Source: Spirochaetota bacterium
GTDB taxonomy: Bacteria > Spirochaetota > UBA4802 > UBA5550
Direction: 5' to 3'
DNA: 64,000 nt
Assembly (NCBI GenBank): GCA_041749375.1
Contig: JBGTBN010000035.1
Location: 7,016-71,015 of the forward strand
The position numbers were made by a program, and so were the translations under genes. How positions within the stretch are numbered: the first letter of the stretch is position 1; each line of letters starts with the position of its first letter. This document shows, piece after piece, positions 1 through 64,000 of this stretch. The notes beneath the pieces were generated by a model. The model was not told where the DNA came from and made no database searches. It worked only from the letters and a program-made list of their open reading frames with translations.

Positions 1-1
1 C

Positions 2-526
2 GACACGGACCTCATCGCGCGCGAGGTCGTGGAGCCGGGGCGGCCGGCGCTCGCCGACATAGGTGAATGCTTCGGCCGGGAGGCGATCAACCCGGACGGC
101 ACGCTGAACCGCGAAGTGGTGCGCGACCGGATCATCCGCGATCCGGGGAAGCGGGCGAAACTAAACGCCATCACCCATCCTCGCATCAATGCAGTCGTGA
201 TGGAGCGCATAGGCGAGTATTCCCGCATTAATGACGGCATGCCGATCATCATCGATGTGCCGCTGCTGTACGAATCGGGCTGGGACCGGTTTTTTCCGGA
301 CGCGATACTGGTCTACGCGCCGGTACCGGTCCAGGTGGAGCGGCTCATGGAGCGGGACCGGTTGGACCGGGAGATCGCGGAGCTTACCATCACCGCACAG
401 ATGAGCATAGAGGAAAAAAAGGGAAGGGCGCGGTTCATTATAGACAACTCCGGGAGCCTTGAGGACACAAGGAAGCTGGTGGAAAAGCTGTTCGGCGAGC
501 TGCGGGGGATGATTTCGGGGGGATGA
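2..526 (+). CDS. coaE: Dephospho-CoA kinase, 5' end truncated by window edge
   Basis: Frame is open from nt 2. Blocks DTDLIAREVVEPGRPAL, NAITHPRI, IIDVPLLYESGW and VERLMERD are CoaE-typical. The P-loop N-terminus lies upstream of the window. Confidence 0.85.
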   Translation, partial: DTDLIAREVVEPGRPALADIGECFGREAINPDGTLNREVVRDRIIRDPGKRAKLNAITHPRINAVVMERIGEYSRINDGMPIIIDVPLLYESGWDRFFPDAILVYAPVPVQVERLMERDRLDREIAELTITAQMSIEEKKGRARFIIDNSGSLEDTRKLVEKLFGELRGMISGG

Positions 527-530
527 TTGA

Positions 531-556
531 TAGGCGCGCAAACGTTTGCGCGCCTA
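531..556. repeat. Perfect 26-nt palindrome TAGGCGCGCAAACGTTTGCGCGCCTA (AAACGTTT-core hairpin family), terminator-like
   Basis: Lies between convergent coaE and ORF 563..775. Shares its core with copies at 38430 and 46608. Confidence 0.7.
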
Positions 557-562
557 GCAATA

Positions 563-775
563 TCAATACAGCCCCTTCCAGATATTGATCTCCGGGTCAT
601 CATTGCACGTACGGCAGAACACGTGGGGATCGCCGCTCCCGCACCCGTTGCACCAGATGTCGAACACGCGGCATTCCTTGCACAGGGGCCTGTCACACCC
701 GTCGCAGTATACCACCGCCTCGTTCCTGCCGCAGATTTCGCAGGCCTCGCCTTTCGCGAGTCGTATCTTGTTCAT
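563..775 (-). CDS. Small Cys-rich zinc-ribbon/B-box-like protein (70 aa)
   Basis: ATG ORF with 10 Cys arranged as five CxxC pairs (CEIC, CDGC, CKEC, CNGC, CRTC). The SD-like GGGGGAG sits about 13 nt upstream, which is a long spacing. Confidence 0.5.
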   Translation of the reverse strand: MNKIRLAKGEACEICGRNEAVVYCDGCDRPLCKECRVFDIWCNGCGSGDPHVFCRTCNDDPEINIWKGLY

Positions 776-854
776 GGGCGAAGAAGCAACTCCCCCTTGC
801 GTGTTACGCCAGCCGGCATGGCAGTAGCATAATCATGCCGGCCGGCCCTGTCCA

Positions 855-3137
855 TTATTTTTTGTCCGCACCGACCCACGGTGTCGCTTTGCCGTACACC
901 AGGAACGGCATTGGGTTGAGCGTGCCGGCCGATGCCGGGAGCGAGCCGAGCCCCAGGAAGAGCGCGCCGTTGATCTTCCTGATCTCGTCGTGCGGCCGCA
1001 TCGGGGCAAACCCCATCGATTCGGTGTAATCGACATGAAACGAATTCTTCTCGTCATAGGCGGACTTCGCGATAGACGTTTTCATCTCGCGGACGCGTTC
1101 GAACGATTCCGTGCCGTCAACCGTACTGCTGAACAGGTTGTACCCGCGCTGTTCTTTCGGCAGGAACGCCTTGCCGCTCCACGAACCGGGCCCGAACAGG
1201 AAGGCTGCATAGAAGTCGGAGACGTACGTCAATACGCCGCCACCGGTCATGGCGGCCCGGTATTCGCCCTCGAGGTCTTTCGCTTCCGGCGCCGGCGCGG
1301 CGTAGAAAAGCTGCATGACCTGCGCCCGTGAGAGCCGGGTGACATCGTCAAACGTGGCTTTGTCAGCCTGTTTGCCGAGTATCTGCTCCATGGTCTGTCC
1401 CTTGTACCCGCCGCACCCCTTCTGGGCAATGTTGATACCGGTCAGGACGGCATCGGCCAAAACAATGATGCATGCGACAATTAAAATCTTCTTTAATACT
1501 TTCATCGATACGCTCCTTTTTTCCGCTGGTATATTGTTTGATAAATAATTCTTCGGTGCCTTTTTCTTCGCCGGGATGCGGCTCATGGCCCGTTCCGCGA
1601 GGGCCGTGATGGTAAGGCTCGGGTTCACGCCCACGTTGGCGGAGACTGCGGCGCCGTCTACGACGTAGAGCCCGGGATAGTTGAAGACTTCATGGTCCGT
1701 GCTGATCACCCCGTCTTCAGCGGAGGAGCCCATGTGGCACCCCCCCAGGATATGCGCGGTGGTGGACTGGGACAGCAGGCTCTCCATGATGACGTTGATC
1801 GGCGTTCCGCCCAGCTCCTCGGCCAGTACCCGCGCCGCCTCGTTGGCCACCGGGAGATTCGTGGGCGCCTCCTTGCCTTTCCATTTCTTTGACTTGAGCC
1901 GCCGCGACAGGAAGAGGGTCGCCAGGCTCCTGCCGTATTTGAACGAGATCCGGTTGTCCAGATTCTGCATCACGGTGAGGATGATGACACGCTTGTGCCA
2001 GTTGCGCGCGAACCAGTTCCTGGCAAGGGACGCCGGTCTGACGAGCATGACGGCGAGGGTCTTGAGAGATCTCCGCACGGGATGATCGTCGTCGACCAGG
2101 GGGCCGGCGTACCAGCGCATGAAGCCGTACCCGCGGGGAAAGCGGTTCTGTGTTATATGGGTGTGGGCGTCCGGGTAGAAGTCGGTCGAGATGGTGGTGC
2201 CGTGCGACAGGTCGAGATCCCTGTCCGGGGATAGGGCGCCGACGATCGACTCGCTGTTGGTCCGCACGATGCGGCCCAGCTGACCGGAGATGCGGGGGAG
2301 CGTTTTCGTGATGTCGCGGCACCGGAACAGGAGCTCCAGCGTGCCCAACACACCCGCGGCGATGATGACCCTGCCTGCCCGGATTTCTGGGCAGCGCTTA
2401 AGCGGTCGTGTCGGGTCCGAGATCTTCAGCCGGTAGCCGCTTTTATCGCCGGGGACGATGTTTGTCACTCTGCGGTTCGGAAGAATCGTGGTCCCGAGCT
2501 TCTCGGCAAGATAGAGATAGTTCTTGTCCAGGGTGTTTTTCGACCCGTGCTTGCACCCCGTGAGGCACTCGCCGCAAAGATGGCACCCGTCGCGCGCAGG
2601 ACCGCGCCCGCCGAAGTAGGGGTCCTCCCTGGTGACCTCGGGCGTGCCGAAGTAAATTCCGTTTTTCACGGACCCGAAGGTTGCGAGCGCGCCCATGCGC
2701 TTCGCGGCCTTCCTGAGATACTCGTCCATGATGTCCATGCCCGGGTTCTCCTTCAGCCCGAGCATTTTACCCGCGGTATCGTAATGCTTCTTCAGCTCCT
2801 TTTTCCAGTCCAGTCCCAGGCCGCTCCAGGACGGGTCATGGTAGAAGTCGTCCTTCGGCTTGAGTAAAACGGCGGCGTACACGATGCTGCCGCCGCCCAC
2901 GCCCACGCCGCCGACGATGCTGACATGCTTGAAAAAGCTCTGCGTGAAAAAGCCCTTCAGCCCTGCCTGCGGCATCCAGAACAGCTTGAATATGCTCTTC
3001 GACGCTTCCTCCATGTCGATGGGCGTAACCCTGTTGCCCTGCTCGATCACGACGACCCGGTATCCTTTTTCCGCCAGGCGGAGCGCCGATACACTGCCGC
3101 CGAAGCCGCTTCCGATAATCGCGAAATCATAATCCAT
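855..3137 (-). CDS. GMC-family FAD oxidoreductase continuing in frame into a TM/lipobox segment plus ~190-aa domain of unknown function
   Basis: AGGAG SD lies 6 nt before the ATG at 3137. Contains the FAD motif IIGSGFGGSVSALRLAEKG and the GMC C-terminal block HILGGCHMG..VVDGAAVSANVGVNPSLTI. No stop occurs before MKVLKKILIVACIIVL. Confidence 0.85.
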   Translation of the reverse strand: MDYDFAIIGSGFGGSVSALRLAEKGYRVVVIEQGNRVTPIDMEEASKSIFKLFWMPQAGLKGFFTQSFFKHVSIVGGVGVGGGSIVYAAVLLKPKDDFYHDPSWSGLGLDWKKELKKHYDTAGKMLGLKENPGMDIMDEYLRKAAKRMGALATFGSVKNGIYFGTPEVTREDPYFGGRGPARDGCHLCGECLTGCKHGSKNTLDKNYLYLAEKLGTTILPNRRVTNIVPGDKSGYRLKISDPTRPLKRCPEIRAGRVIIAAGVLGTLELLFRCRDITKTLPRISGQLGRIVRTNSESIVGALSPDRDLDLSHGTTISTDFYPDAHTHITQNRFPRGYGFMRWYAGPLVDDDHPVRRSLKTLAVMLVRPASLARNWFARNWHKRVIILTVMQNLDNRISFKYGRSLATLFLSRRLKSKKWKGKEAPTNLPVANEAARVLAEELGGTPINVIMESLLSQSTTAHILGGCHMGSSAEDGVISTDHEVFNYPGLYVVDGAAVSANVGVNPSLTITALAERAMSRIPAKKKAPKNYLSNNIPAEKRSVSMKVLKKILIVACIIVLADAVLTGINIAQKGCGGYKGQTMEQILGKQADKATFDDVTRLSRAQVMQLFYAAPAPEAKDLEGEYRAAMTGGGVLTYVSDFYAAFLFGPGSWSGKAFLPKEQRGYNLFSSTVDGTESFERVREMKTSIAKSAYDEKNSFHVDYTESMGFAPMRPHDEIRKINGALFLGLGSLPASAGTLNPMPFLVYGKATPWVGADKK

Positions 3138-3684
3138 TCTGCTCTCCTTGACTCGTAGTTTGATGCCCGGAACTTTCAATCTCTTCCCCCGTGTCAGCGC
3201 CGCCGGTCCCGCCGGGTCCGGGGATTTGACGGCCGGCTGCTCCGGCGCGGGGTGCAAGTATTTTTTGTAAGTGTACTGCAGTTTTGAAAAATGAAGCTAT
3301 GTCCTCTTCGCTGAATCCGGCGAGGTTGCTTCTCAGCAGCTCATATGTCTGGTCTTCGATCATTCTGACCGCGGTCTTTCCCTCCGGCTTCAGGTACACC
3401 AGCACGTTCCTCTTGTCAGACGCGTCTTTTTTCCTGTCCGCCAGTTTCTTTTTCTGGAGCCGATCGACCACCCGCGTAGCAGTGCTTACCGGTATATTCA
3501 TCTCTGCCGCAATATCGCTCATCCTGGCCGGCGAGCTGTTTCTTAAAAATTGAAGGAGGTAGATGTCCTCGTAGTCCAGGCCGAAGACAATGACTTTCGA
3601 TTGCTGAAATTTATACACTGCCTGGAGCGCCTTGAAGAGGATCTCGTCCAGCCTGTCTCGCGGGATGTCGTTTAATAGTGTCAT
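3127..3684 (-). CDS. MarR-family transcriptional regulator
   Basis: Winged-helix block MSDIAAEMNIPVSTATRVVDRLQKKKLADRKKDASDKRNVLVYLKPEGK. The 3' end overlaps the GMC start by 11 nt. Confidence 0.85.
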   Translation of the reverse strand: MTLLNDIPRDRLDEILFKALQAVYKFQQSKVIVFGLDYEDIYLLQFLRNSSPARMSDIAAEMNIPVSTATRVVDRLQKKKLADRKKDASDKRNVLVYLKPEGKTAVRMIEDQTYELLRSNLAGFSEEDIASFFKTAVHLQKILAPRAGAAGRQIPGPGGTGGADTGEEIESSGHQTTSQGEQNGL

Positions 3685-3783
3685 ATGTTTCTACTGTAGA
3701 GACACTATAGAAAAAATACTTCCATTTTGCAAGTAATATTCAGACTGGATGGCCGGTTAATCAACGTCCAATTATTTGAAAGA

Positions 3784-3978
3784 GATAGTTATCGCCTGAT
3801 GCAATGGGGGTCAGAGCCCCGACGTATTCGCGACATCCCCCTACTTTTTTACGGTATCCTGGCTCAGTCGGGGCTTCGACGTCCTGTTTCAGCTTGTAAA
3901 CCGATAGTTATCGCCTTTCCTAGGGGGCAGAGCCCCCTTATGCGGCATCCTGCTTCAGCCATTAGCGATAGTTATCAC
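3784..3978 (+). repeat. Dispersed repeat array with GATAGTTATC(G/A)C(C) boxes and GGGGG(T)CAGAGCC motifs
   Basis: Boxes at 3784-3796, 3903-3915 and 3967-3978, each but the last followed by GGGGGTCAGAGCC/GGGGGCAGAGCC. An inverted copy lies at 44946-45069. Confidence 0.7.
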
Positions 3979-4001
3979 TAATTAAAGAATAAATTAATTT
4001 C

Positions 4002-4038
4002 TTGACATAATACTAATAGACCGGTCTATTAGTATTAT
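4002..4038 (+). promoter_or_regulatory. TTGACA -35 box followed by a 32-nt perfect palindrome (probable TetR operator) overlapping the tetR ATG
   Basis: TTGACA at 4002-4007. ATAATACTAATAGACC|GGTCTATTAGTATTAT spans 4007-4038. There is no SD before the ATG at 4037. Confidence 0.55.
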
Positions 4039-4618
4039 GGATTCAGAAACCACCAAAAACCGAATAATTCAAAAAGGGGCCGAGCTGGTATATCTCAAAG
4101 GCTTCAATAATACCGGTATACAGGAAGTTCTGCAGGCGGCTGAAGTTCCCAGGGGATCCTTCTATTTTTATTTCAAAAACAAGGAGGATTTCGGATTGAG
4201 TCTGATCGATCATTTTTCTTCCTTCATAATGGACATCGCACAAAAACAGATGCGGCCAGGAGCGGCTGATCCGCTGGATGGGCTGAAGAATTTTTTCAAC
4301 CTGTATATAGGCCTGATGAAAAAGCAGAATTTCACCTGCGGATGCCCGATCGGCAATATCGCGCAGGAGATGAGCGACCTGAGCGACTCGTTCAGGAACA
4401 GGATTGCGGGTTTTTTCGATCAGGCAAAGAGCATGATACAGGCCTGCATTATGGAAGCGCAGAAGTCGGGACGGGTCGGTCCGGATACAGGCCCGGCGGA
4501 GCTCTCCGACTTCATCTTCAACAGCTGGGAAGGGGCCCTGATCGATATGAAGGTCACAAAGAGTTCCCGGCCGCTGGACGTGTTCATGAATACGGTGTTC
4601 GGGGTACTGCTGAAATGA
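4037..4618 (+). CDS. TetR/AcrR-family transcriptional regulator
   Basis: N-terminal HTH KNRIIQKGAELVYLKGFNNTGIQEVLQAAEVPRGSFYFYFKNKEDF. Confidence 0.9.
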   Translation: MDSETTKNRIIQKGAELVYLKGFNNTGIQEVLQAAEVPRGSFYFYFKNKEDFGLSLIDHFSSFIMDIAQKQMRPGAADPLDGLKNFFNLYIGLMKKQNFTCGCPIGNIAQEMSDLSDSFRNRIAGFFDQAKSMIQACIMEAQKSGRVGPDTGPAELSDFIFNSWEGALIDMKVTKSSRPLDVFMNTVFGVLLK

Positions 4619-4956
4619 TTTTTTCATTCGCCCATGATCAAAAAGATATTTCATGCAGAGGTCGCTCATTCAGCCTTCTTCCCCCTGTCCCCCAGAGGGG
4701 GCACGAGTGAAGGAGCAGTATGTATAAGCATTATGAATCTTGGTGTAGAAATGCTTAAAAAAATCCAGGACAATCATCCTGTGATATACACTATTAAGCA
4801 TGTAAATTCACATGAAGATATGTCCCACGCGCCCCCTATGGGGGATGGGGGGGGGGTGAAGACGATGGAGAAAATAGCATTGATTATTGAGTTATGCAAC
4901 AAGTCTAATGATGTATACAAAAGTCATTGTATAACATCAAATATAAAGGAGGCATC

Positions 4957-6039
4957 ATGAATCCATACGAACAGCTACAGGCGGTCCTTGATACGCACCC
5001 GGCGCGGGCGCCGAAAACAGACTCTTTCATGGAGATACTGCGGATACTGTTCACGCCCGAGGAAGCGGCGCTTGCCGCGACCATGAACTTCAAGGCCAAG
5101 TCGCCGGACCTGATAGCGAAAGCAGCCGGCCTTGACGAGTCTGCGGTGCAGCGCCTGCTTGACTCGATGGCATCAAAGGCGATCATCCACTTTACCGAGA
5201 AGGACGGAAAGAAAAAGTTCGGGCTGGTGCCGACCATCCCCGGCCTGTTCGAGTTTCCGTTCATGAAAGGGGGCGGTACGCCCATGCATGATAAACTTGG
5301 CATGCTCTGGGAGAAGTACCATCACGAGGCGCTGGGAAACGCCTTTGCCGGAAACCCGACCCCGCTCATGCGGGTCGTTCCGGTGGAGCAGTCGCTCACG
5401 CCGAAGAACCGGGTACATCCCTACGAGGAAGTGAAACAATTCATCATGAAAGCCGATTTCATCGGCCTGACCAACTGCGCGTGCCGCGTGAGCGTGAAGG
5501 CGTGCGACAAGCCGAAGGATGTATGCCTTATCTTCGACGGTGCGGCCCGCTTCCTGGTCGCGACCGGGAATGCCCGCGCCATCAACAAGGATGAGGGGCT
5601 CGAGGTGCTCGCCAGGGCAGAGCAGGCGGGGCTGGTCCATACCAGTAACAACAGCTCGGACCGGGCCGGCCTCATATGCAACTGCTGTTCCTGCTGCTGC
5701 ACCGTGCTCAGAGGCAGGACCCAGCTGAACCACCCGCATGCGTTCGAGCCGAGCCGGTTCGAGGCCCGCATCGACGCTGTCTCGTGCACCGGCTGCGCCA
5801 TATGCGCGGAGGAACGGTGCCCGGTCAAGGCCATTGCCATGAACGGCGGCATCGCATCAGTGGATGCCGGGCGCTGCATAGGGTGCGGGCTCTGCGTGTC
5901 CGCGTGCCCCGCGCAGGCGATCGAGCTCGTTGACAGGAAGGCGGCGCCGGGGATGCCGGCCACGATCCAGGAGATGGGCATCACGGTCGCGAAGGAAAAG
6001 GGCACCCTGGAGGAGTTCATCAAGATCATGTCGCGGTGA
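4957..6039 (+). CDS. 4Fe-4S dicluster-domain protein with additional Cys cluster
   Basis: AAGGAGG SD precedes the ATG at 4957. Two ferredoxin motifs (CTGCAICAEERCP and CIGCGLCVSACP) plus NCACRVSVKAC and CNCCSCCC. Confidence 0.8.
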   Translation: MNPYEQLQAVLDTHPARAPKTDSFMEILRILFTPEEAALAATMNFKAKSPDLIAKAAGLDESAVQRLLDSMASKAIIHFTEKDGKKKFGLVPTIPGLFEFPFMKGGGTPMHDKLGMLWEKYHHEALGNAFAGNPTPLMRVVPVEQSLTPKNRVHPYEEVKQFIMKADFIGLTNCACRVSVKACDKPKDVCLIFDGAARFLVATGNARAINKDEGLEVLARAEQAGLVHTSNNSSDRAGLICNCCSCCCTVLRGRTQLNHPHAFEPSRFEARIDAVSCTGCAICAEERCPVKAIAMNGGIASVDAGRCIGCGLCVSACPAQAIELVDRKAAPGMPATIQEMGITVAKEKGTLEEFIKIMSR

Positions 6040-6170
6040 CGCGGCGGTCCGGCGATCCCGATTTTTGCTTGATTTATAAGAATACCTGCTCTCTACTTAA
6101 CCGCATCAATGGTCCGGGACGGACGCCGCTCGCGCGCGGCGTCCGCAACCGGAACCGTCCGAGGAATGAC

Positions 6171-6851
6171 ATGAGAGACACGCGAAGCGCACCGGCTGTA
6201 CCCGCTTTCATGGTGATCGTCTTCACCGCGTTGATGGCCCAGCTCATTGGTACCTATTTTGCGCGCGCCCTCGTGGTGGGAGATTACTTCTACCTTTCCT
6301 GGCTTATTTTGAGGATACTGCTCCCCCTTGTTGTGCTGTTGCTCCTGAAAATCCCGCTTTCCGAAATCGGCCTGGGCCTGCCCCGCGTCGACCGCCGGAT
6401 GGCCCGCATGTTGATCGCCGGCGCGGTCGTCCTGGTCGCCGCGTTCGCCGGCATATACTTCATGAGCGGTTATTTCAGCTTCTATTCCGGCTCCTTCACC
6501 GGGCCGGACGGCGGCAGGGCGGGGCGGTTCGCGAACTTCATGATCTTCACCTCGTCCACGCTCACCGGCTGGGAGTTCCTCCACCGCGGGTTTCTCCTGC
6601 TGGGACTGCGCTACGCGCTCGGCGCGCGGGAGAAGATTCCGGAAAGGGACGCCGCCCTGATCGCCGTTGCAATCGTGTGGGTGTTCGAGGTGGTTTTCCA
6701 TTTTATCAAGCCGCCGGTCGAGGCGCTGGGTCTGCTGGTCGGCTCGCCGCTGCTCTCGTGGCTTGCGCTGCGAACGCGCAGCATCTGGCTCCCGTTCCTG
6801 TTCCACCTGGCGGTGGAGATCCTCTTCATCCTGTCTCTCATCATGCGGTGA
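6171..6851 (+). CDS. CPBP (CAAX-type) intramembrane metalloprotease family protein
   Basis: Multi-TM protein. Motifs WEFLHRGF, FHFIK and FHLAVE match CPBP motifs 1-3. Start is uncertain; the ATG at 6171 has a GAGGA SD. Confidence 0.7.
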   Translation: MRDTRSAPAVPAFMVIVFTALMAQLIGTYFARALVVGDYFYLSWLILRILLPLVVLLLLKIPLSEIGLGLPRVDRRMARMLIAGAVVLVAAFAGIYFMSGYFSFYSGSFTGPDGGRAGRFANFMIFTSSTLTGWEFLHRGFLLLGLRYALGAREKIPERDAALIAVAIVWVFEVVFHFIKPPVEALGLLVGSPLLSWLALRTRSIWLPFLFHLAVEILFILSLIMR

Positions 6852-6855
6852 CCGT

Positions 6856-7977
6856 ATGGACGTGCTGAGCATAAAATTCCTCTCCGCAGCCTTCATGTTC
6901 TTCACCGCGGGCCTGTCGCTCCTTTTCGCGATCGGCCAGCTCTGCGGGAGGAAGCGATACTTCGAGAACTACGTTCTCTTCTCGTACCTTGTCTGCCTGA
7001 GCCTTCTCCTGTTTCAGGTATGCATGATCGTTAACGACATCAACTTCACGCACCCGCGGCTCCTGTTCTTCCACCTGACCGCGCTCTATTTCCTGGCGCC
7101 CATTGTGTACTGCGCCGATTACCTGGTGATACTTCCCGTCGAGGCGATGCCCCGGAGCATGGCGCTCCTCTTCCTGCCGGTGGCGGTCGGCCTTGCCGCG
7201 GACATTTTCTATATAGCCATGCCGGACGCGGACAAGCTGGCGCTCATGGCAGACCTGTTCCGCGGTAGGCCGTCGCCCTGGGGCGTCCCGGCGCGGGCCC
7301 TCCTTGCGGGCGCGAGCGCGCTGATGCTGGTGTACATGGGGTTTTTATTGAAGAGGCTGATTGCCGAAAGGGGCGAAAGCCCCGGCGTGGTCTTCTACGT
7401 CATGATCTCGAGCATTTTCGTCGTTGCGGCAGTGAACGTTGTGACGATCAGCGGTTACCTGGCCGGATCCCATACCCTCATGAGGTGGGGCGCGAACCTG
7501 GCCGGTCTTCTCGTAATCGGCGCGTATGTGGCGAGCCAGCGTCACCCCAAGATTCTCCAGCTCCTCATGTTCGAGGCAGAGAAGAAATATTACGAGCGGT
7601 CGCTGCTGGGCCAGGTCGACGTCTCGGATCTGACCGGGCAGCTGAACCGGCTCATGGAGGCGGAACGCCTCTACACCGATGACCAGCTCACCCTGCGCGA
7701 CCTGGCTGACGAGCTGTCAATCACGCCCCACCAGCTCTCCCAGCTCCTGAACGAGCGGCTGGACACGAACTTCAGCAACTTCGTGAACCAGCTCCGGATC
7801 AGGGACGCGCGCGACATGCTGCTGAACCAGCCGGAAAAGACGGTGCTCGCGATTTCCCTGGAGGTGGGGTTCAACTCGAAATCCGCATTCTACGAGGCGT
7901 TTTCCCGCTTTACGGGGATGTCGCCTCAGGCATTCAGAAAGAACAGGGGCGGCACGAACGACTCCCTTAAAAAATAG
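6856..7977 (+). CDS. Membrane-anchored AraC/XylS-family transcriptional regulator
   Basis: About 250-aa polytopic N-terminus, then an AraC HTH pair (LTLRDLADELSITPHQLSQLLN...AISLEVGFNSKSAFYEAFSRFTGMSPQAFR). Confidence 0.85.
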   Translation: MDVLSIKFLSAAFMFFTAGLSLLFAIGQLCGRKRYFENYVLFSYLVCLSLLLFQVCMIVNDINFTHPRLLFFHLTALYFLAPIVYCADYLVILPVEAMPRSMALLFLPVAVGLAADIFYIAMPDADKLALMADLFRGRPSPWGVPARALLAGASALMLVYMGFLLKRLIAERGESPGVVFYVMISSIFVVAAVNVVTISGYLAGSHTLMRWGANLAGLLVIGAYVASQRHPKILQLLMFEAEKKYYERSLLGQVDVSDLTGQLNRLMEAERLYTDDQLTLRDLADELSITPHQLSQLLNERLDTNFSNFVNQLRIRDARDMLLNQPEKTVLAISLEVGFNSKSAFYEAFSRFTGMSPQAFRKNRGGTNDSLKK

Positions 7978-8059
7978 GCTCCCCGGCGGCATTTCTCTCG
8001 ACAAACCGCTGCGCATAATGCACAATGTATAAGCCGGAAAACGAGAACGGAGATTTCGC

Positions 8060-9874
8060 TTGAAGCTCATACCGATCCTTCTGCTGTTCGCCTGTGCCAA
8101 TTATCTCTACCTTGGAGTCGCAACCTACAGGCTTGACCGCCGGTCGCCCGTCAACCGGCTCGTTCTGCTGCTCTGCTGCGCCTTCGCCCTCTGGTCTTTT
8201 TCCTTCGCGTTCATGAATTCGAGCCAGGAGAGGGGAATAGCCCTTCTCTGGTACGCGCTCTCGACGATTGGATGGACCCTGTTCAGCCCCATTACCCTCC
8301 ATATCGCTCTCCTGATCTCGCACAACGAGCGGTATCTCAACCCGTACTCCATTTCGCTCATATACAGCACCTCGGTCATAAGCGTTATTATTATCGCAGT
8401 TTTTCTGATCGGCCCGGATGTCCTGACCAGGGTGCCGGGCGGATGGGTCCCGTCATATAACATCAGCCCGGCGCTGATGATCGCCTTCATAACATGGTAT
8501 CTGCTTTTCATGGTTATCGCGGGCATCGCCGTCTACCGGTGGGGCCGCCGATCCCCGTTCAAGCGGGAGAAGAAACAGGTAAAGATAATCCTCCTGACCT
8601 CCCTCGCGGCCCTCTCCCTGGGGTCAATTACGGATAATATTCTTCCGGCCCTGAACGTGCAGATCGTCCCGCTCACTGCCCCGATATTCGGCATGATCTG
8701 GATGTACGGGTTCTGGTACGTTATCAAGCGCTACCGGCTCCTTGCCCTCAATACGTCGTTCGCGGCCAAGGAGATCATCAACACCATGCACGACCATCTT
8801 ATCATGACCGACTTTAACGGTGCGGTCATACAGGCCAGTCCGCACACCTGCGAGGCCATGGGCCGCAGCGAGGATGATATCCGCGGCGTCCCGATAGCCA
8901 TTCTCGTCGCCGAGCAGGAGCGGCTTGACGAAGAGATCGTCAGGTTCCGCACGACCCCGCTGGACAGCCTGAGCGATGAATTCAAGCTGAAGATGAAGGC
9001 CGGCGGCTCGATCCCGGTGCGTCTTTCCGCGTCGGCCCTGCGCGACCGGGAGGGCGACCTGATGGGGATCGTGTTCGTGGGATACGATTTGCGCGAGACG
9101 AAAAAGCTCCTCGAGATGCAGAGGATCGCGGACATCGAGATGGAGATGGCCTCCCTTGTACAGTCCGGTATTTTTCCGCAAAACCCGCCGTCGGTCAGGG
9201 AGTGGCAGATCGCGGTGCTCTTCCGCCCCGTAACCCCGGTATCCGGGGACTTCTATGATTTTTACGAATCGAACGGGAAGCTGGAGGGGGTGTCCCTGTT
9301 TGACGTATCGGGCCACGGCGTGTCAGCCGGCCTTATCACCATGATAGCCTCCTCCGCCGTCCGCCATATATTCAGGGAGTGCTCAAGCGTTCCGCTGGGC
9401 GGGGTCATGGGCATCATCAACGAGGCGCTGGGGAAAGAGATCTGCCACGTGGACAATTTCCTCACCGGCATGCTGCTCAGGTTCAAGGATTTCGAGGTCG
9501 AGTACGCCAACGCGGCGCACACGCAGCTCCTGTGCAGGAGCGGTACGGACGGCTCGGTCTCCGTCGTCAACCGCGAGGGCGAGGATTTCAGGGGGCCGCT
9601 CCTCGGGATAAAAGAGGAAGGAATTTATTTTGATCAGCTGACATTTACCGTGACTCCGGGAGACCAGATCCTGGTATATTCCGACGCACTCGTCGAAACC
9701 ATGGACGCGGGGCGCATGCACTACGGCCAGGACAGGCTGGCGGAATCATTCCGGGCAGCGCCGGGGAACCCGATGGAGGCTGTGGAGCAGATCGTGCGCG
9801 ACGCGGAGAGCCACATGAACGGACTGCCATGGAAGGATGATCTCTCGATCATACTCATGAAGAGGATCATGTAG
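8060..9874 (+). CDS. Multi-TM sensor with PAS and PP2C/SpoIIE-type Ser/Thr phosphatase domain (RsbU-like)
   Basis: TTG start with a GGAG SD. About 7 TM helices, a PAS-like segment, and SpoIIE motifs SGDFYDFY..LFDVSGHGVSAGL..VYSDALVE. Confidence 0.85.
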   Translation: MKLIPILLLFACANYLYLGVATYRLDRRSPVNRLVLLLCCAFALWSFSFAFMNSSQERGIALLWYALSTIGWTLFSPITLHIALLISHNERYLNPYSISLIYSTSVISVIIIAVFLIGPDVLTRVPGGWVPSYNISPALMIAFITWYLLFMVIAGIAVYRWGRRSPFKREKKQVKIILLTSLAALSLGSITDNILPALNVQIVPLTAPIFGMIWMYGFWYVIKRYRLLALNTSFAAKEIINTMHDHLIMTDFNGAVIQASPHTCEAMGRSEDDIRGVPIAILVAEQERLDEEIVRFRTTPLDSLSDEFKLKMKAGGSIPVRLSASALRDREGDLMGIVFVGYDLRETKKLLEMQRIADIEMEMASLVQSGIFPQNPPSVREWQIAVLFRPVTPVSGDFYDFYESNGKLEGVSLFDVSGHGVSAGLITMIASSAVRHIFRECSSVPLGGVMGIINEALGKEICHVDNFLTGMLLRFKDFEVEYANAAHTQLLCRSGTDGSVSVVNREGEDFRGPLLGIKEEGIYFDQLTFTVTPGDQILVYSDALVETMDAGRMHYGQDRLAESFRAAPGNPMEAVEQIVRDAESHMNGLPWKDDLSIILMKRIM

Positions 9875-9968
9875 CTGGTGCAGCGTCGGAATAATTAACT
9901 TCCGAACGATAAACGTTTTTTACATGCTTTAGCTGATCCCGGTAAAAAACAGAGGCAGGAGGGTCGAG

Positions 9969-10388
9969 ATGGGGCTGAAGGGGGACTTCATCAGGGGCGT
10001 GCCGCCCGGGATAGACGAGCTCCGGGGTTATTATGAGGTGCGTCTTGTCACCGGTTTTTTGCCCGGCATACGCTTCTTCGGCCACAGGAAATTTTTCCCG
10101 GATGACGTCTCCCTGGAAAACGGCGGTTCCGGCGGCTATAACGAGTTCCTGGGATTTCTCCGTATCGGCAGTTTCAAGATCGGCGTGAAGGACTCGGTCC
10201 TGGGCGACGGGCAGCTCGTTCTTCACATTAATTACAACCGGAAAGGGAACTGCTTTCTCGTCAGGCCTCTCAACGACGAGCTGAAGAGGACCGGGGAGGG
10301 TCGTTACCTCGGCAGGGGCATATTCAGGTTCGGGAAGCTCGCGTTCAATTCATTCTATTTCACGGTAACACGTACCGGCCCGGCCTGA
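9969..10388 (+). CDS. Hypothetical protein related to the C-terminal module of the GMC ORF 855..3137
   Basis: AGGAGG SD. Shared blocks with 855..1505: LRGYYE/LEGEYR, RKFFP/GKAFLP, GYNEF/GYNLF, HINY/HVDY, VRPLNDELKR/MRPHDEIRK, YLGRG/FLGLG. Confidence 0.6.
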   Translation: MGLKGDFIRGVPPGIDELRGYYEVRLVTGFLPGIRFFGHRKFFPDDVSLENGGSGGYNEFLGFLRIGSFKIGVKDSVLGDGQLVLHINYNRKGNCFLVRPLNDELKRTGEGRYLGRGIFRFGKLAFNSFYFTVTRTGPA

Positions 10389-10420
10389 GACCGGCATGAT
10401 TCCATTGGAGGACAGGGCAT

Positions 10421-10858
10421 ATGAATGCACCAGAAAATAATGCGGGACTGCGGATCCTCAGGGGAAGATACGGCGCGATATTCAGCGCGGTCATGAACGC
10501 AATAATTCCGCGGGGCGGCGCCTTCGGGCCGGGAGCGGCGGATTATGACCTCCTGCCGCTGGCGGATGAGATAGTGAAGAGCTATGACCCCGCCATCAGG
10601 AAGTTATTCCCGCTGGTTCTTGACTACGTGCAGTTCAGTGCCCTGCTCCGGAAGGGGAGGCTGTTTACCGGCCTGGACGAGCGAAAGGGGATGGAGTTCC
10701 TCGGCTCGATGGAGCGGAGCCCCTTCTTGTACCGGCGCATGTTCATCTTGCTGCTCAAGCTGGTCACCATGCTCGCGTTTTACGATAGCGATGAAACGGC
10801 GCGGTTTGCCGGTTATGAGCACGACTGGTGTCATTTAAAAAAAGGACAGGCATCATGA
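10421..10858 (+). CDS. Small accessory subunit-like protein of the GMC oxidoreductase (gluconate 2-dehydrogenase subunit 3-like)
   Basis: 145 aa. Its stop overlaps the GMC start (ATGA). Assignment rests on position and general resemblance only. Confidence 0.5.
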   Translation: MNAPENNAGLRILRGRYGAIFSAVMNAIIPRGGAFGPGAADYDLLPLADEIVKSYDPAIRKLFPLVLDYVQFSALLRKGRLFTGLDERKGMEFLGSMERSPFLYRRMFILLLKLVTMLAFYDSDETARFAGYEHDWCHLKKGQAS

Positions 10859-12372
10859 TACGGACCTATAAAGACTACGCAGGCGATATACGGGAATCAT
10901 GCGATGTGTGCGTCATCGGAAGCGGACCGGGCGGCGGGGTCGTTGCCAAGGAGCTTGCGGAGAAAGGCTTCTCGGTGGTGCTTCTTGAGGAGGGCGGTCA
11001 TTACACGGTCAACGAGTGGGACGGGAAACCGGTCAGCGGACTCAGGGATATGTACCGGGGAGGCGGCTCCACCGGCACCATGGGCAGTCCGTTTATATCC
11101 ATCACGCTCGGGAAGTGCATCGGCGGCACCAGCACCGTGAATTCAGCTACCTGCTTCCGCACGCCCCGAGCAATTTTAAAAAAGTGGCGGGATGAGCTCG
11201 GCCTGGACGCCATGAGAGAGGATATCCTGGACCCTTATTTCGACCGGGTCGAGAAGATCCTCAACGTGACGGAGCTCACCTGGGACATCCTTGGAAATAA
11301 CGCGAAGATCGTGAAGCGCGGATGCGATAGCCTGGGCTATACCTGCAGGCCGCTCCATCACAACGTGAAGGACTGCAAGGGGTGCGGACCCTGCCAGTTC
11401 GGGTGCCCGGAGAACGCCAAGCAGAGCGTTAACGTCACCTACATCCCGATGGCGGACCGGCTCGGCGCGCGCATCTACGCCAACTGCAGGGCCGAGCGGA
11501 TCATCATCCGGGATGGGGCAGCGGTCGGCGTTGAGGGGTCGGTCGTCGACCCGCTCACGGGCAGGGCCGCGCGCCGCGTTTCAATCAGCTCTAAAATCGT
11601 CGTGTCTTCCTGCGGCGCGTTGATAACGCCGTCGCTCCTGATGTGGAGCGGGCTTGCGAACCGCAACATCGGCAGGCATCTGCAGATACATCCCGGCAGC
11701 AGGGTCGTTGCCCTGATGAACGAAACCGTAGAGGGATGGAAAGGGGTTTCGCAGGGCGCCTATATAGACGATTTCGAGAACGAGGGTATCATGATGGAGG
11801 GCGTGATGGTGCACCCCTCTCTGATTCTGGCCGCGCTGCCCGGTGTCGGGTTCCAGCACAAGGAGATGGCCGTGAAGTACAATTACCTGTCCGCGTTCGG
11901 CGTCATGGCGCATGACGAGACGGAAGGCCGGGTCCTGAAGGGAAGGGACCCGAGAAGGGGCATGGCGGTCACTGCCGTCTACCGGATTAAAAAGAACGAT
12001 GTCGAGAAGCTCAAGCGGGGCATCGCGTATCTCTCCAGCATATATTTCGCGGCAGGCGCCGTGCGCGTATACACCGGCATCTCGAAGGTGCCGGTGCTGA
12101 ATTCACCGGAGGAGGCGGCCCGGCTCCTGGAAACGAGGATCAGGGCGAACCAGGTCGAGACGCTGGCCTTTCATCCCCTGGGATCGTGCCGCATGGCAGC
12201 GGACCCGGCTGCGGGCGCCGTCGACCGATGCGGGGAGTCCTTCGAGGTGAAAAATCTGTACGTCGCGGACGGGAGCATCATACCGACATCGCTCGGGGTG
12301 AACCCCCAGATTACGATCATGGCGGTCTCGAACCTTGTTGCCGATTCGATAGCGCGGCGGCTCAACGGTTAG
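10855..12372 (+). CDS. GMC-family FAD oxidoreductase
   Basis: FAD motif VCVIGSGPGGGVVAKELAEKG. C-terminal block HPLGSCRM..VADGSIIPTSLGVNPQITIMA. Confidence 0.9.
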   Translation: MIRTYKDYAGDIRESCDVCVIGSGPGGGVVAKELAEKGFSVVLLEEGGHYTVNEWDGKPVSGLRDMYRGGGSTGTMGSPFISITLGKCIGGTSTVNSATCFRTPRAILKKWRDELGLDAMREDILDPYFDRVEKILNVTELTWDILGNNAKIVKRGCDSLGYTCRPLHHNVKDCKGCGPCQFGCPENAKQSVNVTYIPMADRLGARIYANCRAERIIIRDGAAVGVEGSVVDPLTGRAARRVSISSKIVVSSCGALITPSLLMWSGLANRNIGRHLQIHPGSRVVALMNETVEGWKGVSQGAYIDDFENEGIMMEGVMVHPSLILAALPGVGFQHKEMAVKYNYLSAFGVMAHDETEGRVLKGRDPRRGMAVTAVYRIKKNDVEKLKRGIAYLSSIYFAAGAVRVYTGISKVPVLNSPEEAARLLETRIRANQVETLAFHPLGSCRMAADPAAGAVDRCGESFEVKNLYVADGSIIPTSLGVNPQITIMAVSNLVADSIARRLNG

Positions 12373-12389
12373 CGGCGGCTCCGGCACGG

Positions 12390-13223
12390 TCACCCGCCGT
12401 TCGTCCCGCCACCGGAAGTGCCCGGGTCATACTTGCCAAGGCATTCGGGGCACAGGCTGTGGGTGAATACCATGTCCTTGTTGTCGCGCAGGTACTCCTC
12501 TATGGAGGTCCATGAGTCCGGGTGGAAAGGCCGGCTGTTGTCAGTCCGGATTTTTTTGCAGCCGGCACATATGGGAAGCAGCCGCTCGATCTCGGCCAGA
12601 CGCGCTGCCGCAGTGCGGTACCGCCTCACCTGCTGTATAAACCCTGCGGTTATCCCGATCATGATCAACAGGATGGCTGATCCTGCGAGGATGCCCATGA
12701 CCTTCTGGTCCCCGTCCGCGTGCTTCTGAATGGCGAGAACCGACCGGTCAAGCGACTCCACCAGTGCTTCGTTGTGGGAAAGAACATACGCAAGCGAAGC
12801 ATCGTTTTTTCGATTGATATAACTGATGACGTTTTCCTCGAAATGCTCCCACTGGCGGACGGCGGCGTAAAGCAGCCGCCGGCTTCCCGGGTCGTCCATT
12901 TCCGGTACGTTGACGTATTCGGTTTGCTCCATGCCCAGCGGGATGGCCCCGCCTTCGGCAACGGCGTGTATCGCATCATTGAACACGGCGAGTGTCCTCT
13001 CCACCTCGCTTTTCTTAACCGCGCCGTCCCGGTACAGCAGCACGTATTTCGTTATTTTCTGGGAGAGCATGCGGAGCCGCCCGACGCTGTTGATGCGGGC
13101 ATTGTCGTTGATCTGCATCTCCACGTACTTGGGGATCATGAGTGATGCCAGCATGAGGGGGAGCAGGAGCGCTGCATATATTACATAAACAAGATACGGC
13201 TTTTTGCCGGCTGGTGTATTCAT
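12390..13223 (-). CDS. Two-TM sensor with a PilJ/NarX-type periplasmic domain and a C-terminal Cys4 zinc-ribbon-like tail
   Basis: INSVGRLRMLSQKITK is a PilJ-N type motif. A second TM helix is followed by ICAGCKKIRTD...WTSIEEYL...FTHSLCPEC. Confidence 0.75.
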   Translation of the reverse strand: MNTPAGKKPYLVYVIYAALLLPLMLASLMIPKYVEMQINDNARINSVGRLRMLSQKITKYVLLYRDGAVKKSEVERTLAVFNDAIHAVAEGGAIPLGMEQTEYVNVPEMDDPGSRRLLYAAVRQWEHFEENVISYINRKNDASLAYVLSHNEALVESLDRSVLAIQKHADGDQKVMGILAGSAILLIMIGITAGFIQQVRRYRTAAARLAEIERLLPICAGCKKIRTDNSRPFHPDSWTSIEEYLRDNKDMVFTHSLCPECLGKYDPGTSGGGTNGG

Positions 13224-13388
13224 TGTATTTTTCCTCGCGGTCTGTTAACGAGAGCTAAAAAAAGAGAATGCACCTCTCGATTGCGCCTTGGTATGAAATT
13301 AATGATAACGGCTTTTCGGGTCAATGATTTCCGTATTATAATGAGTAAAGGGTAAAAAAAATGTTACAGGCAAATGCCCGCTTAGTTA

Positions 13389-13417
13389 TTGACACGGTAT
13401 GGTTGCCATGCTAGAGT
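13389..13417 (+). promoter_or_regulatory. Sigma70-type promoter candidate TTGACA-N17-TAGAGT
   Basis: TTGACA at 13389-13394 and TAGAGT at 13412-13417, about 50 nt upstream of the lipoprotein ATG at 13470. Confidence 0.45.
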
Positions 13418-13469
13418 AGCTGCGCTTCATGCCTTTGCATTCAACAATTCAATCAGAGGTCGGTGCAAT

Positions 13470-14108
13470 ATGATACGCAGAACGTATAATTCAATCGGCG
13501 TTGCAGGGATCGTAACTTTTGCCATTCTCGCCGTATCCTGTTCGACCGCGAAAATATCAGTGAACAAGGCGGACTTCGCCAGGCTGAAGAGCATCGCGGT
13601 CGTCGATTTCGAAACCGGGCCCGGCATACCCGCGGTCATAGCGGATGAATGCGAGGAGGCCTTCAGAGGCCATTTCGTAGATGTCGGTAAAAACGTGGTA
13701 GAGCGGGCCAGGCTCAATGCGATTTTAAAGGAGGTGGAGCGCTCGCAGGCGGGGATCGTGGAGAATTCCGAGGAGATAGGCAGGCTTTCCGGCGCGCAGG
13801 CGCTTTTCATGGGTACCGTAACCAGGAACTCGGAAGACGTAAGGGTGGTTGAATATATCGAATATGTCAAGAACCCGGTAACAAAGGAAACAGAGAAAAT
13901 AAAGAAAAGGAAGAAGATGAAGTATTTCACGTTCCAGGTGCAGGCTCGCCTCGTATCCACTGCAACCGGGGCCACTATAATGACCATCAAGAACGAGAGG
14001 CCGGAGCGCTCATACGAGATGACGAGCTCGATCACTCTCACCGGGTTCAGGGAATATATTCTAGACCAGATGGGCAAGGACATGAAGAAGGCTTTAAAAG
14101 CTGATTAG
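13470..14108 (+). CDS. Lipoprotein (CsgG/LpoB-like pattern suspected)
   Basis: Signal peptide with lipobox AILAVSC. The pattern IAVVDFE...VVERARLNAILKE...GAQALFMGTV resembles CsgG-like lipoproteins. Confidence 0.65.
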   Translation: MIRRTYNSIGVAGIVTFAILAVSCSTAKISVNKADFARLKSIAVVDFETGPGIPAVIADECEEAFRGHFVDVGKNVVERARLNAILKEVERSQAGIVENSEEIGRLSGAQALFMGTVTRNSEDVRVVEYIEYVKNPVTKETEKIKKRKKMKYFTFQVQARLVSTATGATIMTIKNERPERSYEMTSSITLTGFREYILDQMGKDMKKALKAD

Positions 14109-14115
14109 GAGGTTT

Positions 14116-14880
14116 GTGACTGCGGATAATGTAGTAGATGGACAATATTCTACACAAGGTTGGAATAGATATGCCTATGTGCATAATAATCCTATAAGGT
14201 ATAAGGATCCGACTGGGCATATATCGATGACCGGGTCACCTGAAGGAGATGAAGCATTAGCTAGAAAGGATCCTAAAGCATATATAGCATTAAGTGAAAA
14301 AAATGCTGTAATACATAAAAATTTAATGGAAGGGAGTGAAAAATTACTAAAGGCAAAAGGTGATAGACTTCTTAAATATGGTAGTCCAATAGAAAAACTA
14401 ACAAAAGAATCATATTCTAGTAATATAACTTCCACATTTGACACAAGATCATTCAAAGATATCGGGTTTCATGCCCACAAGGGCATTGATGTTAAGGCAG
14501 ATGAAGGGACTCAAATTTTGGCAACATATGAGGGAAAAATCGAATTTAAAAAAGCATCTGAAAGAACATCTAAAGGTCAAGCACTGAAAGATAAGAATGG
14601 CGATCCATTACTAACGGGATATGGTTATCACGCAGTAATTACACACCCGGATGGTTCGACATCATTGTATGGACATATGAATAAAAAAGATTGGGAAGCT
14701 GCACAGGAACAGTATACTAAAAAAGATGAATCGGGTAATTTATTAAATTCTGTTAATAAGGGAGATAAAATTGGTGGTGTTGGATCATCGGGTTATTCTA
14801 CAGGTAATCATTTGCATTTCGAAATTCGGATAAATGATTCTCCTGTTGATCCCATAAAAGTGTTCAAGAAAACACTTTGA
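14116..14880 (+). CDS. Orphan Rhs/YD-repeat C-terminal tip fused to an M23 metallopeptidase toxin domain
   Basis: Begins at a GTG after AGGAGG. N-terminus WNRYAYVHNNPIRYKDPTGH matches the end of the RHS core (DPxG motif). M23 motifs HKGID (HxxxD) and GNHLHFE (HxH) are present. The region is AT-rich. Confidence 0.8.
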   Translation: MTADNVVDGQYSTQGWNRYAYVHNNPIRYKDPTGHISMTGSPEGDEALARKDPKAYIALSEKNAVIHKNLMEGSEKLLKAKGDRLLKYGSPIEKLTKESYSSNITSTFDTRSFKDIGFHAHKGIDVKADEGTQILATYEGKIEFKKASERTSKGQALKDKNGDPLLTGYGYHAVITHPDGSTSLYGHMNKKDWEAAQEQYTKKDESGNLLNSVNKGDKIGGVGSSGYSTGNHLHFEIRINDSPVDPIKVFKKTL

Positions 14881-14904
14881 ATATTTAACGGAGTAATAAC
14901 TGAA

Positions 14905-15510
14905 ATGAAAAATATTGTTGTCATAATTATTATTTTTTTAAACATTATATGCTTTGGTTGCAAAGAAAAAGATGATAAAAAGGATATAACCCAAAGTGTA
15001 GTAAAAGTGCAAAAATTATTATTAAGAGATAGTCCTAATCAAAATGCAAAGGTTTTAGCAGTTTTATTAATTGATGATAAAATTGAGATTATTGAAAAAA
15101 CTAATCATATATCAATCATCGATGGTATGGAGAGAAACTGGTATAAAATTAAAACGTCTCAAAATATTGTTGGTTATGTTTTTAGTGGATACTTAAAAGA
15201 ACCAGATGACAGAGAATATCAAATGAATGATAAGCCATTTGATGTCACTGGATGTTGGGCAGAGTATTTGGATCCCCCTAATCAAATTTATTGTTTTTAT
15301 AAGGGTGGAAAATTTGAAAGGAAATTTCAGAGCGAAGAAAAAGGGGAAGAAATATTTACGGGTAAATTTTTATATAATGGGAATAATGCAATAAGAATTA
15401 AAGAAGATAAGAAAGATGAGTATATCATTAGGGTTTTTTTACATAATGGAAAAACAACATTGAAATACGATGACTATTTCTTTGATCCGGAATTGCATTC
15501 GAATGACTGA
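14905..15510 (+). CDS. SH3b-domain lipoprotein, candidate immunity protein
   Basis: Signal/lipobox NIICFGC. SH3-like block LLLRDSPNQNAKVLAVL...NWYKIKTSQNIVGYVFSGYL. Lies directly downstream of the toxin with the same AT-rich composition. Confidence 0.65.
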   Translation: MKNIVVIIIIFLNIICFGCKEKDDKKDITQSVVKVQKLLLRDSPNQNAKVLAVLLIDDKIEIIEKTNHISIIDGMERNWYKIKTSQNIVGYVFSGYLKEPDDREYQMNDKPFDVTGCWAEYLDPPNQIYCFYKGGKFERKFQSEEKGEEIFTGKFLYNGNNAIRIKEDKKDEYIIRVFLHNGKTTLKYDDYFFDPELHSND

Positions 15511-15868
15511 ACTGAACCATAAAATGGGTTGAATTGGTAAAGCCCTTATGAAAGCCCTGCATATACTACTGTCGTCTAATTTAGCATTATACGAATTTCG
15601 TTTATTGTTAAATATCATATTCTTTACTGAAACTGAAATACCAATAAAGTGATTAGTGACGGTAATCGTCGAATAGATATTAGAAAAATAGAGTTATCAA
15701 AACCATTCGCCGGAGGATAACTGGACGTCGGAAGCACAAATTCAAGGCTATGAAGGACTTCGGGAATACTTTGAATAAAAGAAGAATAAAATATTAAAAA
15801 TGTATTGAAAAAAACATGATAGGTCATTAGCTTTTCTATAGTCCTTATTTCATAGCAAGGTGATATGC

Positions 15869-16078
15869 ATGGAAGCGTTAAAGTATAAAACAATCGTAAA
15901 GAATGATGGCGTCATTAACCTTACCGGCGTTCCCTTCAAGAAAGGCCAGGAATTGGAAATGATAATCCTCATTGAACCCCTTGCGGAAAAGCGGGAGGGC
16001 AGCGGCAAGAAATTCAATGCGGTGAAGATTAACACGTCCGGATTCAAGTTCGACCGGGAAGTCGCAAAAGAGCGATAG
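15869..16078 (+). CDS. Antitoxin-like small protein (AbrB/AF2212-like)
   Basis: 69 aa. The block KNDGVINLTGVPFKKGQELEMIILIE resembles AF2212/DUF104-type antitoxins. It directly precedes a PIN ORF. Confidence 0.55.
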   Translation: MEALKYKTIVKNDGVINLTGVPFKKGQELEMIILIEPLAEKREGSGKKFNAVKINTSGFKFDREVAKER

Positions 16079-16184
16079 CGTTTTTTTTGATACTAATATT
16101 GTCCTATATCTCTATTCAGGGGATGAGCCGGAGAAACAGCGCCGCAGTCAGGCGCTGGTTGATTCTCATGACGGCATAATCAGC

Positions 16185-16475
16185 ATGCAGGTGCTGAATG
16201 AATTTTCCAGCACGCTACGCAAGAAATTTAAGTTTGAATATGATATAATTGATTCCGCAGTTAAGGAACTTTCCGCAGGCTTCACTGTCGTACCGCAAAA
16301 CCTGCAGACAATATTTTCCGCATTCAGCATCGGGAATCGATACGGCTATTCCTATTATGACAGCCTCATTGTTGCCACGGCTCGTGAAAAGGGCTGCAAG
16401 GTCCTCTATTCCGAAGATCTGCAACACGGCCAGGTCATTGAAGATACGTTGACAATAATCAATCCATTTGCATGA
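16185..16475 (+). CDS. PIN-domain (VapC-like) toxin, N-terminus unresolved
   Basis: C-terminal PIN blocks YYDSLIVATAREKGCKVLYSEDLQHG. In-frame upstream codons (from 16080) encode VFFDTNIVLYLY, which includes the first catalytic Asp, but contain no ATG/GTG/TTG. Confidence 0.65.
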   Translation: MQVLNEFSSTLRKKFKFEYDIIDSAVKELSAGFTVVPQNLQTIFSAFSIGNRYGYSYYDSLIVATAREKGCKVLYSEDLQHGQVIEDTLTIINPFA

Positions 16476-16550
16476 TATACCGTCTAATTTTTGTATCCAT
16501 TGTTTTCCGGTGTGACATACATTTTTTTGAAAAAAATCAATCTTTTTTCG

Positions 16551-16733
16551 TTGACAATTATGAGGTATGAATTTAATTATTAAACAGTTGGTTGGCTGAC
16601 CAATTTAATTATTGGATTACGATTGATTATTTGAGAGCCAATCGATTCAGGTTCATATGTGGGGAAAGATATGAGGGCCATTGTTGTTATTGGCCTTTTT
16701 AAAAAGAGACAAATTGGTTGATCGTCCAATCAA
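16551..16733 (+). promoter_or_regulatory. Promoter candidate (TTGACA-N17-TAATTA) plus an array of ATTGG/CCAAT inverted-repeat boxes
   Basis: TTGACA at 16551-16556. Inverted repeats AGTTGGT-N6-ACCAATT (16585-16605), ATTGG-N8-CCAAT (16713-16730) and AATCGATT (16638-16645). Located upstream of the cluster. Confidence 0.4.
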
Positions 16734-16789
16734 AAAGCTGATTAATGATTAAAACGTTGTAATTGTTCAGTTTCATTCGGCGGGTCATA

Positions 16790-17338
16790 ATGCTGTTAAA
16801 AGGATGTCTCCACACTCATACCACCTGTTCCGACGGCAAGCTGACGCCCCAGGCGGTGGCGGAGGCTTACGAATCGAGGGGATATGACTTTGTAGCGTTC
16901 ACTGACCATGATTATCTGCTGAAGCCGAACTATCGCGAGCTGTACGATCAGGTCAAAACCGACATGATCATTTTCCACGGCATCGAGATAACGGCTTTCG
17001 TTCGGGGCTACATTCATGTGGGGAAGATCGAGGGGGACAGCGAGACGCTCCATATCTTCAACCACATCGGTGAATATGACATGACGCCGGAGCAGGTGCT
17101 GGAGCGGCTGGTGGATCTGGAGCAGATGTTTCCCCTGGACGCGGTGGAGATTACGACAAAGGGGTTCCGGGACACGCTGTTCGAGTCGCTGAACATCAAA
17201 TACCCGAAAATCGCATCCGATGACTCGCATACGCTCGTGGGCATCGGGCGGGCCTGGGTCGAGCTTGACGCGAAGCGGGAGAAGGATTCGATACTCAGGG
17301 CAATAAAGCATGGCTCGTTCTGGAACTGCTACGTGTGA
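16790..17338 (+). CDS. PHP-domain metal-dependent phosphoesterase
   Basis: LKGCLHTHTTCSDGKLTP..YDFVAFTDHDY are PHP His/Asp motifs. Confidence 0.75.
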   Translation: MLLKGCLHTHTTCSDGKLTPQAVAEAYESRGYDFVAFTDHDYLLKPNYRELYDQVKTDMIIFHGIEITAFVRGYIHVGKIEGDSETLHIFNHIGEYDMTPEQVLERLVDLEQMFPLDAVEITTKGFRDTLFESLNIKYPKIASDDSHTLVGIGRAWVELDAKREKDSILRAIKHGSFWNCYV

Positions 17339-17475
17339 TTGCGGGACCCGGGCGGAAAGCGGAAGATTCCCGCGCAGGAGTGCGCGGGGGCGAGGACTTA
17401 TAACAGATACGGTATACTAATTCAGGAGGCTTATAGTGATCCTTTATCTTTTCAGAATTTACAGGAGGATTGGTA

Positions 17476-18621
17476 ATGGGTAAAAGAATGGCGATCTGCG
17501 CCGTTGCGCAGATTAAGAACGATCCGGAATACAGGCATCTTCGTTTCCAGAACATGCTGCTTGAGTGCTTTGAGTCGATTATGGGCCAGACAAAGGTGAC
17601 CTTTGACATGGAGAAGGGCATCCGGACAATCATCACATGCTCGGATGACGTGTTCGACGCGCGGACCATATCCAACAACGGTATAACGGACGTCGTGGGA
17701 GCGCACTTCCGCGGTGAAGAGAAAATGGCGCAGGAGAGCATCAACGGCCTCGGCTACGGTATGGCATGCATACTCAGCGGGCATGATGATGTGATCCTGT
17801 TCATGGGTCACTGCAAGGAATCACAGGGAGAGAGCCGGCGGATGGCGACGAACCTTTCCTACGATCCGTTCTACAGCAGGCCTCTCGGGATGGATTTTCA
17901 GAACGTGGACGCCCTGCAGGCGCGGGCATACATGGAAAAATCGGGCGTTACCGACGAGCACCTCGCGAAAATAGTGGTCCGCTCCAGGAAGAACGCAGCG
18001 AAGAACCCCTACGCGCGGGAGAACAAGCTCGTCGACGAAAAAGAAGTCATGAATTCGCCGATGTACGCGGACCCGCTGCGCGAGCTCCACGTGTACCCGG
18101 TCACCGACTGGGCGTACGGGATGCTCCTCTGCTGCGAAGAACGGGCGAAAGAGTTCACGAAAAACCCTGTGTGGATCACCGGGTACGGCAGCTGCATGGA
18201 CCGCTATTTCCTCGGCGATCGTGACCTCTCATCGAACTTCTCGCTTAAAAACGCCGCCAAGCGGGCATATGATAAGGCCGGCGTCAGGGACCCGAAGAAA
18301 GACGTCCAGCTCTTCGAACTGAGCGACCACGCGGCGCACCAGCTCCCCATGTGGGCTGAAGGCGTCGGCATCGCCGACGAGGGCAAGGGCGGAAAATGGA
18401 TCGACGACGGCGGCATGGACAAGTTCAGCGTGAACCTGTCGGGCGGCCAGCTCAACGGCAACCCGCTCCTGCTCGGGGGCGCGGCACGGGCCATTGAGTG
18501 CTACTACCAACTGACGGGCCAGGCAGGCGAGCGCCAGGTCAAGGGAGCCAAGCGGGCCGTGGCCCAGGCGGCCACCGGCGGCGCGGGCCAGCACCAGGCC
18601 GTGATAGTAATGGAAGCGTAG
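17476..18621 (+). CDS. Thiolase-fold protein, alpha-type, degenerate catalytic motifs
   Basis: AGGAGG SD. SCPx-thiolase-like overall (GHCKES, NLSGGQL), but the nucleophile loop reads KMAQESING and the His motif reads GNPLLLGG. Confidence 0.85.
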   Translation: MGKRMAICAVAQIKNDPEYRHLRFQNMLLECFESIMGQTKVTFDMEKGIRTIITCSDDVFDARTISNNGITDVVGAHFRGEEKMAQESINGLGYGMACILSGHDDVILFMGHCKESQGESRRMATNLSYDPFYSRPLGMDFQNVDALQARAYMEKSGVTDEHLAKIVVRSRKNAAKNPYARENKLVDEKEVMNSPMYADPLRELHVYPVTDWAYGMLLCCEERAKEFTKNPVWITGYGSCMDRYFLGDRDLSSNFSLKNAAKRAYDKAGVRDPKKDVQLFELSDHAAHQLPMWAEGVGIADEGKGGKWIDDGGMDKFSVNLSGGQLNGNPLLLGGAARAIECYYQLTGQAGERQVKGAKRAVAQAATGGAGQHQAVIVMEA

Positions 18622-18633
18622 GGAGGTGAAATA

Positions 18634-19830
18634 ATGGCACATAAAAAAAACAGAAACGTGGGCATAATAGGCATCGGGCAGACGAAGCATTCCAGCCACC
18701 GCGAGGATGTGAACCAGCCTGAAATGATACATGAAGCGGTCAGCCTGGCGCTGAAGGACGCGAACCTGACAATGAATGACATCGACTGCGTCGTTCACGG
18801 CAACATGGAGCTCTTCGAGATGGTGCACCAGCCGGACATGTGGCACGTGCTCGGCACCGGTGCCTACGGCAAGGATTGCATAAGGATCACCACCGGCGGC
18901 ACAGTCGGCGCGACCCTTTCATGCGCGTCGGACAACCTGGTGGCCTCGGGAATGTATGACATCGTCATGGCCATCGGGTTCGAGAAACTGCAGGAGGGGC
19001 ATACCACTGCCGGCATCACAAACATGGCGGATCCACTCTGGTTCCGCAAGATACAGGCTGGAGCCCTGACCGGTTCCAGCGCATATGATGTCGAGCGGGA
19101 ATTTGGACTCGAGCGGGCCAACCGGGCGTCGCTGACGTACCGGATTATCATGGACAAGCACGCCGGGCTCAATCCCAACGCGCACCGGGCGTTCGGACTT
19201 GAATTCAGCCAGATCGACGATCTCATCAAGAGCTCTCCGAAGCTCGTCGGCGAGCTGAAGCTCATTGAAATGTGCTCCCAGTCGGACGGCGCATGCTGCG
19301 TAATTTACGCCTGCGAAAAAAAGGCAAAAGAGATGTCCAAAAACCCGGTCTGGATACGGGACCATATCACCGCGCACAAGGAAGAGACCTTTACCATATT
19401 CGGATACAACAGGGAATTCCCTGTCATGAAGACGCACAAGTTCGCGGCGGAACAGCTCTTCAGGCGGAATGACATCAAGGACCCGCTGAATTATTTTGAC
19501 GTGTTCGAGATGTACGATCCTGCATCATGGTGGGCAATCGACTGGCTCAGGGACTTCTTCGACATGAAGGGCGATGAGCACCTCAAGCTCATCGAGGAGA
19601 AGGAGATCATGATCGGCGGGAAGATGCCAATCAACCCGTCGGGCGGTGTTATCGGGTCGAACCCGATCGGCGCGACAGCGCTGATACGGGTGGCCGAGGC
19701 TGCGCTCCAGGTGCGCGGCAACGCAGGCGGCCACCAGATCCCGACCCCGGTCAATCATGCGCTGGCCTCGGGCTTCGGCGGTACCATGTGGACGGTAATG
19801 ACGATGCTTGAGAAGGAACTTAACTGGTAG
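18634..19830 (+). CDS. Thiolase-fold protein, beta-type, degenerate catalytic motifs
   Basis: RITTGGTVGATL replaces the CxSG loop. AIGFEK is present. NPSGGVIGSNPIGATA has Asn in place of His. Confidence 0.85.
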   Translation: MAHKKNRNVGIIGIGQTKHSSHREDVNQPEMIHEAVSLALKDANLTMNDIDCVVHGNMELFEMVHQPDMWHVLGTGAYGKDCIRITTGGTVGATLSCASDNLVASGMYDIVMAIGFEKLQEGHTTAGITNMADPLWFRKIQAGALTGSSAYDVEREFGLERANRASLTYRIIMDKHAGLNPNAHRAFGLEFSQIDDLIKSSPKLVGELKLIEMCSQSDGACCVIYACEKKAKEMSKNPVWIRDHITAHKEETFTIFGYNREFPVMKTHKFAAEQLFRRNDIKDPLNYFDVFEMYDPASWWAIDWLRDFFDMKGDEHLKLIEEKEIMIGGKMPINPSGGVIGSNPIGATALIRVAEAALQVRGNAGGHQIPTPVNHALASGFGGTMWTVMTMLEKELNW

Positions 19831-19840
19831 GAGGACAATC

Positions 19841-21031
19841 ATGGCAGAATACTGGGGAATAAAAGTAGAAGATATATTCAACACGATGAAAGACCGTTTC
19901 CGTCCCGATGGAGCCAAGGGAGTCGATGCCGTTTTCGGATATGACATCAAGGACGAGGGGAAGTGGAAACTGACTGTAAACAATAATGTGATGAAAATCG
20001 AGAAGACCGACGACCTGTCGAATTGCGTGTCTGTCATGAAGGCGGACGGTGAGACCTTTGTCGGAGTGAACACCGGCAAGGTCGATGCGACGAACGCCTT
20101 CATGGGCGGCAAGGTCAAGGTCGACGGCGACATGGCCGCCTTCGGGAAGACCGGCAAGCTCTTTCGCAAGTTCGTCATCGCGAAAAAAGAAATGTCTACG
20201 AAGGAATATCTCGTTGATATGTTCGCGACGGTGGTTCCGCGCTTTAAGGCCGGCGAGTCGGAAGGTGTTGACGCTTCCTTCGCGTTCGATCTCGGCGGAC
20301 CGGACGGCGGTAAGTGGACCGTCTTCATCAGGAATAAGGAATGTTCGGTCACGGAAACGATCGAGGGGAAACCGAGCGTGACTCTCGAATTCAACGATGC
20401 CAAGGACTATGTCGATTTCATCCTTGGAAAAATCGACGCGCAGAGCCTGCTCGCGGCCGGTAGGGCCTCGGCCAAGGGCGACATCAACATGATGCAGACG
20501 AAATGGCCGGTCCTCTTCGATAAGTACAAGGACCCGGTTGGAAGCAGCGTTCCGGAGCAGGAACTCCTGGTACTTAAGAAGACGATATCGGTAAACCAGA
20601 AGTACGCAACCGGCCCCGTCATGGGCAAATTTCTCAAGGGGCTGAAGGATAAAAAGATATTCGGGAACAAATGTACCAAGTGCGGACGCATTCAGCTGCC
20701 CCCGCGGGAAGTATGCGCAGAGTGCCGCGTGCGTGCGGGTGATTTTCTGGAGGTTGGACCCAAGGGCGAGGTCCGCTACATGGACATTGTCTATTACGCC
20801 ATGCCCGACCCGCTGACAGGCATTGCGCGCGAAACCCCGTACGGCGGGATCAACGTCCTGCTCGACGGCTGCAAAGGAAATGAAACACTGCCGCATTTCA
20901 TACGGAGGGATCAGATAGAAAAGATCCAGATGGGCTGGAATGAAAAGAAGGGAACGCGCGTCCGTCCCGTGTGGGAGGAAAACCGGATCGGCGATATCTG
21001 GGACATCAAATACTTCGAGATCGATGAGTAA
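19841..21031 (+). CDS. SCP2-SCP2-DUF35 fusion protein
   Basis: GGAGG SD. Two SCP2-like repeats (..NAFMGGKVKVDGDMAAFGK.. and ..LLAAGRASAKGDINMM..), then a Zn ribbon CTKCGRIQLPPREVCAEC and an OB-fold ending DIKYFEIDE. Confidence 0.85.
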   Translation: MAEYWGIKVEDIFNTMKDRFRPDGAKGVDAVFGYDIKDEGKWKLTVNNNVMKIEKTDDLSNCVSVMKADGETFVGVNTGKVDATNAFMGGKVKVDGDMAAFGKTGKLFRKFVIAKKEMSTKEYLVDMFATVVPRFKAGESEGVDASFAFDLGGPDGGKWTVFIRNKECSVTETIEGKPSVTLEFNDAKDYVDFILGKIDAQSLLAAGRASAKGDINMMQTKWPVLFDKYKDPVGSSVPEQELLVLKKTISVNQKYATGPVMGKFLKGLKDKKIFGNKCTKCGRIQLPPREVCAECRVRAGDFLEVGPKGEVRYMDIVYYAMPDPLTGIARETPYGGINVLLDGCKGNETLPHFIRRDQIEKIQMGWNEKKGTRVRPVWEENRIGDIWDIKYFEIDE

Positions 21032-21042
21032 GGAGCAGGGAT

Positions 21043-22470
21043 ATGACAACAAAGCAGATGAAAGGATTTGAAGACAGCTATGTCGTTGAAGGTAAGATGG
21101 CGCTCCCTTATTCTTACTTCGCCGGGCGTGTCGGCAGCAAGTTTATTACGACGATCCGGGACCAGAAGAAGATCATGGGAGTGAAGTGTCCGACCTGCGG
21201 CATTGTCTACCTGCCCCCGCGGCAGGTGTGCGACAAGGACTTCACCGACATCCGTGATAACTGGGTGGATGTCGGCACGGAAGGGAAGGTGACAAATTTC
21301 ACGGTGGTGCGGTACGACGACAAGCACCTGCCGCGGAAGGCGCCCTTCGTGCTGGCGCTGATCAAGCTGGAAGGGGCGGACACGCCCTTCATGCATATCG
21401 TCGAGGAGTGCCCGATCGAGAACGTGAAGATCGGGATGAAGGTCGAGGCCGTGTTCGCCGAGAAAACGACGAGCACCATCCTTGACATAGATCATTTCAA
21501 GCCCGCGGCCGCGACGCTTTCGGTCCACGAGCGCAACAAGGCAAGGAAACAATGGGTTCCGTCAGACGAGCCCGAAACTCAAGAAAAACGGAAAGGGGGG
21601 AAACCTGACATGTCAAAACCAGCAATTCTCACTGCAGCGCTGACAGGCGCCGCCACAATGAAGAACCAGAATCCGAACGTGCCGTATACGCCCGCCGAGT
21701 TTGCGGAAGAAGCGTACAAGTGCTACAAGGCCGGAGCGGCCATGGTGCACGTGCATGCCCGCATGGACAACGGGTTCGCGACCCACGAGCATGACCGAAT
21801 CCGCGAGACCCATGACGCCATCAAGCAGAAGTGCCCCGAGCTGATCGTGAACCTGAGCTCGGCGGTCGGTATGGGCAAGACGGCGGAACAGCGGATTTCG
21901 CAGATCGTGGCGATCAAGCCGGAGATGGCGTCCCTCAACACCAACACCATGAACTTCAGCATCATCGACCGGAAGACCGGTAAGATATTCATAGACTTCG
22001 TGTTCGAGAACACCTTCACCATGCTGCAGGATTTCGGCAAGGCCATGGAAGAGAACGGCGTAAAGCCCGAGATTGAAGTGTACGACATGGGCGGCCTCGA
22101 CAATACCATGCTGATGGCCAAACAGGGCTTCTTTACCGATCCGATGAACTTCAACTTCGTGTGGGGCGTTGCCGGCGGACAGGCGTTCAGGGCGGATGCC
22201 TTCATAGCCCTGATGAACGCGATCCCAGCGAAAGCAAACTTCACCACCTGCGGCGTTGGCAGCGACGAGTTCCCGGCCATCATGCAGTCCTGTCTCCTGG
22301 GCGGTCACATGAGGGTCGGCCTCGAGGACAACATCCGCATGCCGAACGGCGAGCTGGCCAAGGGAAGCTACGAGCTCGTTGAAGTGGCCGCACGGATGTG
22401 CGAATGCCTCGGCCGGCCGATTGCAACGCCGGATGAAGCGCGCGCGATAATGGGTCTTAAGAAGAAGTAA
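21043..22470 (+). CDS. DUF35-BKACE (beta-keto acid cleavage enzyme, DUF849) fusion protein
   Basis: N-terminal CPTCGIVYLPPRQVC plus an OB-fold ending DIDHFKP. About 40-aa linker. BKACE blocks PAILTAALTGA and AAMVHVHARMDNG follow. Confidence 0.85.
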   Translation: MTTKQMKGFEDSYVVEGKMALPYSYFAGRVGSKFITTIRDQKKIMGVKCPTCGIVYLPPRQVCDKDFTDIRDNWVDVGTEGKVTNFTVVRYDDKHLPRKAPFVLALIKLEGADTPFMHIVEECPIENVKIGMKVEAVFAEKTTSTILDIDHFKPAAATLSVHERNKARKQWVPSDEPETQEKRKGGKPDMSKPAILTAALTGAATMKNQNPNVPYTPAEFAEEAYKCYKAGAAMVHVHARMDNGFATHEHDRIRETHDAIKQKCPELIVNLSSAVGMGKTAEQRISQIVAIKPEMASLNTNTMNFSIIDRKTGKIFIDFVFENTFTMLQDFGKAMEENGVKPEIEVYDMGGLDNTMLMAKQGFFTDPMNFNFVWGVAGGQAFRADAFIALMNAIPAKANFTTCGVGSDEFPAIMQSCLLGGHMRVGLEDNIRMPNGELAKGSYELVEVAARMCECLGRPIATPDEARAIMGLKKK

Positions 22471-22580
22471 CCTCACCCCCCGGCCCCCCTCTCCCCACAG
22501 AAGAGGGGGAGTATAAGAGGGGGCTCCGTCCCGAAGAAACCCTCTCCCATGGGGAGAGGGTGCGCGGAGCGCGGGTGAGG
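22471..22580. repeat. C/G-rich nested-hairpin intergenic repeat
   Basis: Outer arms CCTCACCC (22471-78) and GGGTGAGG (22573-80). Inner hairpin CCCTCTCCC-atg-GGGAGAGGG (22540-22560). Confidence 0.6.
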
Positions 22581-22605
22581 TCATCGATAGTAAGGAGTAT
22601 GTTCA

Positions 22606-23385
22606 ATGGCCGACAAATGCTATTATGAAGTGAACGAGCGGGGCGTTGCCCTCATGAAAATCAACAACCCGCCGATGAACGCGCTGGATGAGCCCACAAT
22701 GCGTCAGCTGGAGAGCTCGATGAAAAAGCTCGCCGCGGACGATGCCGTCAAGGTCGTGGTCATAACCGGCGAGGGAGCCACCTTTATCGTGGGCGCCGAC
22801 GTCAACAAGGTCAGGGAAGTCGACACCCGGGAGAAGGGCGAGGCGCTCACCTCCGAGGCCCAGGGCATCATCAACCTTATAGAAAACCTGAGGAAGCCGG
22901 TCATAGCGGCGATAAACGGGCTCTGCCTGGGCGGCGGGACCGAGCTGGCCATGGCCTGCCACATGCGTTTTATAAGCGACCAGGCACAGATGGGCCTGCC
23001 GGAGATACTGCTGGGCATCATGCCGGCGTTCGGCGGCACCCAGCGCGCGGCGCGGTTACTGGGGCCGGCGCGGGCGATGGAGATCATGCTTACCGGTAAA
23101 TTTCTGCCGGCGGCCGAATGCGATCGTATCGGTCTGGTCAACAGGGTGATCCCGCACGCCATTGTTCTGGACGAGACCATGAAGTTCGCGAAGGAGCTTT
23201 CCTTTAAAGGGCAGCTCGCGGTCAGCGCCGTCATCGAGGCAGTCCTGGTCGGCGGGAGCATGTCCCTGGCGGACGGGCTCAAGCTTGAGAGCAGGCTCTT
23301 TGGAGGACTTGCGGAGAGCGAGGACAAGAAAGAGGGGATTGCGGCATTTTTAGAAAAGCGGAGGCCGGTTTTTAAGGGGAAATAG
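22606..23385 (+). CDS. Enoyl-CoA hydratase/isomerase (crotonase family)
   Basis: VVVITGEGATFIVGADV..AAINGLCLGGGTELAMACHMRF are crotonase oxyanion-hole motifs. Confidence 0.9.
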   Translation: MADKCYYEVNERGVALMKINNPPMNALDEPTMRQLESSMKKLAADDAVKVVVITGEGATFIVGADVNKVREVDTREKGEALTSEAQGIINLIENLRKPVIAAINGLCLGGGTELAMACHMRFISDQAQMGLPEILLGIMPAFGGTQRAARLLGPARAMEIMLTGKFLPAAECDRIGLVNRVIPHAIVLDETMKFAKELSFKGQLAVSAVIEAVLVGGSMSLADGLKLESRLFGGLAESEDKKEGIAAFLEKRRPVFKGK

Positions 23386-23528
23386 ACTTGTTCTGGCTCT
23401 GTCGTTTCGAAGGAGCGAGGCGACTAAGAAATCTTTCCCGGAGCATAGGGAAAGATCCCTCACCCCTCCGGGGTTCGGGATGACAGATGAGATGAGCAAC
23501 ATATTACAGATAAACGGGGGACTCGGCA

Positions 23529-25367
23529 ATGGTAGGAATGGAAAAGACGGTAAATGATGTTTTTCGCAATCGTGTTAAGAAGTACGGGGACAGGATCGCT
23601 ATAGAGAAGAAGCTTGGCGGGAAATGGCAGAGCGCTTCATGGAACGAGTACTATGAGCGCGCACGCGCAACGGGGCTCGGCCTGTATTCGCTGGGCATCA
23701 GGAAAGGACAGATGGTCGCCCTTCTGTCGGAGAACAGGCTCGAATGGCTCTACTCCGACATGGGCGCGCTGGGAATCGGCGGCGTCGTCATACCCGTGTA
23801 TCCCACGCTGGTTGCCGAGGAAATAGAATACATCCTCCAGAACTCCGGCTCAAAAGTCATCATACCTGAAAATAAGAACCAGATGAAGAAGGTCCTCGAA
23901 ATCGCGCATAAGTGTCCCGACCTCGAGAAGATCGTGGTCATGGAAGATGCGGACGCGGACAAATCGAACCCGAAAGTCATCACCTTCACCGAACTCATGG
24001 AGCTGGGACGGAAAAAGCACATCGAGGACCCTGCTCTTTTCGAGAAGCTGGCGTCCGAGGTAACACCGGACGACCTGGCGACCCTCGTATACACCTCCGG
24101 CACCACCGGGCTCCCCAAGGGCGCGATGATTTCCCACGGAAATATCTTCTGGGTCGTCCAGTCGCTTGACGCGATACGGCCGCATTTCGCCTCGGACAAG
24201 GACTGCACCGTTCCGTTCCTGCCGCTCTCCCACGTGTTCGAGCGGATCGCCGGTCACTTCTACGGCATGTACTGCGGCATCACCGCATCCTACGCCGAGA
24301 GCATCGATACCCTTCTGGCCGACTTCGAGGAGAAGCGGCCCACCATGATACTAGCCGTCCCCCGCGTGTGCGAGAAGGTCTACCAGAAGATCATGGCGCA
24401 GGTGAAGGAACAGTCTCCCTTCAAGCAGAAGGTCTTCGCGTGGGGCCAGAAAGTCGGGAACAAGATCAGCAAGCGCCGCGAAATGCACAGGAGCATACCA
24501 TTCTGGCTTACTATCAAATACAAAATTGCGTACGCCATGATCTTCAAGAAGCTGCAGGATAAGCTGGGCGGTCGCGTGACCTGGATGACGGCGTCGGGCG
24601 CGCCGACGGCGGAGGAGATCATTCGCTTCTTCAACGCGGCGGGCATTACCGTCATTCAGGGCTACGGCATGACCGAATCGACCGCCCCGGCCACCATGCA
24701 GTCACTTGCCGACTACCGGATCGGGACCACGGGCAAGCCGATCCCGGGACAGGAGATCAAGATCGCGGACGACGGCGAGATACTGCTGAAAGGCGGTAAC
24801 GTGATCAAGGGCTACTGGAAGCTCCCGGACGAGACGAAAGAGGCATTCACCGAGGACGGCTATTTCATGTCCGGCGACATCGGCATGTTCGATGACGAGG
24901 GCAACCTCCTTATCACCGACAGGAAGAAGGACCTCATCATAACCTCGGGCGGGAAGAACGTCGCGCCGCAAAAGATAGAGGGCCTGTTCAAGTCCGACCC
25001 GCTCTTCACGCAGTTCATCGTGATCGGGGAAAAGAAGAAGTACCTCTCCGGCCTGTGCAACATCAACCCGGACGAGGCGGAGCGGCTCGCGAAGCAGGAG
25101 GGCATCCCCTACGGCAAGCCGATGGACCTTCTCGACGATCCCAGGTTTCTGGCGATCGTGCAGAAGCACGTTGACGAGCGGAACACGCATCTTGCCAAGT
25201 ACGAGGGGATCAAGCAGTGGAGGGTCGTCAAGTCGGAGTTTTCACAGGACGGTGGCGAGCTCACGCCCTCGCTCAAGGTCAAGAGGAAAGTGGTTCACCA
25301 GAAGTACGGGGAGCTCATCGACCAGATGTACGATAAAGAGGCGGTCGACGAGCTGTACAAGCAGTAA
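23529..25367 (+). CDS. Long-chain acyl-CoA ligase (AMP-forming)
   Basis: YTSGTTGLPKGA, GYGMTES and SGDIG..DRKKDLIITSGGKNVAP motifs. Confidence 0.9.
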   Translation: MVGMEKTVNDVFRNRVKKYGDRIAIEKKLGGKWQSASWNEYYERARATGLGLYSLGIRKGQMVALLSENRLEWLYSDMGALGIGGVVIPVYPTLVAEEIEYILQNSGSKVIIPENKNQMKKVLEIAHKCPDLEKIVVMEDADADKSNPKVITFTELMELGRKKHIEDPALFEKLASEVTPDDLATLVYTSGTTGLPKGAMISHGNIFWVVQSLDAIRPHFASDKDCTVPFLPLSHVFERIAGHFYGMYCGITASYAESIDTLLADFEEKRPTMILAVPRVCEKVYQKIMAQVKEQSPFKQKVFAWGQKVGNKISKRREMHRSIPFWLTIKYKIAYAMIFKKLQDKLGGRVTWMTASGAPTAEEIIRFFNAAGITVIQGYGMTESTAPATMQSLADYRIGTTGKPIPGQEIKIADDGEILLKGGNVIKGYWKLPDETKEAFTEDGYFMSGDIGMFDDEGNLLITDRKKDLIITSGGKNVAPQKIEGLFKSDPLFTQFIVIGEKKKYLSGLCNINPDEAERLAKQEGIPYGKPMDLLDDPRFLAIVQKHVDERNTHLAKYEGIKQWRVVKSEFSQDGGELTPSLKVKRKVVHQKYGELIDQMYDKEAVDELYKQ

Positions 25368-25424
25368 CGGAAACAACGACCGGATGACGGTCCAGCAAAG
25401 ATACATCGAGAAAGGAGCATCAGT

Positions 25425-26420
25425 ATGAACAAGGCAGTTGAATTGAAACAGGGACAGAACGAGCTTTTTGCCGATCCCGATGCCGACAGGGCCAGGGAGT
25501 TTTTCAGGCACAAGTCCCGCGCCATGGTGAACAAGGTCACCACCGCGCAGGAAGCGGTAAAGAACCTACTCCATGACGGCGATTACCTCGCGATCGGCGG
25601 ATTCGGGGCAAACAGGATACCCACGGCGATCTTGCACGAGATCGTTCGCCAGAAAAAGAAAAACCTGGCCTTCGCGGGCCATACGGCAACGCATGACATG
25701 CAGATCCTGATAGCGGGGGAATGCATCGATCGGCTGGACATAGCCTACATCATCGGCCTCGAGGCGCGGGGCCTTTCACCCAGCTCGCGCCGTGCTGTCG
25801 AGAGCGGTAAAATCAAGCTGACGGAATGGACCAACGCGACGCTGTCATGGCGGATCAAGGCGGCGGCCATGGGCCTCTCCTTCCTGCCGGCGCGGAACAT
25901 CCTCGGCACCGATACCTTCAAGTACAGCGCGGACAAGGAGATCCTCTGTCCCTTCACCGGGCAGAAGTATGTGGCGCATCCGGCGCTCTACCCGGATTTT
26001 GCCGCCATTCACGTGCACGAGTGCGACGTCTACGGGAACGCGCACGTGTACGGCGCCTCGGTGTCCGACCAGGACCTGGCCAAGGCGTCCAGGCGGGTGG
26101 TCCTCACCACCGAGAAGCTCATCCCGAACGAGGAGATCAGGCGCCAGCCGCATGCGACCTTTATTCCCTTCTGGTGCGTCGACGCGGTCGTCGAGGTGCC
26201 CTACGGCAGCTACCCGGGCAACATGCCCTACGAGTATTTCTCGGACGAGGAATACCTGAAGCAGTGGCTGAACATCGAGAAGGACCCGGCGGAATTTGAA
26301 AAATTCTTCAAGAAGCAGGTGCTGGACACGAAAAATTTCAACGAATACCTGGAGCTGAACGGCGGCATTGAGAAGATCCTCAAGCTGCGCGCCATCGAGC
26401 ACCTGATTGACAAGAAATAA
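25425..26420 (+). CDS. Family I CoA-transferase, subunit A (glutaconate CoA-transferase-like)
   Basis: DGDYLAIGGFGANRIPTAILHEI..LAFAGHT is a typical alpha-subunit N-terminal region. Confidence 0.85.
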   Translation: MNKAVELKQGQNELFADPDADRAREFFRHKSRAMVNKVTTAQEAVKNLLHDGDYLAIGGFGANRIPTAILHEIVRQKKKNLAFAGHTATHDMQILIAGECIDRLDIAYIIGLEARGLSPSSRRAVESGKIKLTEWTNATLSWRIKAAAMGLSFLPARNILGTDTFKYSADKEILCPFTGQKYVAHPALYPDFAAIHVHECDVYGNAHVYGASVSDQDLAKASRRVVLTTEKLIPNEEIRRQPHATFIPFWCVDAVVEVPYGSYPGNMPYEYFSDEEYLKQWLNIEKDPAEFEKFFKKQVLDTKNFNEYLELNGGIEKILKLRAIEHLIDKK

Positions 26421-26431
26421 GGAGGAGAGAA

Positions 26432-27202
26432 ATGGCAGACTACAATCCGATGGAATTAATGATATGCGTTGCCGCGCGCAATCTCGAGGACGGGGCCACC
26501 GTCGTCGTGGGCACCGGCGCGCCCTGCGCGGCCGCCATGCTCGCGCAGAAAACGCACTCACCCAACCTCACGATCATGTTCGAGGCGGGCGGCGTCGCGC
26601 CGATCCTCCCCTCGATGCCGATATCGGTGGGCGATTCGCGGACCTTTCACCGCGCGATCCTGGCCAGCTCCATGCCCGACATCATGGAGACCTGCCAGCG
26701 CGGGATGGTGGACTATACCTTCCTGGGCGGCGCGCAGATCGACATGTACGGGAACATCAACTCGACCATGATCGGCGACGACCACGCGAAGCCCAAGGTC
26801 CGCTTCCCGGGATCGGGCGGGGCGAACGACCTGGCGAGCCTCTGCTGGCGGACGATGATGATGACGCCGCAGGACGCGAAGCGTTTCACGGAAAAGATCA
26901 ACTTCATCACCTCGCCTGGCTACCTGCAGGGCGGCAACTCCCGCTACGAGGCGGGCCTGCCCAAGGGCACCGGCCCCTACAGGATCATCACCAACATGGC
27001 GATCATGGGTTTCGACGAGGAGACCAAGTGGATGAAGGTGCTGAACGTTAACCCGGGCTACAGCCGGAAGGACATACAGGACAACTGCGGGTTCGAGTTG
27101 AAGTGGGCGGAAAAGCTTGTCGATACCGATCCCCCGCACGCGGACGAGCTGCGGATCCTCCGCGAAGAGGTAGACCCGCACCGGTATATCATAGGGAGAT
27201 AG
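26432..27202 (+). CDS. Family I CoA-transferase, subunit B
   Basis: VVVGTGAPCAAAMLAQ..IMFEAGGV has Glu where the catalytic Glu of the ESG/SENG motif is expected. GSGGANDL is also present. Confidence 0.85.
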   Translation: MADYNPMELMICVAARNLEDGATVVVGTGAPCAAAMLAQKTHSPNLTIMFEAGGVAPILPSMPISVGDSRTFHRAILASSMPDIMETCQRGMVDYTFLGGAQIDMYGNINSTMIGDDHAKPKVRFPGSGGANDLASLCWRTMMMTPQDAKRFTEKINFITSPGYLQGGNSRYEAGLPKGTGPYRIITNMAIMGFDEETKWMKVLNVNPGYSRKDIQDNCGFELKWAEKLVDTDPPHADELRILREEVDPHRYIIGR

Positions 27203-27292
27203 GCCCCGGCCCCCGCCCATCCTCCCCCGAACGCGGGGGAGGTGGCCGCAGGCCGGAGGCGGGATGAGGTAATATTACAAAGGAGAGCAATC

Positions 27293-27757
27293 ATGGCCGA
27301 TCAATTCAAAGGCATTGAACCGATGGTGTATAATAGCAAGATAAACGTACCCTATTCATGGTGGGCCGGTGATACCGCCTCCAGGTTCTTTATCTCGCTC
27401 AGGGATGAGAAGAAAATCATCGCCACCCGATGCGGAACGTGCAAGAAAACGTTTCTTCCGCCCCGGAAGTCGTGCCCGACCTGCTTCACCGAGAACACGG
27501 AATGGGTGAATGTTTCCGATGAGGGGACGGTGCTTGCCTTTACGGTGGCGCGCCGCCAGTTCGCGTCGATCCCCGGCGATAAAAAGGTCCCGGTCATATG
27601 GGCGCTGATCAAGCTAGAGGGAGCTGACACGGCCCTGCTTCATTACCTTGACGAAGTGAAGCCGGAAGACGTAAAAATCGGCATGCGCGTGAAAGCGGTC
27701 TTCCCAGAAGAGCGGAAGGCCACCATCCGCGACATCTCGCATTTCAAACCGGTGTAA
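27293..27757 (+). CDS. DUF35 Zn-ribbon/OB-fold protein
   Basis: AGGAGA SD. CGTCKKTFLPPRKSCPTC, and an OB-fold ending RDISHFKPV. Confidence 0.85.
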   Translation: MADQFKGIEPMVYNSKINVPYSWWAGDTASRFFISLRDEKKIIATRCGTCKKTFLPPRKSCPTCFTENTEWVNVSDEGTVLAFTVARRQFASIPGDKKVPVIWALIKLEGADTALLHYLDEVKPEDVKIGMRVKAVFPEERKATIRDISHFKPV

Positions 27758-27760
27758 AGA

Positions 27761-27904
27761 GCGTGTCCCGTAACGGGACGCGCTCGCTGCGGTACAGGAA
27801 GTACCGCCATTTTCCGAAGCAGTGCTGAGGAAAATGAAGGCTTTCGGGAGCTTTGCTTTCGAAAGCCGTTATCCCAAAACTACATGGATGTAGGTTTTGG
27901 GATA
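27761..27904 (+). other. Array of five consecutive stem-loops in the DUF35/thiolase intergenic region
   Basis: Stems at 27761-83, 27789-807, 27808-36, 27839-67 and 27870-904, the last with 16-nt arms. The array ends 8 nt before the AAGGAG SD of ORF 27926. Confidence 0.55.
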
Positions 27905-27925
27905 TAAATGACAAGGAGCGCAGAT

Positions 27926-29071
27926 ATGGACAGAGCAGCGATAATCGGCGTCGGAATGACGAAGATAGAGAAGAACAAGGTACGGGACACCTTTGCCGAC
28001 ATGGCATGGGAGGCCGTGAACAAGGCCCTTGACGATGCGGGCATGACCATCGACGACATCGACAATGTCGTCACCACGTCGAGCGACTTCTGGGACGGCA
28101 GGACTATCTCCTGCATGGCCGTGGGAGACGCCAGCGGCGCAGCGCACAAGAACGTTTCCTGCGTCGAGGGTGACGGCACCTACGGCGCTTTTTACGGCAT
28201 GACAAGGAGCCTTTCGGGCTCGTACAAGACGACCCTGGTGACGGGCCATTCCAAGGGCTCGCAGAGCGTGTCGAGCCTCATCACCAACTCTGCCTTTGAT
28301 CCGATCTACGAGCGGGGACTGGGCATGGACATGGTCACCGCGTGCGCGATGCAGGCGAACGCGTACATGCACCGTACCGGGACAACGCCGGAGCAGATGG
28401 CGATGGTGTCGGTGAAGAACCACGGCAATGCGCTGAAGAACCCGCTTGCCCAGCTCCCCATGAAGCTCACCGTCAGCGATGTGCTGAAATCCGAGATGAT
28501 TGCGGACCCGCTCCACAAGCTGGACTGCTCGCCCGTGTCGGATGGGTGCGCGGCGGTCATCATAGCGCACGAATCGGTTGCATCGAAGTTCAAACAGAAA
28601 CCGGTCTGGCTGAAGGGAGTCTCCTTCTGTGCCGACAGCTTTTTCTTCGGCGACCGGGACATCTCCCGCGCGAAATCGCTCACCGAGGCGGCGAAGAAAG
28701 CGTACGCCATGGCGGGGATAACGGACCCGAAAAAAGAGATCGATGTGGCGGAAGTATACGATGCCTTCACGTACCAGGAGCTCATGTGGCTCGAGGAGAT
28801 GGGGCTCGCGGACGACGCCACCGCCGGAAAGCTGCTCGAGAAGGGCGAATTCAACATGGACGGCAGGCTGCCGGTGAACGCGTCCGGGGGACTTCTCTCC
28901 GGGCACCCGGTCATAGCCGCCGGCCTCTACGGCATGGCGGCGGTTGCCCGGCAGATCCGGGGCGACGCGGGCGGCTTCCAGGTCATAAAGGCGAAGACTG
29001 GCCTGGTCCACGGCGTGAACGGCCTTGGCGGCCAGTCGCACTGCGTGTGGATTATGGGCAAGGACAAGTAG
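27926..29071 (+). CDS. Thiolase-fold protein, alpha-type, retains a Cys loop and the GHP motif
   Basis: AAGGAG SD. NVSCVEGDG, GHSKGS and NASGGLLSGHPVIAAG. Confidence 0.85.
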   Translation: MDRAAIIGVGMTKIEKNKVRDTFADMAWEAVNKALDDAGMTIDDIDNVVTTSSDFWDGRTISCMAVGDASGAAHKNVSCVEGDGTYGAFYGMTRSLSGSYKTTLVTGHSKGSQSVSSLITNSAFDPIYERGLGMDMVTACAMQANAYMHRTGTTPEQMAMVSVKNHGNALKNPLAQLPMKLTVSDVLKSEMIADPLHKLDCSPVSDGCAAVIIAHESVASKFKQKPVWLKGVSFCADSFFFGDRDISRAKSLTEAAKKAYAMAGITDPKKEIDVAEVYDAFTYQELMWLEEMGLADDATAGKLLEKGEFNMDGRLPVNASGGLLSGHPVIAAGLYGMAAVARQIRGDAGGFQVIKAKTGLVHGVNGLGGQSHCVWIMGKDK

Positions 29072-29081
29072 GAGGAATATC

Positions 29082-30239
29082 ATGGCCAAACGAGTTGCAA
29101 TAGTAGGAACGGGACAGACCTTCCATAAAAGCCATCGCCCCGACGTGAACGGCCAGGAGCTGATCAACGAGGCCGTCATGCGGGCCCTTCAGGATGCCGA
29201 CCTGAAGATGAAGGACATTGACGCGATCGTCATCGGCAACATGGACCATTTCGAGGGGATCAACTATGTCGACTGCTGGAGCGTTGACGGCTCGGGCGGG
29301 ACGATGAAGCCGATCATAAAGCTGACAACGGGCGGTACGACAGGGTGCACCGTGGCGATTGGCGGATACCACCTGGTCGGCTCCGGCATGTTCGACCGGG
29401 TGCTGATAATCGGGTGGGAGAAAAACTCCGAGTCCGACACCACGGGAGCAATCACCACGGCTTTCGATCCGATATGGGACCGCCAGGTGTTCGCCGGTGC
29501 GATCTCCGGCCTTGCGGCCGAGGCGCAGGCATACATAGCGCGGTACGGCGCGACCGACCGGGACGGCGCCCGGGTCTCGGTGCGCGACCGGAAGCACGCG
29601 ATGAACAACCCGCACGCGCAGCTCCGCAAGGAAGTCACCCTCGAGGAGGTGCTCGCTTCCCCGATGCTGGCCGACCCGATACACCTGCTGGACGTCTGTC
29701 CCCGGACCGACGGGGCCTGTGCAGTGATCATGGCGAGCGAAGACGTCGCGGAGAAGATCTGCCCCAAGCCGGACTGGATATGGGGGACGGCGGTGCGGCA
29801 CAGTTACTCGTACCTGGGCGACGCGGATTACGGCCGCCTCACCAGCATGCGCGAGGGATCGCAGGAGATGTTCAAGAAGGCGGGCATCAGGGAGCCGCGC
29901 AAGGAGCTTGACGTGATCGAGCTGTACCAGCCCTATTCGTTCGGCGGGCTCATATGGATCGAGGACATGGGGGTCGTGGGTCCGGGCGAGGCGCCGCAGT
30001 ACATCTGGGACGGCAATACCGACATGGGCGGCGAACTCCCCATCAACCCGTCGGGCGGGGTCATCGCGACCAACCCGATCGGTGCGACCGGGCTTATCCG
30101 CTGCGCGGAAGCGGCGATGCAGGTGATGGGCAAGGCGGAAGGCCGCCAGGTCCCGGACGTTAATTTCGCGTTCAGTAGCGGCTTCGGCGGGTGCTGGTGG
30201 ACGGACATGATTCTGCACGGCAAGAAAAAGCCGAACTGA
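29082..30239 (+). CDS. Thiolase-fold protein, beta-type, degenerate catalytic motifs
   Basis: AGGAGG SD. KLTTGGTTGCTV, IIGWEK, and NPSGGVIATNPIGATG with Asn in place of His. Confidence 0.85.
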   Translation: MAKRVAIVGTGQTFHKSHRPDVNGQELINEAVMRALQDADLKMKDIDAIVIGNMDHFEGINYVDCWSVDGSGGTMKPIIKLTTGGTTGCTVAIGGYHLVGSGMFDRVLIIGWEKNSESDTTGAITTAFDPIWDRQVFAGAISGLAAEAQAYIARYGATDRDGARVSVRDRKHAMNNPHAQLRKEVTLEEVLASPMLADPIHLLDVCPRTDGACAVIMASEDVAEKICPKPDWIWGTAVRHSYSYLGDADYGRLTSMREGSQEMFKKAGIREPRKELDVIELYQPYSFGGLIWIEDMGVVGPGEAPQYIWDGNTDMGGELPINPSGGVIATNPIGATGLIRCAEAAMQVMGKAEGRQVPDVNFAFSSGFGGCWWTDMILHGKKKPN

Positions 30240-30255
30240 CAACAGGAGGACGACA

Positions 30256-30720
30256 ATGGCCGAAAAGGACAACATAATCATCGAATCGGGTGATGCCGTG
30301 CAGCCCTTCAAGTATGCGGTCGGCATGTACGGAAGCAGGTTTTTCACCGAGTTGCGGGACAACCGGCGTATCATGGCGGTGAAATGCCCGAAGTGCAAGA
30401 AGGTCTATATCCCGCCGCGCGGCGTGTGCGGAGAGTGTTTCGTGGAGATGAACGACTGGGTCGAGGTGGGGCCGAAGGGAGTCATCGGGACCTTCACCAT
30501 CCTCCGGTTCGCGTTCATCGACCCGGAGACGGGCCACCAGAAGCCGGTGCCTTACGGCTATGGTTTCATCAAGCTCGACGGCGCGGATACGCTGTTCCAG
30601 CATTACATCAGCGTCGAGGACGAGAAGAAGATCAGGGTGGGCGCCCGCGTGGAGCCGGTTTTTTCGAAGGAGAGAAAAGGGAGCATACGTGACATCGAAT
30701 ACTTCAAAGTCATAGACTGA
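30256..30720 (+). CDS. DUF35 Zn-ribbon/OB-fold protein
   Basis: CPKCKKVYIPPRGVCGEC, and an OB-fold ending RDIEYFKVID. Confidence 0.85.
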   Translation: MAEKDNIIIESGDAVQPFKYAVGMYGSRFFTELRDNRRIMAVKCPKCKKVYIPPRGVCGECFVEMNDWVEVGPKGVIGTFTILRFAFIDPETGHQKPVPYGYGFIKLDGADTLFQHYISVEDEKKIRVGARVEPVFSKERKGSIRDIEYFKVID

Positions 30721-30725
30721 TATTA

Positions 30726-31613
30726 ATGAAGGAGACCGGGGAGATCGAGATAAACGCATCGCTTCGCACTGTGAAATGCGGCAACGCGGTCTGCGGCAGC
30801 ATCATAACGGGGACCGACAAGATACGGAGCGGATACGGGAACGGCGATTGCCTGTATTTCGATTTCAACCGCGGGGTGTTTGCGATTGCGGACGCAACGG
30901 AGCGGTTTCCCTGGGCATCGAGGGATCTTTTAAATCGATTATCGGAAGCTCTCACCCTGAGGGGAACCCCGGATTCTGCCGGCGGATGGAAGGACCTTGT
31001 CAACGATGATGTCTACGCCGCGCAGAAGTACCAGCACAAGACGACGTTCAGCTGCGTTGCGCTGGGCCGGGAGGGTGAGGGCAGGGGCATGATCATAGTC
31101 CATGGGGGCGACAGCGTGGTAACCGTATTGAACTCGACCGACGGGTCACTGCTGTACCAGACCGGCCCCGACATGAATTTCGCGGGAAGGAGCCTGGGGA
31201 TACCGGAGGTTTCAGAGCACCGGTTCGAGGACCCGGATGTCAGGGTCGTCATCACATCCGACGGATTCGGAGACCTTTTCAGGTTCTGCCTGCGGCAGGA
31301 GCTCATCACGGGCGTGTCGCAGGCCTTTGCAGGGAACACGCTGGCCGGCGTGTGCGGGAACATACATGAGGTTATTAGCAAAAACCGGGGCCGGTTCGAA
31401 CATGATGATATCGGCTTCATTCTCATCGACCCGTTCCGCACCGGCAACATCGCGGGGCCGAAGATACTCATCGGCGGAACACGGCCGAACGAGGAGAAGC
31501 GTTTCCTGGAAGGGTTCTCGTCAGGCCAGCATGACCGGTGGGTGCCCGCCGGTGAGTGGCGGGAGCACGAAGGCTTGTTTTCCGGAATCGGGATTACAGT
31601 TGCGGGGGGGTGA
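30726..31613 (+). CDS. Hypothetical protein (weak PP2C-like pattern)
   Basis: Starts 5 nt after the DUF35 stop. The blocks FAIADATERFPWAS, IVHGGDSVV and VVITSDGFGDLF are loosely PP2C/SpoIIE-like. No firm family call. Confidence 0.55.
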   Translation: MKETGEIEINASLRTVKCGNAVCGSIITGTDKIRSGYGNGDCLYFDFNRGVFAIADATERFPWASRDLLNRLSEALTLRGTPDSAGGWKDLVNDDVYAAQKYQHKTTFSCVALGREGEGRGMIIVHGGDSVVTVLNSTDGSLLYQTGPDMNFAGRSLGIPEVSEHRFEDPDVRVVITSDGFGDLFRFCLRQELITGVSQAFAGNTLAGVCGNIHEVISKNRGRFEHDDIGFILIDPFRTGNIAGPKILIGGTRPNEEKRFLEGFSSGQHDRWVPAGEWREHEGLFSGIGITVAGG

Positions 31614-31676
31614 CGCCTGGCTGCGGGGTTTGGCTGACGGGCGGACGGCAGAAACCAATGTGGAGAAGTTTCAGAT

Positions 31677-32285
31677 ATGAACGAGAGAAGCAAGAGCGAT
31701 ATCATTAATTTGAGGCGGGCCCAGCTGACCAGGGCCGCCTATAAGGTCGTAGGGCAGAAAGGGTATTACGACTTCACCATACGGGACATTGCCCGCGAGG
31801 CAGGTCTGTCAACTGGCCTGGTCCACTATTATTTCAAGAACAAGGAAGACTTGCTTCTGAATCTCTTAAAAGAGATCAACAGGAACATGCTGGTCGTCCT
31901 GAACAAGGCCATCAGCGCGTCCGATGACCCGAAGGAGAAGCTGAACATTTTCATGCACCAGGCCTTCAACCTGGTCAGGGATGAGAAAGACTACTTCTAT
32001 ATCGTTATCGATTTCTGGACGCAGGTAAACAAGAACGACCGGATGAAGAGGGCCAACACCAAGCTGTTCAAGAGCTACCGGGACGAGATCAGCAAGATAC
32101 TCAGAGAGGGTATCGAGAAGGGCGTGTTCATGAAAATGGACGTCGATTATACCTCTGCAGTGATCATATCGATCATCCAGGGCATGATCATACAGTACGT
32201 CATAGACACAAACGCGTTTGATTATGAGGATTACGCGAAGAAGCTGATGAAGCACGTTAACGACCTGGTCACCAAGAAGAAGTAG
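31677..32285 (+). CDS. TetR-family transcriptional regulator
   Basis: HTH RRAQLTRAAYKVVGQKGYYDFTIRDIAREAGLSTGLVHYYFKNKEDL. Confidence 0.9.
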   Translation: MNERSKSDIINLRRAQLTRAAYKVVGQKGYYDFTIRDIAREAGLSTGLVHYYFKNKEDLLLNLLKEINRNMLVVLNKAISASDDPKEKLNIFMHQAFNLVRDEKDYFYIVIDFWTQVNKNDRMKRANTKLFKSYRDEISKILREGIEKGVFMKMDVDYTSAVIISIIQGMIIQYVIDTNAFDYEDYAKKLMKHVNDLVTKKK

Positions 32286-32477
32286 GGGCCCCGGACGAGG
32301 ATGGGCAGCGGCCGATCTGGTGATCGGATTGCAGATGAGGGAAATGCTGTTGTATAAAGTTGGTTGAGCGTTCAACCGAAAAGAGACGGACCAGGGCGGT
32401 GGAAGATTCCGCGCTGATAACGATAAAAGGGGAGAGAGAATCCTCTCCAGATTAATAGATCATTACAGGAGGAACCC

Positions 32478-33629
32478 ATGGAATTCGGGTATACTGAAGA
32501 ACAAATGATGTTTCGAGACACCGTGTATCGATACGCTAAAAAAGAAATCACGCCACTCGTCGAGCAGGCCGATTTGAAATCGGAATTTTCCCGGGAAGTA
32601 TGGAGCAAGCTGGGCGGGATGGGGCTACTGGGCCTTCCGTTCCCCGAGGAACTGGGCGGTTCGGGCGCCGACGTCGTCACCTGCTGTCTTTCGGGCGAGG
32701 CCCTCGGCCATGCCGGTGTAGACCAGGGACACCTGCTTGCGCTGGGCGCGCACACCTACCTCTGCACGGACACTCTGTACAAGCACGGGAACGACGCGCA
32801 GAAGAAGAAATACATACCGAAGCTGGCCAGCGGCGAGTGGATCGGGTGTATGGGCCTCACCGAACCGGGCGCCGGGTCGGACGCCGGGTCGCTGCAGACA
32901 TCGGCGGTAAAAAAGGGGGACAAGTGGATCCTCAACGGGTCTAAGACCTTCATTACCAACGCGCCGGTGTGCGACGTGTGCGTCGTGTATGCAACCATCG
33001 ACAGGAAGCTGAAGCAGAACGGTATAACCGCATTCATTGTCGAGAAGGATTTCAAGGGTTTTTCCACGGGTGAGCCCTTTCACAAGATGGGTGTGCGGGC
33101 GTCCACCACATCCGAAGTGTTCCTTGACAATTGTGAAGTACCCGAGGAGAACCTGCTCGGAGAAGTGGGCAAGGGTATGGGATACACGCACGAAACACTC
33201 TCCTGGGACCGGAGCGCGCTCCTGGCGCCCTTCGTGGGAGGTATGCAGTTTGCCATAGAGGAATGCACCAAATATTCGCAGGAGCGGGTCCAGTTTGAAA
33301 AGCCGATCAACCAGTTCCAGGCAATCCAGCACAAGCTTGCAGAACTGAAGATCATCAAGGAAGCGGCCCGGATGGCGGTGTACCGCGTCGCCCACGACAA
33401 GGACACGGGCAAGCCCCTCAACCATATGCACACGTCCATAGCGAAGGCGATAGTCGGCGATTGGGGCATGAAAGCGGCCAGCGAGGCGGTCCAGGTCTTC
33501 GGAGGCTACGGCTTCATCCATGATTATCCAATCGAGCGGTTTCTCAGGGACGCCAAGCTGGGTCAGATCGGCGGCGGGACTTCCGAGATACAGCGGTTTA
33601 TTATTTCCCGGATATTAAGCATGTTCTAG
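32478..33629 (+). CDS. Acyl-CoA dehydrogenase-fold protein lacking the MCAD-position catalytic Glu
   Basis: ACAD blocks CMGLTEPGAGSDA and FGGYGF. The C-terminal motif reads QIGGGTSEIQ where its neighbours have GEGT. Confidence 0.9.
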   Translation: MEFGYTEEQMMFRDTVYRYAKKEITPLVEQADLKSEFSREVWSKLGGMGLLGLPFPEELGGSGADVVTCCLSGEALGHAGVDQGHLLALGAHTYLCTDTLYKHGNDAQKKKYIPKLASGEWIGCMGLTEPGAGSDAGSLQTSAVKKGDKWILNGSKTFITNAPVCDVCVVYATIDRKLKQNGITAFIVEKDFKGFSTGEPFHKMGVRASTTSEVFLDNCEVPEENLLGEVGKGMGYTHETLSWDRSALLAPFVGGMQFAIEECTKYSQERVQFEKPINQFQAIQHKLAELKIIKEAARMAVYRVAHDKDTGKPLNHMHTSIAKAIVGDWGMKAASEAVQVFGGYGFIHDYPIERFLRDAKLGQIGGGTSEIQRFIISRILSMF

Positions 33630-33678
33630 GCAAGGGCCGGGAACAGGACAACCATACATCAGACAGGAGAATGACATT

Positions 33679-34854
33679 ATGAACTACGATATGACACCTG
33701 ACCAGATATCGATAAAAGAAAACTTTGCGAAGTTCTGCAGCAAGGAGATCGAGCCGCGCGCGCAGATGCTCGACCAGGCATCCCACGACGATGTTAACAA
33801 GCTCATCAAGGAGAACATCAAGAAGCTCGCCGACATCGGTTATCTCGGCATGGGCCACGAGGAGGCGTACGGCGGGACCGACGTGGAGCTCATCGGCCAG
33901 GCCATAGCCGGCGAAGAGGTGGCCAAGGCCTGCGCCTCGACCTTTCTCTCGTGCGGCGCCTCGTGCGGCCTTTTTGGCGTGCCGGTCAGGCTCTTCGGCA
34001 CGGACGAGCAGAAGAAGAAATACCTTCCCGGCATCATCAAGGGAGAGATCATCGGCTGCTTCGGCCTGACCGAGCCCGAGGCGGGCAGCGACGCCGCCGC
34101 CATCAAGACGAATGCCGTCAAGAAGGGAGACTCGTGGGTTATCAACGGGACCAAGACCTTCATCACGAATGCGACCATCGCGGACGTGGCACTCGTCTTC
34201 GCCTACAACGACCGCGAGAAGGGACCCGGCGCGGGCGTCACCTGCTTTCTGGTTGATAAGGGCACCAAGGGGTTTTCGGTGAGCAAGCCTTTTGACAAGA
34301 TGGGCTTCCGCGGATCGCCCACAGCCGAATTAATATTTGAAGACTGCGAGGTAGCAGAGAGCGCGGTACTCGGCAAAGTCGGCGCGGGCTTCATCCAGGC
34401 CATGCAGACCCTCGAGTACGGCAGGATCGGGATGGCCACGGTCTGCCTGGGCATCGCGGCCCAGTGCCTCGACCAGGCCAACAAGTATTCCAAGGAGCGC
34501 AAGGCATTCGGCAAGCCGATCAACCGGTACCAGGAGGTATCCTTCAAGCTCGCGGACATGATGATCATGTCAGACGTAGCGCGCCTTCTGATCCACCAGG
34601 CGGCATGGGCCAAGCAGACGAAAAACCCCGAGGCGGCGATACTGGCTTCGGTTGCGAAGGTGTGGGCCTCCGAGGCAGCGACCCAGATCTCCAGCATGGC
34701 AGTGCAGGTCCATGGCGGATACGGCTACATCAGGGAGTTCCCGGTGGAGCGGCTCTACCGGGACGCCAAGCTCGGCGAGATCGGGGAGGGCACGTCCGAG
34801 ATACAGAGAATCCTCATCGCCAAGGACCTGATCAGGAAGTACGGCGGGAAATAA
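33679..34854 (+). CDS. Acyl-CoA dehydrogenase
   Basis: CFGLTEPEAGSDA, VHGGYGY and EIGEGTSEIQ (catalytic Glu present). Confidence 0.9.
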   Translation: MNYDMTPDQISIKENFAKFCSKEIEPRAQMLDQASHDDVNKLIKENIKKLADIGYLGMGHEEAYGGTDVELIGQAIAGEEVAKACASTFLSCGASCGLFGVPVRLFGTDEQKKKYLPGIIKGEIIGCFGLTEPEAGSDAAAIKTNAVKKGDSWVINGTKTFITNATIADVALVFAYNDREKGPGAGVTCFLVDKGTKGFSVSKPFDKMGFRGSPTAELIFEDCEVAESAVLGKVGAGFIQAMQTLEYGRIGMATVCLGIAAQCLDQANKYSKERKAFGKPINRYQEVSFKLADMMIMSDVARLLIHQAAWAKQTKNPEAAILASVAKVWASEAATQISSMAVQVHGGYGYIREFPVERLYRDAKLGEIGEGTSEIQRILIAKDLIRKYGGK

Positions 34855-34863
34855 TCACGCATG

Positions 34864-34902
34864 CGATAGGTCCGCCCCGATTTTATCGGGGCGGACCTAT
34901 CG
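34864..34902. repeat. Palindromic hairpin CGATAGGTCCGCCCCGAT-TTT-ATCGGGGCGGACCTATCG (ATAGGTCCGC family)
   Basis: 18-bp perfect stem 10 nt after the ACAD stop. Confidence 0.75.
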
Positions 34903-34931
34903 GAAGATTCAATAATATAAAGGAGACAACC

Positions 34932-35366
34932 ATGGATTATCAACTGGGCAAATCGTATGACGAAATCAATGTGGGCGACAAGGCGTCGTTCTCGAAAACT
35001 GTTACTGAAACCGATATCGCGCTGTTCGCGGCGATCACCGGGGACTTCAACCCGATGCACATGAACGAGGAATTCGCGAAAAAAACCCCTTTCAAGACAC
35101 GGATCGCGCACGGCGGGATCCCGCACAGCCTCATCGCCCCGGTATGGGGAACGCAGCTTCCCGGCCTGGGAACCGTGGCCCTCGAGATCAAGACGCGTTT
35201 CAAGGCCCCTACCTATATCGGAGACACGATAACGGCTACCACCGAAGTCGTTGAGAAGCTTCCGGAAAGGAAATGGATAAAGATGAAGCTGACCTGGACG
35301 AACCAGAAGGGAGAAACCGTGGGCGTGGGCGAAGGTCTCGTCATCCCGCCGCCGAAAATCGGGTAG
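34932..35366 (+). CDS. MaoC-like (R)-specific enoyl-CoA hydratase, single hot-dog
   Basis: AGGAGA SD. FAAITGDFNPMHMNEEFAKKTPFKTRIAHG is the MaoC dehydratase motif. Confidence 0.85.
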   Translation: MDYQLGKSYDEINVGDKASFSKTVTETDIALFAAITGDFNPMHMNEEFAKKTPFKTRIAHGGIPHSLIAPVWGTQLPGLGTVALEIKTRFKAPTYIGDTITATTEVVEKLPERKWIKMKLTWTNQKGETVGVGEGLVIPPPKIG

Positions 35367-35400
35367 GATAGCATCTTCATCTAACGCTGAAGACCGGAAT

Positions 35401-35560
35401 TCACCTCGCCCCCCTCTGTCCCGCGCCGATCGCTTTTGGGACATCCTGTCCGCGATCGGCGTTGCGACCTCCTGGCGGGAACCCCTCCCACGGTGAGAGG
35501 GGGGAGGACAATGGGCATCCCCCTTCTCCTGCGGGGAGAAGGGGGATTTGGAGATGAGGT
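35401..35560. repeat. C/G-rich multi-hairpin intergenic repeat
   Basis: GCGCCGATCGC...GCGATCGGCG (35423-61) and CCCCCTTCTCC..GGAGAAGGGGG (35519-45). Same flavour as 22471 and 27203. Confidence 0.55.
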
Positions 35561-35767
35561 CGTTGTGCTGTTCCCGCTAATATATATAACAAACTTATTC
35601 TTCTCAAAAAAAATCTGCAAGTTTTAATAATATTCCGCATTTGTGCTTGACGTAAATAGTAAATATTTATCTATTGTAAATATTAACAATTACTAAATAT
35701 ATACAATGGCAACTATTTACAAAACGATGGCCGGTGCGTGTATCCGGGCCGGTTCGGGGACGGCGGG

Positions 35768-36310
35768 ATGAACCTCGGGTCAATAATCAGAAAACGAAGG
35801 AAAGAGCTCAAGCTGACCATGAAGGAAGTGGCCGAGCGGGCGGGAATTTCCGAGGGGTTCCTGAGCCAGATCGAGAACAACGTCAACTCGCCCTCGGTCG
35901 AAACGCTCCGTAACATCTGCGGCGCCATCGGCATCAACGCGGGAGACGTGCTGAACCAGGTGGAAAAGCAGGACCGGTTCGTGGTGATACGGAAGGGGGA
36001 CTGGACGGAAATCGATATTCCGCATTCGGGATTTGCCACGAAGCGTTTTTTCTCTCCGGACAACCGGACCGTCGTCGATACGGCCATACTCACCCTCAAG
36101 AAAGGCACGTCAATACCGGTCCGGAAGAACATACGGAACAGCCAGGAGCTCCTGTGCGTACTCAGGGGGAAGGTCGAGCTTGAGCTGGGCGAGGAACGGA
36201 TACCACTGGCCGAAGGCGATGCGATCCATTACTGGTCAAACCCGGCCCGCCAGAGGATCATCGGCATGAGCGCAGGGAACTCGGTTGTGGCATGGATGGG
36301 AACATTGTAG
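35768..36310 (+). CDS. XRE-family HTH plus cupin-domain transcriptional regulator
   Basis: HTH IRKRRKELKLTMKEVAERAGISEGFLSQIENN. C-terminal cupin block with G..I.L.EGDAIHY. Confidence 0.85.
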   Translation: MNLGSIIRKRRKELKLTMKEVAERAGISEGFLSQIENNVNSPSVETLRNICGAIGINAGDVLNQVEKQDRFVVIRKGDWTEIDIPHSGFATKRFFSPDNRTVVDTAILTLKKGTSIPVRKNIRNSQELLCVLRGKVELELGEERIPLAEGDAIHYWSNPARQRIIGMSAGNSVVAWMGTL

Positions 36311-36388
36311 GCGGGGGCACATGGCCCCGTTTGCATGAAGTAATAATAAGTTTCACATAAGATTTTAATAAAAAGAGGTGTTTGGTTT

Positions 36389-37825
36389 ATGATTAAATTC
36401 AGCGACAAACAATTGGCAATTCCCAAATTGATGAGGCCGGTGTACCTTGTTACAGCCGGACAGTCAAAGTTCGACAGGGCGTTTCCGGACAAGCGTACGG
36501 AAGAGCTCTGCGTCGATGCGCTCGTGCAGGCGGCGGAGATGATCAACCTGTCCCCGGCCGAGCTCAAGAGTTACATTCACACTTGCTACTATGGCCACTT
36601 CGCCGACCACTTCGGCGATCAGCTGCTGGGCGAGTCCGTCATACACGACCGGCTCGGTCTCGACCCGCTGGGCAACATCGGCGTGAAGACCGGCGGCGCA
36701 ACCGGCGGCTCCACCCTGTGGGAGGCCGTGAAAGCGGTTGCCTCCGGTTACTCCGACTGCGTCCTGGCAATGGGCTGGGAACGGATGGACGAGGTTCCCA
36801 CGGATGAGGGAAACTTCTACATCTCCTGCGCTGCGGACAAGGACTGGGAAGGACCCCTGGGCCACATCTACACCGGGTACTACGCCGTCATGGCGCAGAA
36901 GTACTGGAAAGTGTTCGGCAAGGAGGAGGAGTCCTTCCGCCGCACGCTGGCCGAGATTTCCGTGAAGCACCACGGGTACGCGCGCATGAACCCGTACGCG
37001 CAGGCTCCGATGAAGATCACGGTGGAGGACGTTCTGAACTCGCCGGTGGTGGCCTATCCGCTGCGGGCGCTTGACTGCTGCGTCATGAGCGTCGGCGCTG
37101 CCTGCGCGATCATCTGCGATGAGGCGACGGCGATGAAGCTGACCAAGAACACGAAGAACAAGCCGCTCCGGATATGGGTCACCGCGGGATCGCACACCCT
37201 GCGTCCGGCCGACCGGCGCGACATGGAGATACCGCTCCTCCCGAATGAGTCTGCGGACCAGTACAAGGACCTGGCGAAGAAGTTCCCCGGCGGCGAGCGT
37301 TACCCGGGCTTCACCGGCTTCCTTGCGGCGCGGATGGCGGCATACTACGCGTACAACCAGGTCGGCATCAAAGATCCGACCGAGGACCTGGATGTCATCG
37401 AGCTCCACGACGCTTTCACCATCAGCGATGTGCAGACGTATGAGGATATCGGAATCCGGCCCTACGGGTACGGGCGCGACTATGTCGAGTCGGGTGACTG
37501 CTACCACACGAACCCGAAAACCGGCAAGCCGGGCAGGCTTCCCTCGAACCTCTCGGGCGGCCTCATCGGTTGCATGCACTCCGTCGGCGCGACCGGCATC
37601 ATGCAGGTGTTCGAGATAGCCCTTCAAATCTGGAACCGCTGGGCAGAAGTGCATGGAGATGATAAGATATGGAAGAAATTCAACCGGCAGAAGCCTGCGG
37701 ACTGGACGGATCTCCAGGTCAAAGACGCTAAGAGGGCATTAGCCATCAGCCACGCCGGAGTCGGCTCTCACGTGACGTGTACTATTCTGCAGAACCCAGA
37801 TCATCTTATTAAAAAGGACGCATAG
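36389..37825 (+). CDS. Thiolase-fold protein (large, 478 aa) without a Cys nucleophile loop
   Basis: GVKTGGATGGSTLWEAVKAVASG, AMGWERM, and NLSGGLIGCMHSVGATG (His retained). Confidence 0.85.
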   Translation: MIKFSDKQLAIPKLMRPVYLVTAGQSKFDRAFPDKRTEELCVDALVQAAEMINLSPAELKSYIHTCYYGHFADHFGDQLLGESVIHDRLGLDPLGNIGVKTGGATGGSTLWEAVKAVASGYSDCVLAMGWERMDEVPTDEGNFYISCAADKDWEGPLGHIYTGYYAVMAQKYWKVFGKEEESFRRTLAEISVKHHGYARMNPYAQAPMKITVEDVLNSPVVAYPLRALDCCVMSVGAACAIICDEATAMKLTKNTKNKPLRIWVTAGSHTLRPADRRDMEIPLLPNESADQYKDLAKKFPGGERYPGFTGFLAARMAAYYAYNQVGIKDPTEDLDVIELHDAFTISDVQTYEDIGIRPYGYGRDYVESGDCYHTNPKTGKPGRLPSNLSGGLIGCMHSVGATGIMQVFEIALQIWNRWAEVHGDDKIWKKFNRQKPADWTDLQVKDAKRALAISHAGVGSHVTCTILQNPDHLIKKDA

Positions 37826-37838
37826 AGGAGGAATTACA

Positions 37839-38429
37839 ATGAGCCAAATAGGACAGGTATCCGTCAAGAACGGACAGTACAAGATAAAAGGCGACTTTCA
37901 CCATCTCGAGCTGGGCCAGCCGATCCGCATCGCGGACGACAACTGGCGGCTGATCGGGATCACCAATCCGCGGCAGCTGACGCACATGCATTCCTACGGC
38001 GGGGAATCGGTCTTCTTCGAGTCTCTCAGCCAGGGAAAGCTGATGGCAACAAGGTGCGACAATCCCAAGTGTGAAACCAAGGGGTCCATCTTCCAGCCGT
38101 TTCGGATCCATTGCCCGGAATGCCTGAGCAAGATGACGCCGATCGACATGACCGACATAGCGAAGAAAACTGCGAAGGTCCACACCTTCATGGTGTGCGA
38201 ACGTTCCGGGGCTTTCAGCCTGCTGGACAAACCGATCAAGTTCATCAATGTCGAGTTTGACGGCGTGTGCACGATCCTGATGAGCTACCTTGCGGTGGGT
38301 GACCCCGCATTCGGGATGAAGGTCGTGCCCTGCTTCAAGAGACAGGACCCCACGTTCACGATCCTGGACCTCTGCTTCGTTCCCGAGGGGACCAAGGTGG
38401 ACCAGCTGCCCAGGGGGTTCTCGTACTAG
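37839..38429 (+). CDS. DUF35 Zn-ribbon/OB-fold protein with an N-terminal extension
   Basis: GGAGGA SD. CDNPKCETKGSIFQPFRIHCPEC followed by an OB-fold. Confidence 0.8.
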   Translation: MSQIGQVSVKNGQYKIKGDFHHLELGQPIRIADDNWRLIGITNPRQLTHMHSYGGESVFFESLSQGKLMATRCDNPKCETKGSIFQPFRIHCPECLSKMTPIDMTDIAKKTAKVHTFMVCERSGAFSLLDKPIKFINVEFDGVCTILMSYLAVGDPAFGMKVVPCFKRQDPTFTILDLCFVPEGTKVDQLPRGFSY

Positions 38430-38520
38430 CCTCGCAAACGTTTGCGGGGTTATCGGTCGGAATGTTATCGCGAACGGAGCGCCGTCCTGATAGGTCCGCA
38501 AGCGCTTGCGGACCTATCAG
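38430..38520. repeat. Two palindromic hairpins of the AAACGTTT / ATAGGTCCGC family
   Basis: CCTCGCAAACGTTTGCGGGG (38430-49), and a perfect 34-nt palindrome CTGATAGGTCCGCAAGCGCTTGCGGACCTATCAG (38487-520). Confidence 0.75.
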
Positions 38521-38606
38521 GGCTCCTCGCAATGACAGGCGGACGGCACTGCGGCCATACGGTAAAGATAGAACGAGAGATATGCGGTAACATTGGGAGG
38601 ATAACT

Positions 38607-39764
38607 ATGGATTTTTGGCTTAATGACGAACAAAAAATGCTCCGGTACAATGTCCGGGAGTTCGCGGAAAAGGAGATCAAGCCGAAAGCGCAGGAGCTTG
38701 ATGAGAAGGAGGAGTTCTCCTACGATATAACGAAAAAAATGGCGGACCTTGGCCTTTTCGGAATCTACGTTCCGGAAGAGTGGGGGGGGGCCGGCATGGA
38801 CTACCTCTCCTATTGCGTCGCGGTCGAGGAGATTTGTCGTATCGACGGGTCGCACGGCGCCACGGTGGCAGCGGGCAACTCCCTCGGCATAGGGCCCATC
38901 TATTACTACGGGAGCGAGAAGCAGAAGCAGGAGTGGCTCCCGCGGCTCTGCAAGGGCGAGATACTGGCCTCCTTCGGCCTCACCGAGCCCGAGGCCGGCT
39001 CCGACGCGGGCGCGAGCAAGACGAACGCGAAGCTCGAGGGGGGGCAGTGGGTCATCAACGGCAGCAAGATCTTCATCACGAACTCGACAAGCAAGATGGC
39101 CGGCGTGTGCACGGTGCAGGCCATCACCGCTGCCAAGCCGGATGGCAAGAAGGAAGTCTCCTGCATCCTGGTCCCGAACGGGACGAAGGGCTATACCCAG
39201 AAGAAGATGACGAAGAAGATGATGTGGCGCGCGTCGGACACCGGCGAGCTCTACTTCGACGACTGCCGCGTGCCGGAGGAGAACCTCCTGGGAAAGCGGG
39301 GCGAGGGTTTCCACCAGATGCTGCAGACCCTGGACAACGGGCGGCTGGCCATCGCGGCCATGGGCCTGGGTGGTGCGCAGGGAGCCTACGAGCTGGCGAT
39401 GAAGTACGCGAAGGAGCGGAAGCAGTTCGGGAAACCGATCTCGACGTTCCAGGTGAACGCGTTCAAGCTGGCCGACATGGCCACGGAGATCGAGGCGGCG
39501 CGCAATTTATTGTACAAGGCCTGCTTTCTTAAAGATCAAAAAAAGCCCTTCGGCAAGGAAGCGGCCATGGCCAAACTTTACTGCTCCGAGGTGATGGGAC
39601 GCGTCGTGGACGAGGCGGTCCAGCTCCATGGCGGCTACGGCCTGATGAAAGAGTATAACATCGAGCGCTTTTTCCGCGACTACAAGCTCCTCACCATCGG
39701 CGAGGGCACGTCGGAAGTGCAGCGGATCGTTATCTCGAGAAAGATAGGGTGCTACGACGAGTAG
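38607..39764 (+). CDS. Acyl-CoA dehydrogenase
   Basis: GGAGG SD. FGLTEPEAGSDA, LHGGYGL and TIGEGTSEVQ. Confidence 0.9.
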   Translation: MDFWLNDEQKMLRYNVREFAEKEIKPKAQELDEKEEFSYDITKKMADLGLFGIYVPEEWGGAGMDYLSYCVAVEEICRIDGSHGATVAAGNSLGIGPIYYYGSEKQKQEWLPRLCKGEILASFGLTEPEAGSDAGASKTNAKLEGGQWVINGSKIFITNSTSKMAGVCTVQAITAAKPDGKKEVSCILVPNGTKGYTQKKMTKKMMWRASDTGELYFDDCRVPEENLLGKRGEGFHQMLQTLDNGRLAIAAMGLGGAQGAYELAMKYAKERKQFGKPISTFQVNAFKLADMATEIEAARNLLYKACFLKDQKKPFGKEAAMAKLYCSEVMGRVVDEAVQLHGGYGLMKEYNIERFFRDYKLLTIGEGTSEVQRIVISRKIGCYDE

Positions 39765-39794
39765 AAGGCAGCACGCATACGGGAAATGAATGTC

Positions 39795-39824
39795 AAAACG
39801 GCGCACAGTGTGCGCCGTTTTTTT
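39795..39824. terminator. Bidirectional Rho-independent terminator
   Basis: AAAACGGCGCAC-agt-GTGCGCCGTTTTTTT between the convergent ACAD gene and the cytochrome c gene. Confidence 0.85.
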
Positions 39825-39857
39825 ATCAATGCGATGCTCCGGGAATGCGGGCGGAGC

Positions 39858-40271
39858 CTAGTGTTTGCCCGGGGCCAGCTTGATCCCTCTCCGCTCCCAG
39901 TGAATATACGAAAGGATCGCGACCATCTCCTTCGAGTCAAGCGCGAGCGCCTTGCCTTCAAGGGGATTGATAATGCACCAGTTCACCATCTCGTCGAGGC
40001 CGACGACCCTGCCGAGCTGCTTCTGGAATTTCGGATATGTTTCGGGGTGCGTATTGGCCGCATTCGGATGGCACTGGGCGCAGGCGACCTGGTTGGTGCC
40101 CAGTTTGAAGGTCGCCGAGTTTTCCCAGAGCTGCCGCCCGTACTTAACGGCCGCGTCAAACTCCTTCTGCCACCGCGCGGCGTCCTCCTTTGTAAAGGTA
40201 TCGGCTTTGAGATACCCGCACACCAGCAGCAGGAGGGAAATTATCACCGTTGTTTTCTTTATCATGGCCAC
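39858..40271 (-). CDS. Periplasmic monohaem c-type cytochrome (SoxA/TsdA-like pattern suspected)
   Basis: Signal peptide and a single CAQCH. The tail GRVVGLDEMVNWCIINPLEG..SKEMVAILSYIH resembles SoxA-type cytochromes. Confidence 0.8.
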   Translation of the reverse strand: MAMIKKTTVIISLLLLVCGYLKADTFTKEDAARWQKEFDAAVKYGRQLWENSATFKLGTNQVACAQCHPNAANTHPETYPKFQKQLGRVVGLDEMVNWCIINPLEGKALALDSKEMVAILSYIHWERRGIKLAPGKH

Positions 40272-40281
40272 ACTCCTTGTA

Positions 40282-41385
40282 TCAATAATGGTCTTGCGCT
40301 ATCGTTCTCTTGTCCTGGTACTTCATGTCTTCCGGTTGCCCGGTTTTCTCGTTGTACCGCACCGTGCGGTTCTGGTTGTCCGGGAGTATGTAGTTGGCGG
40401 CTACTTTCCCGCTGTAGACATCGATGAACTGCCACCCGGTGGCGTCCCGTTCGAAGAAAGGATCAGCCCGGTTCATGGGGACCGTCAGGACGGGAAGGCT
40501 GCTCTTCGCCTGCGCGTATGACTGCGGATAGGGCCAGGGCCAGGCCGTCGCCATCACCGCATTAAATGAGATGGTGCCGATCTGGTTATATTGGATCTGG
40601 TGGACATGGCCGTATATGACGTTGACCTTGTTGAATGGTTTGAGAAGGGCTTGTATCTGTTCTGCTTCCTCTGTCCAGAAGTTCCACCCCTTGTAGATTT
40701 TCTGGAGGGGCGAGTGGGAAAACACTATAACGGGAGTGTTTTTATCCAGCTTCGCGAGGTCCTGCCTGAGCCACTTCATCTGCGCCTCGCCCACCATGAA
40801 GGGCGAGCCGTTCGGGTTGTCCAGCCCCGCCATCTGGTTCATGCGTTCCTCCGCACTAGGCCACTTGTTGATCCACTTGTCATACGTCAGGACGCTGTTT
40901 AAAACCACAAAGTGGACTCCTTTATGGTCGAAGCTGTAATACTGCCTGCCGAAGAGTTTTTCCCAGTACGCGCCCATGTCGAGGTAGTAGTCATGCTCGC
41001 CCATGACATAGCGTGTTTTATATTTGCAGGCAGACATGATCTCGGCGCCGTGGTCAAGCTCCGCCTTTTTGCCGAGCTGGCCCAGGTCGCCTCCGAACAT
41101 GACGAAATCAGGTTTGGGCACGAGCAGGTTCGCCTCCGCCACAGCGCGCTTAAGCCCCTGGTCCCAGTTGCGCACGAACTTGTTCCCTTCTATCTGCTGG
41201 ATGTGAGCGTCCGATATGTACGCGAACGTGAAGTCCGGTTTCGCGCTTTTCTCAACGCCCGTCTTCTTGCCGGCGGCCTCTTTTTCGCCGAACGCGACTT
41301 TGACCAGCGTTAACGGCAGAACCGCCATGGCGGCCCCGATCGCGCTCCGTTCCAGAAATTTCCGTCTGCTTATATCTCGTGACAT
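40282..41385 (-). CDS. Tat-exported calcineurin-like metallophosphoesterase
   Basis: Twin-arginine signal SRRKFLERSAIGAA. Motifs ISDAH, GGDLG, GEHDYY, FSHSP and GHVHQ. Confidence 0.85.
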   Translation of the reverse strand: MSRDISRRKFLERSAIGAAMAVLPLTLVKVAFGEKEAAGKKTGVEKSAKPDFTFAYISDAHIQQIEGNKFVRNWDQGLKRAVAEANLLVPKPDFVMFGGDLGQLGKKAELDHGAEIMSACKYKTRYVMGEHDYYLDMGAYWEKLFGRQYYSFDHKGVHFVVLNSVLTYDKWINKWPSAEERMNQMAGLDNPNGSPFMVGEAQMKWLRQDLAKLDKNTPVIVFSHSPLQKIYKGWNFWTEEAEQIQALLKPFNKVNVIYGHVHQIQYNQIGTISFNAVMATAWPWPYPQSYAQAKSSLPVLTVPMNRADPFFERDATGWQFIDVYSGKVAANYILPDNQNRTVRYNEKTGQPEDMKYQDKRTIAQDHY

Positions 41386-41396
41386 TATCGGGCTCC

Positions 41397-42548
41397 TTAT
41401 TTTTGAAATTTTTCAAACTGCCTGCCGGTCAGCGTCTTCATGAACGCGACCAGCGCGGCCTTCTCGTCGTCGGTCAGGTCAAGGGGCCTGATGCCGCCGC
41501 TCAGGTGGTGGGTTATCTTTTCTTTGTCGGAGCTGGCGCCGCCGCGGTTGTAATGGTCCACGACCTCCTCCAGCGTCTTCAGGGAGCCGTCGTGCATGTA
41601 GGGCGCGGTCAGCGTTATGTCCCGGAGGGTGGGGGTCTTGAAGGCCCCGACTTCGGATATGTTCCGCGTCACTGCGAACCTGCCGAGCTCCGACGCTTTT
41701 GGATCCCCCAGCACTTTCAGATCCACGTCCGTGCTCGAGTACTTCGCCTTCAGGAACTCGGAGGACAGCCGCGCGATGTCGTCGTTCGCCACGCGGTTAA
41801 TGCCCGTGCCGACATTGTGGAACTTCCCGTCCGTGAACAGTGCGGTCGTGTGCTCGACCACGTGGCAGGAAACGCAGCGCCCCTTGTTGAGGAAAATGTC
41901 GAACCCCAGGATCTCTTTGTCGCTCAGCGTATTCTCGCCTTTGAAATGCCAGCGGTCGAACCGGCTGTTCGCGGATATTATCACTCGCTCGAACGTGGCG
42001 ATCGCCTTGACAACGTGACGGATCGTGATCCCGGACGGTTCGACGCCGAACACTTTTCTGAATTGCTTCACGTATTCCGGGTCGGTCCGGACGATCTTCA
42101 ATATGGGGTCATGGTTCGCAAGCCCCATCTCGACCGGGTTCACGAAGGGGTGCAGGGCCTGATCCTCCAGGTCCGGCGACCGCCCGTCCCAGAACTGCGA
42201 TGTGTTATACGCGGCATTGATGGCCGTGGGCGCGTTCCTCGTGCCTGTGAGCTTATCAATGCCCTCGGACACCTTCAGCGGGCTGTCGGTAAATCCCTTC
42301 TCCGGGAGATGGCAGGTGACGCATGCGACCTTCCCCGTTGAGCTGAACCGCTCGTCCCGGAATAGCTTTTCCCCCAGCAAAACTTTTTCCTTTGTAATGG
42401 GATTGTCCGCGGGAACTACCAGCGCCGGAAGTCCGAGACGCGATGTATCCGTTAGAAAATCGGACAGCACGAACTTCGCATCCGGCTGGTTTGCTGCTAC
42501 GAGTATGAGTACGATTGAGAGTGGAAACAGGTATCGTTTCATGTGCAC
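41397..42548 (-). CDS. Di-haem cytochrome c peroxidase (CCP/MauG family)
   Basis: CVTCH and CVSCH haem sites. PTLRDITLTAPYMHDGSLKTLEEVVDHY. Confidence 0.9.
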   Translation of the reverse strand: MHMKRYLFPLSIVLILVAANQPDAKFVLSDFLTDTSRLGLPALVVPADNPITKEKVLLGEKLFRDERFSSTGKVACVTCHLPEKGFTDSPLKVSEGIDKLTGTRNAPTAINAAYNTSQFWDGRSPDLEDQALHPFVNPVEMGLANHDPILKIVRTDPEYVKQFRKVFGVEPSGITIRHVVKAIATFERVIISANSRFDRWHFKGENTLSDKEILGFDIFLNKGRCVSCHVVEHTTALFTDGKFHNVGTGINRVANDDIARLSSEFLKAKYSSTDVDLKVLGDPKASELGRFAVTRNISEVGAFKTPTLRDITLTAPYMHDGSLKTLEEVVDHYNRGGASSDKEKITHHLSGGIRPLDLTDDEKAALVAFMKTLTGRQFEKFQK

Positions 42549-42899
42549 CTCCGAATGAGATAAAATTGAAGCATGTCGCCTAAGCCGTGCTTGATGCTTG
42601 ACTGAAACAATCCAGTAAAAGAGAGAACCTTTGAGTGCGCCGTGATTTATTCTAAGTAATCCGGCATGGTGATGGCGTTAACGAATTCTAATGGACAATC
42701 AACCGCACCGAAGTATGCGACTGGTCTAAAATAAATATTTTGATGAACGATTGGATGAACGTATTGAAAACAAGATACTATGTAAACAGCGGTTATATCA
42801 AGAAAAAAATCAATTAAATCTAAAAAATATGACATTCGTCCGGGTCTATGAATTCTGAGCGCCGGGGATGATTCTGAATAATCAGTTGATGAATCAGCA

Positions 42900-42928
42900 G
42901 GAAGGCCGGACCGATGCCCCGGCCTTCC
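42900..42928 (-). terminator. Hairpin downstream of the OM protein gene (GGAAGGCCGG..CCGGCCTTCC)
   Basis: 10-bp GC stem 11 nt beyond the stop of 42939..43682. No clear U-tract. Confidence 0.5.
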
Positions 42929-42938
42929 ATGGGGCCTG

Positions 42939-43682
42939 TTACTGGTAGGTATCCGCGAACCGGAACATGATTCCCACCGACGCGTATCCCTCGATCCCGT
43001 GCTCTGTGATCCTGTCGTTGTACTTGTTGAAGGGCATATAGGGGACGATGGCCGCGATCACCTCCCGCTTCTGTGTGCCGAGGCGGTACCCGTAGGTCAC
43101 ACCAGCGTCCAGGCACAGGCTCACGTAGTCGCCGATGTGGATATTCACGCCGAAGGCCAGGCCCGCGTCCGCGCCGAAGATACTGTACCTGTTCCGCTCC
43201 TTGAAGATGCCTGTGTAAAACCAGGGTGTACCCATGCCCAGGAACAACTCGGCGCTGGGATTCTCCGTGCCGATGAACAGGCGGTTGCCGTTGCCGCGGT
43301 AGTACTGGAATCCGATCTGCGGGCCGAGCCAGAACTTCACGTAGTCGTTTTTCGCCAGTGTGAAAGCGAACGTATTGCTCAGGTGCAGGCTGTTGTAGTT
43401 TGACTTGGTCAGGAGATCGTTCCTGAACAGGCCGCCGCCGAGCTTCAGCCTGTAGCTGAACGCGCTGTCGCAGGCAACGCAGGTGTCGAAAATGAGCCCG
43501 GCCCTGAACCCGTAGCTCGTGGCCGTGCCGCCGGAGTCTTCCAGGGAGCGGGACTTGACCTTGCGGTATCCTTCACCGCCCGCGGCGTCGATATAGGCGC
43601 ATATGCCTATGGCCCAGGCGGACGATGCGGCGAATGCTACCAGTAATCCGGTTAGTATGAAAAGACTGCATTGCTTTTTCAT
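42939..43682 (-). CDS. Outer-membrane beta-barrel protein
   Basis: Signal peptide ..AASSAWA. Alternating beta-strand pattern with aromatic-rich C-terminal strands (VGIMFRFADTYQ). Confidence 0.7.
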   Translation of the reverse strand: MKKQCSLFILTGLLVAFAASSAWAIGICAYIDAAGGEGYRKVKSRSLEDSGGTATSYGFRAGLIFDTCVACDSAFSYRLKLGGGLFRNDLLTKSNYNSLHLSNTFAFTLAKNDYVKFWLGPQIGFQYYRGNGNRLFIGTENPSAELFLGMGTPWFYTGIFKERNRYSIFGADAGLAFGVNIHIGDYVSLCLDAGVTYGYRLGTQKREVIAAIVPYMPFNKYNDRITEHGIEGYASVGIMFRFADTYQ

Positions 43683-43862
43683 GTAAAATCCTCCAATGCT
43701 TCATGGTATGTATTTGATCGCTGATCATGGGAAAAAGTTCTTTGCATACGCGGTTTTCTTCCCTGGAGTTGTAAATACCCCGTTTCAAATAAAAAACCGA
43801 ATACCGGCATTAATAATATATTCTGCAGGCGATAAAGTAAAGAGAAAAAAGGAGCAGGGAAG

Positions 43863-43900
43863 CCCTTCCGCCTCTCTATGGCAGAGGACGGGCGGAAGGG
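43863..43900 (-). terminator. Hairpin downstream of the second OM protein gene (CCCTTCCGCC..GGCGGAAGGG)
   Basis: 10-bp stem 25 nt beyond the stop of 43925..44659. Confidence 0.5.
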
Positions 43901-43924
43901 TTGTCCGGCAAGAGCCTTCCGGAA

Positions 43925-44659
43925 TTACTGGACCTCGATATTAATTTTTTTTCCCGTATCGGTTGTATACGCCTCATTCGGTTTGGCCGTGTAGGTATCA
44001 TTGATCCTGAATATGACCGCCATGGTGGCGAAGCCCTCTAACCCTTCGCCCGAAACTTCTCTCTTTGTTCTGAACAGATCGGATTTGGTCTTCCCCACCG
44101 TAAAGCCATAATCAAGACCCATCTCGAAGGAGAGGGTGATGTACCGGCCGAAATTGAAGTTGAAACCGGCCAGCACCAGCCCTATATCCACCTTGAATGC
44201 TTCCATGGTAATGTTATCATTCATAAGGAAGATAGGAAGTAACGCCATCGGTATGAATCCGAAGCTTTCAAGGTCAGGGCTGGCGGCATATTCCATACGA
44301 ATGTAATGGAGGCCAATCCGCGGCCCGAACCAGAAGCGTGCGCCCTCGCTGCGCAGTTGAGCAGGGGAGACACCGAACGTCTGGATGATGCTAGCGCGAG
44401 TCTGTGGTTCCATGCTTGCCCAGTTCCTGCCCGCGCCCAAGCGCAGGCGGTAGTTAAAGAGGCTGTCATTCGCTACGTTTGTATCGAGCAACAGTCCGCC
44501 CGCAACTCCGATATCGTCCGAGGATATGCTATTAGTAGTTCTGGATTTCGTCATGCCCCGCTGAAAATCGCCGTACACGCCGATGCCGACCGCCATTGCC
44601 GATGTTGTCATGATTAAAACGATGCATGCTGCCATACCCAGTGAAAGTAAATGTCTCAC
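43925..44659 (-). CDS. Outer-membrane beta-barrel protein, paralogue of 42939..43682
   Basis: Signal peptide ..TSAMA. Blocks shared with its neighbour: LFNYRLRLGAG/AFSYRLKLGGG, FWFGPRIG/FWLGPQIG, EGFATMAVIFRINDTY/EGYASVGIMFRFADTY. Confidence 0.7.
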   Translation of the reverse strand: MRHLLSLGMAACIVLIMTTSAMAVGIGVYGDFQRGMTKSRTTNSISSDDIGVAGGLLLDTNVANDSLFNYRLRLGAGRNWASMEPQTRASIIQTFGVSPAQLRSEGARFWFGPRIGLHYIRMEYAASPDLESFGFIPMALLPIFLMNDNITMEAFKVDIGLVLAGFNFNFGRYITLSFEMGLDYGFTVGKTKSDLFRTKREVSGEGLEGFATMAVIFRINDTYTAKPNEAYTTDTGKKINIEVQ

Positions 44660-44945
44660 AAGTTCCTCCAGTTAAAGCAAAATTTGTAAGGGAGTAACGA
44701 TGTGGAGTAACGAATACCCCCGCCCCATTCCTATTGAGTATAGTTTCATCAAGTGTAATTTGAAAACAAAAAAATTGGACGGCGATAAATTTTTTTACCG
44801 GATTGTATACAATTGACTCGATGCGTGAGAGATGTGCATTACGAGTAGTAATAAAATTAAAATATTAAAATAAAATTATATATTATATGGAAAAATATAA
44901 AGCTGATTGCGGAACAGCTGACGGTTTGTTTTCATCCGGCAGTTT

Positions 44946-45069
44946 GCTCTGACCCCCCGTCCGGGCGATAACTACCGCCAAAGGCTGAGCCAGGATGGCG
45001 AAGTCCCGACTTGCGGCATGGATGCCGCATAAGTCGAGGCTCTGACCCCCTATACTAGTGATAACTATC
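44946..45069 (-). repeat. Inverted copy of the GATAGTTATC / GGGGGTCAGAGC dispersed repeat
   Basis: The reverse complement contains GATAGTTATCAC (45058-69), GGGGGTCAGAGCC (45038-50), GGTAGTTATCGCC (44964-76) and GGGGGGTCAGAGC (44946-58). Confidence 0.7.
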
Positions 45070-45108
45070 GGCACCTAAAAAAAATTATGTCCCGTTAGAA
45101 AAAAAGCT

Positions 45109-45134
45109 TAAAGTATTCACTAATCAGCCGATTA
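45109..45134 (+). promoter_or_regulatory. Sigma28 (FliA)-type promoter candidate TAAA-N14-GCCGATTA
   Basis: TAAA at 45109-12 and GCCGATTA at 45127-34, 40 nt upstream of the flgB ATG. Confidence 0.5.
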
Positions 45135-45174
45135 GATTAATAGGCTGTAATTCCGTATTTTGAAGAGGATCGAG

Positions 45175-45603
45175 ATGTTCGAGAACAGTAACATGATGGT
45201 TACCAATTATCTCCTGGAAAAGGGGCTCGATAACGAGTCGCTCAGGAGAAAGGTCATAGCCAACAATATCGCCAACGTGGATGTGCCTCACTTTAAAAGA
45301 AGCGAGGTCAATTTCGAGAGCGAGCTGAAGCGGGCGATCCTGGACAGGGAAGAGAAGGAGAACAAGCTGCCGGCCCTGATGACCGACGAGCGCCATATCC
45401 CTTTCTTCGTTCCAAGGGATATCACGACCGTGCGCTCGCGCATAAACCTCGATTACAACACCTCGTACCGCAATGACGGCAACAATGTGGACATAGAAAA
45501 AGAGATGGTCGACGCTGCCAAAAACATGATGCGTTACAACGCGTTCACGACCAGCCTGAACAACAATTTCAAGATGCTCAAGCTCGTCATGAGGGCGGTG
45601 TAG
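45175..45603 (+). CDS. flgB: Flagellar basal-body rod protein FlgB
   Basis: LRRKVIANNIANVDVPHFKR and C-terminal YNAFTTSLNNNFKMLKLVM. Confidence 0.85.
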   Translation: MFENSNMMVTNYLLEKGLDNESLRRKVIANNIANVDVPHFKRSEVNFESELKRAILDREEKENKLPALMTDERHIPFFVPRDITTVRSRINLDYNTSYRNDGNNVDIEKEMVDAAKNMMRYNAFTTSLNNNFKMLKLVMRAV

Positions 45604-45619
45604 GTAAAGGAGATCCATA

Positions 45620-46084
45620 ATGGGAATGTTCGACAGCTTTAACACATCGGCAACCGGGCTCACGGCCCAGCGCCTGCGGATGGACCTGATCAGCAACAAC
45701 GTCGCCAATGCCACCACCACGCGCACGCCGGAGGGCGGTCCTTACCGGAGGAAGCGGGCGATTTTCGCGCCAATCAACATCCGACCCAACTACAAGTCGC
45801 CCATAGTGCCGAACCGCATCGAGAGCGGCATCGGAAAGGGCGTGCGGGTCGTCAAGATCGAGGACGACCAGGCGCCGTTCCGGCTTGTGTACGACCCGAC
45901 CCATCCCGACGCGATCAAGACCGGCCCCAAGACCGGGTACGTCGAGATGCCGAACATCAATATCGTCATGGAGATGACGGACCTTATATCGGCCTCCCGG
46001 TCCTACGAGGCCAACGTGCAGATGATCAATAACGAAAAGTCAATGTTCAACAAGGCCCTGGAAATCGGAAGGGGCGGGGTATAA
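45620..46084 (+). CDS. flgC: Flagellar basal-body rod protein FlgC
   Basis: SATGLTAQRLRMDLISNNVANATTTRT..VEMPNINIVMEMTDLISASRSYEANV. Confidence 0.9.
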   Translation: MGMFDSFNTSATGLTAQRLRMDLISNNVANATTTRTPEGGPYRRKRAIFAPINIRPNYKSPIVPNRIESGIGKGVRVVKIEDDQAPFRLVYDPTHPDAIKTGPKTGYVEMPNINIVMEMTDLISASRSYEANVQMINNEKSMFNKALEIGRGGV

Positions 46085-46095
46085 GGAGGTAGATC

Positions 46096-46257
46096 ATGTA
46101 CAGGGAAGCGGCAGTGAGCAGTGAGGTCCATATTTCGCATGCCTTGTCCAGGCGTTTCTGCCTGAAGCGCGATGAGCGGACCTGGGACCGTCTCGACGAC
46201 CTGGGACTGGCGTCCAAGATCGAGATGCGGTATAATGATATAAAAGGAGTGCAATAA
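46096..46257 (+). CDS. Unannotated 53-codon ORF between flgC and fliE
   Basis: AAGGAGG lies 6 nt before the ATG at 46096. The TAA stop (46255-57) overlaps the fliE ATG (46257). Product MYREAAVSSEVHISHALSRRFCLKRDERTWDRLDDLGLASKIEMRYNDIKGVQ. Falls below the ORF-track size cutoff. Confidence 0.4.
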   Translation: MYREAAVSSEVHISHALSRRFCLKRDERTWDRLDDLGLASKIEMRYNDIKGVQ

Positions 46258-46586
46258 TGAATATCCTGAGCGGCGAACCGATCGGCAATATCGTGGAGAT
46301 GAAAAAAACCCACCCGCTTCACTATGACAACGGCGTGAAGCGGGAGCCGGGATACGACGACGTATCCACCTCCTTTGCGGACGCCCTGACGAAGGCGCTG
46401 GGAAAAGTGAACGATCTGCAGTCGAATTCGGAGGAACTGGCCCAGAAGATGATGTACGAGCCTGAGTCGGTGGACATCCATTCGGTCATGATAGCCGCGC
46501 AGAAGGCGGAAGTCGCGATGACTTTTACCAAGGCAGTGCGGGACGAGGCGATCCGCGCGTACCGGGAGCTGATTAACCTGAGGTAA
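46257..46586 (+). CDS. fliE: Flagellar hook-basal body complex protein FliE
   Basis: FADALTKALGKVNDLQ..DIHSVMIAAQKAEVAMTFTKAVRDEAIRAYRELINLR. Confidence 0.85.
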   Translation: MNILSGEPIGNIVEMKKTHPLHYDNGVKREPGYDDVSTSFADALTKALGKVNDLQSNSEELAQKMMYEPESVDIHSVMIAAQKAEVAMTFTKAVRDEAIRAYRELINLR

Positions 46587-46607
46587 CAGAGACCCCCTCC
46601 CGACCTT

Positions 46608-46641
46608 CCGATAGGTCCGCAAACGTTTGCGGACCTATCGG
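46608..46641. repeat. Perfect 34-nt palindrome CCGATAGGTCCGCAAACGTTTGCGGACCTATCGG
   Basis: Lies 22 nt after the fliE stop. Type member of the hairpin family. Confidence 0.8.
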
Positions 46642-46823
46642 GAAACGGCTTCCGGAACGCCCCCGATTCAATTAATTTTTATGTATATTTTTATTATTAT
46701 TTTTAGAAAAATTAATTGACATTTTTTTTTGTTTTGATAAAGTGTATTATGTCTCATTATGTTTGCTCGTAACGCGCTATTATTCAGGCACAGCCGTGCC
46801 CCTGGCGGCCTGAGGAGGACCAT

Positions 46824-48524
46824 ATGCAGGAATTATTTGCGAAACTGTTCGGCCAGATGAAAGAGCTCTTCGCCAAGCTCGACCGGACGAAAAAAATCAT
46901 TATCGGCGTTGTAACCGGCGTCGTTGTGGCGGCCTTTATCGTTCTCTTCTCCGTCTCGAGCGGCCAGCCCAACGTCGTGCTCTTCACAGATCTTTCCTCG
47001 GATGATTTCGGGCAGGTGACGAAAAAGATGGAAGAGATGGGGTTTGCCTACCAGACGGTTGGGAATACCAGCATCATGGTCCGTCCGGCGCAGCGCGAAC
47101 TCATCATGACCAAGCTTGCACAGGAGAAGATGATCCCCAAGGGCATCCCCGGATGGAAGCTCTTCGACATGACGAAGTGGACAGAGACCGAGCGCGAGCT
47201 TGACGTAAAATTCATGCGGTCCCTCAGGGACGAGATCAAGCGCCACATCGAGTCACTTGAGAACATCGAGAAGGCCGATGTGGACATAGCCATGACCGAG
47301 GACAGCATCTACACGGAGGTGGAGACTCCGTACACTGCGGCCGTTACCATCCACCTCAAGGCAGGGTACGATAAACTCTCGCAGAAAGAGATAAAAGGCA
47401 TTATTTACCTGGTGTCGCGGGCCGTGGGCAACCGGCTGAAACCGGAAAATGTTACCGTGACCGACTCGACGGGCAATATCATATCCGATTTCGACGACGA
47501 GCTCGATAAGGCGAAGACCGAGTACACCATACTCGAGTACCGGCACAAGCTGGAGGAGCGGGCGCGCGTAAGGATGCTAAAAGACATCAGGGCCGGCCTG
47601 GAGCGGATCTACTCGGCCGACCGGATCCAGATACTGCGGCTCAACATGGACTTTAACTGGGACAAGGTGGCCGAGGAGCAGGAGGAATACACTCCCATTG
47701 AAATGGTGAAGGACAATCCCGCCACCCCGTACTCTGAGCGTGAAACAAAGGATAACCTGGTCATTTCCGAGAAGAACACGAAGGAGCGGTTCCAGGGACA
47801 CGGCTGGAACCCGGAGGGGCCGGCCGGCACCGAGGGGAATGTTCCCCCGGGCTACAAGGCAAGCGACGACCAGTATTCCAAGTACAGCAAGAGCGAGGAC
47901 ATTAAAAACAACGCGGTCAACAAGACCACGCGTAAGATTGAGCGGGATCCCTATGACATCTCCAGGGTATCGGTCGCCATCGCGATAGACGGCGTTCAGA
48001 ACCTGCCGATACACCCGAACGGCGACTACGACCTGGACCCGACAAAGGAGCCGGTACAGACCGGCCTGTCGCCGGATGAGCTGAAAAAAGCTGAAAACAT
48101 TGTAAAAAAATCGATTAATTATGACGAGGCCAGGGGCGACCAGGTTGCGGTCGAGAACATCATGTTTGACCGCAGCAAATACTGGGAGTCTCTCCGCGCC
48201 GAGTTCAGGAAGAAAGAACAGGTCAAGAAGATACTGCTGGCGGCCCTGATCGGGGTCATCTCGCTGTTCATCGGATTTATCCTGTTCCGCGCGATCACAA
48301 AGGAGCTGGAGCGCCGGAGAAGGGCAAAGGAAGAGGCCCTGGCACTGGAGCAGCAGCGGATGCGCGAGGCCGCCCTGCGTGCGGCGGAGGAGGAGGGCAT
48401 AGACGTGGAGCTCTCCCTGGAGGAGCGGGCGAGGCTGGAGCTGCAGGAAAACGCCATGAACCTGGCACGGGAAAGGCCGGACGACGTGGCCCAGCTCCTG
48501 CGCACCTGGCTGGCGGAGGAATAA
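46824..48524 (+). CDS. fliF: Flagellar M-ring protein FliF
   Basis: N-terminal TM helix, YscJ/FliF blocks (GFAYQ...RELIMTKLAQEKMIPKG), a C-terminal TM helix and an acidic tail. Confidence 0.9.
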   Translation: MQELFAKLFGQMKELFAKLDRTKKIIIGVVTGVVVAAFIVLFSVSSGQPNVVLFTDLSSDDFGQVTKKMEEMGFAYQTVGNTSIMVRPAQRELIMTKLAQEKMIPKGIPGWKLFDMTKWTETERELDVKFMRSLRDEIKRHIESLENIEKADVDIAMTEDSIYTEVETPYTAAVTIHLKAGYDKLSQKEIKGIIYLVSRAVGNRLKPENVTVTDSTGNIISDFDDELDKAKTEYTILEYRHKLEERARVRMLKDIRAGLERIYSADRIQILRLNMDFNWDKVAEEQEEYTPIEMVKDNPATPYSERETKDNLVISEKNTKERFQGHGWNPEGPAGTEGNVPPGYKASDDQYSKYSKSEDIKNNAVNKTTRKIERDPYDISRVSVAIAIDGVQNLPIHPNGDYDLDPTKEPVQTGLSPDELKKAENIVKKSINYDEARGDQVAVENIMFDRSKYWESLRAEFRKKEQVKKILLAALIGVISLFIGFILFRAITKELERRRRAKEEALALEQQRMREAALRAAEEEGIDVELSLEERARLELQENAMNLARERPDDVAQLLRTWLAEE

Positions 48525-48531
48525 TAGGTCC

Positions 48532-48658
48532 GTCCCGAAAGCGGTTGCCGAGTGAATTTCGCATATTATACCGCTTGTCTCGATACGATTTTGCCGCTTC
48601 AGGCGTCAAAATCACTCGACAAGCGTTGCGAAATTCGTATCGAGGCAGCTTTCGGGAC
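48532..48658. repeat. 127-nt imperfect rod-like hairpin in the fliF-fliG gap
   Basis: Paired blocks: GTCCCGAAAGC/GCTTTCGGGAC, GAATTTCGC/GCGAAATTC, CTTGTC.CGA/TCGACAAG, ATTTTG/CAAAAT. Confidence 0.7.
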
Positions 48659-48714
48659 ATACCCGTCAAGGGGGAGGGGCCCAATTTTGGTTTGACTTTC
48701 ATATATTTATACTG

Positions 48715-48738
48715 TTAATTAGATGTGCAGGCCGATAA
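48715..48738 (+). promoter_or_regulatory. Possible sigma28-type -10 box GCCGATAA upstream of fliG
   Basis: GCCGATAA at 48731-38, 42 nt before the fliG ATG. The -35 is poor (TTAA with a 12-nt spacer). Confidence 0.3.
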
Positions 48739-48780
48739 TAGAGGAAACGAGTTCCACCTGACCTTAGGATGGATTAACAG

Positions 48781-49797
48781 ATGCTTCAAACGAAAAAGAC
48801 ACAGCTGACGGGGCGCCAGAAAGCGGCCATTTTCCTCGTTTCCCTCGGCTCCGAGGTTTCCTCGGAGATATTCAAGCACCTGCGTGAAGACGAGATCGAG
48901 CAGTTGACCTTCGAAATTGCCCGCCTTGACAGGATCGAGCCTGAGGACCGGGACAAGGTTTTACAAGAGTTCCAGGAAATGATGATGGCGCAGGAGTTCA
49001 TCCAGAACGGCGGTATCGATTATGCCCGCGACGTCCTGGAGCGCGCCCTCGGCACGCAGAAGGCCATCGACATCGTGAACCGCCTGACCTCGTCCCTTCA
49101 AGTCAGGCCGTTCGACTTTATCCGGCGCACCGACCCGAGTCACCTTTTGAACTTCATCCAGGGCGAGCACCCGCAGACCATCGCCCTGATACTGGCATAT
49201 CTCGATCCCCAGAAGGCGGCCCAGATACTTGGCGGCCTCTCGCACCAGATCCAGGCTGACGTCGCCAAGCGGATCGCGCAGATGGACCGGACTTCGCCTG
49301 ACGTTCTCCGCGAGGTCGAGCGCGTTCTGGAGCGGAAGCTTTCCACCCTGGCCAGCGAGGACTTCACCTCGGCCGGCGGTATCGACTCCATCGTCGAGGT
49401 CCTGAACAACGTGGACCGCGGAACGGAGAAGATCATTATCGAGGCCCTCGAGGAAGAGGACCCGGAGCTGGCGGAAGAGATCAAGAAGCGTATGTTCGTG
49501 TTCGAAGACATCGTCCTGCTCGACGACCGGTCGATCCAGAAGGTGCTCCGCGAGGTGGAGAACCAGGAGCTGGCGAAAGCCCTCAAGGGCGTGGACGCCG
49601 AGGTGCAGGAGAAGATCTATCGCAACATGTCGAAGCGCGCGTCCGCGCTGCTCCGCGAGGACATGGACTTCATGGGGCCGATCAGGCTGCGTGACGTCGA
49701 GGAATCGCAGCAGAAGATCGTAAATATCATACGCAAGCTTGAGGAATCCGGCGATATCATAGTGGCGCGGGCCGGTGAGGAGGAACTGGTTGTCTAA
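48781..49797 (+). CDS. fliG: Flagellar motor switch protein FliG
   Basis: LTGRQKAAIFLVSLG..EIEQLTFEIA..MFVFEDIVLLDDRSIQKVLREV. Confidence 0.95.
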   Translation: MLQTKKTQLTGRQKAAIFLVSLGSEVSSEIFKHLREDEIEQLTFEIARLDRIEPEDRDKVLQEFQEMMMAQEFIQNGGIDYARDVLERALGTQKAIDIVNRLTSSLQVRPFDFIRRTDPSHLLNFIQGEHPQTIALILAYLDPQKAAQILGGLSHQIQADVAKRIAQMDRTSPDVLREVERVLERKLSTLASEDFTSAGGIDSIVEVLNNVDRGTEKIIIEALEEEDPELAEEIKKRMFVFEDIVLLDDRSIQKVLREVENQELAKALKGVDAEVQEKIYRNMSKRASALLREDMDFMGPIRLRDVEESQQKIVNIIRKLEESGDIIVARAGEEELVV

Positions 49798-50716
49798 GCT
49801 CGTTTTTAAACCCGGCGAAATTCGGCAGATGAACATCCCCAAGCAGATAGAGCTGCCGTCGAAATACCAGAAGAACCTGATCGAGACCGAGGACTTCAAG
49901 GAGTTCGAGGTCGATGACGAGGGGAACCCGATAGACGTGTACCAGGGGCCGTCAATCGAGGAGATGGAGGCCGAGCTCGAGCGGTACCGCCGCGAGACCG
50001 AAGAAGAAGTCAAGGACATGCTGGAGCAGGGCCGGGGCCGCGCCAAGCAGATAGAAGAGGACGGCAGGCAGGCGGCGTTCCGCGAGCTCCAGTCCTCGAA
50101 AGAGCAGATCAGCATGGAGATGGACCGGCTCAAGGTCGAGTCGGAGCGCGAGATAGAGCGGGGCAAATTCGAAGCCGAGAAGATGATCAAGGAGGCCGAG
50201 CTGAAGGTCTCCGAGATCGAGCACGAAGCGTACAAGAAGGGATATGACGCCGGCCGCGAGGAAGGATACAAGGAGGGGCAGGCCGAGGTCATGCGGCTCA
50301 TCGACCGCCTGGGCACCATCGTATCCACCGCCGTCGATATCCGCGACGATATCATCAAGTCATCCGAGAAGCTGATGACTGAGATGATCCTGATGATCGC
50401 GCGCAAGGTCATCAAGGACGAGATCGTTGAGCGGCGCGAGGTCGTCATCAACAACATCAAGGAAGCGATCAAGCGGGTCAAGGACCGCGACCGGATCGAC
50501 ATCCGCGTCAATTTCGCGGACCTGGACATGACGACGGCGCACAAGGACGAGCTGATCAAGATGATGGAATCGTTGAAGAAAGTCAACATATACGAAGACT
50601 CCCGCGTCGAGCGGGGCGGCTGTATCATCGAGACGGACGTGGGCGCAATCGACGCGAAGATCTCGACGCAGCTTGACGCGATCGAGGAAGCGATCAGGAG
50701 CACGACGACAATTTAA
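49790..50716 (+). CDS. fliH: Flagellar assembly protein FliH
   Basis: Glu/Lys-rich coiled N-terminus and a FliH/YscL-like C-terminus (..VRVNFADLDM..RGGCIIETDVGAIDAKISTQLD). Start is either TTG 49790 (after GAGGAGG) or GTG 49775. Confidence 0.75.
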   Translation: MSKLVFKPGEIRQMNIPKQIELPSKYQKNLIETEDFKEFEVDDEGNPIDVYQGPSIEEMEAELERYRRETEEEVKDMLEQGRGRAKQIEEDGRQAAFRELQSSKEQISMEMDRLKVESEREIERGKFEAEKMIKEAELKVSEIEHEAYKKGYDAGREEGYKEGQAEVMRLIDRLGTIVSTAVDIRDDIIKSSEKLMTEMILMIARKVIKDEIVERREVVINNIKEAIKRVKDRDRIDIRVNFADLDMTTAHKDELIKMMESLKKVNIYEDSRVERGGCIIETDVGAIDAKISTQLDAIEEAIRSTTTI

Positions 50717-50776
50717 TGAACAACGCTCGCTATGCGGGCGTTTTCAATGCGGGTGAATGAGACATAATGTGTTATT

Positions 50777-50982
50777 TCCCCCCGTCCACTTCGACAGGCT
50801 CAGTGCATCGCCCCGGAGGGGGCACGGAGGAGGGGGTAATCAGTGATAAAAGTAACAACGTGCTATAGAAATGTTTCATATCGAATATAGAAAAGAACGA
50901 AAGGCCATATGCCGACAGCCGTGACATTGATGATACAGATTAGTTCCATCGCGCCCCCTTCGGGGGACGGGGGGGAGGTCGG
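50777..50982. repeat. C/G-rich repeat elements in the fliH-fliI gap
   Basis: CCCCGTCCACTTCGACAGGCTCAGTG..CCCCGGAGGGGGCACGGAGGAGGGGG (50777-840) and CCCCCttcGGGGGACGGGGGGGAGG (50954-80). Confidence 0.5.
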
Positions 50983-50985
50983 CCT

Positions 50986-52383
50986 ATGATAAAGATACTC
51001 CCTCATGAAAAAGTCGATATCCTGACCAAGTACAAGGATATCATCGAAGAGCTGGACCCGATCAGGCACACCGGCAAGGTCGAGCGCGTGGTGGGGCTCA
51101 CCATCGAGTCGATCGGTCCGGACGTCCAGTACGGCGAGCTGTGCAAGATACGGCTCGACCGCGGGGAGTACCTCTTTGCAGAGGTCGTGGGCTTCAACCG
51201 GAACCGGGTCGTGCTCATGCCGATCGGGGACATGAAGGGGATCGTGCCCGGGGCGGACGTCATCGCTGCCGGTTCCGCGCTCATGGTGCCGGTTGGCGAC
51301 CAGCTGCTCGGCAGGGTCATCTCCGGCGTTGGAGCGCCGCTTGACGGCAAGGGGGACATCTATACGCAGGAAAAATACCCGGTCACGAGCCTGCCGATCA
51401 ACCCGCTCGACCGGACCGTTATTAACCGTCCGCTCTCGGTGGGGATCAGGGCCATCGACGGGTTGAACACCGTGGGCCGCGGCCAGCGTATCGGCATATT
51501 CTCCGGATCGGGCGTTGGCAAATCGACGCTCATCGCCATGATCGCACGGTATACGGACGCGGACGTGAACGTGGTGGCGCTCATCGGAGAGCGCGGCCGC
51601 GAGGTGAAGGATTTCGTCGAGCGGGAGCTCGGCCCGGAGGGCCTGAAGAACACGGTGGTGGTCGTGGCCACCTCGAACCAGCCGGCGATGATGCGGATAC
51701 GCGGGGCCTACCTTGCACACGCGATAGCCGAGTATTTCCGGGACAAGGGCAGGCACGTCAACCTGATGATGGATTCGATCACGCGGTTTTCCATGGCCCA
51801 GCGCGAGGTCGGAATCGCAGCGGGGGAGCCGTCGTCCATGCGGGGATACCCGCCATCGACCTTCGCGCTCATGGCGAAGCTCATGGAGCGCGCCGGCACA
51901 ATAGCCACCGGCGGCAGCATCACCGGGTTTTACTCGGTGCTCGTCGAGGCGGACGACATGAACGAGCCGATCGCGGATCATGCCCGGAGCATACTGGACG
52001 GCCACATCGTGCTGGAGCGCCGGCTTGCCCACAAGGGCCATTACCCGGCTGTCGACATATTGCAGTCGATCTCGCGGTGCATGAAAGACGTGGTGACGCC
52101 GGAGCACGCGGCAGCGGCGAACAAGTTCCGCGAGCTCCTGGCCGCCTATACGGAGCACGAGGACGAGATAAGCCTGGGCGCGTACGCCAAAGGCTCGGTG
52201 CCATCGGTAGACCGGGCCATCGAGATGCTGCCCCAGATGAACGAATTTCTGAAGCAGGGGATATACGAGCGAGATCACCTGGACGCGATAGCGAAGCGGC
52301 TGATCGACATGTTCGCGGAGAAAAAGGCGGCGCGGCCCGAGATAGTGACGCGCACGCCCGCGTTCGCGAGGATCGTGCGGTAG
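50986..52383 (+). CDS. fliI: Flagellum-specific ATP synthase FliI
   Basis: Walker A GIFSGSGVGKSTL, plus RGREV and SITGFYSVLVEADDMNEPIAD. Confidence 0.95.
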   Translation: MIKILPHEKVDILTKYKDIIEELDPIRHTGKVERVVGLTIESIGPDVQYGELCKIRLDRGEYLFAEVVGFNRNRVVLMPIGDMKGIVPGADVIAAGSALMVPVGDQLLGRVISGVGAPLDGKGDIYTQEKYPVTSLPINPLDRTVINRPLSVGIRAIDGLNTVGRGQRIGIFSGSGVGKSTLIAMIARYTDADVNVVALIGERGREVKDFVERELGPEGLKNTVVVVATSNQPAMMRIRGAYLAHAIAEYFRDKGRHVNLMMDSITRFSMAQREVGIAAGEPSSMRGYPPSTFALMAKLMERAGTIATGGSITGFYSVLVEADDMNEPIADHARSILDGHIVLERRLAHKGHYPAVDILQSISRCMKDVVTPEHAAAANKFRELLAAYTEHEDEISLGAYAKGSVPSVDRAIEMLPQMNEFLKQGIYERDHLDAIAKRLIDMFAEKKAARPEIVTRTPAFARIVR

Positions 52384-52390
52384 GAAACGC

Positions 52391-52434
52391 GCGCCCGTGA
52401 AGGCGGGGATGAGCATCCCCGCCTTCACGGGCGC
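52391..52434. repeat. 20-bp perfect stem hairpin between fliI and fliJ
   Basis: GCGCCCGTGAAGGCGGGGAT-gagc-ATCCCCGCCTTCACGGGCGC. Confidence 0.75.
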
Positions 52435-52453
52435 ATGATGAGGTTGCCGATTC

Positions 52454-52912
52454 ATGAAAAAATTCAAATTCCGTCTCCAGACGCTTCTCAATATCCGGGA
52501 GGCGCGGGAGCGCGAGATACAGTACGAGCTTGCGAAGATCATAAGCCTGCAGAACCGCGAGCGGGAAAAACAGGCCGACCTGCGGCGACGCATCGAGGAG
52601 CAGAAGGTCCTGTTCGGCGACAAGCTGAAGAAGGGGGCCTATTCGTCCAGCGAGGCGATCCTGTTCGAGCGGTTCGTCGACGTGTCGCTCCGCGCCATCG
52701 ATACGGCAGAAGAGCGCATCCGCGGGATGGAGCCGCAGATCCAGGAGGTGCGGAACCGCCTGATCGAGGCTTCGCGCGAGCGGAAGGTCGTGGAGAAGCT
52801 CCGGGACCGCAAGAAGGCGGAGCATGCGTACGAGGTCAACAAGGAGCTCGCCAAGGAAAACGACGAGACGAACATGAAGATATACGCAATGAGAAAGAAG
52901 GAGCCGGCGTAG
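52454..52912 (+). CDS. fliJ: Flagellar export chaperone FliJ
   Basis: Coiled-coil protein of 152 aa starting MKKFKFRLQTLLNIREAREREIQYELAKI. Positioned after fliI. Confidence 0.75.
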   Translation: MKKFKFRLQTLLNIREAREREIQYELAKIISLQNREREKQADLRRRIEEQKVLFGDKLKKGAYSSSEAILFERFVDVSLRAIDTAEERIRGMEPQIQEVRNRLIEASRERKVVEKLRDRKKAEHAYEVNKELAKENDETNMKIYAMRKKEPA

Positions 52913-52913
52913 C

Positions 52914-53483
52914 ATGATAGACAACATGTACACAATCATGAGGCGTATCAACGAGATCCGCGGAAGGTTCGGGGCCGGCATGAACCGTCAGCCTGCCGTC
53001 GGCGGCGGCGCTGGAACTGCCGGATACCGGGAGATGCAGGACCAGGCTGTTGCCGGGGCGCGTGACAGCGAGATCGCCGGGATCAAGGGGAAAACCGTTG
53101 AAGAGATCGGCATGATCGCCGATCATTTCGCCGGCGTCAACAGGGTGCCTCCGGCGCTTGTCCGTGCCGTGATTGAGGCCGAATCGGGTTACAACCCGGA
53201 GGCCGTTTCGCCGAAGGGGGCGAAGGGTCTGATGCAGCTCATGCCGTCGGTGATCAGCGACATGGGCGTGGAAGACCCGTTCGACCCGGCGGAGAACATC
53301 AACGCAGGCGTCGGGCTCCTGAAAGACCTTTTGACCGAGTATAACGGCGACTACTCGAAGGCGCTGGCGGCGTACAACGCGGGCCGGAAGGCGGTCAACG
53401 AGAGCGGCGGCGTTCCGGATTACCCGGAGACCCGTCAGTACGTGAATAAAGTGATAGAAGCATACGTGAAAAACAGCCAGTAG
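52914..53483 (+). CDS. Lytic transglycosylase (SLT/GH23 domain), flagellar-operon associated
   Basis: AVIEAESGYNPEAVSPKGAKGLMQLMP..AYNAG. Confidence 0.85.
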   Translation: MIDNMYTIMRRINEIRGRFGAGMNRQPAVGGGAGTAGYREMQDQAVAGARDSEIAGIKGKTVEEIGMIADHFAGVNRVPPALVRAVIEAESGYNPEAVSPKGAKGLMQLMPSVISDMGVEDPFDPAENINAGVGLLKDLLTEYNGDYSKALAAYNAGRKAVNESGGVPDYPETRQYVNKVIEAYVKNSQ

Positions 53484-53520
53484 TCTCCCGCTGAACAGCG
53501 GGGACGTCCGGGAGGGAACC

Positions 53521-54126
53521 ATGAGGAATATATCGAACAGAGCCAAAATATTCTACCTGATACTGTTGATCATGTTTATATCAGGGTTCGGCGTGCTGTG
53601 GATGGATTACATCGGCCTCATGGACCTGTCCACGTACGCTGAAAGTCTGCGGGGCGAGCCGGCGCTCGTGACCCAGGCGGATGACGACGAGCCCTCGCTG
53701 ATGGAGCGCGAGGAATTCGACAAGGAGAAGCAGAAGCTTCTCGAGCGGGTCGAGGACCTGGACAAAAGGGATGCGCTCATCACCGAGCGGGAAAAGGAGA
53801 TCGAAGCGCAGAAGGAAAAATTCGAGGAGACCCGCAGGGGCCTGGACCTCGAAAAGAAGAAGTTCACGCTCGAAAAAGGCCAGTACTCCGGCTATCGGAA
53901 GAACGTGAAGATCCTGGCGGACAAGATCGTCAACATGCCCCCGAAAAGCTCGGTCGATATCATGCTTAACTGGGAAGATCCCCTGATTATCGATGTCCTC
54001 CGCCAGATCGATAACGATGCCCAGGAAGCCGGGAAAGCGAGCATAACCCCGTATCTCATGAAGATCATGTCCGATACGCAGTCGGACCGGGCCAGCCGTA
54101 TCATGTACCTCATGACCCAGCTTTAA
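53521..54126 (+). CDS. Flagellar-operon membrane/coiled-coil protein (YlxF/FlbB-like, MgtE-N-like C-terminus)
   Basis: N-terminal TM helix, a Glu/Lys coiled coil, and C-terminal PPKSSVDIMLNWEDPLIIDVLRQI..ASRIMYLM. Assignment rests on position and pattern. Confidence 0.5.
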   Translation: MRNISNRAKIFYLILLIMFISGFGVLWMDYIGLMDLSTYAESLRGEPALVTQADDDEPSLMEREEFDKEKQKLLERVEDLDKRDALITEREKEIEAQKEKFEETRRGLDLEKKKFTLEKGQYSGYRKNVKILADKIVNMPPKSSVDIMLNWEDPLIIDVLRQIDNDAQEAGKASITPYLMKIMSDTQSDRASRIMYLMTQL

Positions 54127-54284
54127 TTGTCAGAAATAAAAACTTGACAATAGGCGATTACCTGAAGTAATTAATCAAACGGAAGGCGGAACGGTTCCCG
54201 CGAGGGATGCGTATCCCCTTTCACTTGAAGGGTCCGTGCCGCGCCTCCCGGCTGCGCGGAATACACTATCGAACGGTGACCGCC

Positions 54285-55070
54285 ATGAAGAACAGGGATG
54301 ATCGGGATAGGATGGACCGCGAGCTCGGCTCTTTTGACCTGAATGTCATTAATATCATGACCCACCTCTACAAGAGCGGCGCAGTGGAAGACGATGTGAT
54401 GGAAACCCTGCGGAAGCTGAACTTCGAATATCATACCCTCCTCGATAAAAACGGCATTCTCGAAGAAAAGGTCAATATTGACTGGAAGACAAATCTTTTA
54501 AAATACAGGGACGATTACCTCACCATGATCGTCAAGTCAGCGTCCCGCATCATTGAGATCATCCCCAGCGAAAAGTACATGGTGGCGTATATCCGGTTCG
54601 ACATCGACAACTTCGCCAAGCTGAACAACCGTTTCGGGCACGATAAGGGCGATATCGTGCTCATAGATCTCGCCACCATTCTGAAAACGTTTTCCAGGCC
54701 CACGGACTACGCCATACGCTTCGGCGGCGAGGAGTTCGATGTCATCCTTCCCTCGACCGACCTGAAGGGGGCGGTCACGTTTCTTGACAAGATATACAAG
54801 AACCTGCGCAGCCTCCGCTACAACTTCGACAACACGGACATCCAGGTCACCGTGAGCGCCGGCGTCGCGCTGTACACGCTCGAGTTGAGCAGGCTTAAGC
54901 GGATCAACGGGGATATCATCAAGCAGGAGTACCTCAAGCTGCAGAAGGCGGCGGATGACGCGCTCTATGACGCCAAGTTTTCCGGGAAAAACCAGTACAA
55001 GATCTACAACGACAAAATTGATTACACGGATATCCGCAAGAAGTACGCCGAAGAGGGCGGGCGCGCCTAG
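54285..55070 (+). CDS. Diguanylate cyclase (GGDEF domain) with an I-site
   Basis: RPTDYAIRFGGEEF contains RxxD five residues before GGEEF. DIDNFAKLNNRFGHDKGD is also present. Start is uncertain (54285 or 54207). Confidence 0.85.
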   Translation: MKNRDDRDRMDRELGSFDLNVINIMTHLYKSGAVEDDVMETLRKLNFEYHTLLDKNGILEEKVNIDWKTNLLKYRDDYLTMIVKSASRIIEIIPSEKYMVAYIRFDIDNFAKLNNRFGHDKGDIVLIDLATILKTFSRPTDYAIRFGGEEFDVILPSTDLKGAVTFLDKIYKNLRSLRYNFDNTDIQVTVSAGVALYTLELSRLKRINGDIIKQEYLKLQKAADDALYDAKFSGKNQYKIYNDKIDYTDIRKKYAEEGGRA

Positions 55071-55663
55071 TCCCCGGCGCCGGCGGCCGCGTGCTCTTCG
55101 ATAAGGCCGAGGAGCTCCCTTCTCCCTTCCTCGGATTTCGCTGATGACAGGAAGATCGCGTCCCGGGGCACGCCCAGCGCGCCCGCGATCGCCGCAATGC
55201 TCCGCGCACGCTGGCCCCTGGAGAGCTTATCGCATTTCGTAAGAGTCACGGCCACGGCCACGCCCCTGCCTGTCAGCAGGGACAGGATCTCCAGCTCGGC
55301 GTCGTCCGGGACCCGCCGCACGTCGATCAATAAAAAAGCGAGCCGCAGGTTGTCGCGCCCATTGATATAGTTTCTGATCAGGGGGAGAAACCCCTTGCGG
55401 ATAGAGTGCGGCAGCTTTGCGTAGCCGAAACCCGGCAGGTCGGCCAGGGAGATCGATTCATTGAGCAGGAAGAAGTTAACGGCTTTCGTGACGCCAGGCA
55501 TGGAGCCAGTCTTCACCAGCCCGTGCTTTTTTACGAGCATGTTGATCAGCGAGGATTTGCCTACGTTCGAACGGCCGAAAAACGCGATCTCGGGATGACG
55601 GTACCGTGGAAATTGCGGCACGGCGGTGCAGGTTTTAAGGAAATGCACGTCTCGGATTTTCAT
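55067..55663 (-). CDS. engB: Ribosome-biogenesis GTP-binding protein EngB/YihA
   Basis: EIAFFGRSNVGKSSLIN..PGVTKAVNFF..DLPGFGYAK..TKCDK. Confidence 0.85.
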   Translation of the reverse strand: MKIRDVHFLKTCTAVPQFPRYRHPEIAFFGRSNVGKSSLINMLVKKHGLVKTGSMPGVTKAVNFFLLNESISLADLPGFGYAKLPHSIRKGFLPLIRNYINGRDNLRLAFLLIDVRRVPDDAELEILSLLTGRGVAVAVTLTKCDKLSRGQRARSIAAIAGALGVPRDAIFLSSAKSEEGRRELLGLIEEHAAAGAGD

Positions 55664-55668
55664 TATTA

Positions 55669-56103
55669 TCAGAGCTCCCGTTCCATCAGGATCGCGTCGA
55701 TCCCCTCGTAGTACCGCTTGCGCCTGCCGCTCTCGGTGAAACCGCCGCTCCGGTAAAAGGAGCGGGCCCGCTCGTTCAGCTCGCTCACTTCAAGATACAT
55801 CTTTCGCGCCCGCCCGGTGCGGCGTGCGGCCCCGATAATGTGGTCCATCAGCATGCTGCCGAGCCCGCGCCTGCGCGCGTCCTCCCGTATGCCGATGTTG
55901 TTGAGCTGCATCTCGTCCGAGACAGTCCAGATGACCGCGAACCCGACGACCGCGCCCCTGTCATCGATCACCCATACGTCGGAGAAGGCGAGGCTGAGTT
56001 CGTCCTCGAACTGGCGGCGGTTCCAGCGCGCCTGGCCCTGACTCTCGATCATGTGCATCGCGTCCAGGTCGCCTGCGGTCGCTTTTCTGATCACGGGGAC
56101 CAT
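55669..56103 (-). CDS. rimI: GNAT N-acetyltransferase (RimI-like)
   Basis: IGIREDARRRGLGSMLMDHII..YLEVSELNERARSFYRSGGF. The rimI call is tentative. Confidence 0.6.
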   Translation of the reverse strand: MVPVIRKATAGDLDAMHMIESQGQARWNRRQFEDELSLAFSDVWVIDDRGAVVGFAVIWTVSDEMQLNNIGIREDARRRGLGSMLMDHIIGAARRTGRARKMYLEVSELNERARSFYRSGGFTESGRRKRYYEGIDAILMEREL

Positions 56104-56136
56104 CGGCGGGTCGAAGCGGCGGGCGGCGCCGTCACC

Positions 56137-56913
56137 TCAGTTGTCTTTCGGAACCGGATCGCGCTTAGCAAGGAAGGCCGCTACGCCTTCGCGCTTGTTC
56201 TCCGTTTCGCAGAGCGTGCCGAACGAATCCCTCTCCAGCTTGAGTGCTGCGCTGAAGTCAAGGGTTATGCCCGTGCGGATGACGTTCATCGCCGCCTTGA
56301 TTGCCGGCCGGCCCCGGAGCGCTATTGCATGGGCGAGCTTCATCGCCTCGTTGACCGCCTCGCCTTTCGGGGCGGTACGGTTGACCATGCCGTATTCCGC
56401 CGCCTGGCGGCCGCTTATGAAATTGCCGGAGAGGACGAGCTCGTACGCGCGGCCCGTACCGAAGAGGCGCGGCGCGCGCTGTGTGCCTCCGAAACCGGGG
56501 ATGATGCCCAGCTTGATCTCGGGGAGTCCCATCTGCGCCGTTTCGTCGGCGATGCGGATGTGGCACGCGAGGGCCAGCTCGGTGCCGCCTCCCAGCGCGA
56601 ACCCGTTGATGGCCGCGATGAAGGGCTTGTCGCCGTTCTCGATGATATTGAGGAGCTCCTGGCCCTGGATGAGCCAGTCGCTTCCAGCTTTCTGAGTGTT
56701 AATGGCAGTGAATTCGCTGATCTCGGCCCCTGCGATGAAGGCCCTTCCTTCGCCGGTGAACACAACCACGCGGACGGCATTGTCCGCAAGCGCCTTCTCA
56801 ACAGCTTCCCTGATGTCTTTTATGACAGGTGTGCCGAGCGCGTTCATGGGCGGGTTATTGATGACCATGAGAGCGACCCCTTTGTCGTCTACGGTATAAC
56901 TGCAGGTTGACAT
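56137..56913 (-). CDS. Enoyl-CoA hydratase/isomerase (crotonase family), paralogue of 22606..23385
   Basis: VVVFTGEGRAFIAGAEI..AAINGFALGGGTELALACHIRI. Confidence 0.9.
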   Translation of the reverse strand: MSTCSYTVDDKGVALMVINNPPMNALGTPVIKDIREAVEKALADNAVRVVVFTGEGRAFIAGAEISEFTAINTQKAGSDWLIQGQELLNIIENGDKPFIAAINGFALGGGTELALACHIRIADETAQMGLPEIKLGIIPGFGGTQRAPRLFGTGRAYELVLSGNFISGRQAAEYGMVNRTAPKGEAVNEAMKLAHAIALRGRPAIKAAMNVIRTGITLDFSAALKLERDSFGTLCETENKREGVAAFLAKRDPVPKDN

Positions 56914-57091
56914 TGATTTCTCCTTGCTCGTTTTTGATGATTATTCGAGGTGTGCCGGCCTGCTGTCAATTCATTTCTGGCGTTCTGCTTGAACATGCTT
57001 GCTGTGTTTCAGTTGGAAGAATGTACGCAGGGAAACTATCGCTGGTACCGTAGAAAATCAAGCACAAGTTATTTAAGTTCAATAGACTTGT

Positions 57092-57165
57092 TGCGAAACC
57101 CCATCCTGGGAGTTTCGCACATTCGCTCCGTGAATGTGCCTGCATCTTTGCAGGCATTTAATTTG
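57092..57165 (+). ncRNA. Candidate structured small RNA 3' end / orphan intrinsic terminator
   Basis: Three consecutive stems (57092-119, 57120-36, 57137-56). The last is followed by TTTAATTT. There is no credible + strand CDS upstream. Confidence 0.3.
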
Positions 57166-57370
57166 ATCTGAAACAACTCAAATGATGATAAATAGAAATG
57201 CGAAGAAGAAACAAAAAAGAATGTATGAATGTGAAGAAGTGCAAGGATGAAGCATAAGCATATTAATATCATCCAGCAGCATATAAATTGCAATAATGCC
57301 GATAACAATCGGTATTATTTATAATACGCAAAAAAAATAAAATTATTATCGAGAAAATAGTATTAATTAG

Positions 57371-57388
57371 TTGACAAACCGTCCGGTT
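57371..57388 (+). promoter_or_regulatory. TTGACA box abutting inverted repeat AACCG-TC-CGGTT (operator candidate)
   Basis: TTGACA at 57371-76 and the inverted repeat at 57377-88, about 75 nt upstream of the GMC gene at 57463. A TetR gene lies downstream at 58915. Confidence 0.4.
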
Positions 57389-57462
57389 GGTTTTTTGTTT
57401 ATTTATAACGAATGTTCGATATAAATAGAAGGGCATTATTATAATACATTCAGGGGAGGAGC

Positions 57463-58815
57463 ATGATGAATTTAGATAATCAGCAATTTGATGCTATCGT
57501 TGTCGGCACCGGTCCGGGGGGCGCGACTGTTGCCAAAGAGTTATCCGCTAAAGGCAAAAAAGTCCTGATGCTCGAGTGGGGGCCGGGCGATCCGGTGAAA
57601 GGAAACTTCCGCCAGTATTTCTTCGAGCAGCTGATGCCCGGAAAATGCATGCTCATCACCAACCAGTTCCTCGGCATGGTGCGCGGTATCACGACGGGCG
57701 GCAGCTCTCTGTTTTATTATGGAACCGCGTTTCCCGTCCCGCACAAGATGCTGGCCAAACACGGTATCGACGTGGCGGCCGAGGAAAAGGAAGCGCGGCA
57801 GGAGCTGCCCATCGCTCCGCTCAAGGACGAGATGGTGACGCCGATGGCGCGTACCATAATGAACACGGCGCGCGACCTCGGATACGACTGGAAGAAGCTG
57901 GACAAATTCATGTACCAGGACCGGTGGCAGCCGGACTATAAATTCGGCTACTACGGGGATCCTCACAGGGTGAAGTGGAGCGCGCGCATGTATGTTGAGG
58001 AGGCGGTCAGCAATGGCGCCGTACTAATCAACAAGGCAAAGGTCAGCAACGTCATTTTCAACGGCAACAAGGCTGTCGGCGTCGTTGTGAAAATTAAACG
58101 AAAGACCCATGAGATCTTTGCCCCGAATATAGTGCTCGCGGCAGGAGGCATAGGTTCCGCGGTCATTCTCCGCGCCAGCGGCATCGAGGAGGCCGGGTAT
58201 CATTTCTTCTATGACCCGCTCATCTCCGTGTGCGGCAGGGTGAAGGCCCCCCGGAAGAAGATCAGCGAAATACCGATGTCAACCGGGTGCCATATGGCGG
58301 ATGAAGGTTATGTCATGACCGACATGGCTCTCCCCACAATGATCGACAAGATGTTCGCCCTGGAGGTATTCAGGTTCTGGCGCCTGTTCCAGGCGCGGAA
58401 GACGCTGCGCATAATGATAAAAGCAAAAGACGACCTGGCCGGCAGGCTCACCAACAGCGGCGGCGTGCGGAAGGCGCTCACGAAAAACGACAGGGCCAAG
58501 CTAATGAAGGGATATGAACGGGCCAAGGAGATCCTGAAAAAGGCGGGCGCAAAGGGAATATACAAGACCTGGTACCTGGCCGCGCATCCGGGCGGAACCG
58601 TTAAAATCGGGCAGATACTGGACGCGAACCTCGGAGTGAAACAGTACAAAAACCTGTACGTGTGCGACTGCTCGGTCATCCCCGAGCCGTGGGGACTGCC
58701 GCCGGCGCTGACGATCATCTGCCTGGGCAAGCGCCTTGCAAAGCACCTGATGACGGGGAAACAGTCCATACCCGCAAAAATTGTGAAAACAATTAAAGAG
58801 AAGCTGAGAAACTGA
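57463..58815 (+). CDS. GMC-family FAD oxidoreductase (short, 450 aa)
   Basis: GGAGGAG SD. FDAIVVGTGPGGATVAKELSAKG, and C-terminal HPGGTVKIG..YVCDCSVIPEPWGLPPALTI. Confidence 0.85.
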   Translation: MMNLDNQQFDAIVVGTGPGGATVAKELSAKGKKVLMLEWGPGDPVKGNFRQYFFEQLMPGKCMLITNQFLGMVRGITTGGSSLFYYGTAFPVPHKMLAKHGIDVAAEEKEARQELPIAPLKDEMVTPMARTIMNTARDLGYDWKKLDKFMYQDRWQPDYKFGYYGDPHRVKWSARMYVEEAVSNGAVLINKAKVSNVIFNGNKAVGVVVKIKRKTHEIFAPNIVLAAGGIGSAVILRASGIEEAGYHFFYDPLISVCGRVKAPRKKISEIPMSTGCHMADEGYVMTDMALPTMIDKMFALEVFRFWRLFQARKTLRIMIKAKDDLAGRLTNSGGVRKALTKNDRAKLMKGYERAKEILKKAGAKGIYKTWYLAAHPGGTVKIGQILDANLGVKQYKNLYVCDCSVIPEPWGLPPALTIICLGKRLAKHLMTGKQSIPAKIVKTIKEKLRN

Positions 58816-58914
58816 CAGCCGTACCGGACCCGCGGTGCCGCACCCGTCAGAAAGACCGGAGGACGGGGTGACGCCGCTGGGGCGGATAACGATGATAAAG
58901 GGGAACACCAGAAA

Positions 58915-59529
58915 ATGCCCAAGATAGTCGATCATGATAAGTACCGCAAGGAGCTCGCGGACAAGTGCATGGACCTTTTCAGCAAGAAGGGCTACGCGAA
59001 CGTAACCATGCGCGAGATTTCGAAAGAGCTCGGTGTCTCAACCGGGTCGCTCTACCATTATTTTCCGAACAAGGAAGCGATTTTCGCCCACATGGCCGAC
59101 CACTTGAGCCAGAGCGACGTCGCGAACGTGCTTTCGCGGGTTGACGATTCGTTCGGCGCCAGGGACAGGCTCGAGGTCTATGGAGAGCACTGGGCCACAA
59201 ACCGCGGGTATTATCAGAGCATCCTCCTGCTGGCCATCGATTTCATCAGGAATTACACGGGACAGGACAAGGATATTGTCAAGAAGGAGTACGTGCAGTA
59301 CTACATCGACGCGATGGCGGAGAACCTTGATGTCCCGGAAGAGCTCGCGCGGTATATCTATGTTCACATGATCGGCCTCTTCTATTACGAGCTGATTTTC
59401 CCGGGGAGCGGTGCTTTCAGGAAGCAGCTGGAGCTGTTCATCGATATGTTCATTGCGTATGCGGAAAAGCTGAAGCTTGCGCCCGGGGCGCCTGCTCCTG
59501 ACAAACGAAAGGGCAGGTCCGCCGGTTAA
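58915..59529 (+). CDS. TetR-family transcriptional regulator
   Basis: HTH YRKELADKCMDLFSKKGYANVTMREISKELGVSTGSLYHYFPNKEAIF. Confidence 0.9.
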   Translation: MPKIVDHDKYRKELADKCMDLFSKKGYANVTMREISKELGVSTGSLYHYFPNKEAIFAHMADHLSQSDVANVLSRVDDSFGARDRLEVYGEHWATNRGYYQSILLLAIDFIRNYTGQDKDIVKKEYVQYYIDAMAENLDVPEELARYIYVHMIGLFYYELIFPGSGAFRKQLELFIDMFIAYAEKLKLAPGAPAPDKRKGRSAG

Positions 59530-59589
59530 ATGCGGTATCGTGCCGCGGGATAGCACTGGAATATCCACATTATCGAGGGGGAAGGGATT

Positions 59590-61065
59590 ATGAATAAAGC
59601 CGAGGTTGTAATGCCCGCCGTTGGGGCGGCCGCCGGGAGCGGGTCCTCTCCAACCGGCATTCTGGGAGAGGTGCTGAAGACCAGCACCGCGAACCGTCTG
59701 ATCGGGAGCCTGCTGCCGGAAGTCATAGGTCAGTGGGCCGGCAAAAATCCTCTAAAGAAAATCATCGCCCGGATCGTTGGCCGTATCGTGGGAGGCGGCT
59801 TTGTAAAGAGCGCTGCATCAAAGGACGCGCGTGACCTGCCGTCCCTTCTCTCGGACCCGGAATTTGTCAGGCGCCTCGGCCGGGAGCTTCCCGGGCTCCT
59901 TGACGGAGCGTCGGGAATTGCGGTCTCGCTGGCGAGCGGCATCGAGGGGCTTTCTCCTGAAGAGAAATGCGCGTTTATCGGCGGCCTGCTGTCCGTTCCG
60001 GCGAGGACCGGGCCCGGGAGCGTCCTCACCTCCATGGCGCGGACCATCAACGAGGTGCACGAGCACAATCCGCACTTTTTCGCCGAGACCATGCGCCCGG
60101 CCTTCGTCTCGTTCCTGGAGCGGACCGACTTCGGCGAGCTGAAAGATCTCGTTGATAATTCCGCCGCAGACATCGTAGAGACCGTGCGGATGGTCAACCA
60201 TGAGCTCTGGGAGTACCCGGCGAAAACGGTCTGCATTCTGGGCATGATCCCCTCACTTGTTAATATAGCCGTTGATTCGGTGCGCGAGTCGCTCGCGCCA
60301 ATAAACATGCTGGCCCCCGACCTGCTGTCCGACGTCGTTCTCGCGCTCGTGCACGAGATCGACGGCCCGAAATTCGGGGGCGTCATCAATGAGCTGAGCG
60401 AGCTGGTGCGAAAGGTGCATACCGGGAGCACGCTGATCGGCGAGCAGGGAAAGCCGCAGTTCACGGTCGAGGTGTCCCGGCTGATTTCCGGGGCCATGGG
60501 TGCGGTCGACGTCAACCTGCTTTTAAAAGCCCGCACGCTCCTCGCGGAGATACGGGAGTTGACCCTGGTCACGCTAATTAACCTGCTCGGGCAAAACCCG
60601 GTCCTGGCGCGGGAGTTTTTCCAGGGCCACTTTACGGCCCTGGTCCGGGTCATGAGGAGCTGGAGCCACAAGGCGGACGCCTTCGAGACGCTCTTTACCG
60701 ACGACGAAATAGCGGAGGAGTTCTCCCGGGGGATGCGCGAGATCGACGCGCAACAGCTGGCGGACACGGTCAGCCGCATCTCGGCGCTCTTCAACAAGGT
60801 GCGGAAGCGCACGCCCGGGGTTATCCGGACCACCCTGACCCAGGTAATGAATTCTCTCGACGCGGAGGAGATAGGGGAGACCGCCCGTTGGCTCACCAAC
60901 GACGTGGTCCGGTCGTTCAAGCCGGTTGCATCGGAGGTGCTCCCGCCGATCATACGCGGCGTGGCCGAGCTCCTGTCCCCCGATCAGTATGACGATCCGG
61001 GCGAGCTTGAAGACGCGCTCGCGCTCCTCAGGAAAACTCTGCTCGGTAAAGAGGTGGCGATATGA
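59590..61065 (+). CDS. Hypothetical 491-aa protein, no recognisable motif
   Basis: GGGGGAAGGG SD. Ala/Leu/Glu/Arg-rich and probably helical. Its stop overlaps the next start (ATGA at 61062-65). Confidence 0.7.
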   Translation: MNKAEVVMPAVGAAAGSGSSPTGILGEVLKTSTANRLIGSLLPEVIGQWAGKNPLKKIIARIVGRIVGGGFVKSAASKDARDLPSLLSDPEFVRRLGRELPGLLDGASGIAVSLASGIEGLSPEEKCAFIGGLLSVPARTGPGSVLTSMARTINEVHEHNPHFFAETMRPAFVSFLERTDFGELKDLVDNSAADIVETVRMVNHELWEYPAKTVCILGMIPSLVNIAVDSVRESLAPINMLAPDLLSDVVLALVHEIDGPKFGGVINELSELVRKVHTGSTLIGEQGKPQFTVEVSRLISGAMGAVDVNLLLKARTLLAEIRELTLVTLINLLGQNPVLAREFFQGHFTALVRVMRSWSHKADAFETLFTDDEIAEEFSRGMREIDAQQLADTVSRISALFNKVRKRTPGVIRTTLTQVMNSLDAEEIGETARWLTNDVVRSFKPVASEVLPPIIRGVAELLSPDQYDDPGELEDALALLRKTLLGKEVAI

Positions 61066-62195
61066 AAGAGGAATTCAGGGAAGCGTCGGCGGTCCTCGAA
61101 AATAAATGGGTGAAAAAATGGAAGGAGGGCGGCGGGAAGGTCGTGGGATACACCTGCTCCTACGTCCCGGACGAGATATTTTACGCGGCAGGTATACTGC
61201 CCTACCGGGTACGCGGCTTCGGCGCAGAGGCGATGACAATCGGGGATACCTATTTCGGGCCCTTCATCTGCTCTCTCCCCAAGTGCATGCTGCAGCTGGC
61301 CGGCCAGGGCGGTTTTGATTTTCTCGACGGAGTCATCATAACGCCCGGATGCGATTCCATGCGGCGGCTCGACGAGTGCTGGCGGAAAATGGGCGACGAC
61401 GCCGGTGCGCACATGCCCGCCTTTCATTTCCATTTCGGTGTACCGCACAAGTTCACCGACTACAGCGTTACCTGGTTCATCGAGGAGACGCGGCGGCTGG
61501 TAGCCGAGGTGGAGCGTCATTTTAACGTAACGATAACAAACGAAAAGCTGGGCGAGGCGATACGGGTGCACAACAAAACGCGGCTCCTTCTTGAACGGTT
61601 CGACGCGATCCGGTCGCAGGCCGACCCGCCCATATCGGGTACGGACGCACTCGCGGTGATCCTGGCCGGCACCACCATGCCGCGGGACGATTACAACAGC
61701 CTGCTCGGGGAGCTGGTAGGTGAGCTGGAGCAGGGCGGCGAGCGGCTTGCCGGCCGCGCGCGCCTGATGCTTGTCGGCAGCGCCAGCGACGACGTGGAGC
61801 TGGTCCGCCTGATCGAGGGAGACCGCGCCCTGGTGGTGGCGGACAACCTCTGCTTCGGGACGCGGTTCTACTCGAACCTTGTGAACGAGGAGGGCGATCC
61901 GGTCGAGGAGCTGGCGAAGCGCTCGCTGGCGCACAACGACTGTCCGCGCATGTACGGAGAGTACCGCGATCGGCTGAACCGGCTGATTAACAAGGCCGGG
62001 AAGGCGCGGGTCCAGGGCGTCATACTGCAGAACATACGCTTCTGCGACCTGCACGGCTCCGAGAACGGGCTGTTCGAGCGCGACCTGGAAAAGGCCGGTA
62101 TACCCTGCATGCGCCTGGAGCGGGAGTACGGCCCCATAGTCGAGTCAGGCAGGATGCGTATGCGCATCGACGCATTTCTGGAACGAATCGTATAG
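61062..62195 (+). CDS. 2-hydroxyacyl-CoA dehydratase / benzoyl-CoA reductase family subunit (HgdB/BcrB-like)
   Basis: GGKVVGYTCSYVPDEIFYAAGILPYRV..GVIITPGCDSMRRL are typical of the HGD-D component family. Confidence 0.85.
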   Translation: MKEEFREASAVLENKWVKKWKEGGGKVVGYTCSYVPDEIFYAAGILPYRVRGFGAEAMTIGDTYFGPFICSLPKCMLQLAGQGGFDFLDGVIITPGCDSMRRLDECWRKMGDDAGAHMPAFHFHFGVPHKFTDYSVTWFIEETRRLVAEVERHFNVTITNEKLGEAIRVHNKTRLLLERFDAIRSQADPPISGTDALAVILAGTTMPRDDYNSLLGELVGELEQGGERLAGRARLMLVGSASDDVELVRLIEGDRALVVADNLCFGTRFYSNLVNEEGDPVEELAKRSLAHNDCPRMYGEYRDRLNRLINKAGKARVQGVILQNIRFCDLHGSENGLFERDLEKAGIPCMRLEREYGPIVESGRMRMRIDAFLERIV

Positions 62196-62208
62196 GGAGG
62201 CATGATCG

Positions 62209-63615
62209 ATGAGAAAAGAAACCCGTGAATACAAGTTTGACTGGATGCTCTGGACCATGTTCGATGCAGGGGCAAAAATCAAGAAGGGATTCCCGAAAGA
62301 ATACAGCCACAGCCTGAACTACATGCCCTATTTCCGGGGCGTGATCGAGCCGATGCTGGCCACCGGCGATCCGGGACAGAAGTTCATCGAGTGCTGCGCC
62401 GCGTACCTGGACAACCTGGTCCACTCCCGCGACAAGGGCTTCAAGACCGCCATTACCACGTTCTGTTTCTCGCCGGCGATCCTGTACGCCATGGACATCG
62501 TGCCCGTGTGCCTCGAGATTCTCTCTGTCATGCAGACGCTGACCGGAAAACGGGGGACCGCCGAGCACCTGGACTACTGCAACGAGGTGGGCTACACCGA
62601 GACCTCCTGCTCGTCACAGCGGGGCTCGCTCGGGGGCTACCTGGCGGGGAACGGCGCGGAGATCGACATGATCGTCACCGACACGCCGGGCGTATGCGAC
62701 ACGAACGCGAACGCCTTCGCCTTCGCCGCGGCGTACCTGGACAAGCCGTTTTTTTCACTGGACATGCCGCCGGAGCTGAACGGCGTGCGCTCCGACGCCT
62801 ACCACCTGGGCGACTTCAGGGCGCTTATAGCGTTTCTGGAGAAGCACACGGGGAAAAAGCTCGACATCGACAAGCTCAGGGAGATCATGCAGCGCATTCA
62901 GAAGCAGGACGAGCTCGTGGCCGAGCTCGAGGACCTGGCCCGGCTCAGGCCGAGCCCGATGCCGGTGACCTTCAATTTCATGGTGCACGCGAGCCGGTTC
63001 CTGTTTGCCGGCATGCCCGAGTGCACCGTGTGCCTGGAGTCGATGCTGGCCGTCGCGAAGGAGAACGCGGCTGCCGGACGCTCGGGCCTCTCCAGCGGGG
63101 TCGAGAAGCTCCGGTCGTTCTGGTGCTACATCGATCATTACACGCAGAACCTGCGGCTCTGGCAGATGCTGGAGCGGAACAATATATGCTACCAGGGGAA
63201 CATCCTCTCGCGGTCGTGGGCGGCCAATGCGCCGCACGTGAAGGAATACGGGACAGAGGCCGCGGCGTACGAGCTGGACCTCTCGACCCTCGACAGCATG
63301 ATACTGGGGATGGCTCTTCTGAACTCGCGCATGCCCATGATCAAGTCGATCAGGGGGCCCTATGACGCGAAGAACATGTGGCTTGAGGATACCGTGAACC
63401 TGGCGAAGCTGCACGGCGCGGATTTTATCGTGTACAACGGAACGCCGGGCTGCCGCAACACGTGGGGCATGGTCAAGATGTTCGCACGCGACACGGAGAA
63501 GGCTGGATTTCCCACGTACATCATGTATGCCGACGCGTTCGACGACCGGGTGGAATCGTGGGAGGCGACGCAGGAGCGGTTTGAGGAATTTTTAACGGTA
63601 CGGGGGTTGCTATGA
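62209..63615 (+). CDS. 2-hydroxyacyl-CoA dehydratase / benzoyl-CoA reductase family subunit (HgdA/BcrC-like)
   Basis: GGGAGG SD. AITTFCFSPAILYAMDIVPVCLE..IVTDTPGVCDTNANAF. Confidence 0.85.
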   Translation: MRKETREYKFDWMLWTMFDAGAKIKKGFPKEYSHSLNYMPYFRGVIEPMLATGDPGQKFIECCAAYLDNLVHSRDKGFKTAITTFCFSPAILYAMDIVPVCLEILSVMQTLTGKRGTAEHLDYCNEVGYTETSCSSQRGSLGGYLAGNGAEIDMIVTDTPGVCDTNANAFAFAAAYLDKPFFSLDMPPELNGVRSDAYHLGDFRALIAFLEKHTGKKLDIDKLREIMQRIQKQDELVAELEDLARLRPSPMPVTFNFMVHASRFLFAGMPECTVCLESMLAVAKENAAAGRSGLSSGVEKLRSFWCYIDHYTQNLRLWQMLERNNICYQGNILSRSWAANAPHVKEYGTEAAAYELDLSTLDSMILGMALLNSRMPMIKSIRGPYDAKNMWLEDTVNLAKLHGADFIVYNGTPGCRNTWGMVKMFARDTEKAGFPTYIMYADAFDDRVESWEATQERFEEFLTVRGLL

Positions 63616-64000
63616 TTGTGGCGGGATGCGACGTCGGATCGCTGACATCGAAAGCGGTGATCATGGATGACGGGCGGGTGCTGAACTCGGTCATCATAAA
63701 GTCAAAGGCGCGGCCCTGGGAATCGGCCGACGAGGTCATGAAGGCGGCCCTGGACGGGGCCGGCATTGCCATGAACGACGTGAAGTACTGCGTCGGCACC
63801 GGGTACGGGCGCGACAAGATGAAATTCATAAACGAGGCGATCACGGAGATCGCCTGTCACGGCAGGGGCGCCCGCTGGCTCCTGCCCACGGCCATGACCG
63901 TCATCGACATCGGCGGCCAGGACTGCAAGGCGATGCGGCTGGACAGGGACGGGAAAGTGGTGCGTTTCATGACCAATGACAAGTGCGCGTCCGGGACCGG
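63612..64000 (+). CDS. Activator-type ATPase (BcrAD/BadFG/HgdC family), 3' end outside the window
   Basis: Not in the ORF track because it runs off the edge. My translation is MIVAGCDVGSLTSKAVIMDDG..GTGYGRD..TEIACHGRGA..VIDIGGQDCKAMRLD..FMTNDKCASGT. The ATG overlaps the upstream stop (ATGA). Confidence 0.85.
   Translation, partial: MIVAGCDVGSLTSKAVIMDDGRVLNSVIIKSKARPWESADEVMKAALDGAGIAMNDVKYCVGTGYGRDKMKFINEAITEIACHGRGARWLLPTAMTVIDIGGQDCKAMRLDRDGKVVRFMTNDKCASGT

Follow-up and report, generated by a model that had tools for sequence, protein, structure and literature searches.

The open reading frame at positions 19841–21031 (+ strand) of the window, the whole 64,000-nt stretch of Spirochaetota DNA that was analysed, encodes a fusion of two SCP2 domains and a DUF35 domain (hereafter named SSD), which is a real, widely conserved and uncharacterized protein of anaerobic Spirochaetota and Smithella-type bacteria. 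On balance, and with some reserve, we favour the view that SSD serves, without catalytic function of its own, in a multi-protein complex for acyl-CoA processing that includes the thiolase-like proteins A1 and A2, a view that takes DUF35 docking, an SCP2 holder and a C–C lyase core together. The DUF35 domain of SSD would dock onto the A1/A2 heterodimer, as all structurally characterized DUF35 'staples' do, and would fill one of two DUF35 sites. The other would be filled by the DUF35 domain of the next gene product, DB, which bears a BKACE domain (in variants a MaoC hydratase or nothing), giving one SSD and one DB per A1/A2 dimer. The SCP2 tandem would bind the substrate by its hydrophobic tail where the active site of A2 opens, and would pass the substrate among the enzymes assembled on the core (ligase, then A2, then BKACE or hydratase), and A2 may act as a non-covalent C–C lyase of the retro-aldol type on the CoA thioester. 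The genes and domains concerned are as follows.

16763–17338, + strand: PHP-domain protein, 191 aa, with whose gene the conserved core unit begins (Pfam PHP and PHP_C)
17470–18621, + strand: A1, thiolase-fold protein with the nucleophile loop deleted (Thiolase_C_1; alignments to PDB thiolases)
18634–19830, + strand: A2, thiolase-fold protein with Gly89 for the nucleophilic Cys (alignments; 73 orthologues)
19841–21031, + strand: SSD, SCP2-SCP2-DUF35 protein, 396 aa (intact ORF; Pfam SCP2 twice and zf-ChsH2)
19865–20176, + strand: SCP2 domain 1 of SSD, residues ~9–112 (best Pfam SCP2 stretch 14–108; Alkyl_sulf_C 8–111; AF2; Foldseek)
20192–20524, + strand: SCP2 domain 2 of SSD, residues ~118–228 (second Pfam SCP2 stretch; likeness to domain 1; AF2)
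20558–21028, + strand: DUF35 domain of SSD, residues 240–396 (profile against PDB; phmmer; AF2 and Foldseek; invariant Cys)
21043–22470, + strand: DB, DUF35 (residues ~40–138) plus full BKACE domain (residues 194–472) (Pfam)
22606–23385, + strand: crotonase-type enoyl-CoA hydratase (Pfam ECH_1 1e-61)
23529–25367, + strand: acyl-CoA ligase, FadD11-like/long-chain type (AMP-binding 1.7e-80)
25425–27202, + strand: CoA-transferase subunits A (25425–26420) and B (26432–27202) (Pfam CoA_trans)
27242–27757, + strand: D, standalone DUF35 protein, 171 aa (Pfam; blastp)
27908–29071, + strand: B1, thiolase-fold protein, paralogue of A1 (alignments; blastp)
29025–30239, + strand: B2, thiolase-fold protein, paralogue of A2 (alignments; blastp); translation probably starts at the ATG at 29082 (MAKRVAIVG)
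30256–30720, + strand: D', standalone DUF35 protein, 154 aa (ORF; Pfam OB_ChsH2_C 3e-12 and zf-ChsH2)
30726–31613, + strand: conserved 295-aa protein (syntenic in 43/80 loci)
31677–34854, + strand: TetR regulator (31677–32285) and two acyl-CoA dehydrogenases (32478–33629 and 33679–34854) (Pfam)

An earlier note, made from the DNA letters alone, had read two SCP2 domains, a four-Cys Zn ribbon and an OB fold in this single ORF, and the reading was borne out by Pfam SCP2 and zf-ChsH2, with the OB fold recovered by profile and AF2. The gene gave one unbroken translation that holds every peptide quoted in that note. SSD matched Pfam SCP2 (PF02036) over two stretches with 78.3 bits (E=6.3e-22), above the curated cut-off of 21.3, and the same was seen in homologues. 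The two domains are recognizably homologous, with 30% identity between them (E=2e-13), and AF2 modelled both in the α/β SCP2 fold with pLDDT values of ~80–92 (domain 1) and ~86–91 (domain 2). Foldseek placed the alkylsulfatase C-terminal domain at the top, together with human SCP2, MFE-2 SCP2L, insect and yeast SCP2 and UbiJ, with TMt values of 0.52–0.71 for the SCP2-family structures including UbiJ. We infer that the tandem binds lipid or acyl-CoA in a hydrophobic tunnel.

The DUF35 part of SSD consists of a conserved N-terminal segment, the Zn ribbon and an OB fold that contains a conserved insertion (PDPLTG..RETPYG). The zf-ChsH2 match covers residues 266–298 (E=2e-8, 34.3 bits, cut-off 23.2), and the ribbon residues C278, C281, C292 and C295 (nt 20672–20725) were invariant in 27 diverse homologues. 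The HMM check that the earlier note had proposed thus came out positive for SCP2 and zf-ChsH2 but negative for the Pfam OB model PF01796 (OB_ChsH2_C), which gave no match on SSD at E≤0.01. The same model does match relatives, with 28.9 bits (cut-off 27.1) for the 40%-identical P0122 and 46.7 bits for the paralogue D'. A profile of SSD residues 240–396 matched SSO2064 (3irb) in the PDB at 7e-18 and the archaeal thiolase/HMGCS scaffold 6esq_E at 3e-13, the latter over positions 29–141 and hence through the OB part, and it also matched PhlB, ChsH2-DUF35, Shy-DUF35 and BbsA; in phmmer, standalone ~155-aa DUF35 proteins aligned to SSD residues ~240–394. As the whole-protein AF2 model was poor in this region (pLDDT 40–69), the structure was taken from a separate model of residues 240–396 (pLDDT 88, pTM 0.78). 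Foldseek with this model gave 21 matches at E≤0.001, all of the DUF35 fold, namely 19 DUF35 chains of thiolase complexes or SSO2064 (TMt 0.52–0.71) and the related Trf. The DUF35 domain of SSD is therefore complete, with both a four-Cys Zn ribbon and an OB fold, the latter established by profile and structure despite the failure of PF01796. It is divergent, being only 25–28% identical to D and to the DUF35 part of DB (DB-N).

The earlier note also held that DUF35 docks onto thiolase-fold proteins, which agrees with the known structures, as every solved match except SSO2064 and Trf sits in such a complex. The solved DUF35 partners on thiolase-fold dimers are those of Ltp2–ChsH2 (6ok1), Sal–Shy (9myr), thiolase/HMGCS (6esq), PhlABC (5m3k), MucABC (9vbt) and BbsAB (7pxp). 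A possible, if somewhat unlikely, alternative is that SSD docks on A1/A2 in the same way but that its SCP2 tandem is static, serving as a cap or cleft extension or as an oligomerization domain as in alkylsulfatases, rather than as a mobile carrier. The role of the alkylsulfatase C-terminal domain makes such a fixed role conceivable. Alkyl_sulf_C was the second Pfam match of SSD (residues 8–111), in keeping with the top Foldseek rank of the alkylsulfatase domains, and the linker between SCP2 and DUF35 comprises ~10 variable residues before a nearly invariant segment, EQELLxLKK. Moreover, it is the DUF35 Zn finger that gives the substrate cleft of Sal–Shy its shape (PMC12329534). However, the number of SCP2 repeats among relatives is one, two or three without other changes, the third, in the ~513-aa variants P0063, P0068, P0070 and P0071, being domain 2 duplicated again; a modular binder would tolerate such variation more readily than a fixed cap would. 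The SCP2 tandem is also found fused to a ligase without DUF35 (P0167), and the whole-SSD AF2 model (pTM 0.37) shows no confident inter-domain packing.

Gene neighbourhoods were counted in a set of 80 GTDB loci, with the variant loci L081–L084 considered beside them. The A1/A2 pair lies directly upstream of SSD in 74/75 informative loci, and in all 77 of 77 the gene immediately downstream also encodes a DUF35 protein, as a rule DUF35-BKACE. The order PHP-A1-A2-SSD-D(x) is retained even at 40% identity (L081–L083), and the PHP gene, whose product has weak similarity to PHP phosphoesterases, is present in 69/80 loci as well as in L081 and L082. The link that the earlier note drew between SSD and the upstream ORFs (17470 and 18634) is well supported by near-absolute adjacency, by gaps of 10–12 nt between the genes of this module and by the paralogous module described below, and docking itself would follow the solved complexes. 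Downstream, DB matched Pfam BKACE (2e-93), OB_ChsH2_C (2.6e-13) and zf-ChsH2; its BKACE domain (PF05853) is full-length, with 313 bits over profile positions 2–274 of 274, and scored below every NCBIfam equivalog cut-off. The earlier note had overlooked this DUF35-BKACE gene, and also that each module has two distinct DUF35 subunits, of which SSD is one in its module. The enoyl-CoA hydratase gene occurs in 39/80 loci, mostly of Spirochaetota. The ligase matched NCBIfam FadD11 with 373 bits, below the cut-off, and the CoA-transferase subunits are distantly of the 3-oxoacid type (TIGR02429 and TIGR02428, both below cut-offs). The conserved 295-aa protein gave no Pfam, NCBIfam or PDB match, and the TetR regulator and acyl-CoA dehydrogenases are syntenic in part of the loci. 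Because an Rfam scan of the whole window gave no matches, no RNA element is involved.

The window contains two paralogous modules, A and B, each with two thiolase-like and two DUF35 proteins, a composition that fits one DUF35 of each type per heterodimer. By blastp, A1 and B1 share 36% identity, A2 and B2 41%, and D and DB-N 47%, and D' is the closest paralogue of the SSD DUF35 domain (39% by blastp; 35%, E 1e-26, by tblastn). The SCP2 tandem and BKACE are add-ons on the two DUF35 types of module A. The fusion variants show further combinations: in L081 an acyl-CoA ligase is fused to SCP2x2-DUF35 and a DUF35-MaoC protein replaces DB, in L082 a plain DUF35 gene comes next after SSD, in L083 DUF35 and BKACE are separate genes, and in L084 a KASIII-DUF35-SCP2x2 fusion adjoins a thiolase. 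The hydrophobic substrate suggested in the earlier note is plausible, given the FadD11-like ligase in the operon and the ligase-SCP2x2-DUF35 relative, and the stronger wording 'very hydrophobic' would be a presumption beyond these observations.

Krishna et al. (2010; PMC2954200) proposed that DUF35 proteins deliver acyl-CoA non-covalently, and accordingly SSD might be a free acyl-CoA or lipid carrier, a solubilizer or a sensor rather than a stoichiometric subunit of A1/A2; alternatively, it might dock on B1/B2. We regard this as improbable, since every DUF35 structure determined after that proposal is a stable component of a thiolase-fold complex, SSD always follows A2 directly with a gap of ~10 nt, and module B has its own type-I DUF35 protein, D'. 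Furthermore, the core PHP-A1-A2-SSD-D is kept in loci without module B in the recovered sequence (L055, L057–L062, L081 and L082).

The earlier note took the thiolase-fold partner for a thiolase to which SSD delivers lipid. Examination of the catalytic residues spoke against this, as none of the five thiolase-like proteins of the window (A1, A2, B1, B2 and T478) has a nucleophilic Cys and most are without the catalytic His residues. A2, B2 and T478 carry Gly in place of the nucleophile, and A1 and B1 have lost the nucleophile loop. A2 has Gly89 (TTGGTVG) at this position (73/73 orthologues), Y294-D-P-A in place of HDCF and N343 for the GHP His, and the latter two changes are likewise invariant in the 73 orthologues. 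In A1 there is a three-residue deletion at the nucleophile position, S285-D-H-A for HDCF and N331 at the GHP His, with S285 and H287 varying among 70 orthologues. B1 has YDAF and keeps GHP, whereas B2 has Gly104, Y301-Q-P-Y and N350, invariant in 43 orthologues. Because the nucleophilic Cys and most of the catalytic His residues (HDCF/HDAF and GHP) expected of EC 2.3.1.9 or 2.3.1.16 are missing, A1 and A2 are predicted not to be thiolases, and delivery to a thiolase cannot, by these residues, be the chemistry.

It is thus very improbable that SSD brings a very hydrophobic 3-oxoacyl-CoA to a genuine A1/A2 thiolase as a prokaryotic split SCPx. A1 and A2 do share the fold of SCP2-type thiolases, as they match SCP2-thiolase type 1 (the top match of A2) and archaeal thiolases best in the PDB, and SCPx is a known SCP2–thiolase fusion. 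However, Sal, which has the same Cys-to-Gly change as A2, reportedly cannot catalyse thiolysis (PMC12329534). In the A1/A2 core, A2 is probably the catalytic subunit and A1 probably a non-catalytic partner. A retro-aldol-type C–C lyase is the most likely chemistry of A2, because Gly in place of Cys and an invariant Tyr in place of the HDCF His form the pattern of Sal, Ltp2 and SLP; in Sal and Ltp2 the nucleophilic Cys is replaced (by Gly in Sal) and Tyr comes first in YD[HC][FY] (PMC12329534). A2 shows this pattern with Gly89 and Tyr294, but appears to lack both known general-acid residues of the characterized aldolases, as it has YDPA (Pro296 invariant) rather than YDHF or YDCY, and Asn at GHP; the general acid is Cys304 of YDCY in Sal and Tyr344, with the oxyanion His296, in Ltp2 (PMC12329534). 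Overall, A2 is nearer to thiolases, with ~1e-23 against true SCP2-type and archaeal thiolases compared with 5e-9 against Ltp2 (6ok1_A), and Sal was not among its PDB matches.

An artefactual origin of the ORF in assembly or annotation (as a chimera, or as a fusion through a missed stop or frameshift) has a negligible probability and was rejected. Collinear homologues of 393–397 aa with the same architecture were found in >100 independent assemblies (NCBI, ENA, JGI and Logan), and 146 species genomes in GTDB have it too; mean column identity in the alignment was 62%, and the check for a chimera or frameshift raised in the earlier note revealed none. The ATG at 19841 agrees with the MAEYWG N-termini of the homologues. 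In total, the SCP2-SCP2-DUF35 architecture was found in 481 homologues (about 480 sequence clusters), and the 146 species genomes are all MAGs. The earlier note knew of no characterization of this architecture. It is apparently uncharacterized, but it was already on record: SCP2 was listed among the DUF35 fusion partners by Krishna et al. in 2010 (PMC2954200), and JGI and NCBI annotate SSD-type proteins as 'OB-fold protein/putative sterol carrier protein'. Literature searches on Smithella with sterol carrier/SCP2 and thiolase, DUF35 with Syntrophus, and BKACE with DUF35 returned no matching papers. SCP2–DUF35 fusions have thus been on record since 2010, yet appear never to have been studied.

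As to the operon as a whole, a far-reaching reading, which we hold to be quite unlikely, is that syntrophic anaerobes use it as a hitherto undescribed machinery that trims hydrophobic acyl chains, perhaps branched or isoprenoid ones, and needs neither a thiolase nor a 3-hydroxyacyl-CoA dehydrogenase. The Cys-less heterodimers A1/A2 and B1/B2 would serve as C–C lyases, each stapled by two different DUF35 proteins, and the whole cassette would pass between Spirochaetota and Smithellaceae by horizontal transfer. Of the two staples of module A, one would bear the tandem SCP2 holder and the other BKACE, which would form acyl-CoA and acetoacetate from a β-keto-acid product and acetyl-CoA; the CoA-transferase of the operon would then recycle the acetoacetate. 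Classical β-oxidation was rejected, since neither a 3-hydroxyacyl-CoA dehydrogenase nor a Cys-containing thiolase was present among the window ORFs scanned. A carboxylation/HMG-lyase-like route, from a β-branched acyl-CoA via 3-hydroxy-3-alkylglutaryl-CoA to a β-keto acid and on to BKACE, stays speculative because no carboxylase was found among the same ORFs.

DUF35 'staples' are emerging as an organizing principle of thiolase-fold complexes, from archaeal mevalonate entry and steroid side-chain aldolases to anaerobic toluene degradation and the Phl/Muc acyltransferases. SSD would add a DUF35 protein with its own lipid-binding module, a prokaryotic counterpart of the SCPx idea placed on an accessory subunit, and a module logic in which two DUF35 subunits per heterodimeric Cys-less core bear interchangeable cargo (SCP2x2, ligase, BKACE or MaoC hydratase). 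Such operons are abundant among Smithella/Syntrophales, as they are among uncultured Spirochaetota of methanogenic habitats. These organisms have been linked to the turnover of alkanes and long-chain fatty acids, and the biochemistry of their lipid catabolism is ill-defined. With a defined enzyme complex, this lipid chemistry would become open to experiment, and the complex could supply new C–C lyases for hydrophobic CoA esters.

Among known systems, eukaryotic SCPx and MFE-2 likewise carry an SCP2 domain covalently on β-oxidation-type machinery for bulky or branched acyl-CoAs, and their SCP2 fold matches that of SSD (1ikt, 1c44 and 8af2). In SCPx, however, SCP2 sits on an active thiolase with HDCF and Cys, whereas here a tandem sits on a DUF35 accessory subunit with a Cys-less partner. 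The alkylsulfatase C-terminal domain (SdsA1 and Pisa1) and UbiJ are also bacterial SCP2 folds handling hydrophobic substrates beside a catalytic domain, but as a single SCP2 domain, with metallo-β-lactamase-fold or Ubi metabolon partners and without CoA chemistry. In the archaeal acetoacetyl-CoA thiolase/HMG-CoA synthase/DUF35 complex (6esq), PhlABC and MucABC, whose DUF35 resembles that of SSD in profile and fold, one DUF35 scaffold unites two thiolase-superfamily proteins and enables channelling, and of the paired superfamily members in PhlABC one is active and the other inactive. Their DUF35 proteins have no extra domains, though, at least one partner keeps the catalytic Cys, and neither SCP2 nor BKACE is present.

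The NCBIfam matches of A1 and A2 include PRK07937 and PRK08313, which we take to be the models of Ltp4 and Ltp3, far below the cut-offs (154 against 419 and 265 against 514). Actinobacterial Ltp3/Ltp4 form an adjacent thiolase-like pair as A1/A2 do, a likeness by description, and we know of no SCP2-DUF35 protein there. PMC6273163, citing Wilbrink 2012, calls these adjacent thiolase-like 'lipid-transfer proteins' aldol-lyases for C24-branched sterol side chains. Ltp2–ChsH2 (6ok1) and Sal–Shy (9myr) have in common with our system a Cys-less thiolase fold (with Gly in Sal as in A2/B2) and Tyr for the HDCF His, and their DUF35 staple is fused to another pathway component, a MaoC hydratase, just as L081 has a DUF35-MaoC protein after the SCP2 protein. 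Their DUF35 chains also gave the highest TM-scores for the C-terminal model of SSD (TMt 0.67–0.71). Unlike A2, with YDPA and Asn343, they have His/Tyr344 (Ltp2) or Cys304 (Sal) as acid residues; they are homodimers with one DUF35 type, in contrast with the heterodimer-like pairs and two DUF35 types per module found here, and the add-ons of ChsH2 and Shy are hydratases rather than SCP2x2 and BKACE. To our knowledge, the hosts of SSD (anaerobic Spirochaetota and Syntrophales MAGs) have no known steroid catabolism, unlike the setting of Ltp2 and Sal. Taken together, the SSD system would be a further variant of the DUF35-stapled thiolase-fold complexes.

A single open frame of 396 codons, containing every peptide quoted in the earlier note, occupies positions 19841-21031 of the + strand. 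The gene is high in GC, and the ORF of comparable length on the other strand is its shadow. Pfam analysis of the encoded protein (hereafter named SSD) revealed SCP2 over two stretches (E=6.3e-22, 78.3 bits against a cut-off of 21.3), a match to the SCP2-related Alkyl_sulf_C and a ChsH2-type Zn ribbon at residues 266-298; NCBIfam had no model for it. With 30% identity (E=2e-13), the two SCP2 halves are homologues of one another. The Pfam OB model PF01796 gave no score on SSD, and therefore the OB-fold claimed in the earlier note required independent proof. A DUF35 profile of residues 240-396 and standalone relatives matched the solved SSO2064 (7e-18) and the archaeal thiolase/HMGCS scaffold (3e-13, reaching through the OB part), as well as PhlB, ChsH2-DUF35, Shy-DUF35 and BbsA. 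In an exhaustive phmmer search of 1.84 billion representatives, many standalone DUF35 proteins of about 155 aa aligned to residues ~240-394. Modelled alone using AF2, residues 240-396 gave a confident fold (pLDDT 88, pTM 0.78), for which all 21 Foldseek matches at E≤0.001 were DUF35-fold proteins, among them 19 DUF35 chains (TMt 0.52-0.71) and the related Trf. The whole-protein model contained two well-folded SCP2 domains (pLDDT about 80-92), matching alkylsulfatase C-terminal domains, human SCP2, MFE-2 SCP2L and UbiJ. Two SCP2 domains, a Zn ribbon and an OB-fold were thus confirmed by Pfam, profile, phmmer and AF2/Foldseek analyses, the OB part without PF01796.

At E≤1e-3 the homologues of SSD fell into 481 clusters of 90% identity. 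The best 120 of these, drawn from NCBI, ENA, JGI and Logan assemblies, were nearly all 393-397 aa long with identical Pfam content. An artefact was ruled out, as the family is conserved with near-constant length and Pfam content across independent assembly sources. In a 27-sequence alignment the mean column identity was 62% and the four Zn-ribbon cysteines were invariant; variants of about 513 aa had gained a third SCP2 domain by recent duplication of repeat 2. A relative was encoded in 146 species genomes of GTDB. The best 80 loci among them were all from MAGs, of which, going by their titles, 35 were Spirochaetota (many labelled Leptospirales-like), 42 were Smithella, Syntrophales or other Desulfobacterota and three were unclassified. 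Clustering indicates that the family is a narrow clade, because at 50% only a few representatives of the full-length members remained, and no more than 22 proteins matched at E≤1e-30. Databases give such proteins generic names. The earlier suggestion that the SCP2-SCP2-DUF35 architecture is uncharacterised stands in so far as our literature search found no paper characterising the family or its operon; the SCP2-DUF35 fusion itself has been listed since 2010 (PMC2954200).

The SSD gene belongs to a compact + strand operon, in which 10-12 nt separate it from its neighbour on either side.

Genes of the SSD operon, in order (all + strand)
16763-17338, PHP-domain protein, 191 aa, first gene
17470-18621, A1, thiolase-like
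18634-19830, A2, thiolase-like
19841-21031, SSD
21043-22470, DB, DUF35-BKACE fusion
from 22606, enoyl-CoA hydratase
from 23529, acyl-CoA ligase, FadD11-like
from 25425 and from 26432, CoA-transferase A/B
from 27242, D, standalone DUF35
27908-29071, B1, thiolase-like
29025-30239, B2, thiolase-like
30256-30720, D', second standalone DUF35, 154 aa
30726-31613, 295-aa protein, family unassigned
from 31677, TetR
from 32478 and from 33679, two acyl-CoA dehydrogenases

When the operon proteins were searched against the best 80 loci by tblastn, a striking synteny was observed. A2 was immediately 5' of SSD in 74 of the 75 loci with enough sequence, and a DUF35-coding gene was immediately 3' in all 77 of 77, this being the full DUF35-BKACE fusion in 63/73 and a plain DUF35 in about ten Desulfobacterota loci. 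DB joins an N-terminal DUF35 (Zn ribbon and OB) to a full-length beta-keto acid cleavage enzyme (BKACE) and scored below every NCBIfam equivalog cut-off; no paper joining BKACE and DUF35 was found in our literature search. The PHP gene always comes first in the core unit PHP-thl-thl-SSD-DUF35, in relatives of 40% identity as well, and its product is weakly similar to 3',5'-nucleoside bisphosphate phosphatase/RNase RNM-type PHP phosphoesterases. The syntenic 295-aa protein had no match in Pfam, NCBIfam or PDB; by eye, its motifs ITSDGFGD and HDDIGFILID resemble PPM/SpoIIE-type phosphatases. D' is easily overlooked, being overlapped by two other ORFs, one out of frame (102 aa, 30384-30692) and one antisense (195 aa).

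Pairwise comparison (A1 with B1, 36%; A2 with B2, 41%; D with the DUF35 of DB, 47%; D' with that of SSD, 39% identity, or 35% with E=1e-26 by tblastn) indicates that the operon consists of two paralogous sets, [A1 A2 SSD DB] and [D B1 B2 D'], D' being the nearest paralogue of the SSD DUF35 domain. In each, a pair of thiolase-fold proteins is accompanied by a pair of DUF35 proteins of distinct types, type I (SSD and D') and type II (DB and D), so that the first set equals the second plus the SCP2 tandem on type I and BKACE on type II. Solved DUF35 complexes have one DUF35 per protomer of the thiolase-fold dimer, as in the alpha-beta-beta-alpha arrangement of Sal-Shy (PMC12329534). The simplest reading by analogy would be a heterodimeric core carrying one DUF35 of each type.

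The thiolase-fold proteins were then aligned with SCP2-thiolase type 1 (6hsj), archaeal thiolases (7yvy and 6esq) and BbsB (7pxp). All five such proteins of the window lacked the nucleophilic cysteine: it was replaced by glycine in A2 (TTGG89TVG), B2 (TTGG104TTG) and T478 (36389-37825), and its loop was deleted in A1 and B1. T478 kept HDAF and a histidine, and has long insertions. At the HDCF/HDAF motif A2 had Y294DPA, B2 Y301QPY, B1 Y284DAF and A1 S285DHA, and the GHP histidine was asparagine in A1, A2 and B2. With these residues lost or replaced in A1 and A2, the idea that the partner of SSD is a thiolase fails, and by their motifs A1, A2, B1 and B2 are judged not to be thiolases. Among the window ORFs scanned, neither a Cys-bearing thiolase nor a 3-hydroxyacyl-CoA dehydrogenase was found. 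The A2 motifs were invariant in 73/73 orthologues and those of B2 in 43/43, whereas the A1 positions drifted (S/C/N/D and H/A/Q/S); on this basis A2 seems to be the catalytic subunit and A1 its degenerate partner. Glycine for the nucleophile and tyrosine for histidine are hallmarks of the Sal/Ltp2/SLP branch, whose members use the tyrosine as catalytic base in a retro-aldol cleavage and are reported to be incapable of thiolysis (PMC12329534). A2 is not, however, a clean member of this branch: it lacks the motif cysteine of Sal and the motif histidine of Ltp2, and its overall similarity to true thiolases exceeded that to Ltp2. From residue spacing, we suspect that its asparagine at the GHP position occupies the site of the Ltp2 acid Tyr344.

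More distant loci contained variant fusions. At 42% identity, L081 reads TetR-PHP-thl-thl-[acyl-CoA ligase-SCP2x2-DUF35]-[DUF35-MaoC hydratase]-ACAD, its second DUF35 gene having the hydratase and DUF35 content of ChsH2 and Shy. At 40% identity, L082 and L083 have PHP-thl-thl-SSD and a plain 154-aa DUF35, followed in L083 by a separate 289-aa BKACE gene. In place of the DB fusion, L083 hence has two separate genes and L081 a DUF35-MaoC, and fusion in one locus with splitting in another provides a Rosetta-stone link between type-II DUF35 and BKACE. In P0153 (L084/L085, 6001-8169; 722 aa), a condensing enzyme of KASIII/HMGCS-like type is fused to a DUF35 OB domain and SCP2x2; a thiolase gene follows, and the flanking genes encode a GDSL lipase and an acyl-CoA ligase of long-chain type. 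The fusion and its surroundings resemble the archaeal thiolase/HMGCS/DUF35 complex, with a lipid carrier built in. P0167 is a ligase-SCP2x2 without DUF35, and P0126 and P0127 are single SCP2 plus DUF35. These fusions and splits indicate that the SCP2 tandem is modular and recurs as an accessory of DUF35, thiolase-fold and acyl-activating machinery, which supports a putative role in acyl substrate handling.

The operon proteins (16763-31613) were 74-95% identical to those of Smithella/Syntrophaceae loci and 76-97% to those of Spirochaetota loci, whereas the upstream flank (9969-14108) was common, among the 80 loci, only to Spirochaetota, at 50-78%. The window is accordingly Spirochaetota-like. 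The whole cassette appears to have been exchanged horizontally between phyla; mixed bins would give the same pattern, and we rate them less likely than such exchange. A low-GC island spans 14100-16760, with a GC of 0.32 in 14100-15600 and of 0.385 in 15600-16760, where the remaining sequence has about 0.58. None of the 80 related loci had a counterpart ahead of the operon, which makes a recent insertion probable. Three GMC-family FAD oxidoreductases lie within 64 kb of a presumably anaerobic organism, that at 10828 being syntenic with the upstream flank in Spirochaetota loci. The genes at 58915-63615 form a further CoA-ester-related cluster; no activator ATPase was seen within the window.

Other features of the window
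855-3257 (-), 10828-12372 (+) and 57463-58815 (+), GMC-family FAD oxidoreductases
14116-14880, M23 peptidase, in the low-GC island
14905-15510, SH3_3-domain protein, in the low-GC island
58915-63615 (+), TetR regulator, unassigned 491-aa ORF and two HGD-D family proteins
61062-62195 and 62209-63615 (+), the HGD-D family proteins, 2-hydroxyacyl-CoA dehydratase component D-like

The best explanation for the whole, held with modest confidence, is that SSD is a non-catalytic subunit stapled to A1/A2, with the SCP2 tandem holding the substrate tail. What was observed is the domain content, its conservation, the synteny, the paralogous sets, the variant fusions and the missing thiolase residues; docking and its stoichiometry, the binding of lipid, a lyase-type chemistry and the kind of substrate are inferred. 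The DUF35 of SSD would form the staple and DB would take the second DUF35 site. About 10 variable residues separate the SCP2 tandem from the conserved N-terminal segment of the SSD DUF35. The tandem may keep the substrate's hydrophobic tail in place, both at the cleft of A2 and between the enzymes of the assembly. Speculatively, A2 would cleave a hydroxyacyl-CoA to acetyl-CoA and a carbonyl product; if this were a beta-keto acid, BKACE could convert it with acetyl-CoA into acyl-CoA and acetoacetate, which the CoA-transferase would activate. Such a pathway is compatible with the gene set and is offered as a proposal, since no carboxylase or other source of its substrates was found.

The SSD operon offers a solid, testable lead into the lipid/acyl catabolism of uncultured anaerobes. 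Its nearest counterparts among known systems are Ltp2-ChsH2, Sal-Shy, SCPx/MFE-2, the archaeal thiolase/HMGCS/DUF35 complex and PhlABC. In contrast, SSD would bear its carrier on the staple and not on the enzyme, and its operon has two DUF35 types per module, Cys-less cores predicted to be heteromers and BKACE as one cargo.

Follow-up and report, generated by a model that had tools for sequence, protein, structure and literature searches.

DUF35 domains serve as adaptors in the archaeal mevalonate pathway and an archaeal fatty-acid synthase, in the cleavage of steroid side chains, and in BbsAB and PhlACB. [quoted passage not shown] The question is raised by a gene in a 64,000-nucleotide stretch of Spirochaetota DNA, the whole of which we refer to as the window (Table 1). 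The preliminary description of this locus had placed a DUF35 joined to a full BKACE domain in this one frame, and both the ORF and the Pfam matches confirm it; the product is identical to the protein P0001. The Shine-Dalgarno (SD) sequence of the full-length start lies 11 nt beyond the stop of the upstream SCP2-DUF35 gene. The OB-fold of the fused DUF35 ends, as described earlier, in ...DIDHFKP154, and the two stand-alone paralogues in the window end where the OB-fold ends (27242..27757 with ...DISHFKPV and 30256..30720 with ...DIEYFKVID before their stop codons). Split orthologues of the fused DUF35 stop at the OB-fold end too, after ...DHFEP(V/L/A).

Table 1. Features of the fusion gene and its neighbourhood (window coordinates)
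Feature	Position	Strand	Basis or remark
Small PHP-domain protein, first gene of the module	16763..17338	+	Pfam PHP/PHP_C
thl1, non-canonical thiolase-fold protein, predicted docking partner	17470..18621	+	Pfam Thiolase_C_1, synteny
thl2, non-canonical thiolase-fold protein, predicted docking partner	18634..19830	+	SCP2-thiolase alignment, synteny
SCP2-SCP2-DUF35, first DUF35 subunit of the module, with lipid-binding domains	19808..21031	+	Pfam SCP2 (two stretches) and zf-ChsH2
Shine-Dalgarno AAGGAG of the full-length start	21030..21035	+	7 nt 5' of ATG 21043, from sequence
DUF35-linker-BKACE fusion gene	21043..22470	+	Single uninterrupted ORF, 475 aa
Rubredoxin-like zinc ribbon, C49 C52 C63 D66	21160..21240	+	Pfam zf-ChsH2
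OB-fold of the DUF35 module, residues 74-154	21262..21504	+	Pfam OB_ChsH2_C
Charged linker, residues 155-189, 35 aa	21505..21609	+	Predicted disordered, pLDDT <55
Internal SD-like core GGGGGG	21595..21600	+	9 nt 5' of the internal ATG
Internal ATG, Met190	21610..21612	+	Start codon inherited from the stand-alone BKACE gene
BKACE TIM-barrel domain, residues 190-475	21610..22467	+	Pfam, Kce alignment, Foldseek
Class I CoA-transferase, subunits A (25425-26420) and B (26432-27202)	25425..27202	+	Pfam CoA_trans
Second set: DUF35b, thl3, thl4, DUF35c	27242..30720	+	Pfam, ORFs, alignments, synteny

In the N-terminal half, the OB-fold matches OB_ChsH2_C over residues 74-138 (E 2.6e-13; 50.1 bits, above the gathering score of 27.1) and is modelled by AlphaFold with a pLDDT of about 80-90; the zf-ChsH2 match to the ribbon (residues 40-65, E 3.4e-4, 20.8 bits) stays below its 23.2-bit gathering score. 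The ribbon has three Cys, as had been noted, and reads C49-P-T-C52 ... C63-D-K-D66; it is not a canonical four-Cys ribbon, the fourth ligand position being Asp66. The DUF35 protein SSO2064 binds zinc by Cys49/52/63/66 (PMC2954200). We considered and rejected decay of the ribbon, since Asp is kept without exception at this ligand position wherever Cys is absent, and is shared by the split orthologue: of 82 family members, 65 have Asp as residue 66 and the other 17 have Cys. Foldseek matches the module to 6esq_E, 6ok1_B, 7pyt_A and 9myr_B (target TM-scores 0.62-0.70), and by sequence the closest solved DUF35 proteins are SSO2064 (3irb; E 8e-11) and 6esq_E (E 2e-10). The nearest solved relatives are DUF35 subunits of thiolase-fold complexes, in agreement with the earlier assignment of this half to the thiolase-docking type.

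The C-terminal half is an equally clear match to its family: the Pfam BKACE profile (PF05853/DUF849) aligns along its full length (profile positions 2-274 of 274 with residues 194-472; E 2e-93, and 313.2 bits where the cutoff is 24.8), which bears out the BKACE assignment. The barrel is modelled with a pLDDT of 85-94, and resembles the Kce structures 2y7d in sequence (E 4e-52) and 2y7e_A in fold (Foldseek E 1e-26, target TM-score 0.90). Residues H236, H238, E345, R424, E428, and D429 align with Kce H46, H48, E143, R226, E230, and D231, among which we take H46, H48, and E230 to be the zinc ligands and E143, R226, and D231 to be catalytic; the aligned residues are invariant across 55 fused sequences. 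By this alignment, the BKACE half keeps all predicted zinc ligands (H236, H238, E428) and the predicted catalytic E345, R424, and D429. A true Kce of lysine fermentation was rejected, since the domain scores 275.9 bits against the cutoff of 382 for the Kce equivalog (NCBIfam NF052387), Ala204 replaces the Glu of the Kce “TGAE” motif (which presumably contacts the substrate amino group), and the locus has no lysine-fermentation neighbours.

That the domain falls below the curated cutoffs of all four characterised NCBIfam BKACE equivalogs, and has, around residues 300-325, a conserved hairpin of about 11 residues that Kce lacks, might suggest a BKACE fold with another kind of chemistry, for instance a decarboxylase or hydrolase reaction; proteins of this fold that are not BKACEs are known (PMC4922564; 5zmu), including the “not BKACE” groups G6/G7 and cis-epoxysuccinate hydrolase. 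We regard this as very improbable, given that the zinc-binding and catalytic residues are all invariant here, while one or more catalytic residues are missing from G7 proteins; that Kce is by far the best match (the hydrolase reaches only E 1.6e-23); and that a CoA-transferase able to take acetoacetate is conserved downstream. BKACE15, a zinc-containing homotetramer, converts a beta-keto acid and acetyl-CoA into an acyl-CoA and acetoacetate, and is inhibited by acetoacetate with an IC50 of 1.45 mM (PMC11961710). The cleavage had been called “CoA-independent” in the preliminary description, which holds with respect to free CoA only, as acetyl-CoA is needed as co-substrate.

The ORF arose in evolution by a true fusion of two genes that are neighbours in a conserved module of six. 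We found the same open fusion in 57 species-representative assemblies (Spirochaetota and Smithella/Syntrophales), and a search for the domain architecture returned about 85 protein clusters (90% identity) of about 475 aa with PF01796+PF05853; the fused loci share descent, so that such counts overstate their independence, yet the species differ and the rest of the linker has diverged. Truly split forms exist as well: in L001 and some 15 further loci, the same module has separate DUF35 and BKACE genes, in this order and 7-177 nt apart. The split DUF35 resembles the fused N-terminus in its C..C..C..D ribbon, and the two share 66% identity. Since the split halves are adjacent in the same module, the DUF35 of the fusion is the second of the module's own DUF35 subunits; its orthologue is a stand-alone DUF35 gene found in every case beside a thiolase-fold pair.

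The source contig is metagenome-assembled, and one related contig has a frame break (between P0276 and P0277), so one could ask if the fusion arose by assembly or sequencing error, with a stop codon or frameshift between two genes lost. This is hardly credible, and we rejected it: the assemblies are concordant, come from many studies, and share with the protein clusters an open linker of 32-40 codons (an open frame was the criterion for calling a locus fused, so the openness of the linker in frame 0 is partly circular and was discounted); the only broken relative is interrupted inside the BKACE barrel, away from the fusion junction; and the split forms differ, in that a stop comes right after DHFEPx and is followed by an untranslated, usually short spacer. 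In a neighbour-joining tree, the fused loci L035, L052, and L054 fall outside the main fused clade, so that one fusion event and re-splitting are both possible. No distant or independent fusions were seen among the best 150 matches in a 50%-identity representative library, in which the fused family is apparently represented by a shorter member.

Both halves of the fusion are intact and under purifying selection. The linker between them is a poorly conserved tether, flexible and disordered by prediction: its mean pairwise identity is 21%, versus 74% and 80% in the flanking domains. The charged linker noted earlier is thus present, although at 35 aa it is slightly shorter than the ~40 aa first given, and its length stays within 32-40 codons across all fused loci.

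The gene order of the module (PHP, thl1, thl2, SCP2-DUF35, DUF35, BKACE) is conserved in essentially all loci, with permutations in L073, L078, and L081; the PHP gene lies upstream of thl1 in nearly all related loci with enough upstream sequence. The start of SCP2-DUF35 is probably the ATG near 19841. The “thiolase-fold pair” that had been reported next door is indeed a pair of thiolase folds adjacent to the fusion, but the canonical Cys is absent from both, and His is mostly missing: thl1 has Ser in the nucleophile column, and its His is mostly replaced by Asn, and thl2 has Gly for Cys and Asn for His (66-100% identity over 65 loci). Motifs without variation in thl1/thl2 are KESQxESR and HGNMELFEM/MCSQSDG. 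Lacking the canonical catalytic Cys, thl1 and thl2 may, as far as their sequences go, not be thiolases at all. Their relatives in the PDB include the DUF35-binding proteins 6esq_A, 7pxp_C, 6ok1_A, and 9myr_A, as well as PhlC; Ltp2 and Sal are distant matches only. In all loci, the fused or split DUF35 adjoins a thiolase-superfamily gene. In the Chloroflexota locus L064, however, the DUF35 and BKACE genes adjoin a thl3/thl4-type pair, which makes the assignment of thl1/thl2 as partner uncertain.

Downstream of the fusion, the CoA-transferase genes show weak, sub-cutoff similarity to 3-oxoacid CoA-transferase A/B; they are present in most fused and split loci and absent, for example, from L010, L016, L066, and L067. 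We consider them a candidate for an acetoacetate-activating step; in the synthetic CORE cycle, acetoacetate is cleared by a CoA-transferase and then a thiolase (PMC11961710). In the second set of DUF35 and thiolase-fold genes, thl3 retains the His, and the window as a whole encodes five thiolase-fold proteins and five DUF35 modules. Other neighbours encode an enoyl-CoA hydratase, an acyl-CoA synthetase, and an acyl-CoA dehydrogenase. We found no MaoC domain in the 20 ORFs scanned between 16763 and 40427 of the window, and the scanned window ORFs included no HMG-CoA synthase gene. None of the module's genes fits a curated NCBIfam equivalog, which leaves the pathway role of the module conjectural. 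A strongly structured 120-nt hairpin, which is not a repeat within the window, lies downstream.

The preliminary description had also pointed to an internal SD-like sequence and an ATG at 21610. Both are present, and the comparative nucleotide signal is strong: about 55 of 58 fused genes (related by descent, as noted above) have a GGAGG-type core 6-11 nt before Met190. In the comparison with background the count is 54 of 57 genes, while such a core precedes 3.2% of the other in-frame ATGs and occurs in 4.1% of linker windows. A purine-rich linker as the cause of the core was rejected on the linker's own background (4.1% of windows versus about 95% of genes). The core is encoded in two codon registers, GGA-GGN (Gly-Gly) or AGG-AGG (Arg-Arg), and in both the synonymous codons are skewed: Gly codons are GGA/GGG in 86% of cases at the core vs 39% elsewhere, and Arg codons are AGR in 97% vs 35% elsewhere. 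Relative to the ATG, G is found at -15 and -11 in about 100% of the genes, position -13 is never C or T, and -10 is free to vary. Codon 190 is ATG in 56 of the 58 fused loci (CTG in L028 and L045), and stand-alone BKACEs, 284-289 aa long, begin at the position matching Met190. This conserved internal start suggests that the same gene may also yield free BKACE.

Other features of the same site would fit a gene that makes the full-length product only, with the core a relic of the ancestral intergenic region or a pause that lets DUF35 fold first. Met190 is replaced by non-start codons in two proteins (Tyr in P0052, Ser in P0081), three fused genes lack the core at the usual distance, the two CTG loci have no ATG, and in the window's clade the core and the ATG are 9-10 nt apart, toward the upper end of SD spacings. 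We think a full-length product alone unlikely, though it deserves serious weight. In a linker of 21% identity, G at -15, G at -11, and the ATG are 97-100% conserved; the synonymous codons are strongly skewed to the core; and the core persists through the change of register from Gly-Gly to Arg-Arg. A neutral remnant should have decayed, and a pause has no need for a start codon at SD spacing. Since Met190 is lost or the core absent in some fusions, internal initiation is dispensable in some lineages.

How might the parts work together? From sequence comparison we infer docking, channelling, a type of substrate, and two protein products. The fused DUF35 would dock on the adjacent thl1/thl2, as in Shy-Sal and ChsH2-Ltp2, and so tether BKACE to the complex, while SCP2-DUF35 probably sits on the other protomer; Shy binds the aldolase Sal through its N-terminal DUF35 alone (PMC11321319). 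BKACE would then convert a beta-keto acid (probably hydrophobic, and certainly not a lysine intermediate) and acetyl-CoA into an acyl-CoA two carbons shorter and acetoacetate. The acetoacetate, an inhibitor of BKACE, would be removed, and acetyl-CoA regenerated, by the CoA-transferase and thiolase-fold set of the operon. From the same mRNA, the internal SD and ATG would give, beside the full-length protein of 53 kDa, an untethered BKACE of 286 aa and 31 kDa, which may occupy the remaining positions of the homotetramer, so that the tetramer and docking stoichiometries are both satisfied; the internal start would thus offer a possible means of squaring a homotetrameric enzyme with the stoichiometry of docking.

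The DUF35 could instead serve BKACE itself, delivering acyl-CoA or lipid non-covalently and without docking on a thiolase fold, along the lines of the family proposal of 2010, in which DUF35 binds and delivers acyl-CoA (PMC2954200). BKACE does consume acetyl-CoA and release an acyl-CoA, and the neighbouring SCP2-DUF35 points to lipid handling. We nonetheless judge delivery improbable: in every solved DUF35 complex the domain is bound to a thiolase-fold dimer, the DUF35 domains of Shy and ChsH2 are dispensable for catalysis and are docking elements (PMC11321319), the split orthologue is a separate subunit, and the ratio of thiolase-fold proteins to DUF35 in the module is 1:1. With docking as the preferred role, we hold the account as a whole (a recurrent fusion under purifying selection, with the internal-start and docking model) to be rather probable. 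A bolder reading, which we put forward tentatively and as a possibility on the doubtful side, is that the module is an unrecognised multi-enzyme machine of anaerobic lipid or hydrocarbon degraders, combining a Cys-less thiolase-fold pair, an SCP2 arm, and a tethered BKACE in a new C-C cleavage cycle, and that the fused gene is a one-mRNA, two-product device setting the ratio of tethered to free BKACE. If true, acetyl-CoA replaces free CoA as acyl acceptor, and acetoacetate replaces acetyl-CoA as the two-carbon product.

The module has no curated name and is shared by syntrophs, sulfate reducers, and digester spirochaetes (more than 70 species-level genomes), hosts that drive anaerobic lipid and hydrocarbon turnover. 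Its fused and split forms are an argument of the Rosetta-stone type for BKACE working together with a thiolase-fold complex, and turn the unannotated operon into a testable biochemical hypothesis; by comparison among genomes, the internal SD in two codon registers is a clear mark of translation starting inside a fused bacterial gene. The suggestion that the coupling of DUF35 and BKACE had not been described agrees with our literature search, which turned up no paper pairing the two. Searches on DUF35/BKACE, on Smithella, Syntrophus, and alkanes, and on long-chain fatty acids gave no description of the fusion or the module; the NetSyn study of BKACE contexts makes no mention of DUF35 or thiolase, and a paper on methanogenic limonene degradation was not relevant. 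BKACE is not among the fusion partners listed for DUF35 (PMC2954200). What is new here is the partner enzyme and the module, since docking of an enzyme-fused DUF35 on a thiolase fold is already established (PMC11321319); DUF35 is emerging as a general adaptor that joins thiolase-fold enzymes to their pathway neighbours, with BKACE as an added class of partner.

Several known systems share parts of this arrangement. Kce and the BKACE domain share their fold, their catalytic Glu, Arg, and Asp, and an H-x-H...E zinc site, but Kce has neither DUF35 nor the extra hairpin, and its lysine-fermentation neighbours are missing from the fusion locus. A precedent for a fused BKACE is the 3-aminobutyryl-CoA ammonia-lyase/Kce protein (NCBIfam NF052389; P0165, of 434 aa, has this layout), in which another protein from the pathway is joined to the N-terminus of BKACE; unlike a non-catalytic docking module, this partner is a lyase that acts catalytically on what BKACE produces. 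In the archaeal acetoacetyl-CoA thiolase/HMG-CoA synthase/DUF35 complex (6esq, 6et9), DUF35 scaffolds two CoA-dependent C-C bond enzymes; it is a free subunit there, the second enzyme is HMG-CoA synthase, and the thiolase is catalytically canonical. The 2,4-diacetylphloroglucinol acetyltransferase PhlACB (5m3k) has two different thiolase-fold proteins and a DUF35 in one operon, without BKACE, SCP2 domain, or fusion; PhlC, which presumably retains the nucleophilic Cys, is a weak match to thl1 and thl2. One thiolase-fold protein of PhlACB is described as inactive, and PhlC as catalytically active (PMC2954200).

The closest parallels are of the ChsH2-Ltp2/Shy-Sal type, and the locus has their gene layout, with a catalytic domain and DUF35 in one polypeptide and a nucleophile-less thiolase-fold partner adjacent; the fused enzyme is a BKACE, however, not a MaoC hydratase in a steroid hydratase/retro-aldolase system. 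In the actinobacterial steroid side-chain hydratase/aldolase ChsH1-ChsH2-Ltp2 (6ok1), an enzyme-fused DUF35 docks at the periphery of a Cys-less thiolase-fold dimer and couples two consecutive steps, but the DUF35 of ChsH2 is C-terminal to MaoC, and the steps are hydration and then retro-aldol cleavage, not beta-keto-acid cleavage. Shy-Sal, the bile-acid side-chain hydratase/aldolase of Comamonas testosteroni (9myr), shares with the fusion an N-terminal DUF35 and a C-terminal catalytic domain, and its DUF35 docks on a thiolase-fold partner that is encoded next door and does not act as a thiolase (PMC11321319). In Shy the fused enzyme is a MaoC hydratase and the partner a homodimer; in the fusion described here, which lacks steroid genes nearby, the enzyme is a zinc TIM-barrel BKACE, the predicted partner is made up of two distinct thiolase-fold proteins, and the system adds a second DUF35 carrier (SCP2-DUF35), a conserved internal start, and anaerobic hosts.

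We identified a single open frame encoding a protein of 475 aa, in which an N-terminal DUF35 module is joined by a charged linker to a complete BKACE (DUF849) domain (see the table). The preliminary description had reported a DUF35 module with a three-Cys ribbon, a BKACE domain, and an internal Shine-Dalgarno (SD)-like stretch followed by an ATG, and all of these were confirmed in place, with the C-terminal half matching the BKACE profile over its full length; the charged linker leading into BKACE also stands, but its length had been overestimated (~40 aa, measured as 35 aa). The OB-fold of the fusion ends at ...DIDHFKP154, and both stand-alone DUF35 paralogues in the window terminate at this point.

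Features of the fusion gene and its surroundings in the window
Feature	Position	Strand	Remarks
Truncated PIN-domain ORF	16185-16475	+	just upstream of the module
PHP-domain protein	16763-17338	+	191 aa
thl1, thiolase-fold gene	17470-18621
thl2, thiolase-fold gene	18634-19830
SD site of the fusion's 5' start	21030-21035		AAGGAG
Fusion gene	21043-22470	+	475 aa
zf-ChsH2 ribbon	residues 40-65		Pfam E 3.4e-4, 20.8 bits; below gathering score 23.2
Ribbon motif (sequence)	residues 49-66		C49-P-T-C52...C63-D-K-D66
OB_ChsH2_C	residues 74-138		Pfam E 2.6e-13
Charged linker	residues 155-189		35 aa, between OB-fold and Met190
Met190 codon	21610-21612		GGGGGG upstream at 21595-21600
BKACE domain, complete	residues 194-472		Pfam E 2e-93, profile positions 2-274 of 274
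Longer BKACE hairpin	residues ~300-325 (21940-22017)		NTMNFSIIDRKTGKIFIDFVFENTF
G+C-rich spacer	22471-22590	+	120 nt, nested hairpins
Stand-alone DUF35	27242-27757		C-terminus ...DISHFKPV, then stop
thl3, thiolase-fold gene	27908-29071
thl4, thiolase-fold gene	29025-30239
Stand-alone DUF35	30256-30720		C-terminus ...DIEYFKVID, then stop
thl5, thiolase-fold gene	36389-37825
Fifth DUF35, cryptic	37839-38429	+	196 aa; no Pfam match; CxxC...CxxC
Palindrome, three copies	38480-38521, 46601-46642, 520-561		GATAGGTCCGCAAnCGnTTGCGGACCTATC
FliF flagellar M-ring gene	46824-48524	+	further downstream of the module

A protein search for the DUF35+BKACE architecture (PF01796+PF05853), which the preliminary description had proposed, returned an identical protein (P0001) and ~85 clusters at the 90% identity level, ~475 aa long and with identity down to 68%. 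When one genome per species was scanned with the two halves (tblastn), 57 of the 80 loci were fused; their hosts are Spirochaetota/Leptospirales-like MAGs and Smithella/Syntrophaceae/Syntrophales MAGs, and the window shares 95-96% identity with two Spirochaetota loci (L004 and L005). Because 57 assemblies from many studies are concordant, it is very unlikely that a stop or frameshift separates the two domains, and the fusion of module subunits is very probably genuine. In one case (P0276/P0277, on an ENA contig of 40,493 bp), annotation splits a sequence >90% identical to the fused protein P0050 into proteins of 312 aa and 149 aa; the frame break lies inside the BKACE barrel (~residues 312-326), away from the domain junction, and probably reflects a frameshift in sequencing or a pseudogene. 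Among the best 150 matches in a representative library at 50% identity, we found no second, more distant DUF35-BKACE family; this library also holds three proteins of ~740 aa (P0149, P0151, and P0264) with an N-terminal BKACE followed by ~460 further residues, and one of 434 aa (P0165) with BKACE at the C-terminus, as in the lyase-Kce fusion (Kce is the BKACE-family enzyme of lysine fermentation).

The two parts also occur as separate genes. For example, at the related locus L001 (on a 490-kb contig) two thiolase-like genes are followed by SCP2-DUF35, a DUF35 gene (155 aa; 66% identical to the N-terminal module of the fusion, with the same C..C..C..D ribbon), a 25-nt gap containing a clean AGGAGG, and BKACE (288 aa); this split arrangement is shared by about 16 loci, their DUF35 ending in ...DHFEP(V/L/A) and the stop, with a gap of 7-177 nt to the BKACE ATG. 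Mapping the window's neighbor genes onto all loci revealed the order PHP, thl1, thl2, SCP2-DUF35, DUF35(-)BKACE in essentially all fused and split loci with sufficient upstream sequence, usually followed by (enoyl-CoA hydratase), acyl-CoA synthetase, CoA-transferase A/B, DUF35b, thl3, thl4, DUF35c, an unknown ORF, TetR, and acyl-CoA dehydrogenases; three Desulfobacterium/Desulfobacula MAGs (L073, L078, and L081) have the permuted order BKACE, PHP, thl1, thl2, SCP2-DUF35, DUF35. The split loci and the shared synteny thus indicate that the fused DUF35 is not an additional domain but corresponds to the second DUF35 subunit belonging to the module itself. No module gene reached a curated NCBIfam equivalog cutoff. 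The PHP-domain protein, whose similarity to CehA/McbA-type metallohydrolases is weak and sub-threshold, appears to be part of the module, because its gene lies ahead of thl1 in almost every related locus with sufficient upstream sequence; the protein could be a hydrolase generating the free acid. Thiolase-fold proteins and DUF35 modules number five each in the window; the gene for the cryptic fifth DUF35 (BLASTP E 5e-8 against the one at 30256-30720) follows the fifth thiolase-fold gene, and the 1:1 ratio would be compatible with each thiolase-fold protomer having one DUF35. A Chloroflexota MAG (L064, ~6500-13000) has the order DUF35, thl3-like, thl4-like, DUF35, BKACE, CoA-transferase, so BKACE can associate with the other type of thiolase-fold pair.

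The DUF35 half matches 3irb (E 8e-11) and 6esq_E (E 2e-10) in sequence, and in fold the DUF35 chains of 6esq, 6ok1 (Ltp2-ChsH2), 7pyt (BbsAB), and 9myr (Sal-Shy), which are all of the solved DUF35/thiolase-fold complexes. The zinc ligands of SSO2064 are Cys49/52/63/66 (PMC2954200). Positions 49, 52, and 63 are Cys in 82 out of 82 family members, while 65 have Asp at position 66 and the other 17 have Cys; since no other residue is found there, the loss of the fourth Cys is a conserved Cys-to-Asp ligand swap rather than decay, and the Cys3-Asp ribbon may bind zinc. The linker is 32-40 codons long in all fused loci, with a mean pairwise identity of 21% (74% for ribbon plus OB-fold, and 80% for BKACE); with pLDDT <55 in the AlphaFold model, it looks like a flexible tether.

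Stand-alone BKACEs start at the position of Met190, and the DNA preceding this codon in the fused genes takes two forms, AAAGGAGGAAAACCNGAT-ATG (coding K-G-G-K-P-D) and GAAAGGAGGAAAGCN-ATG (coding E-R-R-K-A), retaining the GGAGG core in two codon registers despite the different encoded amino acids. Although the loci behind these counts share ancestry, a core (GGAGG, GGGGG, or AGGAG) lies between -17 and -5 in 54 of 57 fused genes, compared to 3.2% of other in-frame ATGs and 2.7% of arbitrary positions; with the linker itself also taken as background, being purine-rich, the core is 6-11 nt from the ATG in ~55 of 58 genes versus 4.1% of linker windows. Codons at the internal SD are skewed toward the core, GGA/GGG making up 86% of Gly codons (39% elsewhere) and AGA/AGG 97% of Arg codons (35% elsewhere). 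C and T never occur at position -13, the wobble base of the first Gly codon; position -10, the wobble base of the second Gly codon, lies immediately beyond the core, varies freely, and acts as an internal control. Of 58 loci, 56 have ATG as the internal start codon; a few fusions carry Tyr or Ser (P0052 and P0081) or CTG (L028 and L045) at position 190, and in three fused genes an SD core is missing from the usual distance. SD sites are in use in both host groups, as seen at the split BKACE genes and at the fusion's 5' start. Core retention, codon skew, and the conserved ATG together are strong comparative evidence of selection on a functional internal ribosome-binding site, and, judging from the sequences, a free 286-aa BKACE is probably made alongside the 475-aa form.

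The best solved relative of the BKACE half is Kce (2y7d, E 4e-52). Kce residues H46, H48, E143, R226, E230, and D231 (chain numbering of the alignment minus a 6-residue tag) align with H236, H238, E345, R424, E428, and D429 of the fusion, which are invariant in 55 fused sequences; the Kce residues are said to have been described by Bellinzoni et al. in 2011 as the zinc ligands and the catalytic Glu. BKACE15 is a homotetramer with one zinc per active site and a catalytic Glu (PMC11961710). The AlphaFold model (55-sequence alignment; mean pLDDT 77) has a confident barrel, with a TM-score of 0.90 to Kce. We rejected Kce itself as the function of this half: the NCBIfam score of 275.9 bits falls short of the equivalog cutoff of 382, Ala204 replaces the ‘TGAE’ Glu, and there are no lysine-fermentation neighbors; the fusion also scores below the NCBIfam cutoffs for the 3-oxoadipate and 3,5-dioxohexanoate enzymes. 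The SCP2 domains and the adjoining FadD-like acyl-CoA synthetase hint at a hydrophobic substrate. One hairpin, ~11 residues longer than that of Kce, has strongly conserved flanks and a tip of low pLDDT, and may be a lid or specificity element; the Archaeoglobus structure 3lot has a longer insertion at the same place.

Among the PDB relatives of thl1 and thl2 are the DUF35 binders 6esq_A, BbsB (7pxp_C), Ltp2 (6ok1_A), Sal (9myr_A), and PhlC. Aligned to SCP2-thiolase, thl2 has Gly at the nucleophilic Cys and Asn at the His; in an alignment of the five paralogues, the nucleophile column holds Ser in thl1 and Gly in thl2 to thl5, the canonical Cys being present in none of the five and the His kept only by thl3 and thl5. 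Since thl1 and thl2 are highly conserved across >60 species-level loci (56-100% identity for thl1, 66-100% for thl2) with invariant motifs of their own (KESQxESR and DPFYxR in thl1; HGNMELFEM, TTGGTxG, MCSQSDG, and NPIGATA in thl2), they look like functional, non-canonical proteins and not decaying pseudoenzymes. Their sequences suggest a chemistry other than that of thiolase, and in this they would resemble Ltp2 and Sal, which are repurposed thiolase folds.

In a neighbor-joining tree of the BKACE domain, most fused loci form one clade mixing Spirochaetota and Syntrophales; three fused loci fall outside it, so the fusion need not have had a single origin. Spirochaetota and Smithella/Syntrophales fused genes (L004-L067) interleave in the tree at 80-84% identity with the whole operon syntenic, which implies that the operon was transferred between phyla, among anaerobic-digester and sediment bacteria.

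The G+C-rich spacer that separates the fusion gene from the enoyl-CoA hydratase gene folds at -69.5 kcal/mol (z = -4.4; none of 200 shuffles is as good), has no second copy within the window, and may be a processing, attenuation, or stabilizer element. The ~30-nt palindrome (repeat family D5) might represent a REP-like element, or else a terminator or operator that is shared. The listed TTG/GTG starts of the ORFs at 19808, 27242, 29025, and 17470 are probably too early, with downstream ATGs at ~19841, 27290, 29082, and 17476, respectively; those at ~19841 and 29082 lie ~10 nt past the preceding gene's stop, and this placement fits tight translational coupling along the operon.

The mechanism that we favor, with moderate confidence, is that the docked DUF35 module would hold BKACE at thl1/thl2 on a flexible tether, where BKACE would convert a beta-keto acid and acetyl-CoA to an acyl-CoA and acetoacetate. 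Docking on the thl1/thl2 pair specifically seems reasonably likely by analogy with ChsH2-Ltp2 and with Shy, in which an N-terminal DUF35 precedes a C-terminal MaoC and the DUF35 alone binds Sal in a 2:2 complex (PMC11321319). Tethered and free subunits from one mRNA could reconcile a BKACE homotetramer with a fixed DUF35/thiolase-dimer stoichiometry. BKACE15 is inhibited by acetoacetate (IC50 1.45 mM), and in the synthetic CORE cycle the removal of acetoacetate by a CoA-transferase followed by a thiolase regenerates the acetyl-CoA co-substrate (PMC11961710); more tentatively, the operon's CoA-transferase and further thiolase-fold sets could likewise clear acetoacetate.

Literature searches on the DUF35-BKACE pairing and on related organisms and pathways turned up no account of either the fusion or the module. 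The six-gene module with its Cys-less thiolase-fold pair and SCP2-DUF35, the Cys3-Asp ribbon variant, and the nucleotide-level conservation of the internal start all appear to be new. In ChsH2 and Shy, a DUF35 fused to an enzyme is an established means of docking on a thiolase-fold partner (PMC11321319), and fusion of BKACE to a pathway neighbor is already known from the lyase-Kce fusion (NF052389); BKACE as a DUF35 partner, without mention among the fusion partners in PMC2954200, appears to be new.
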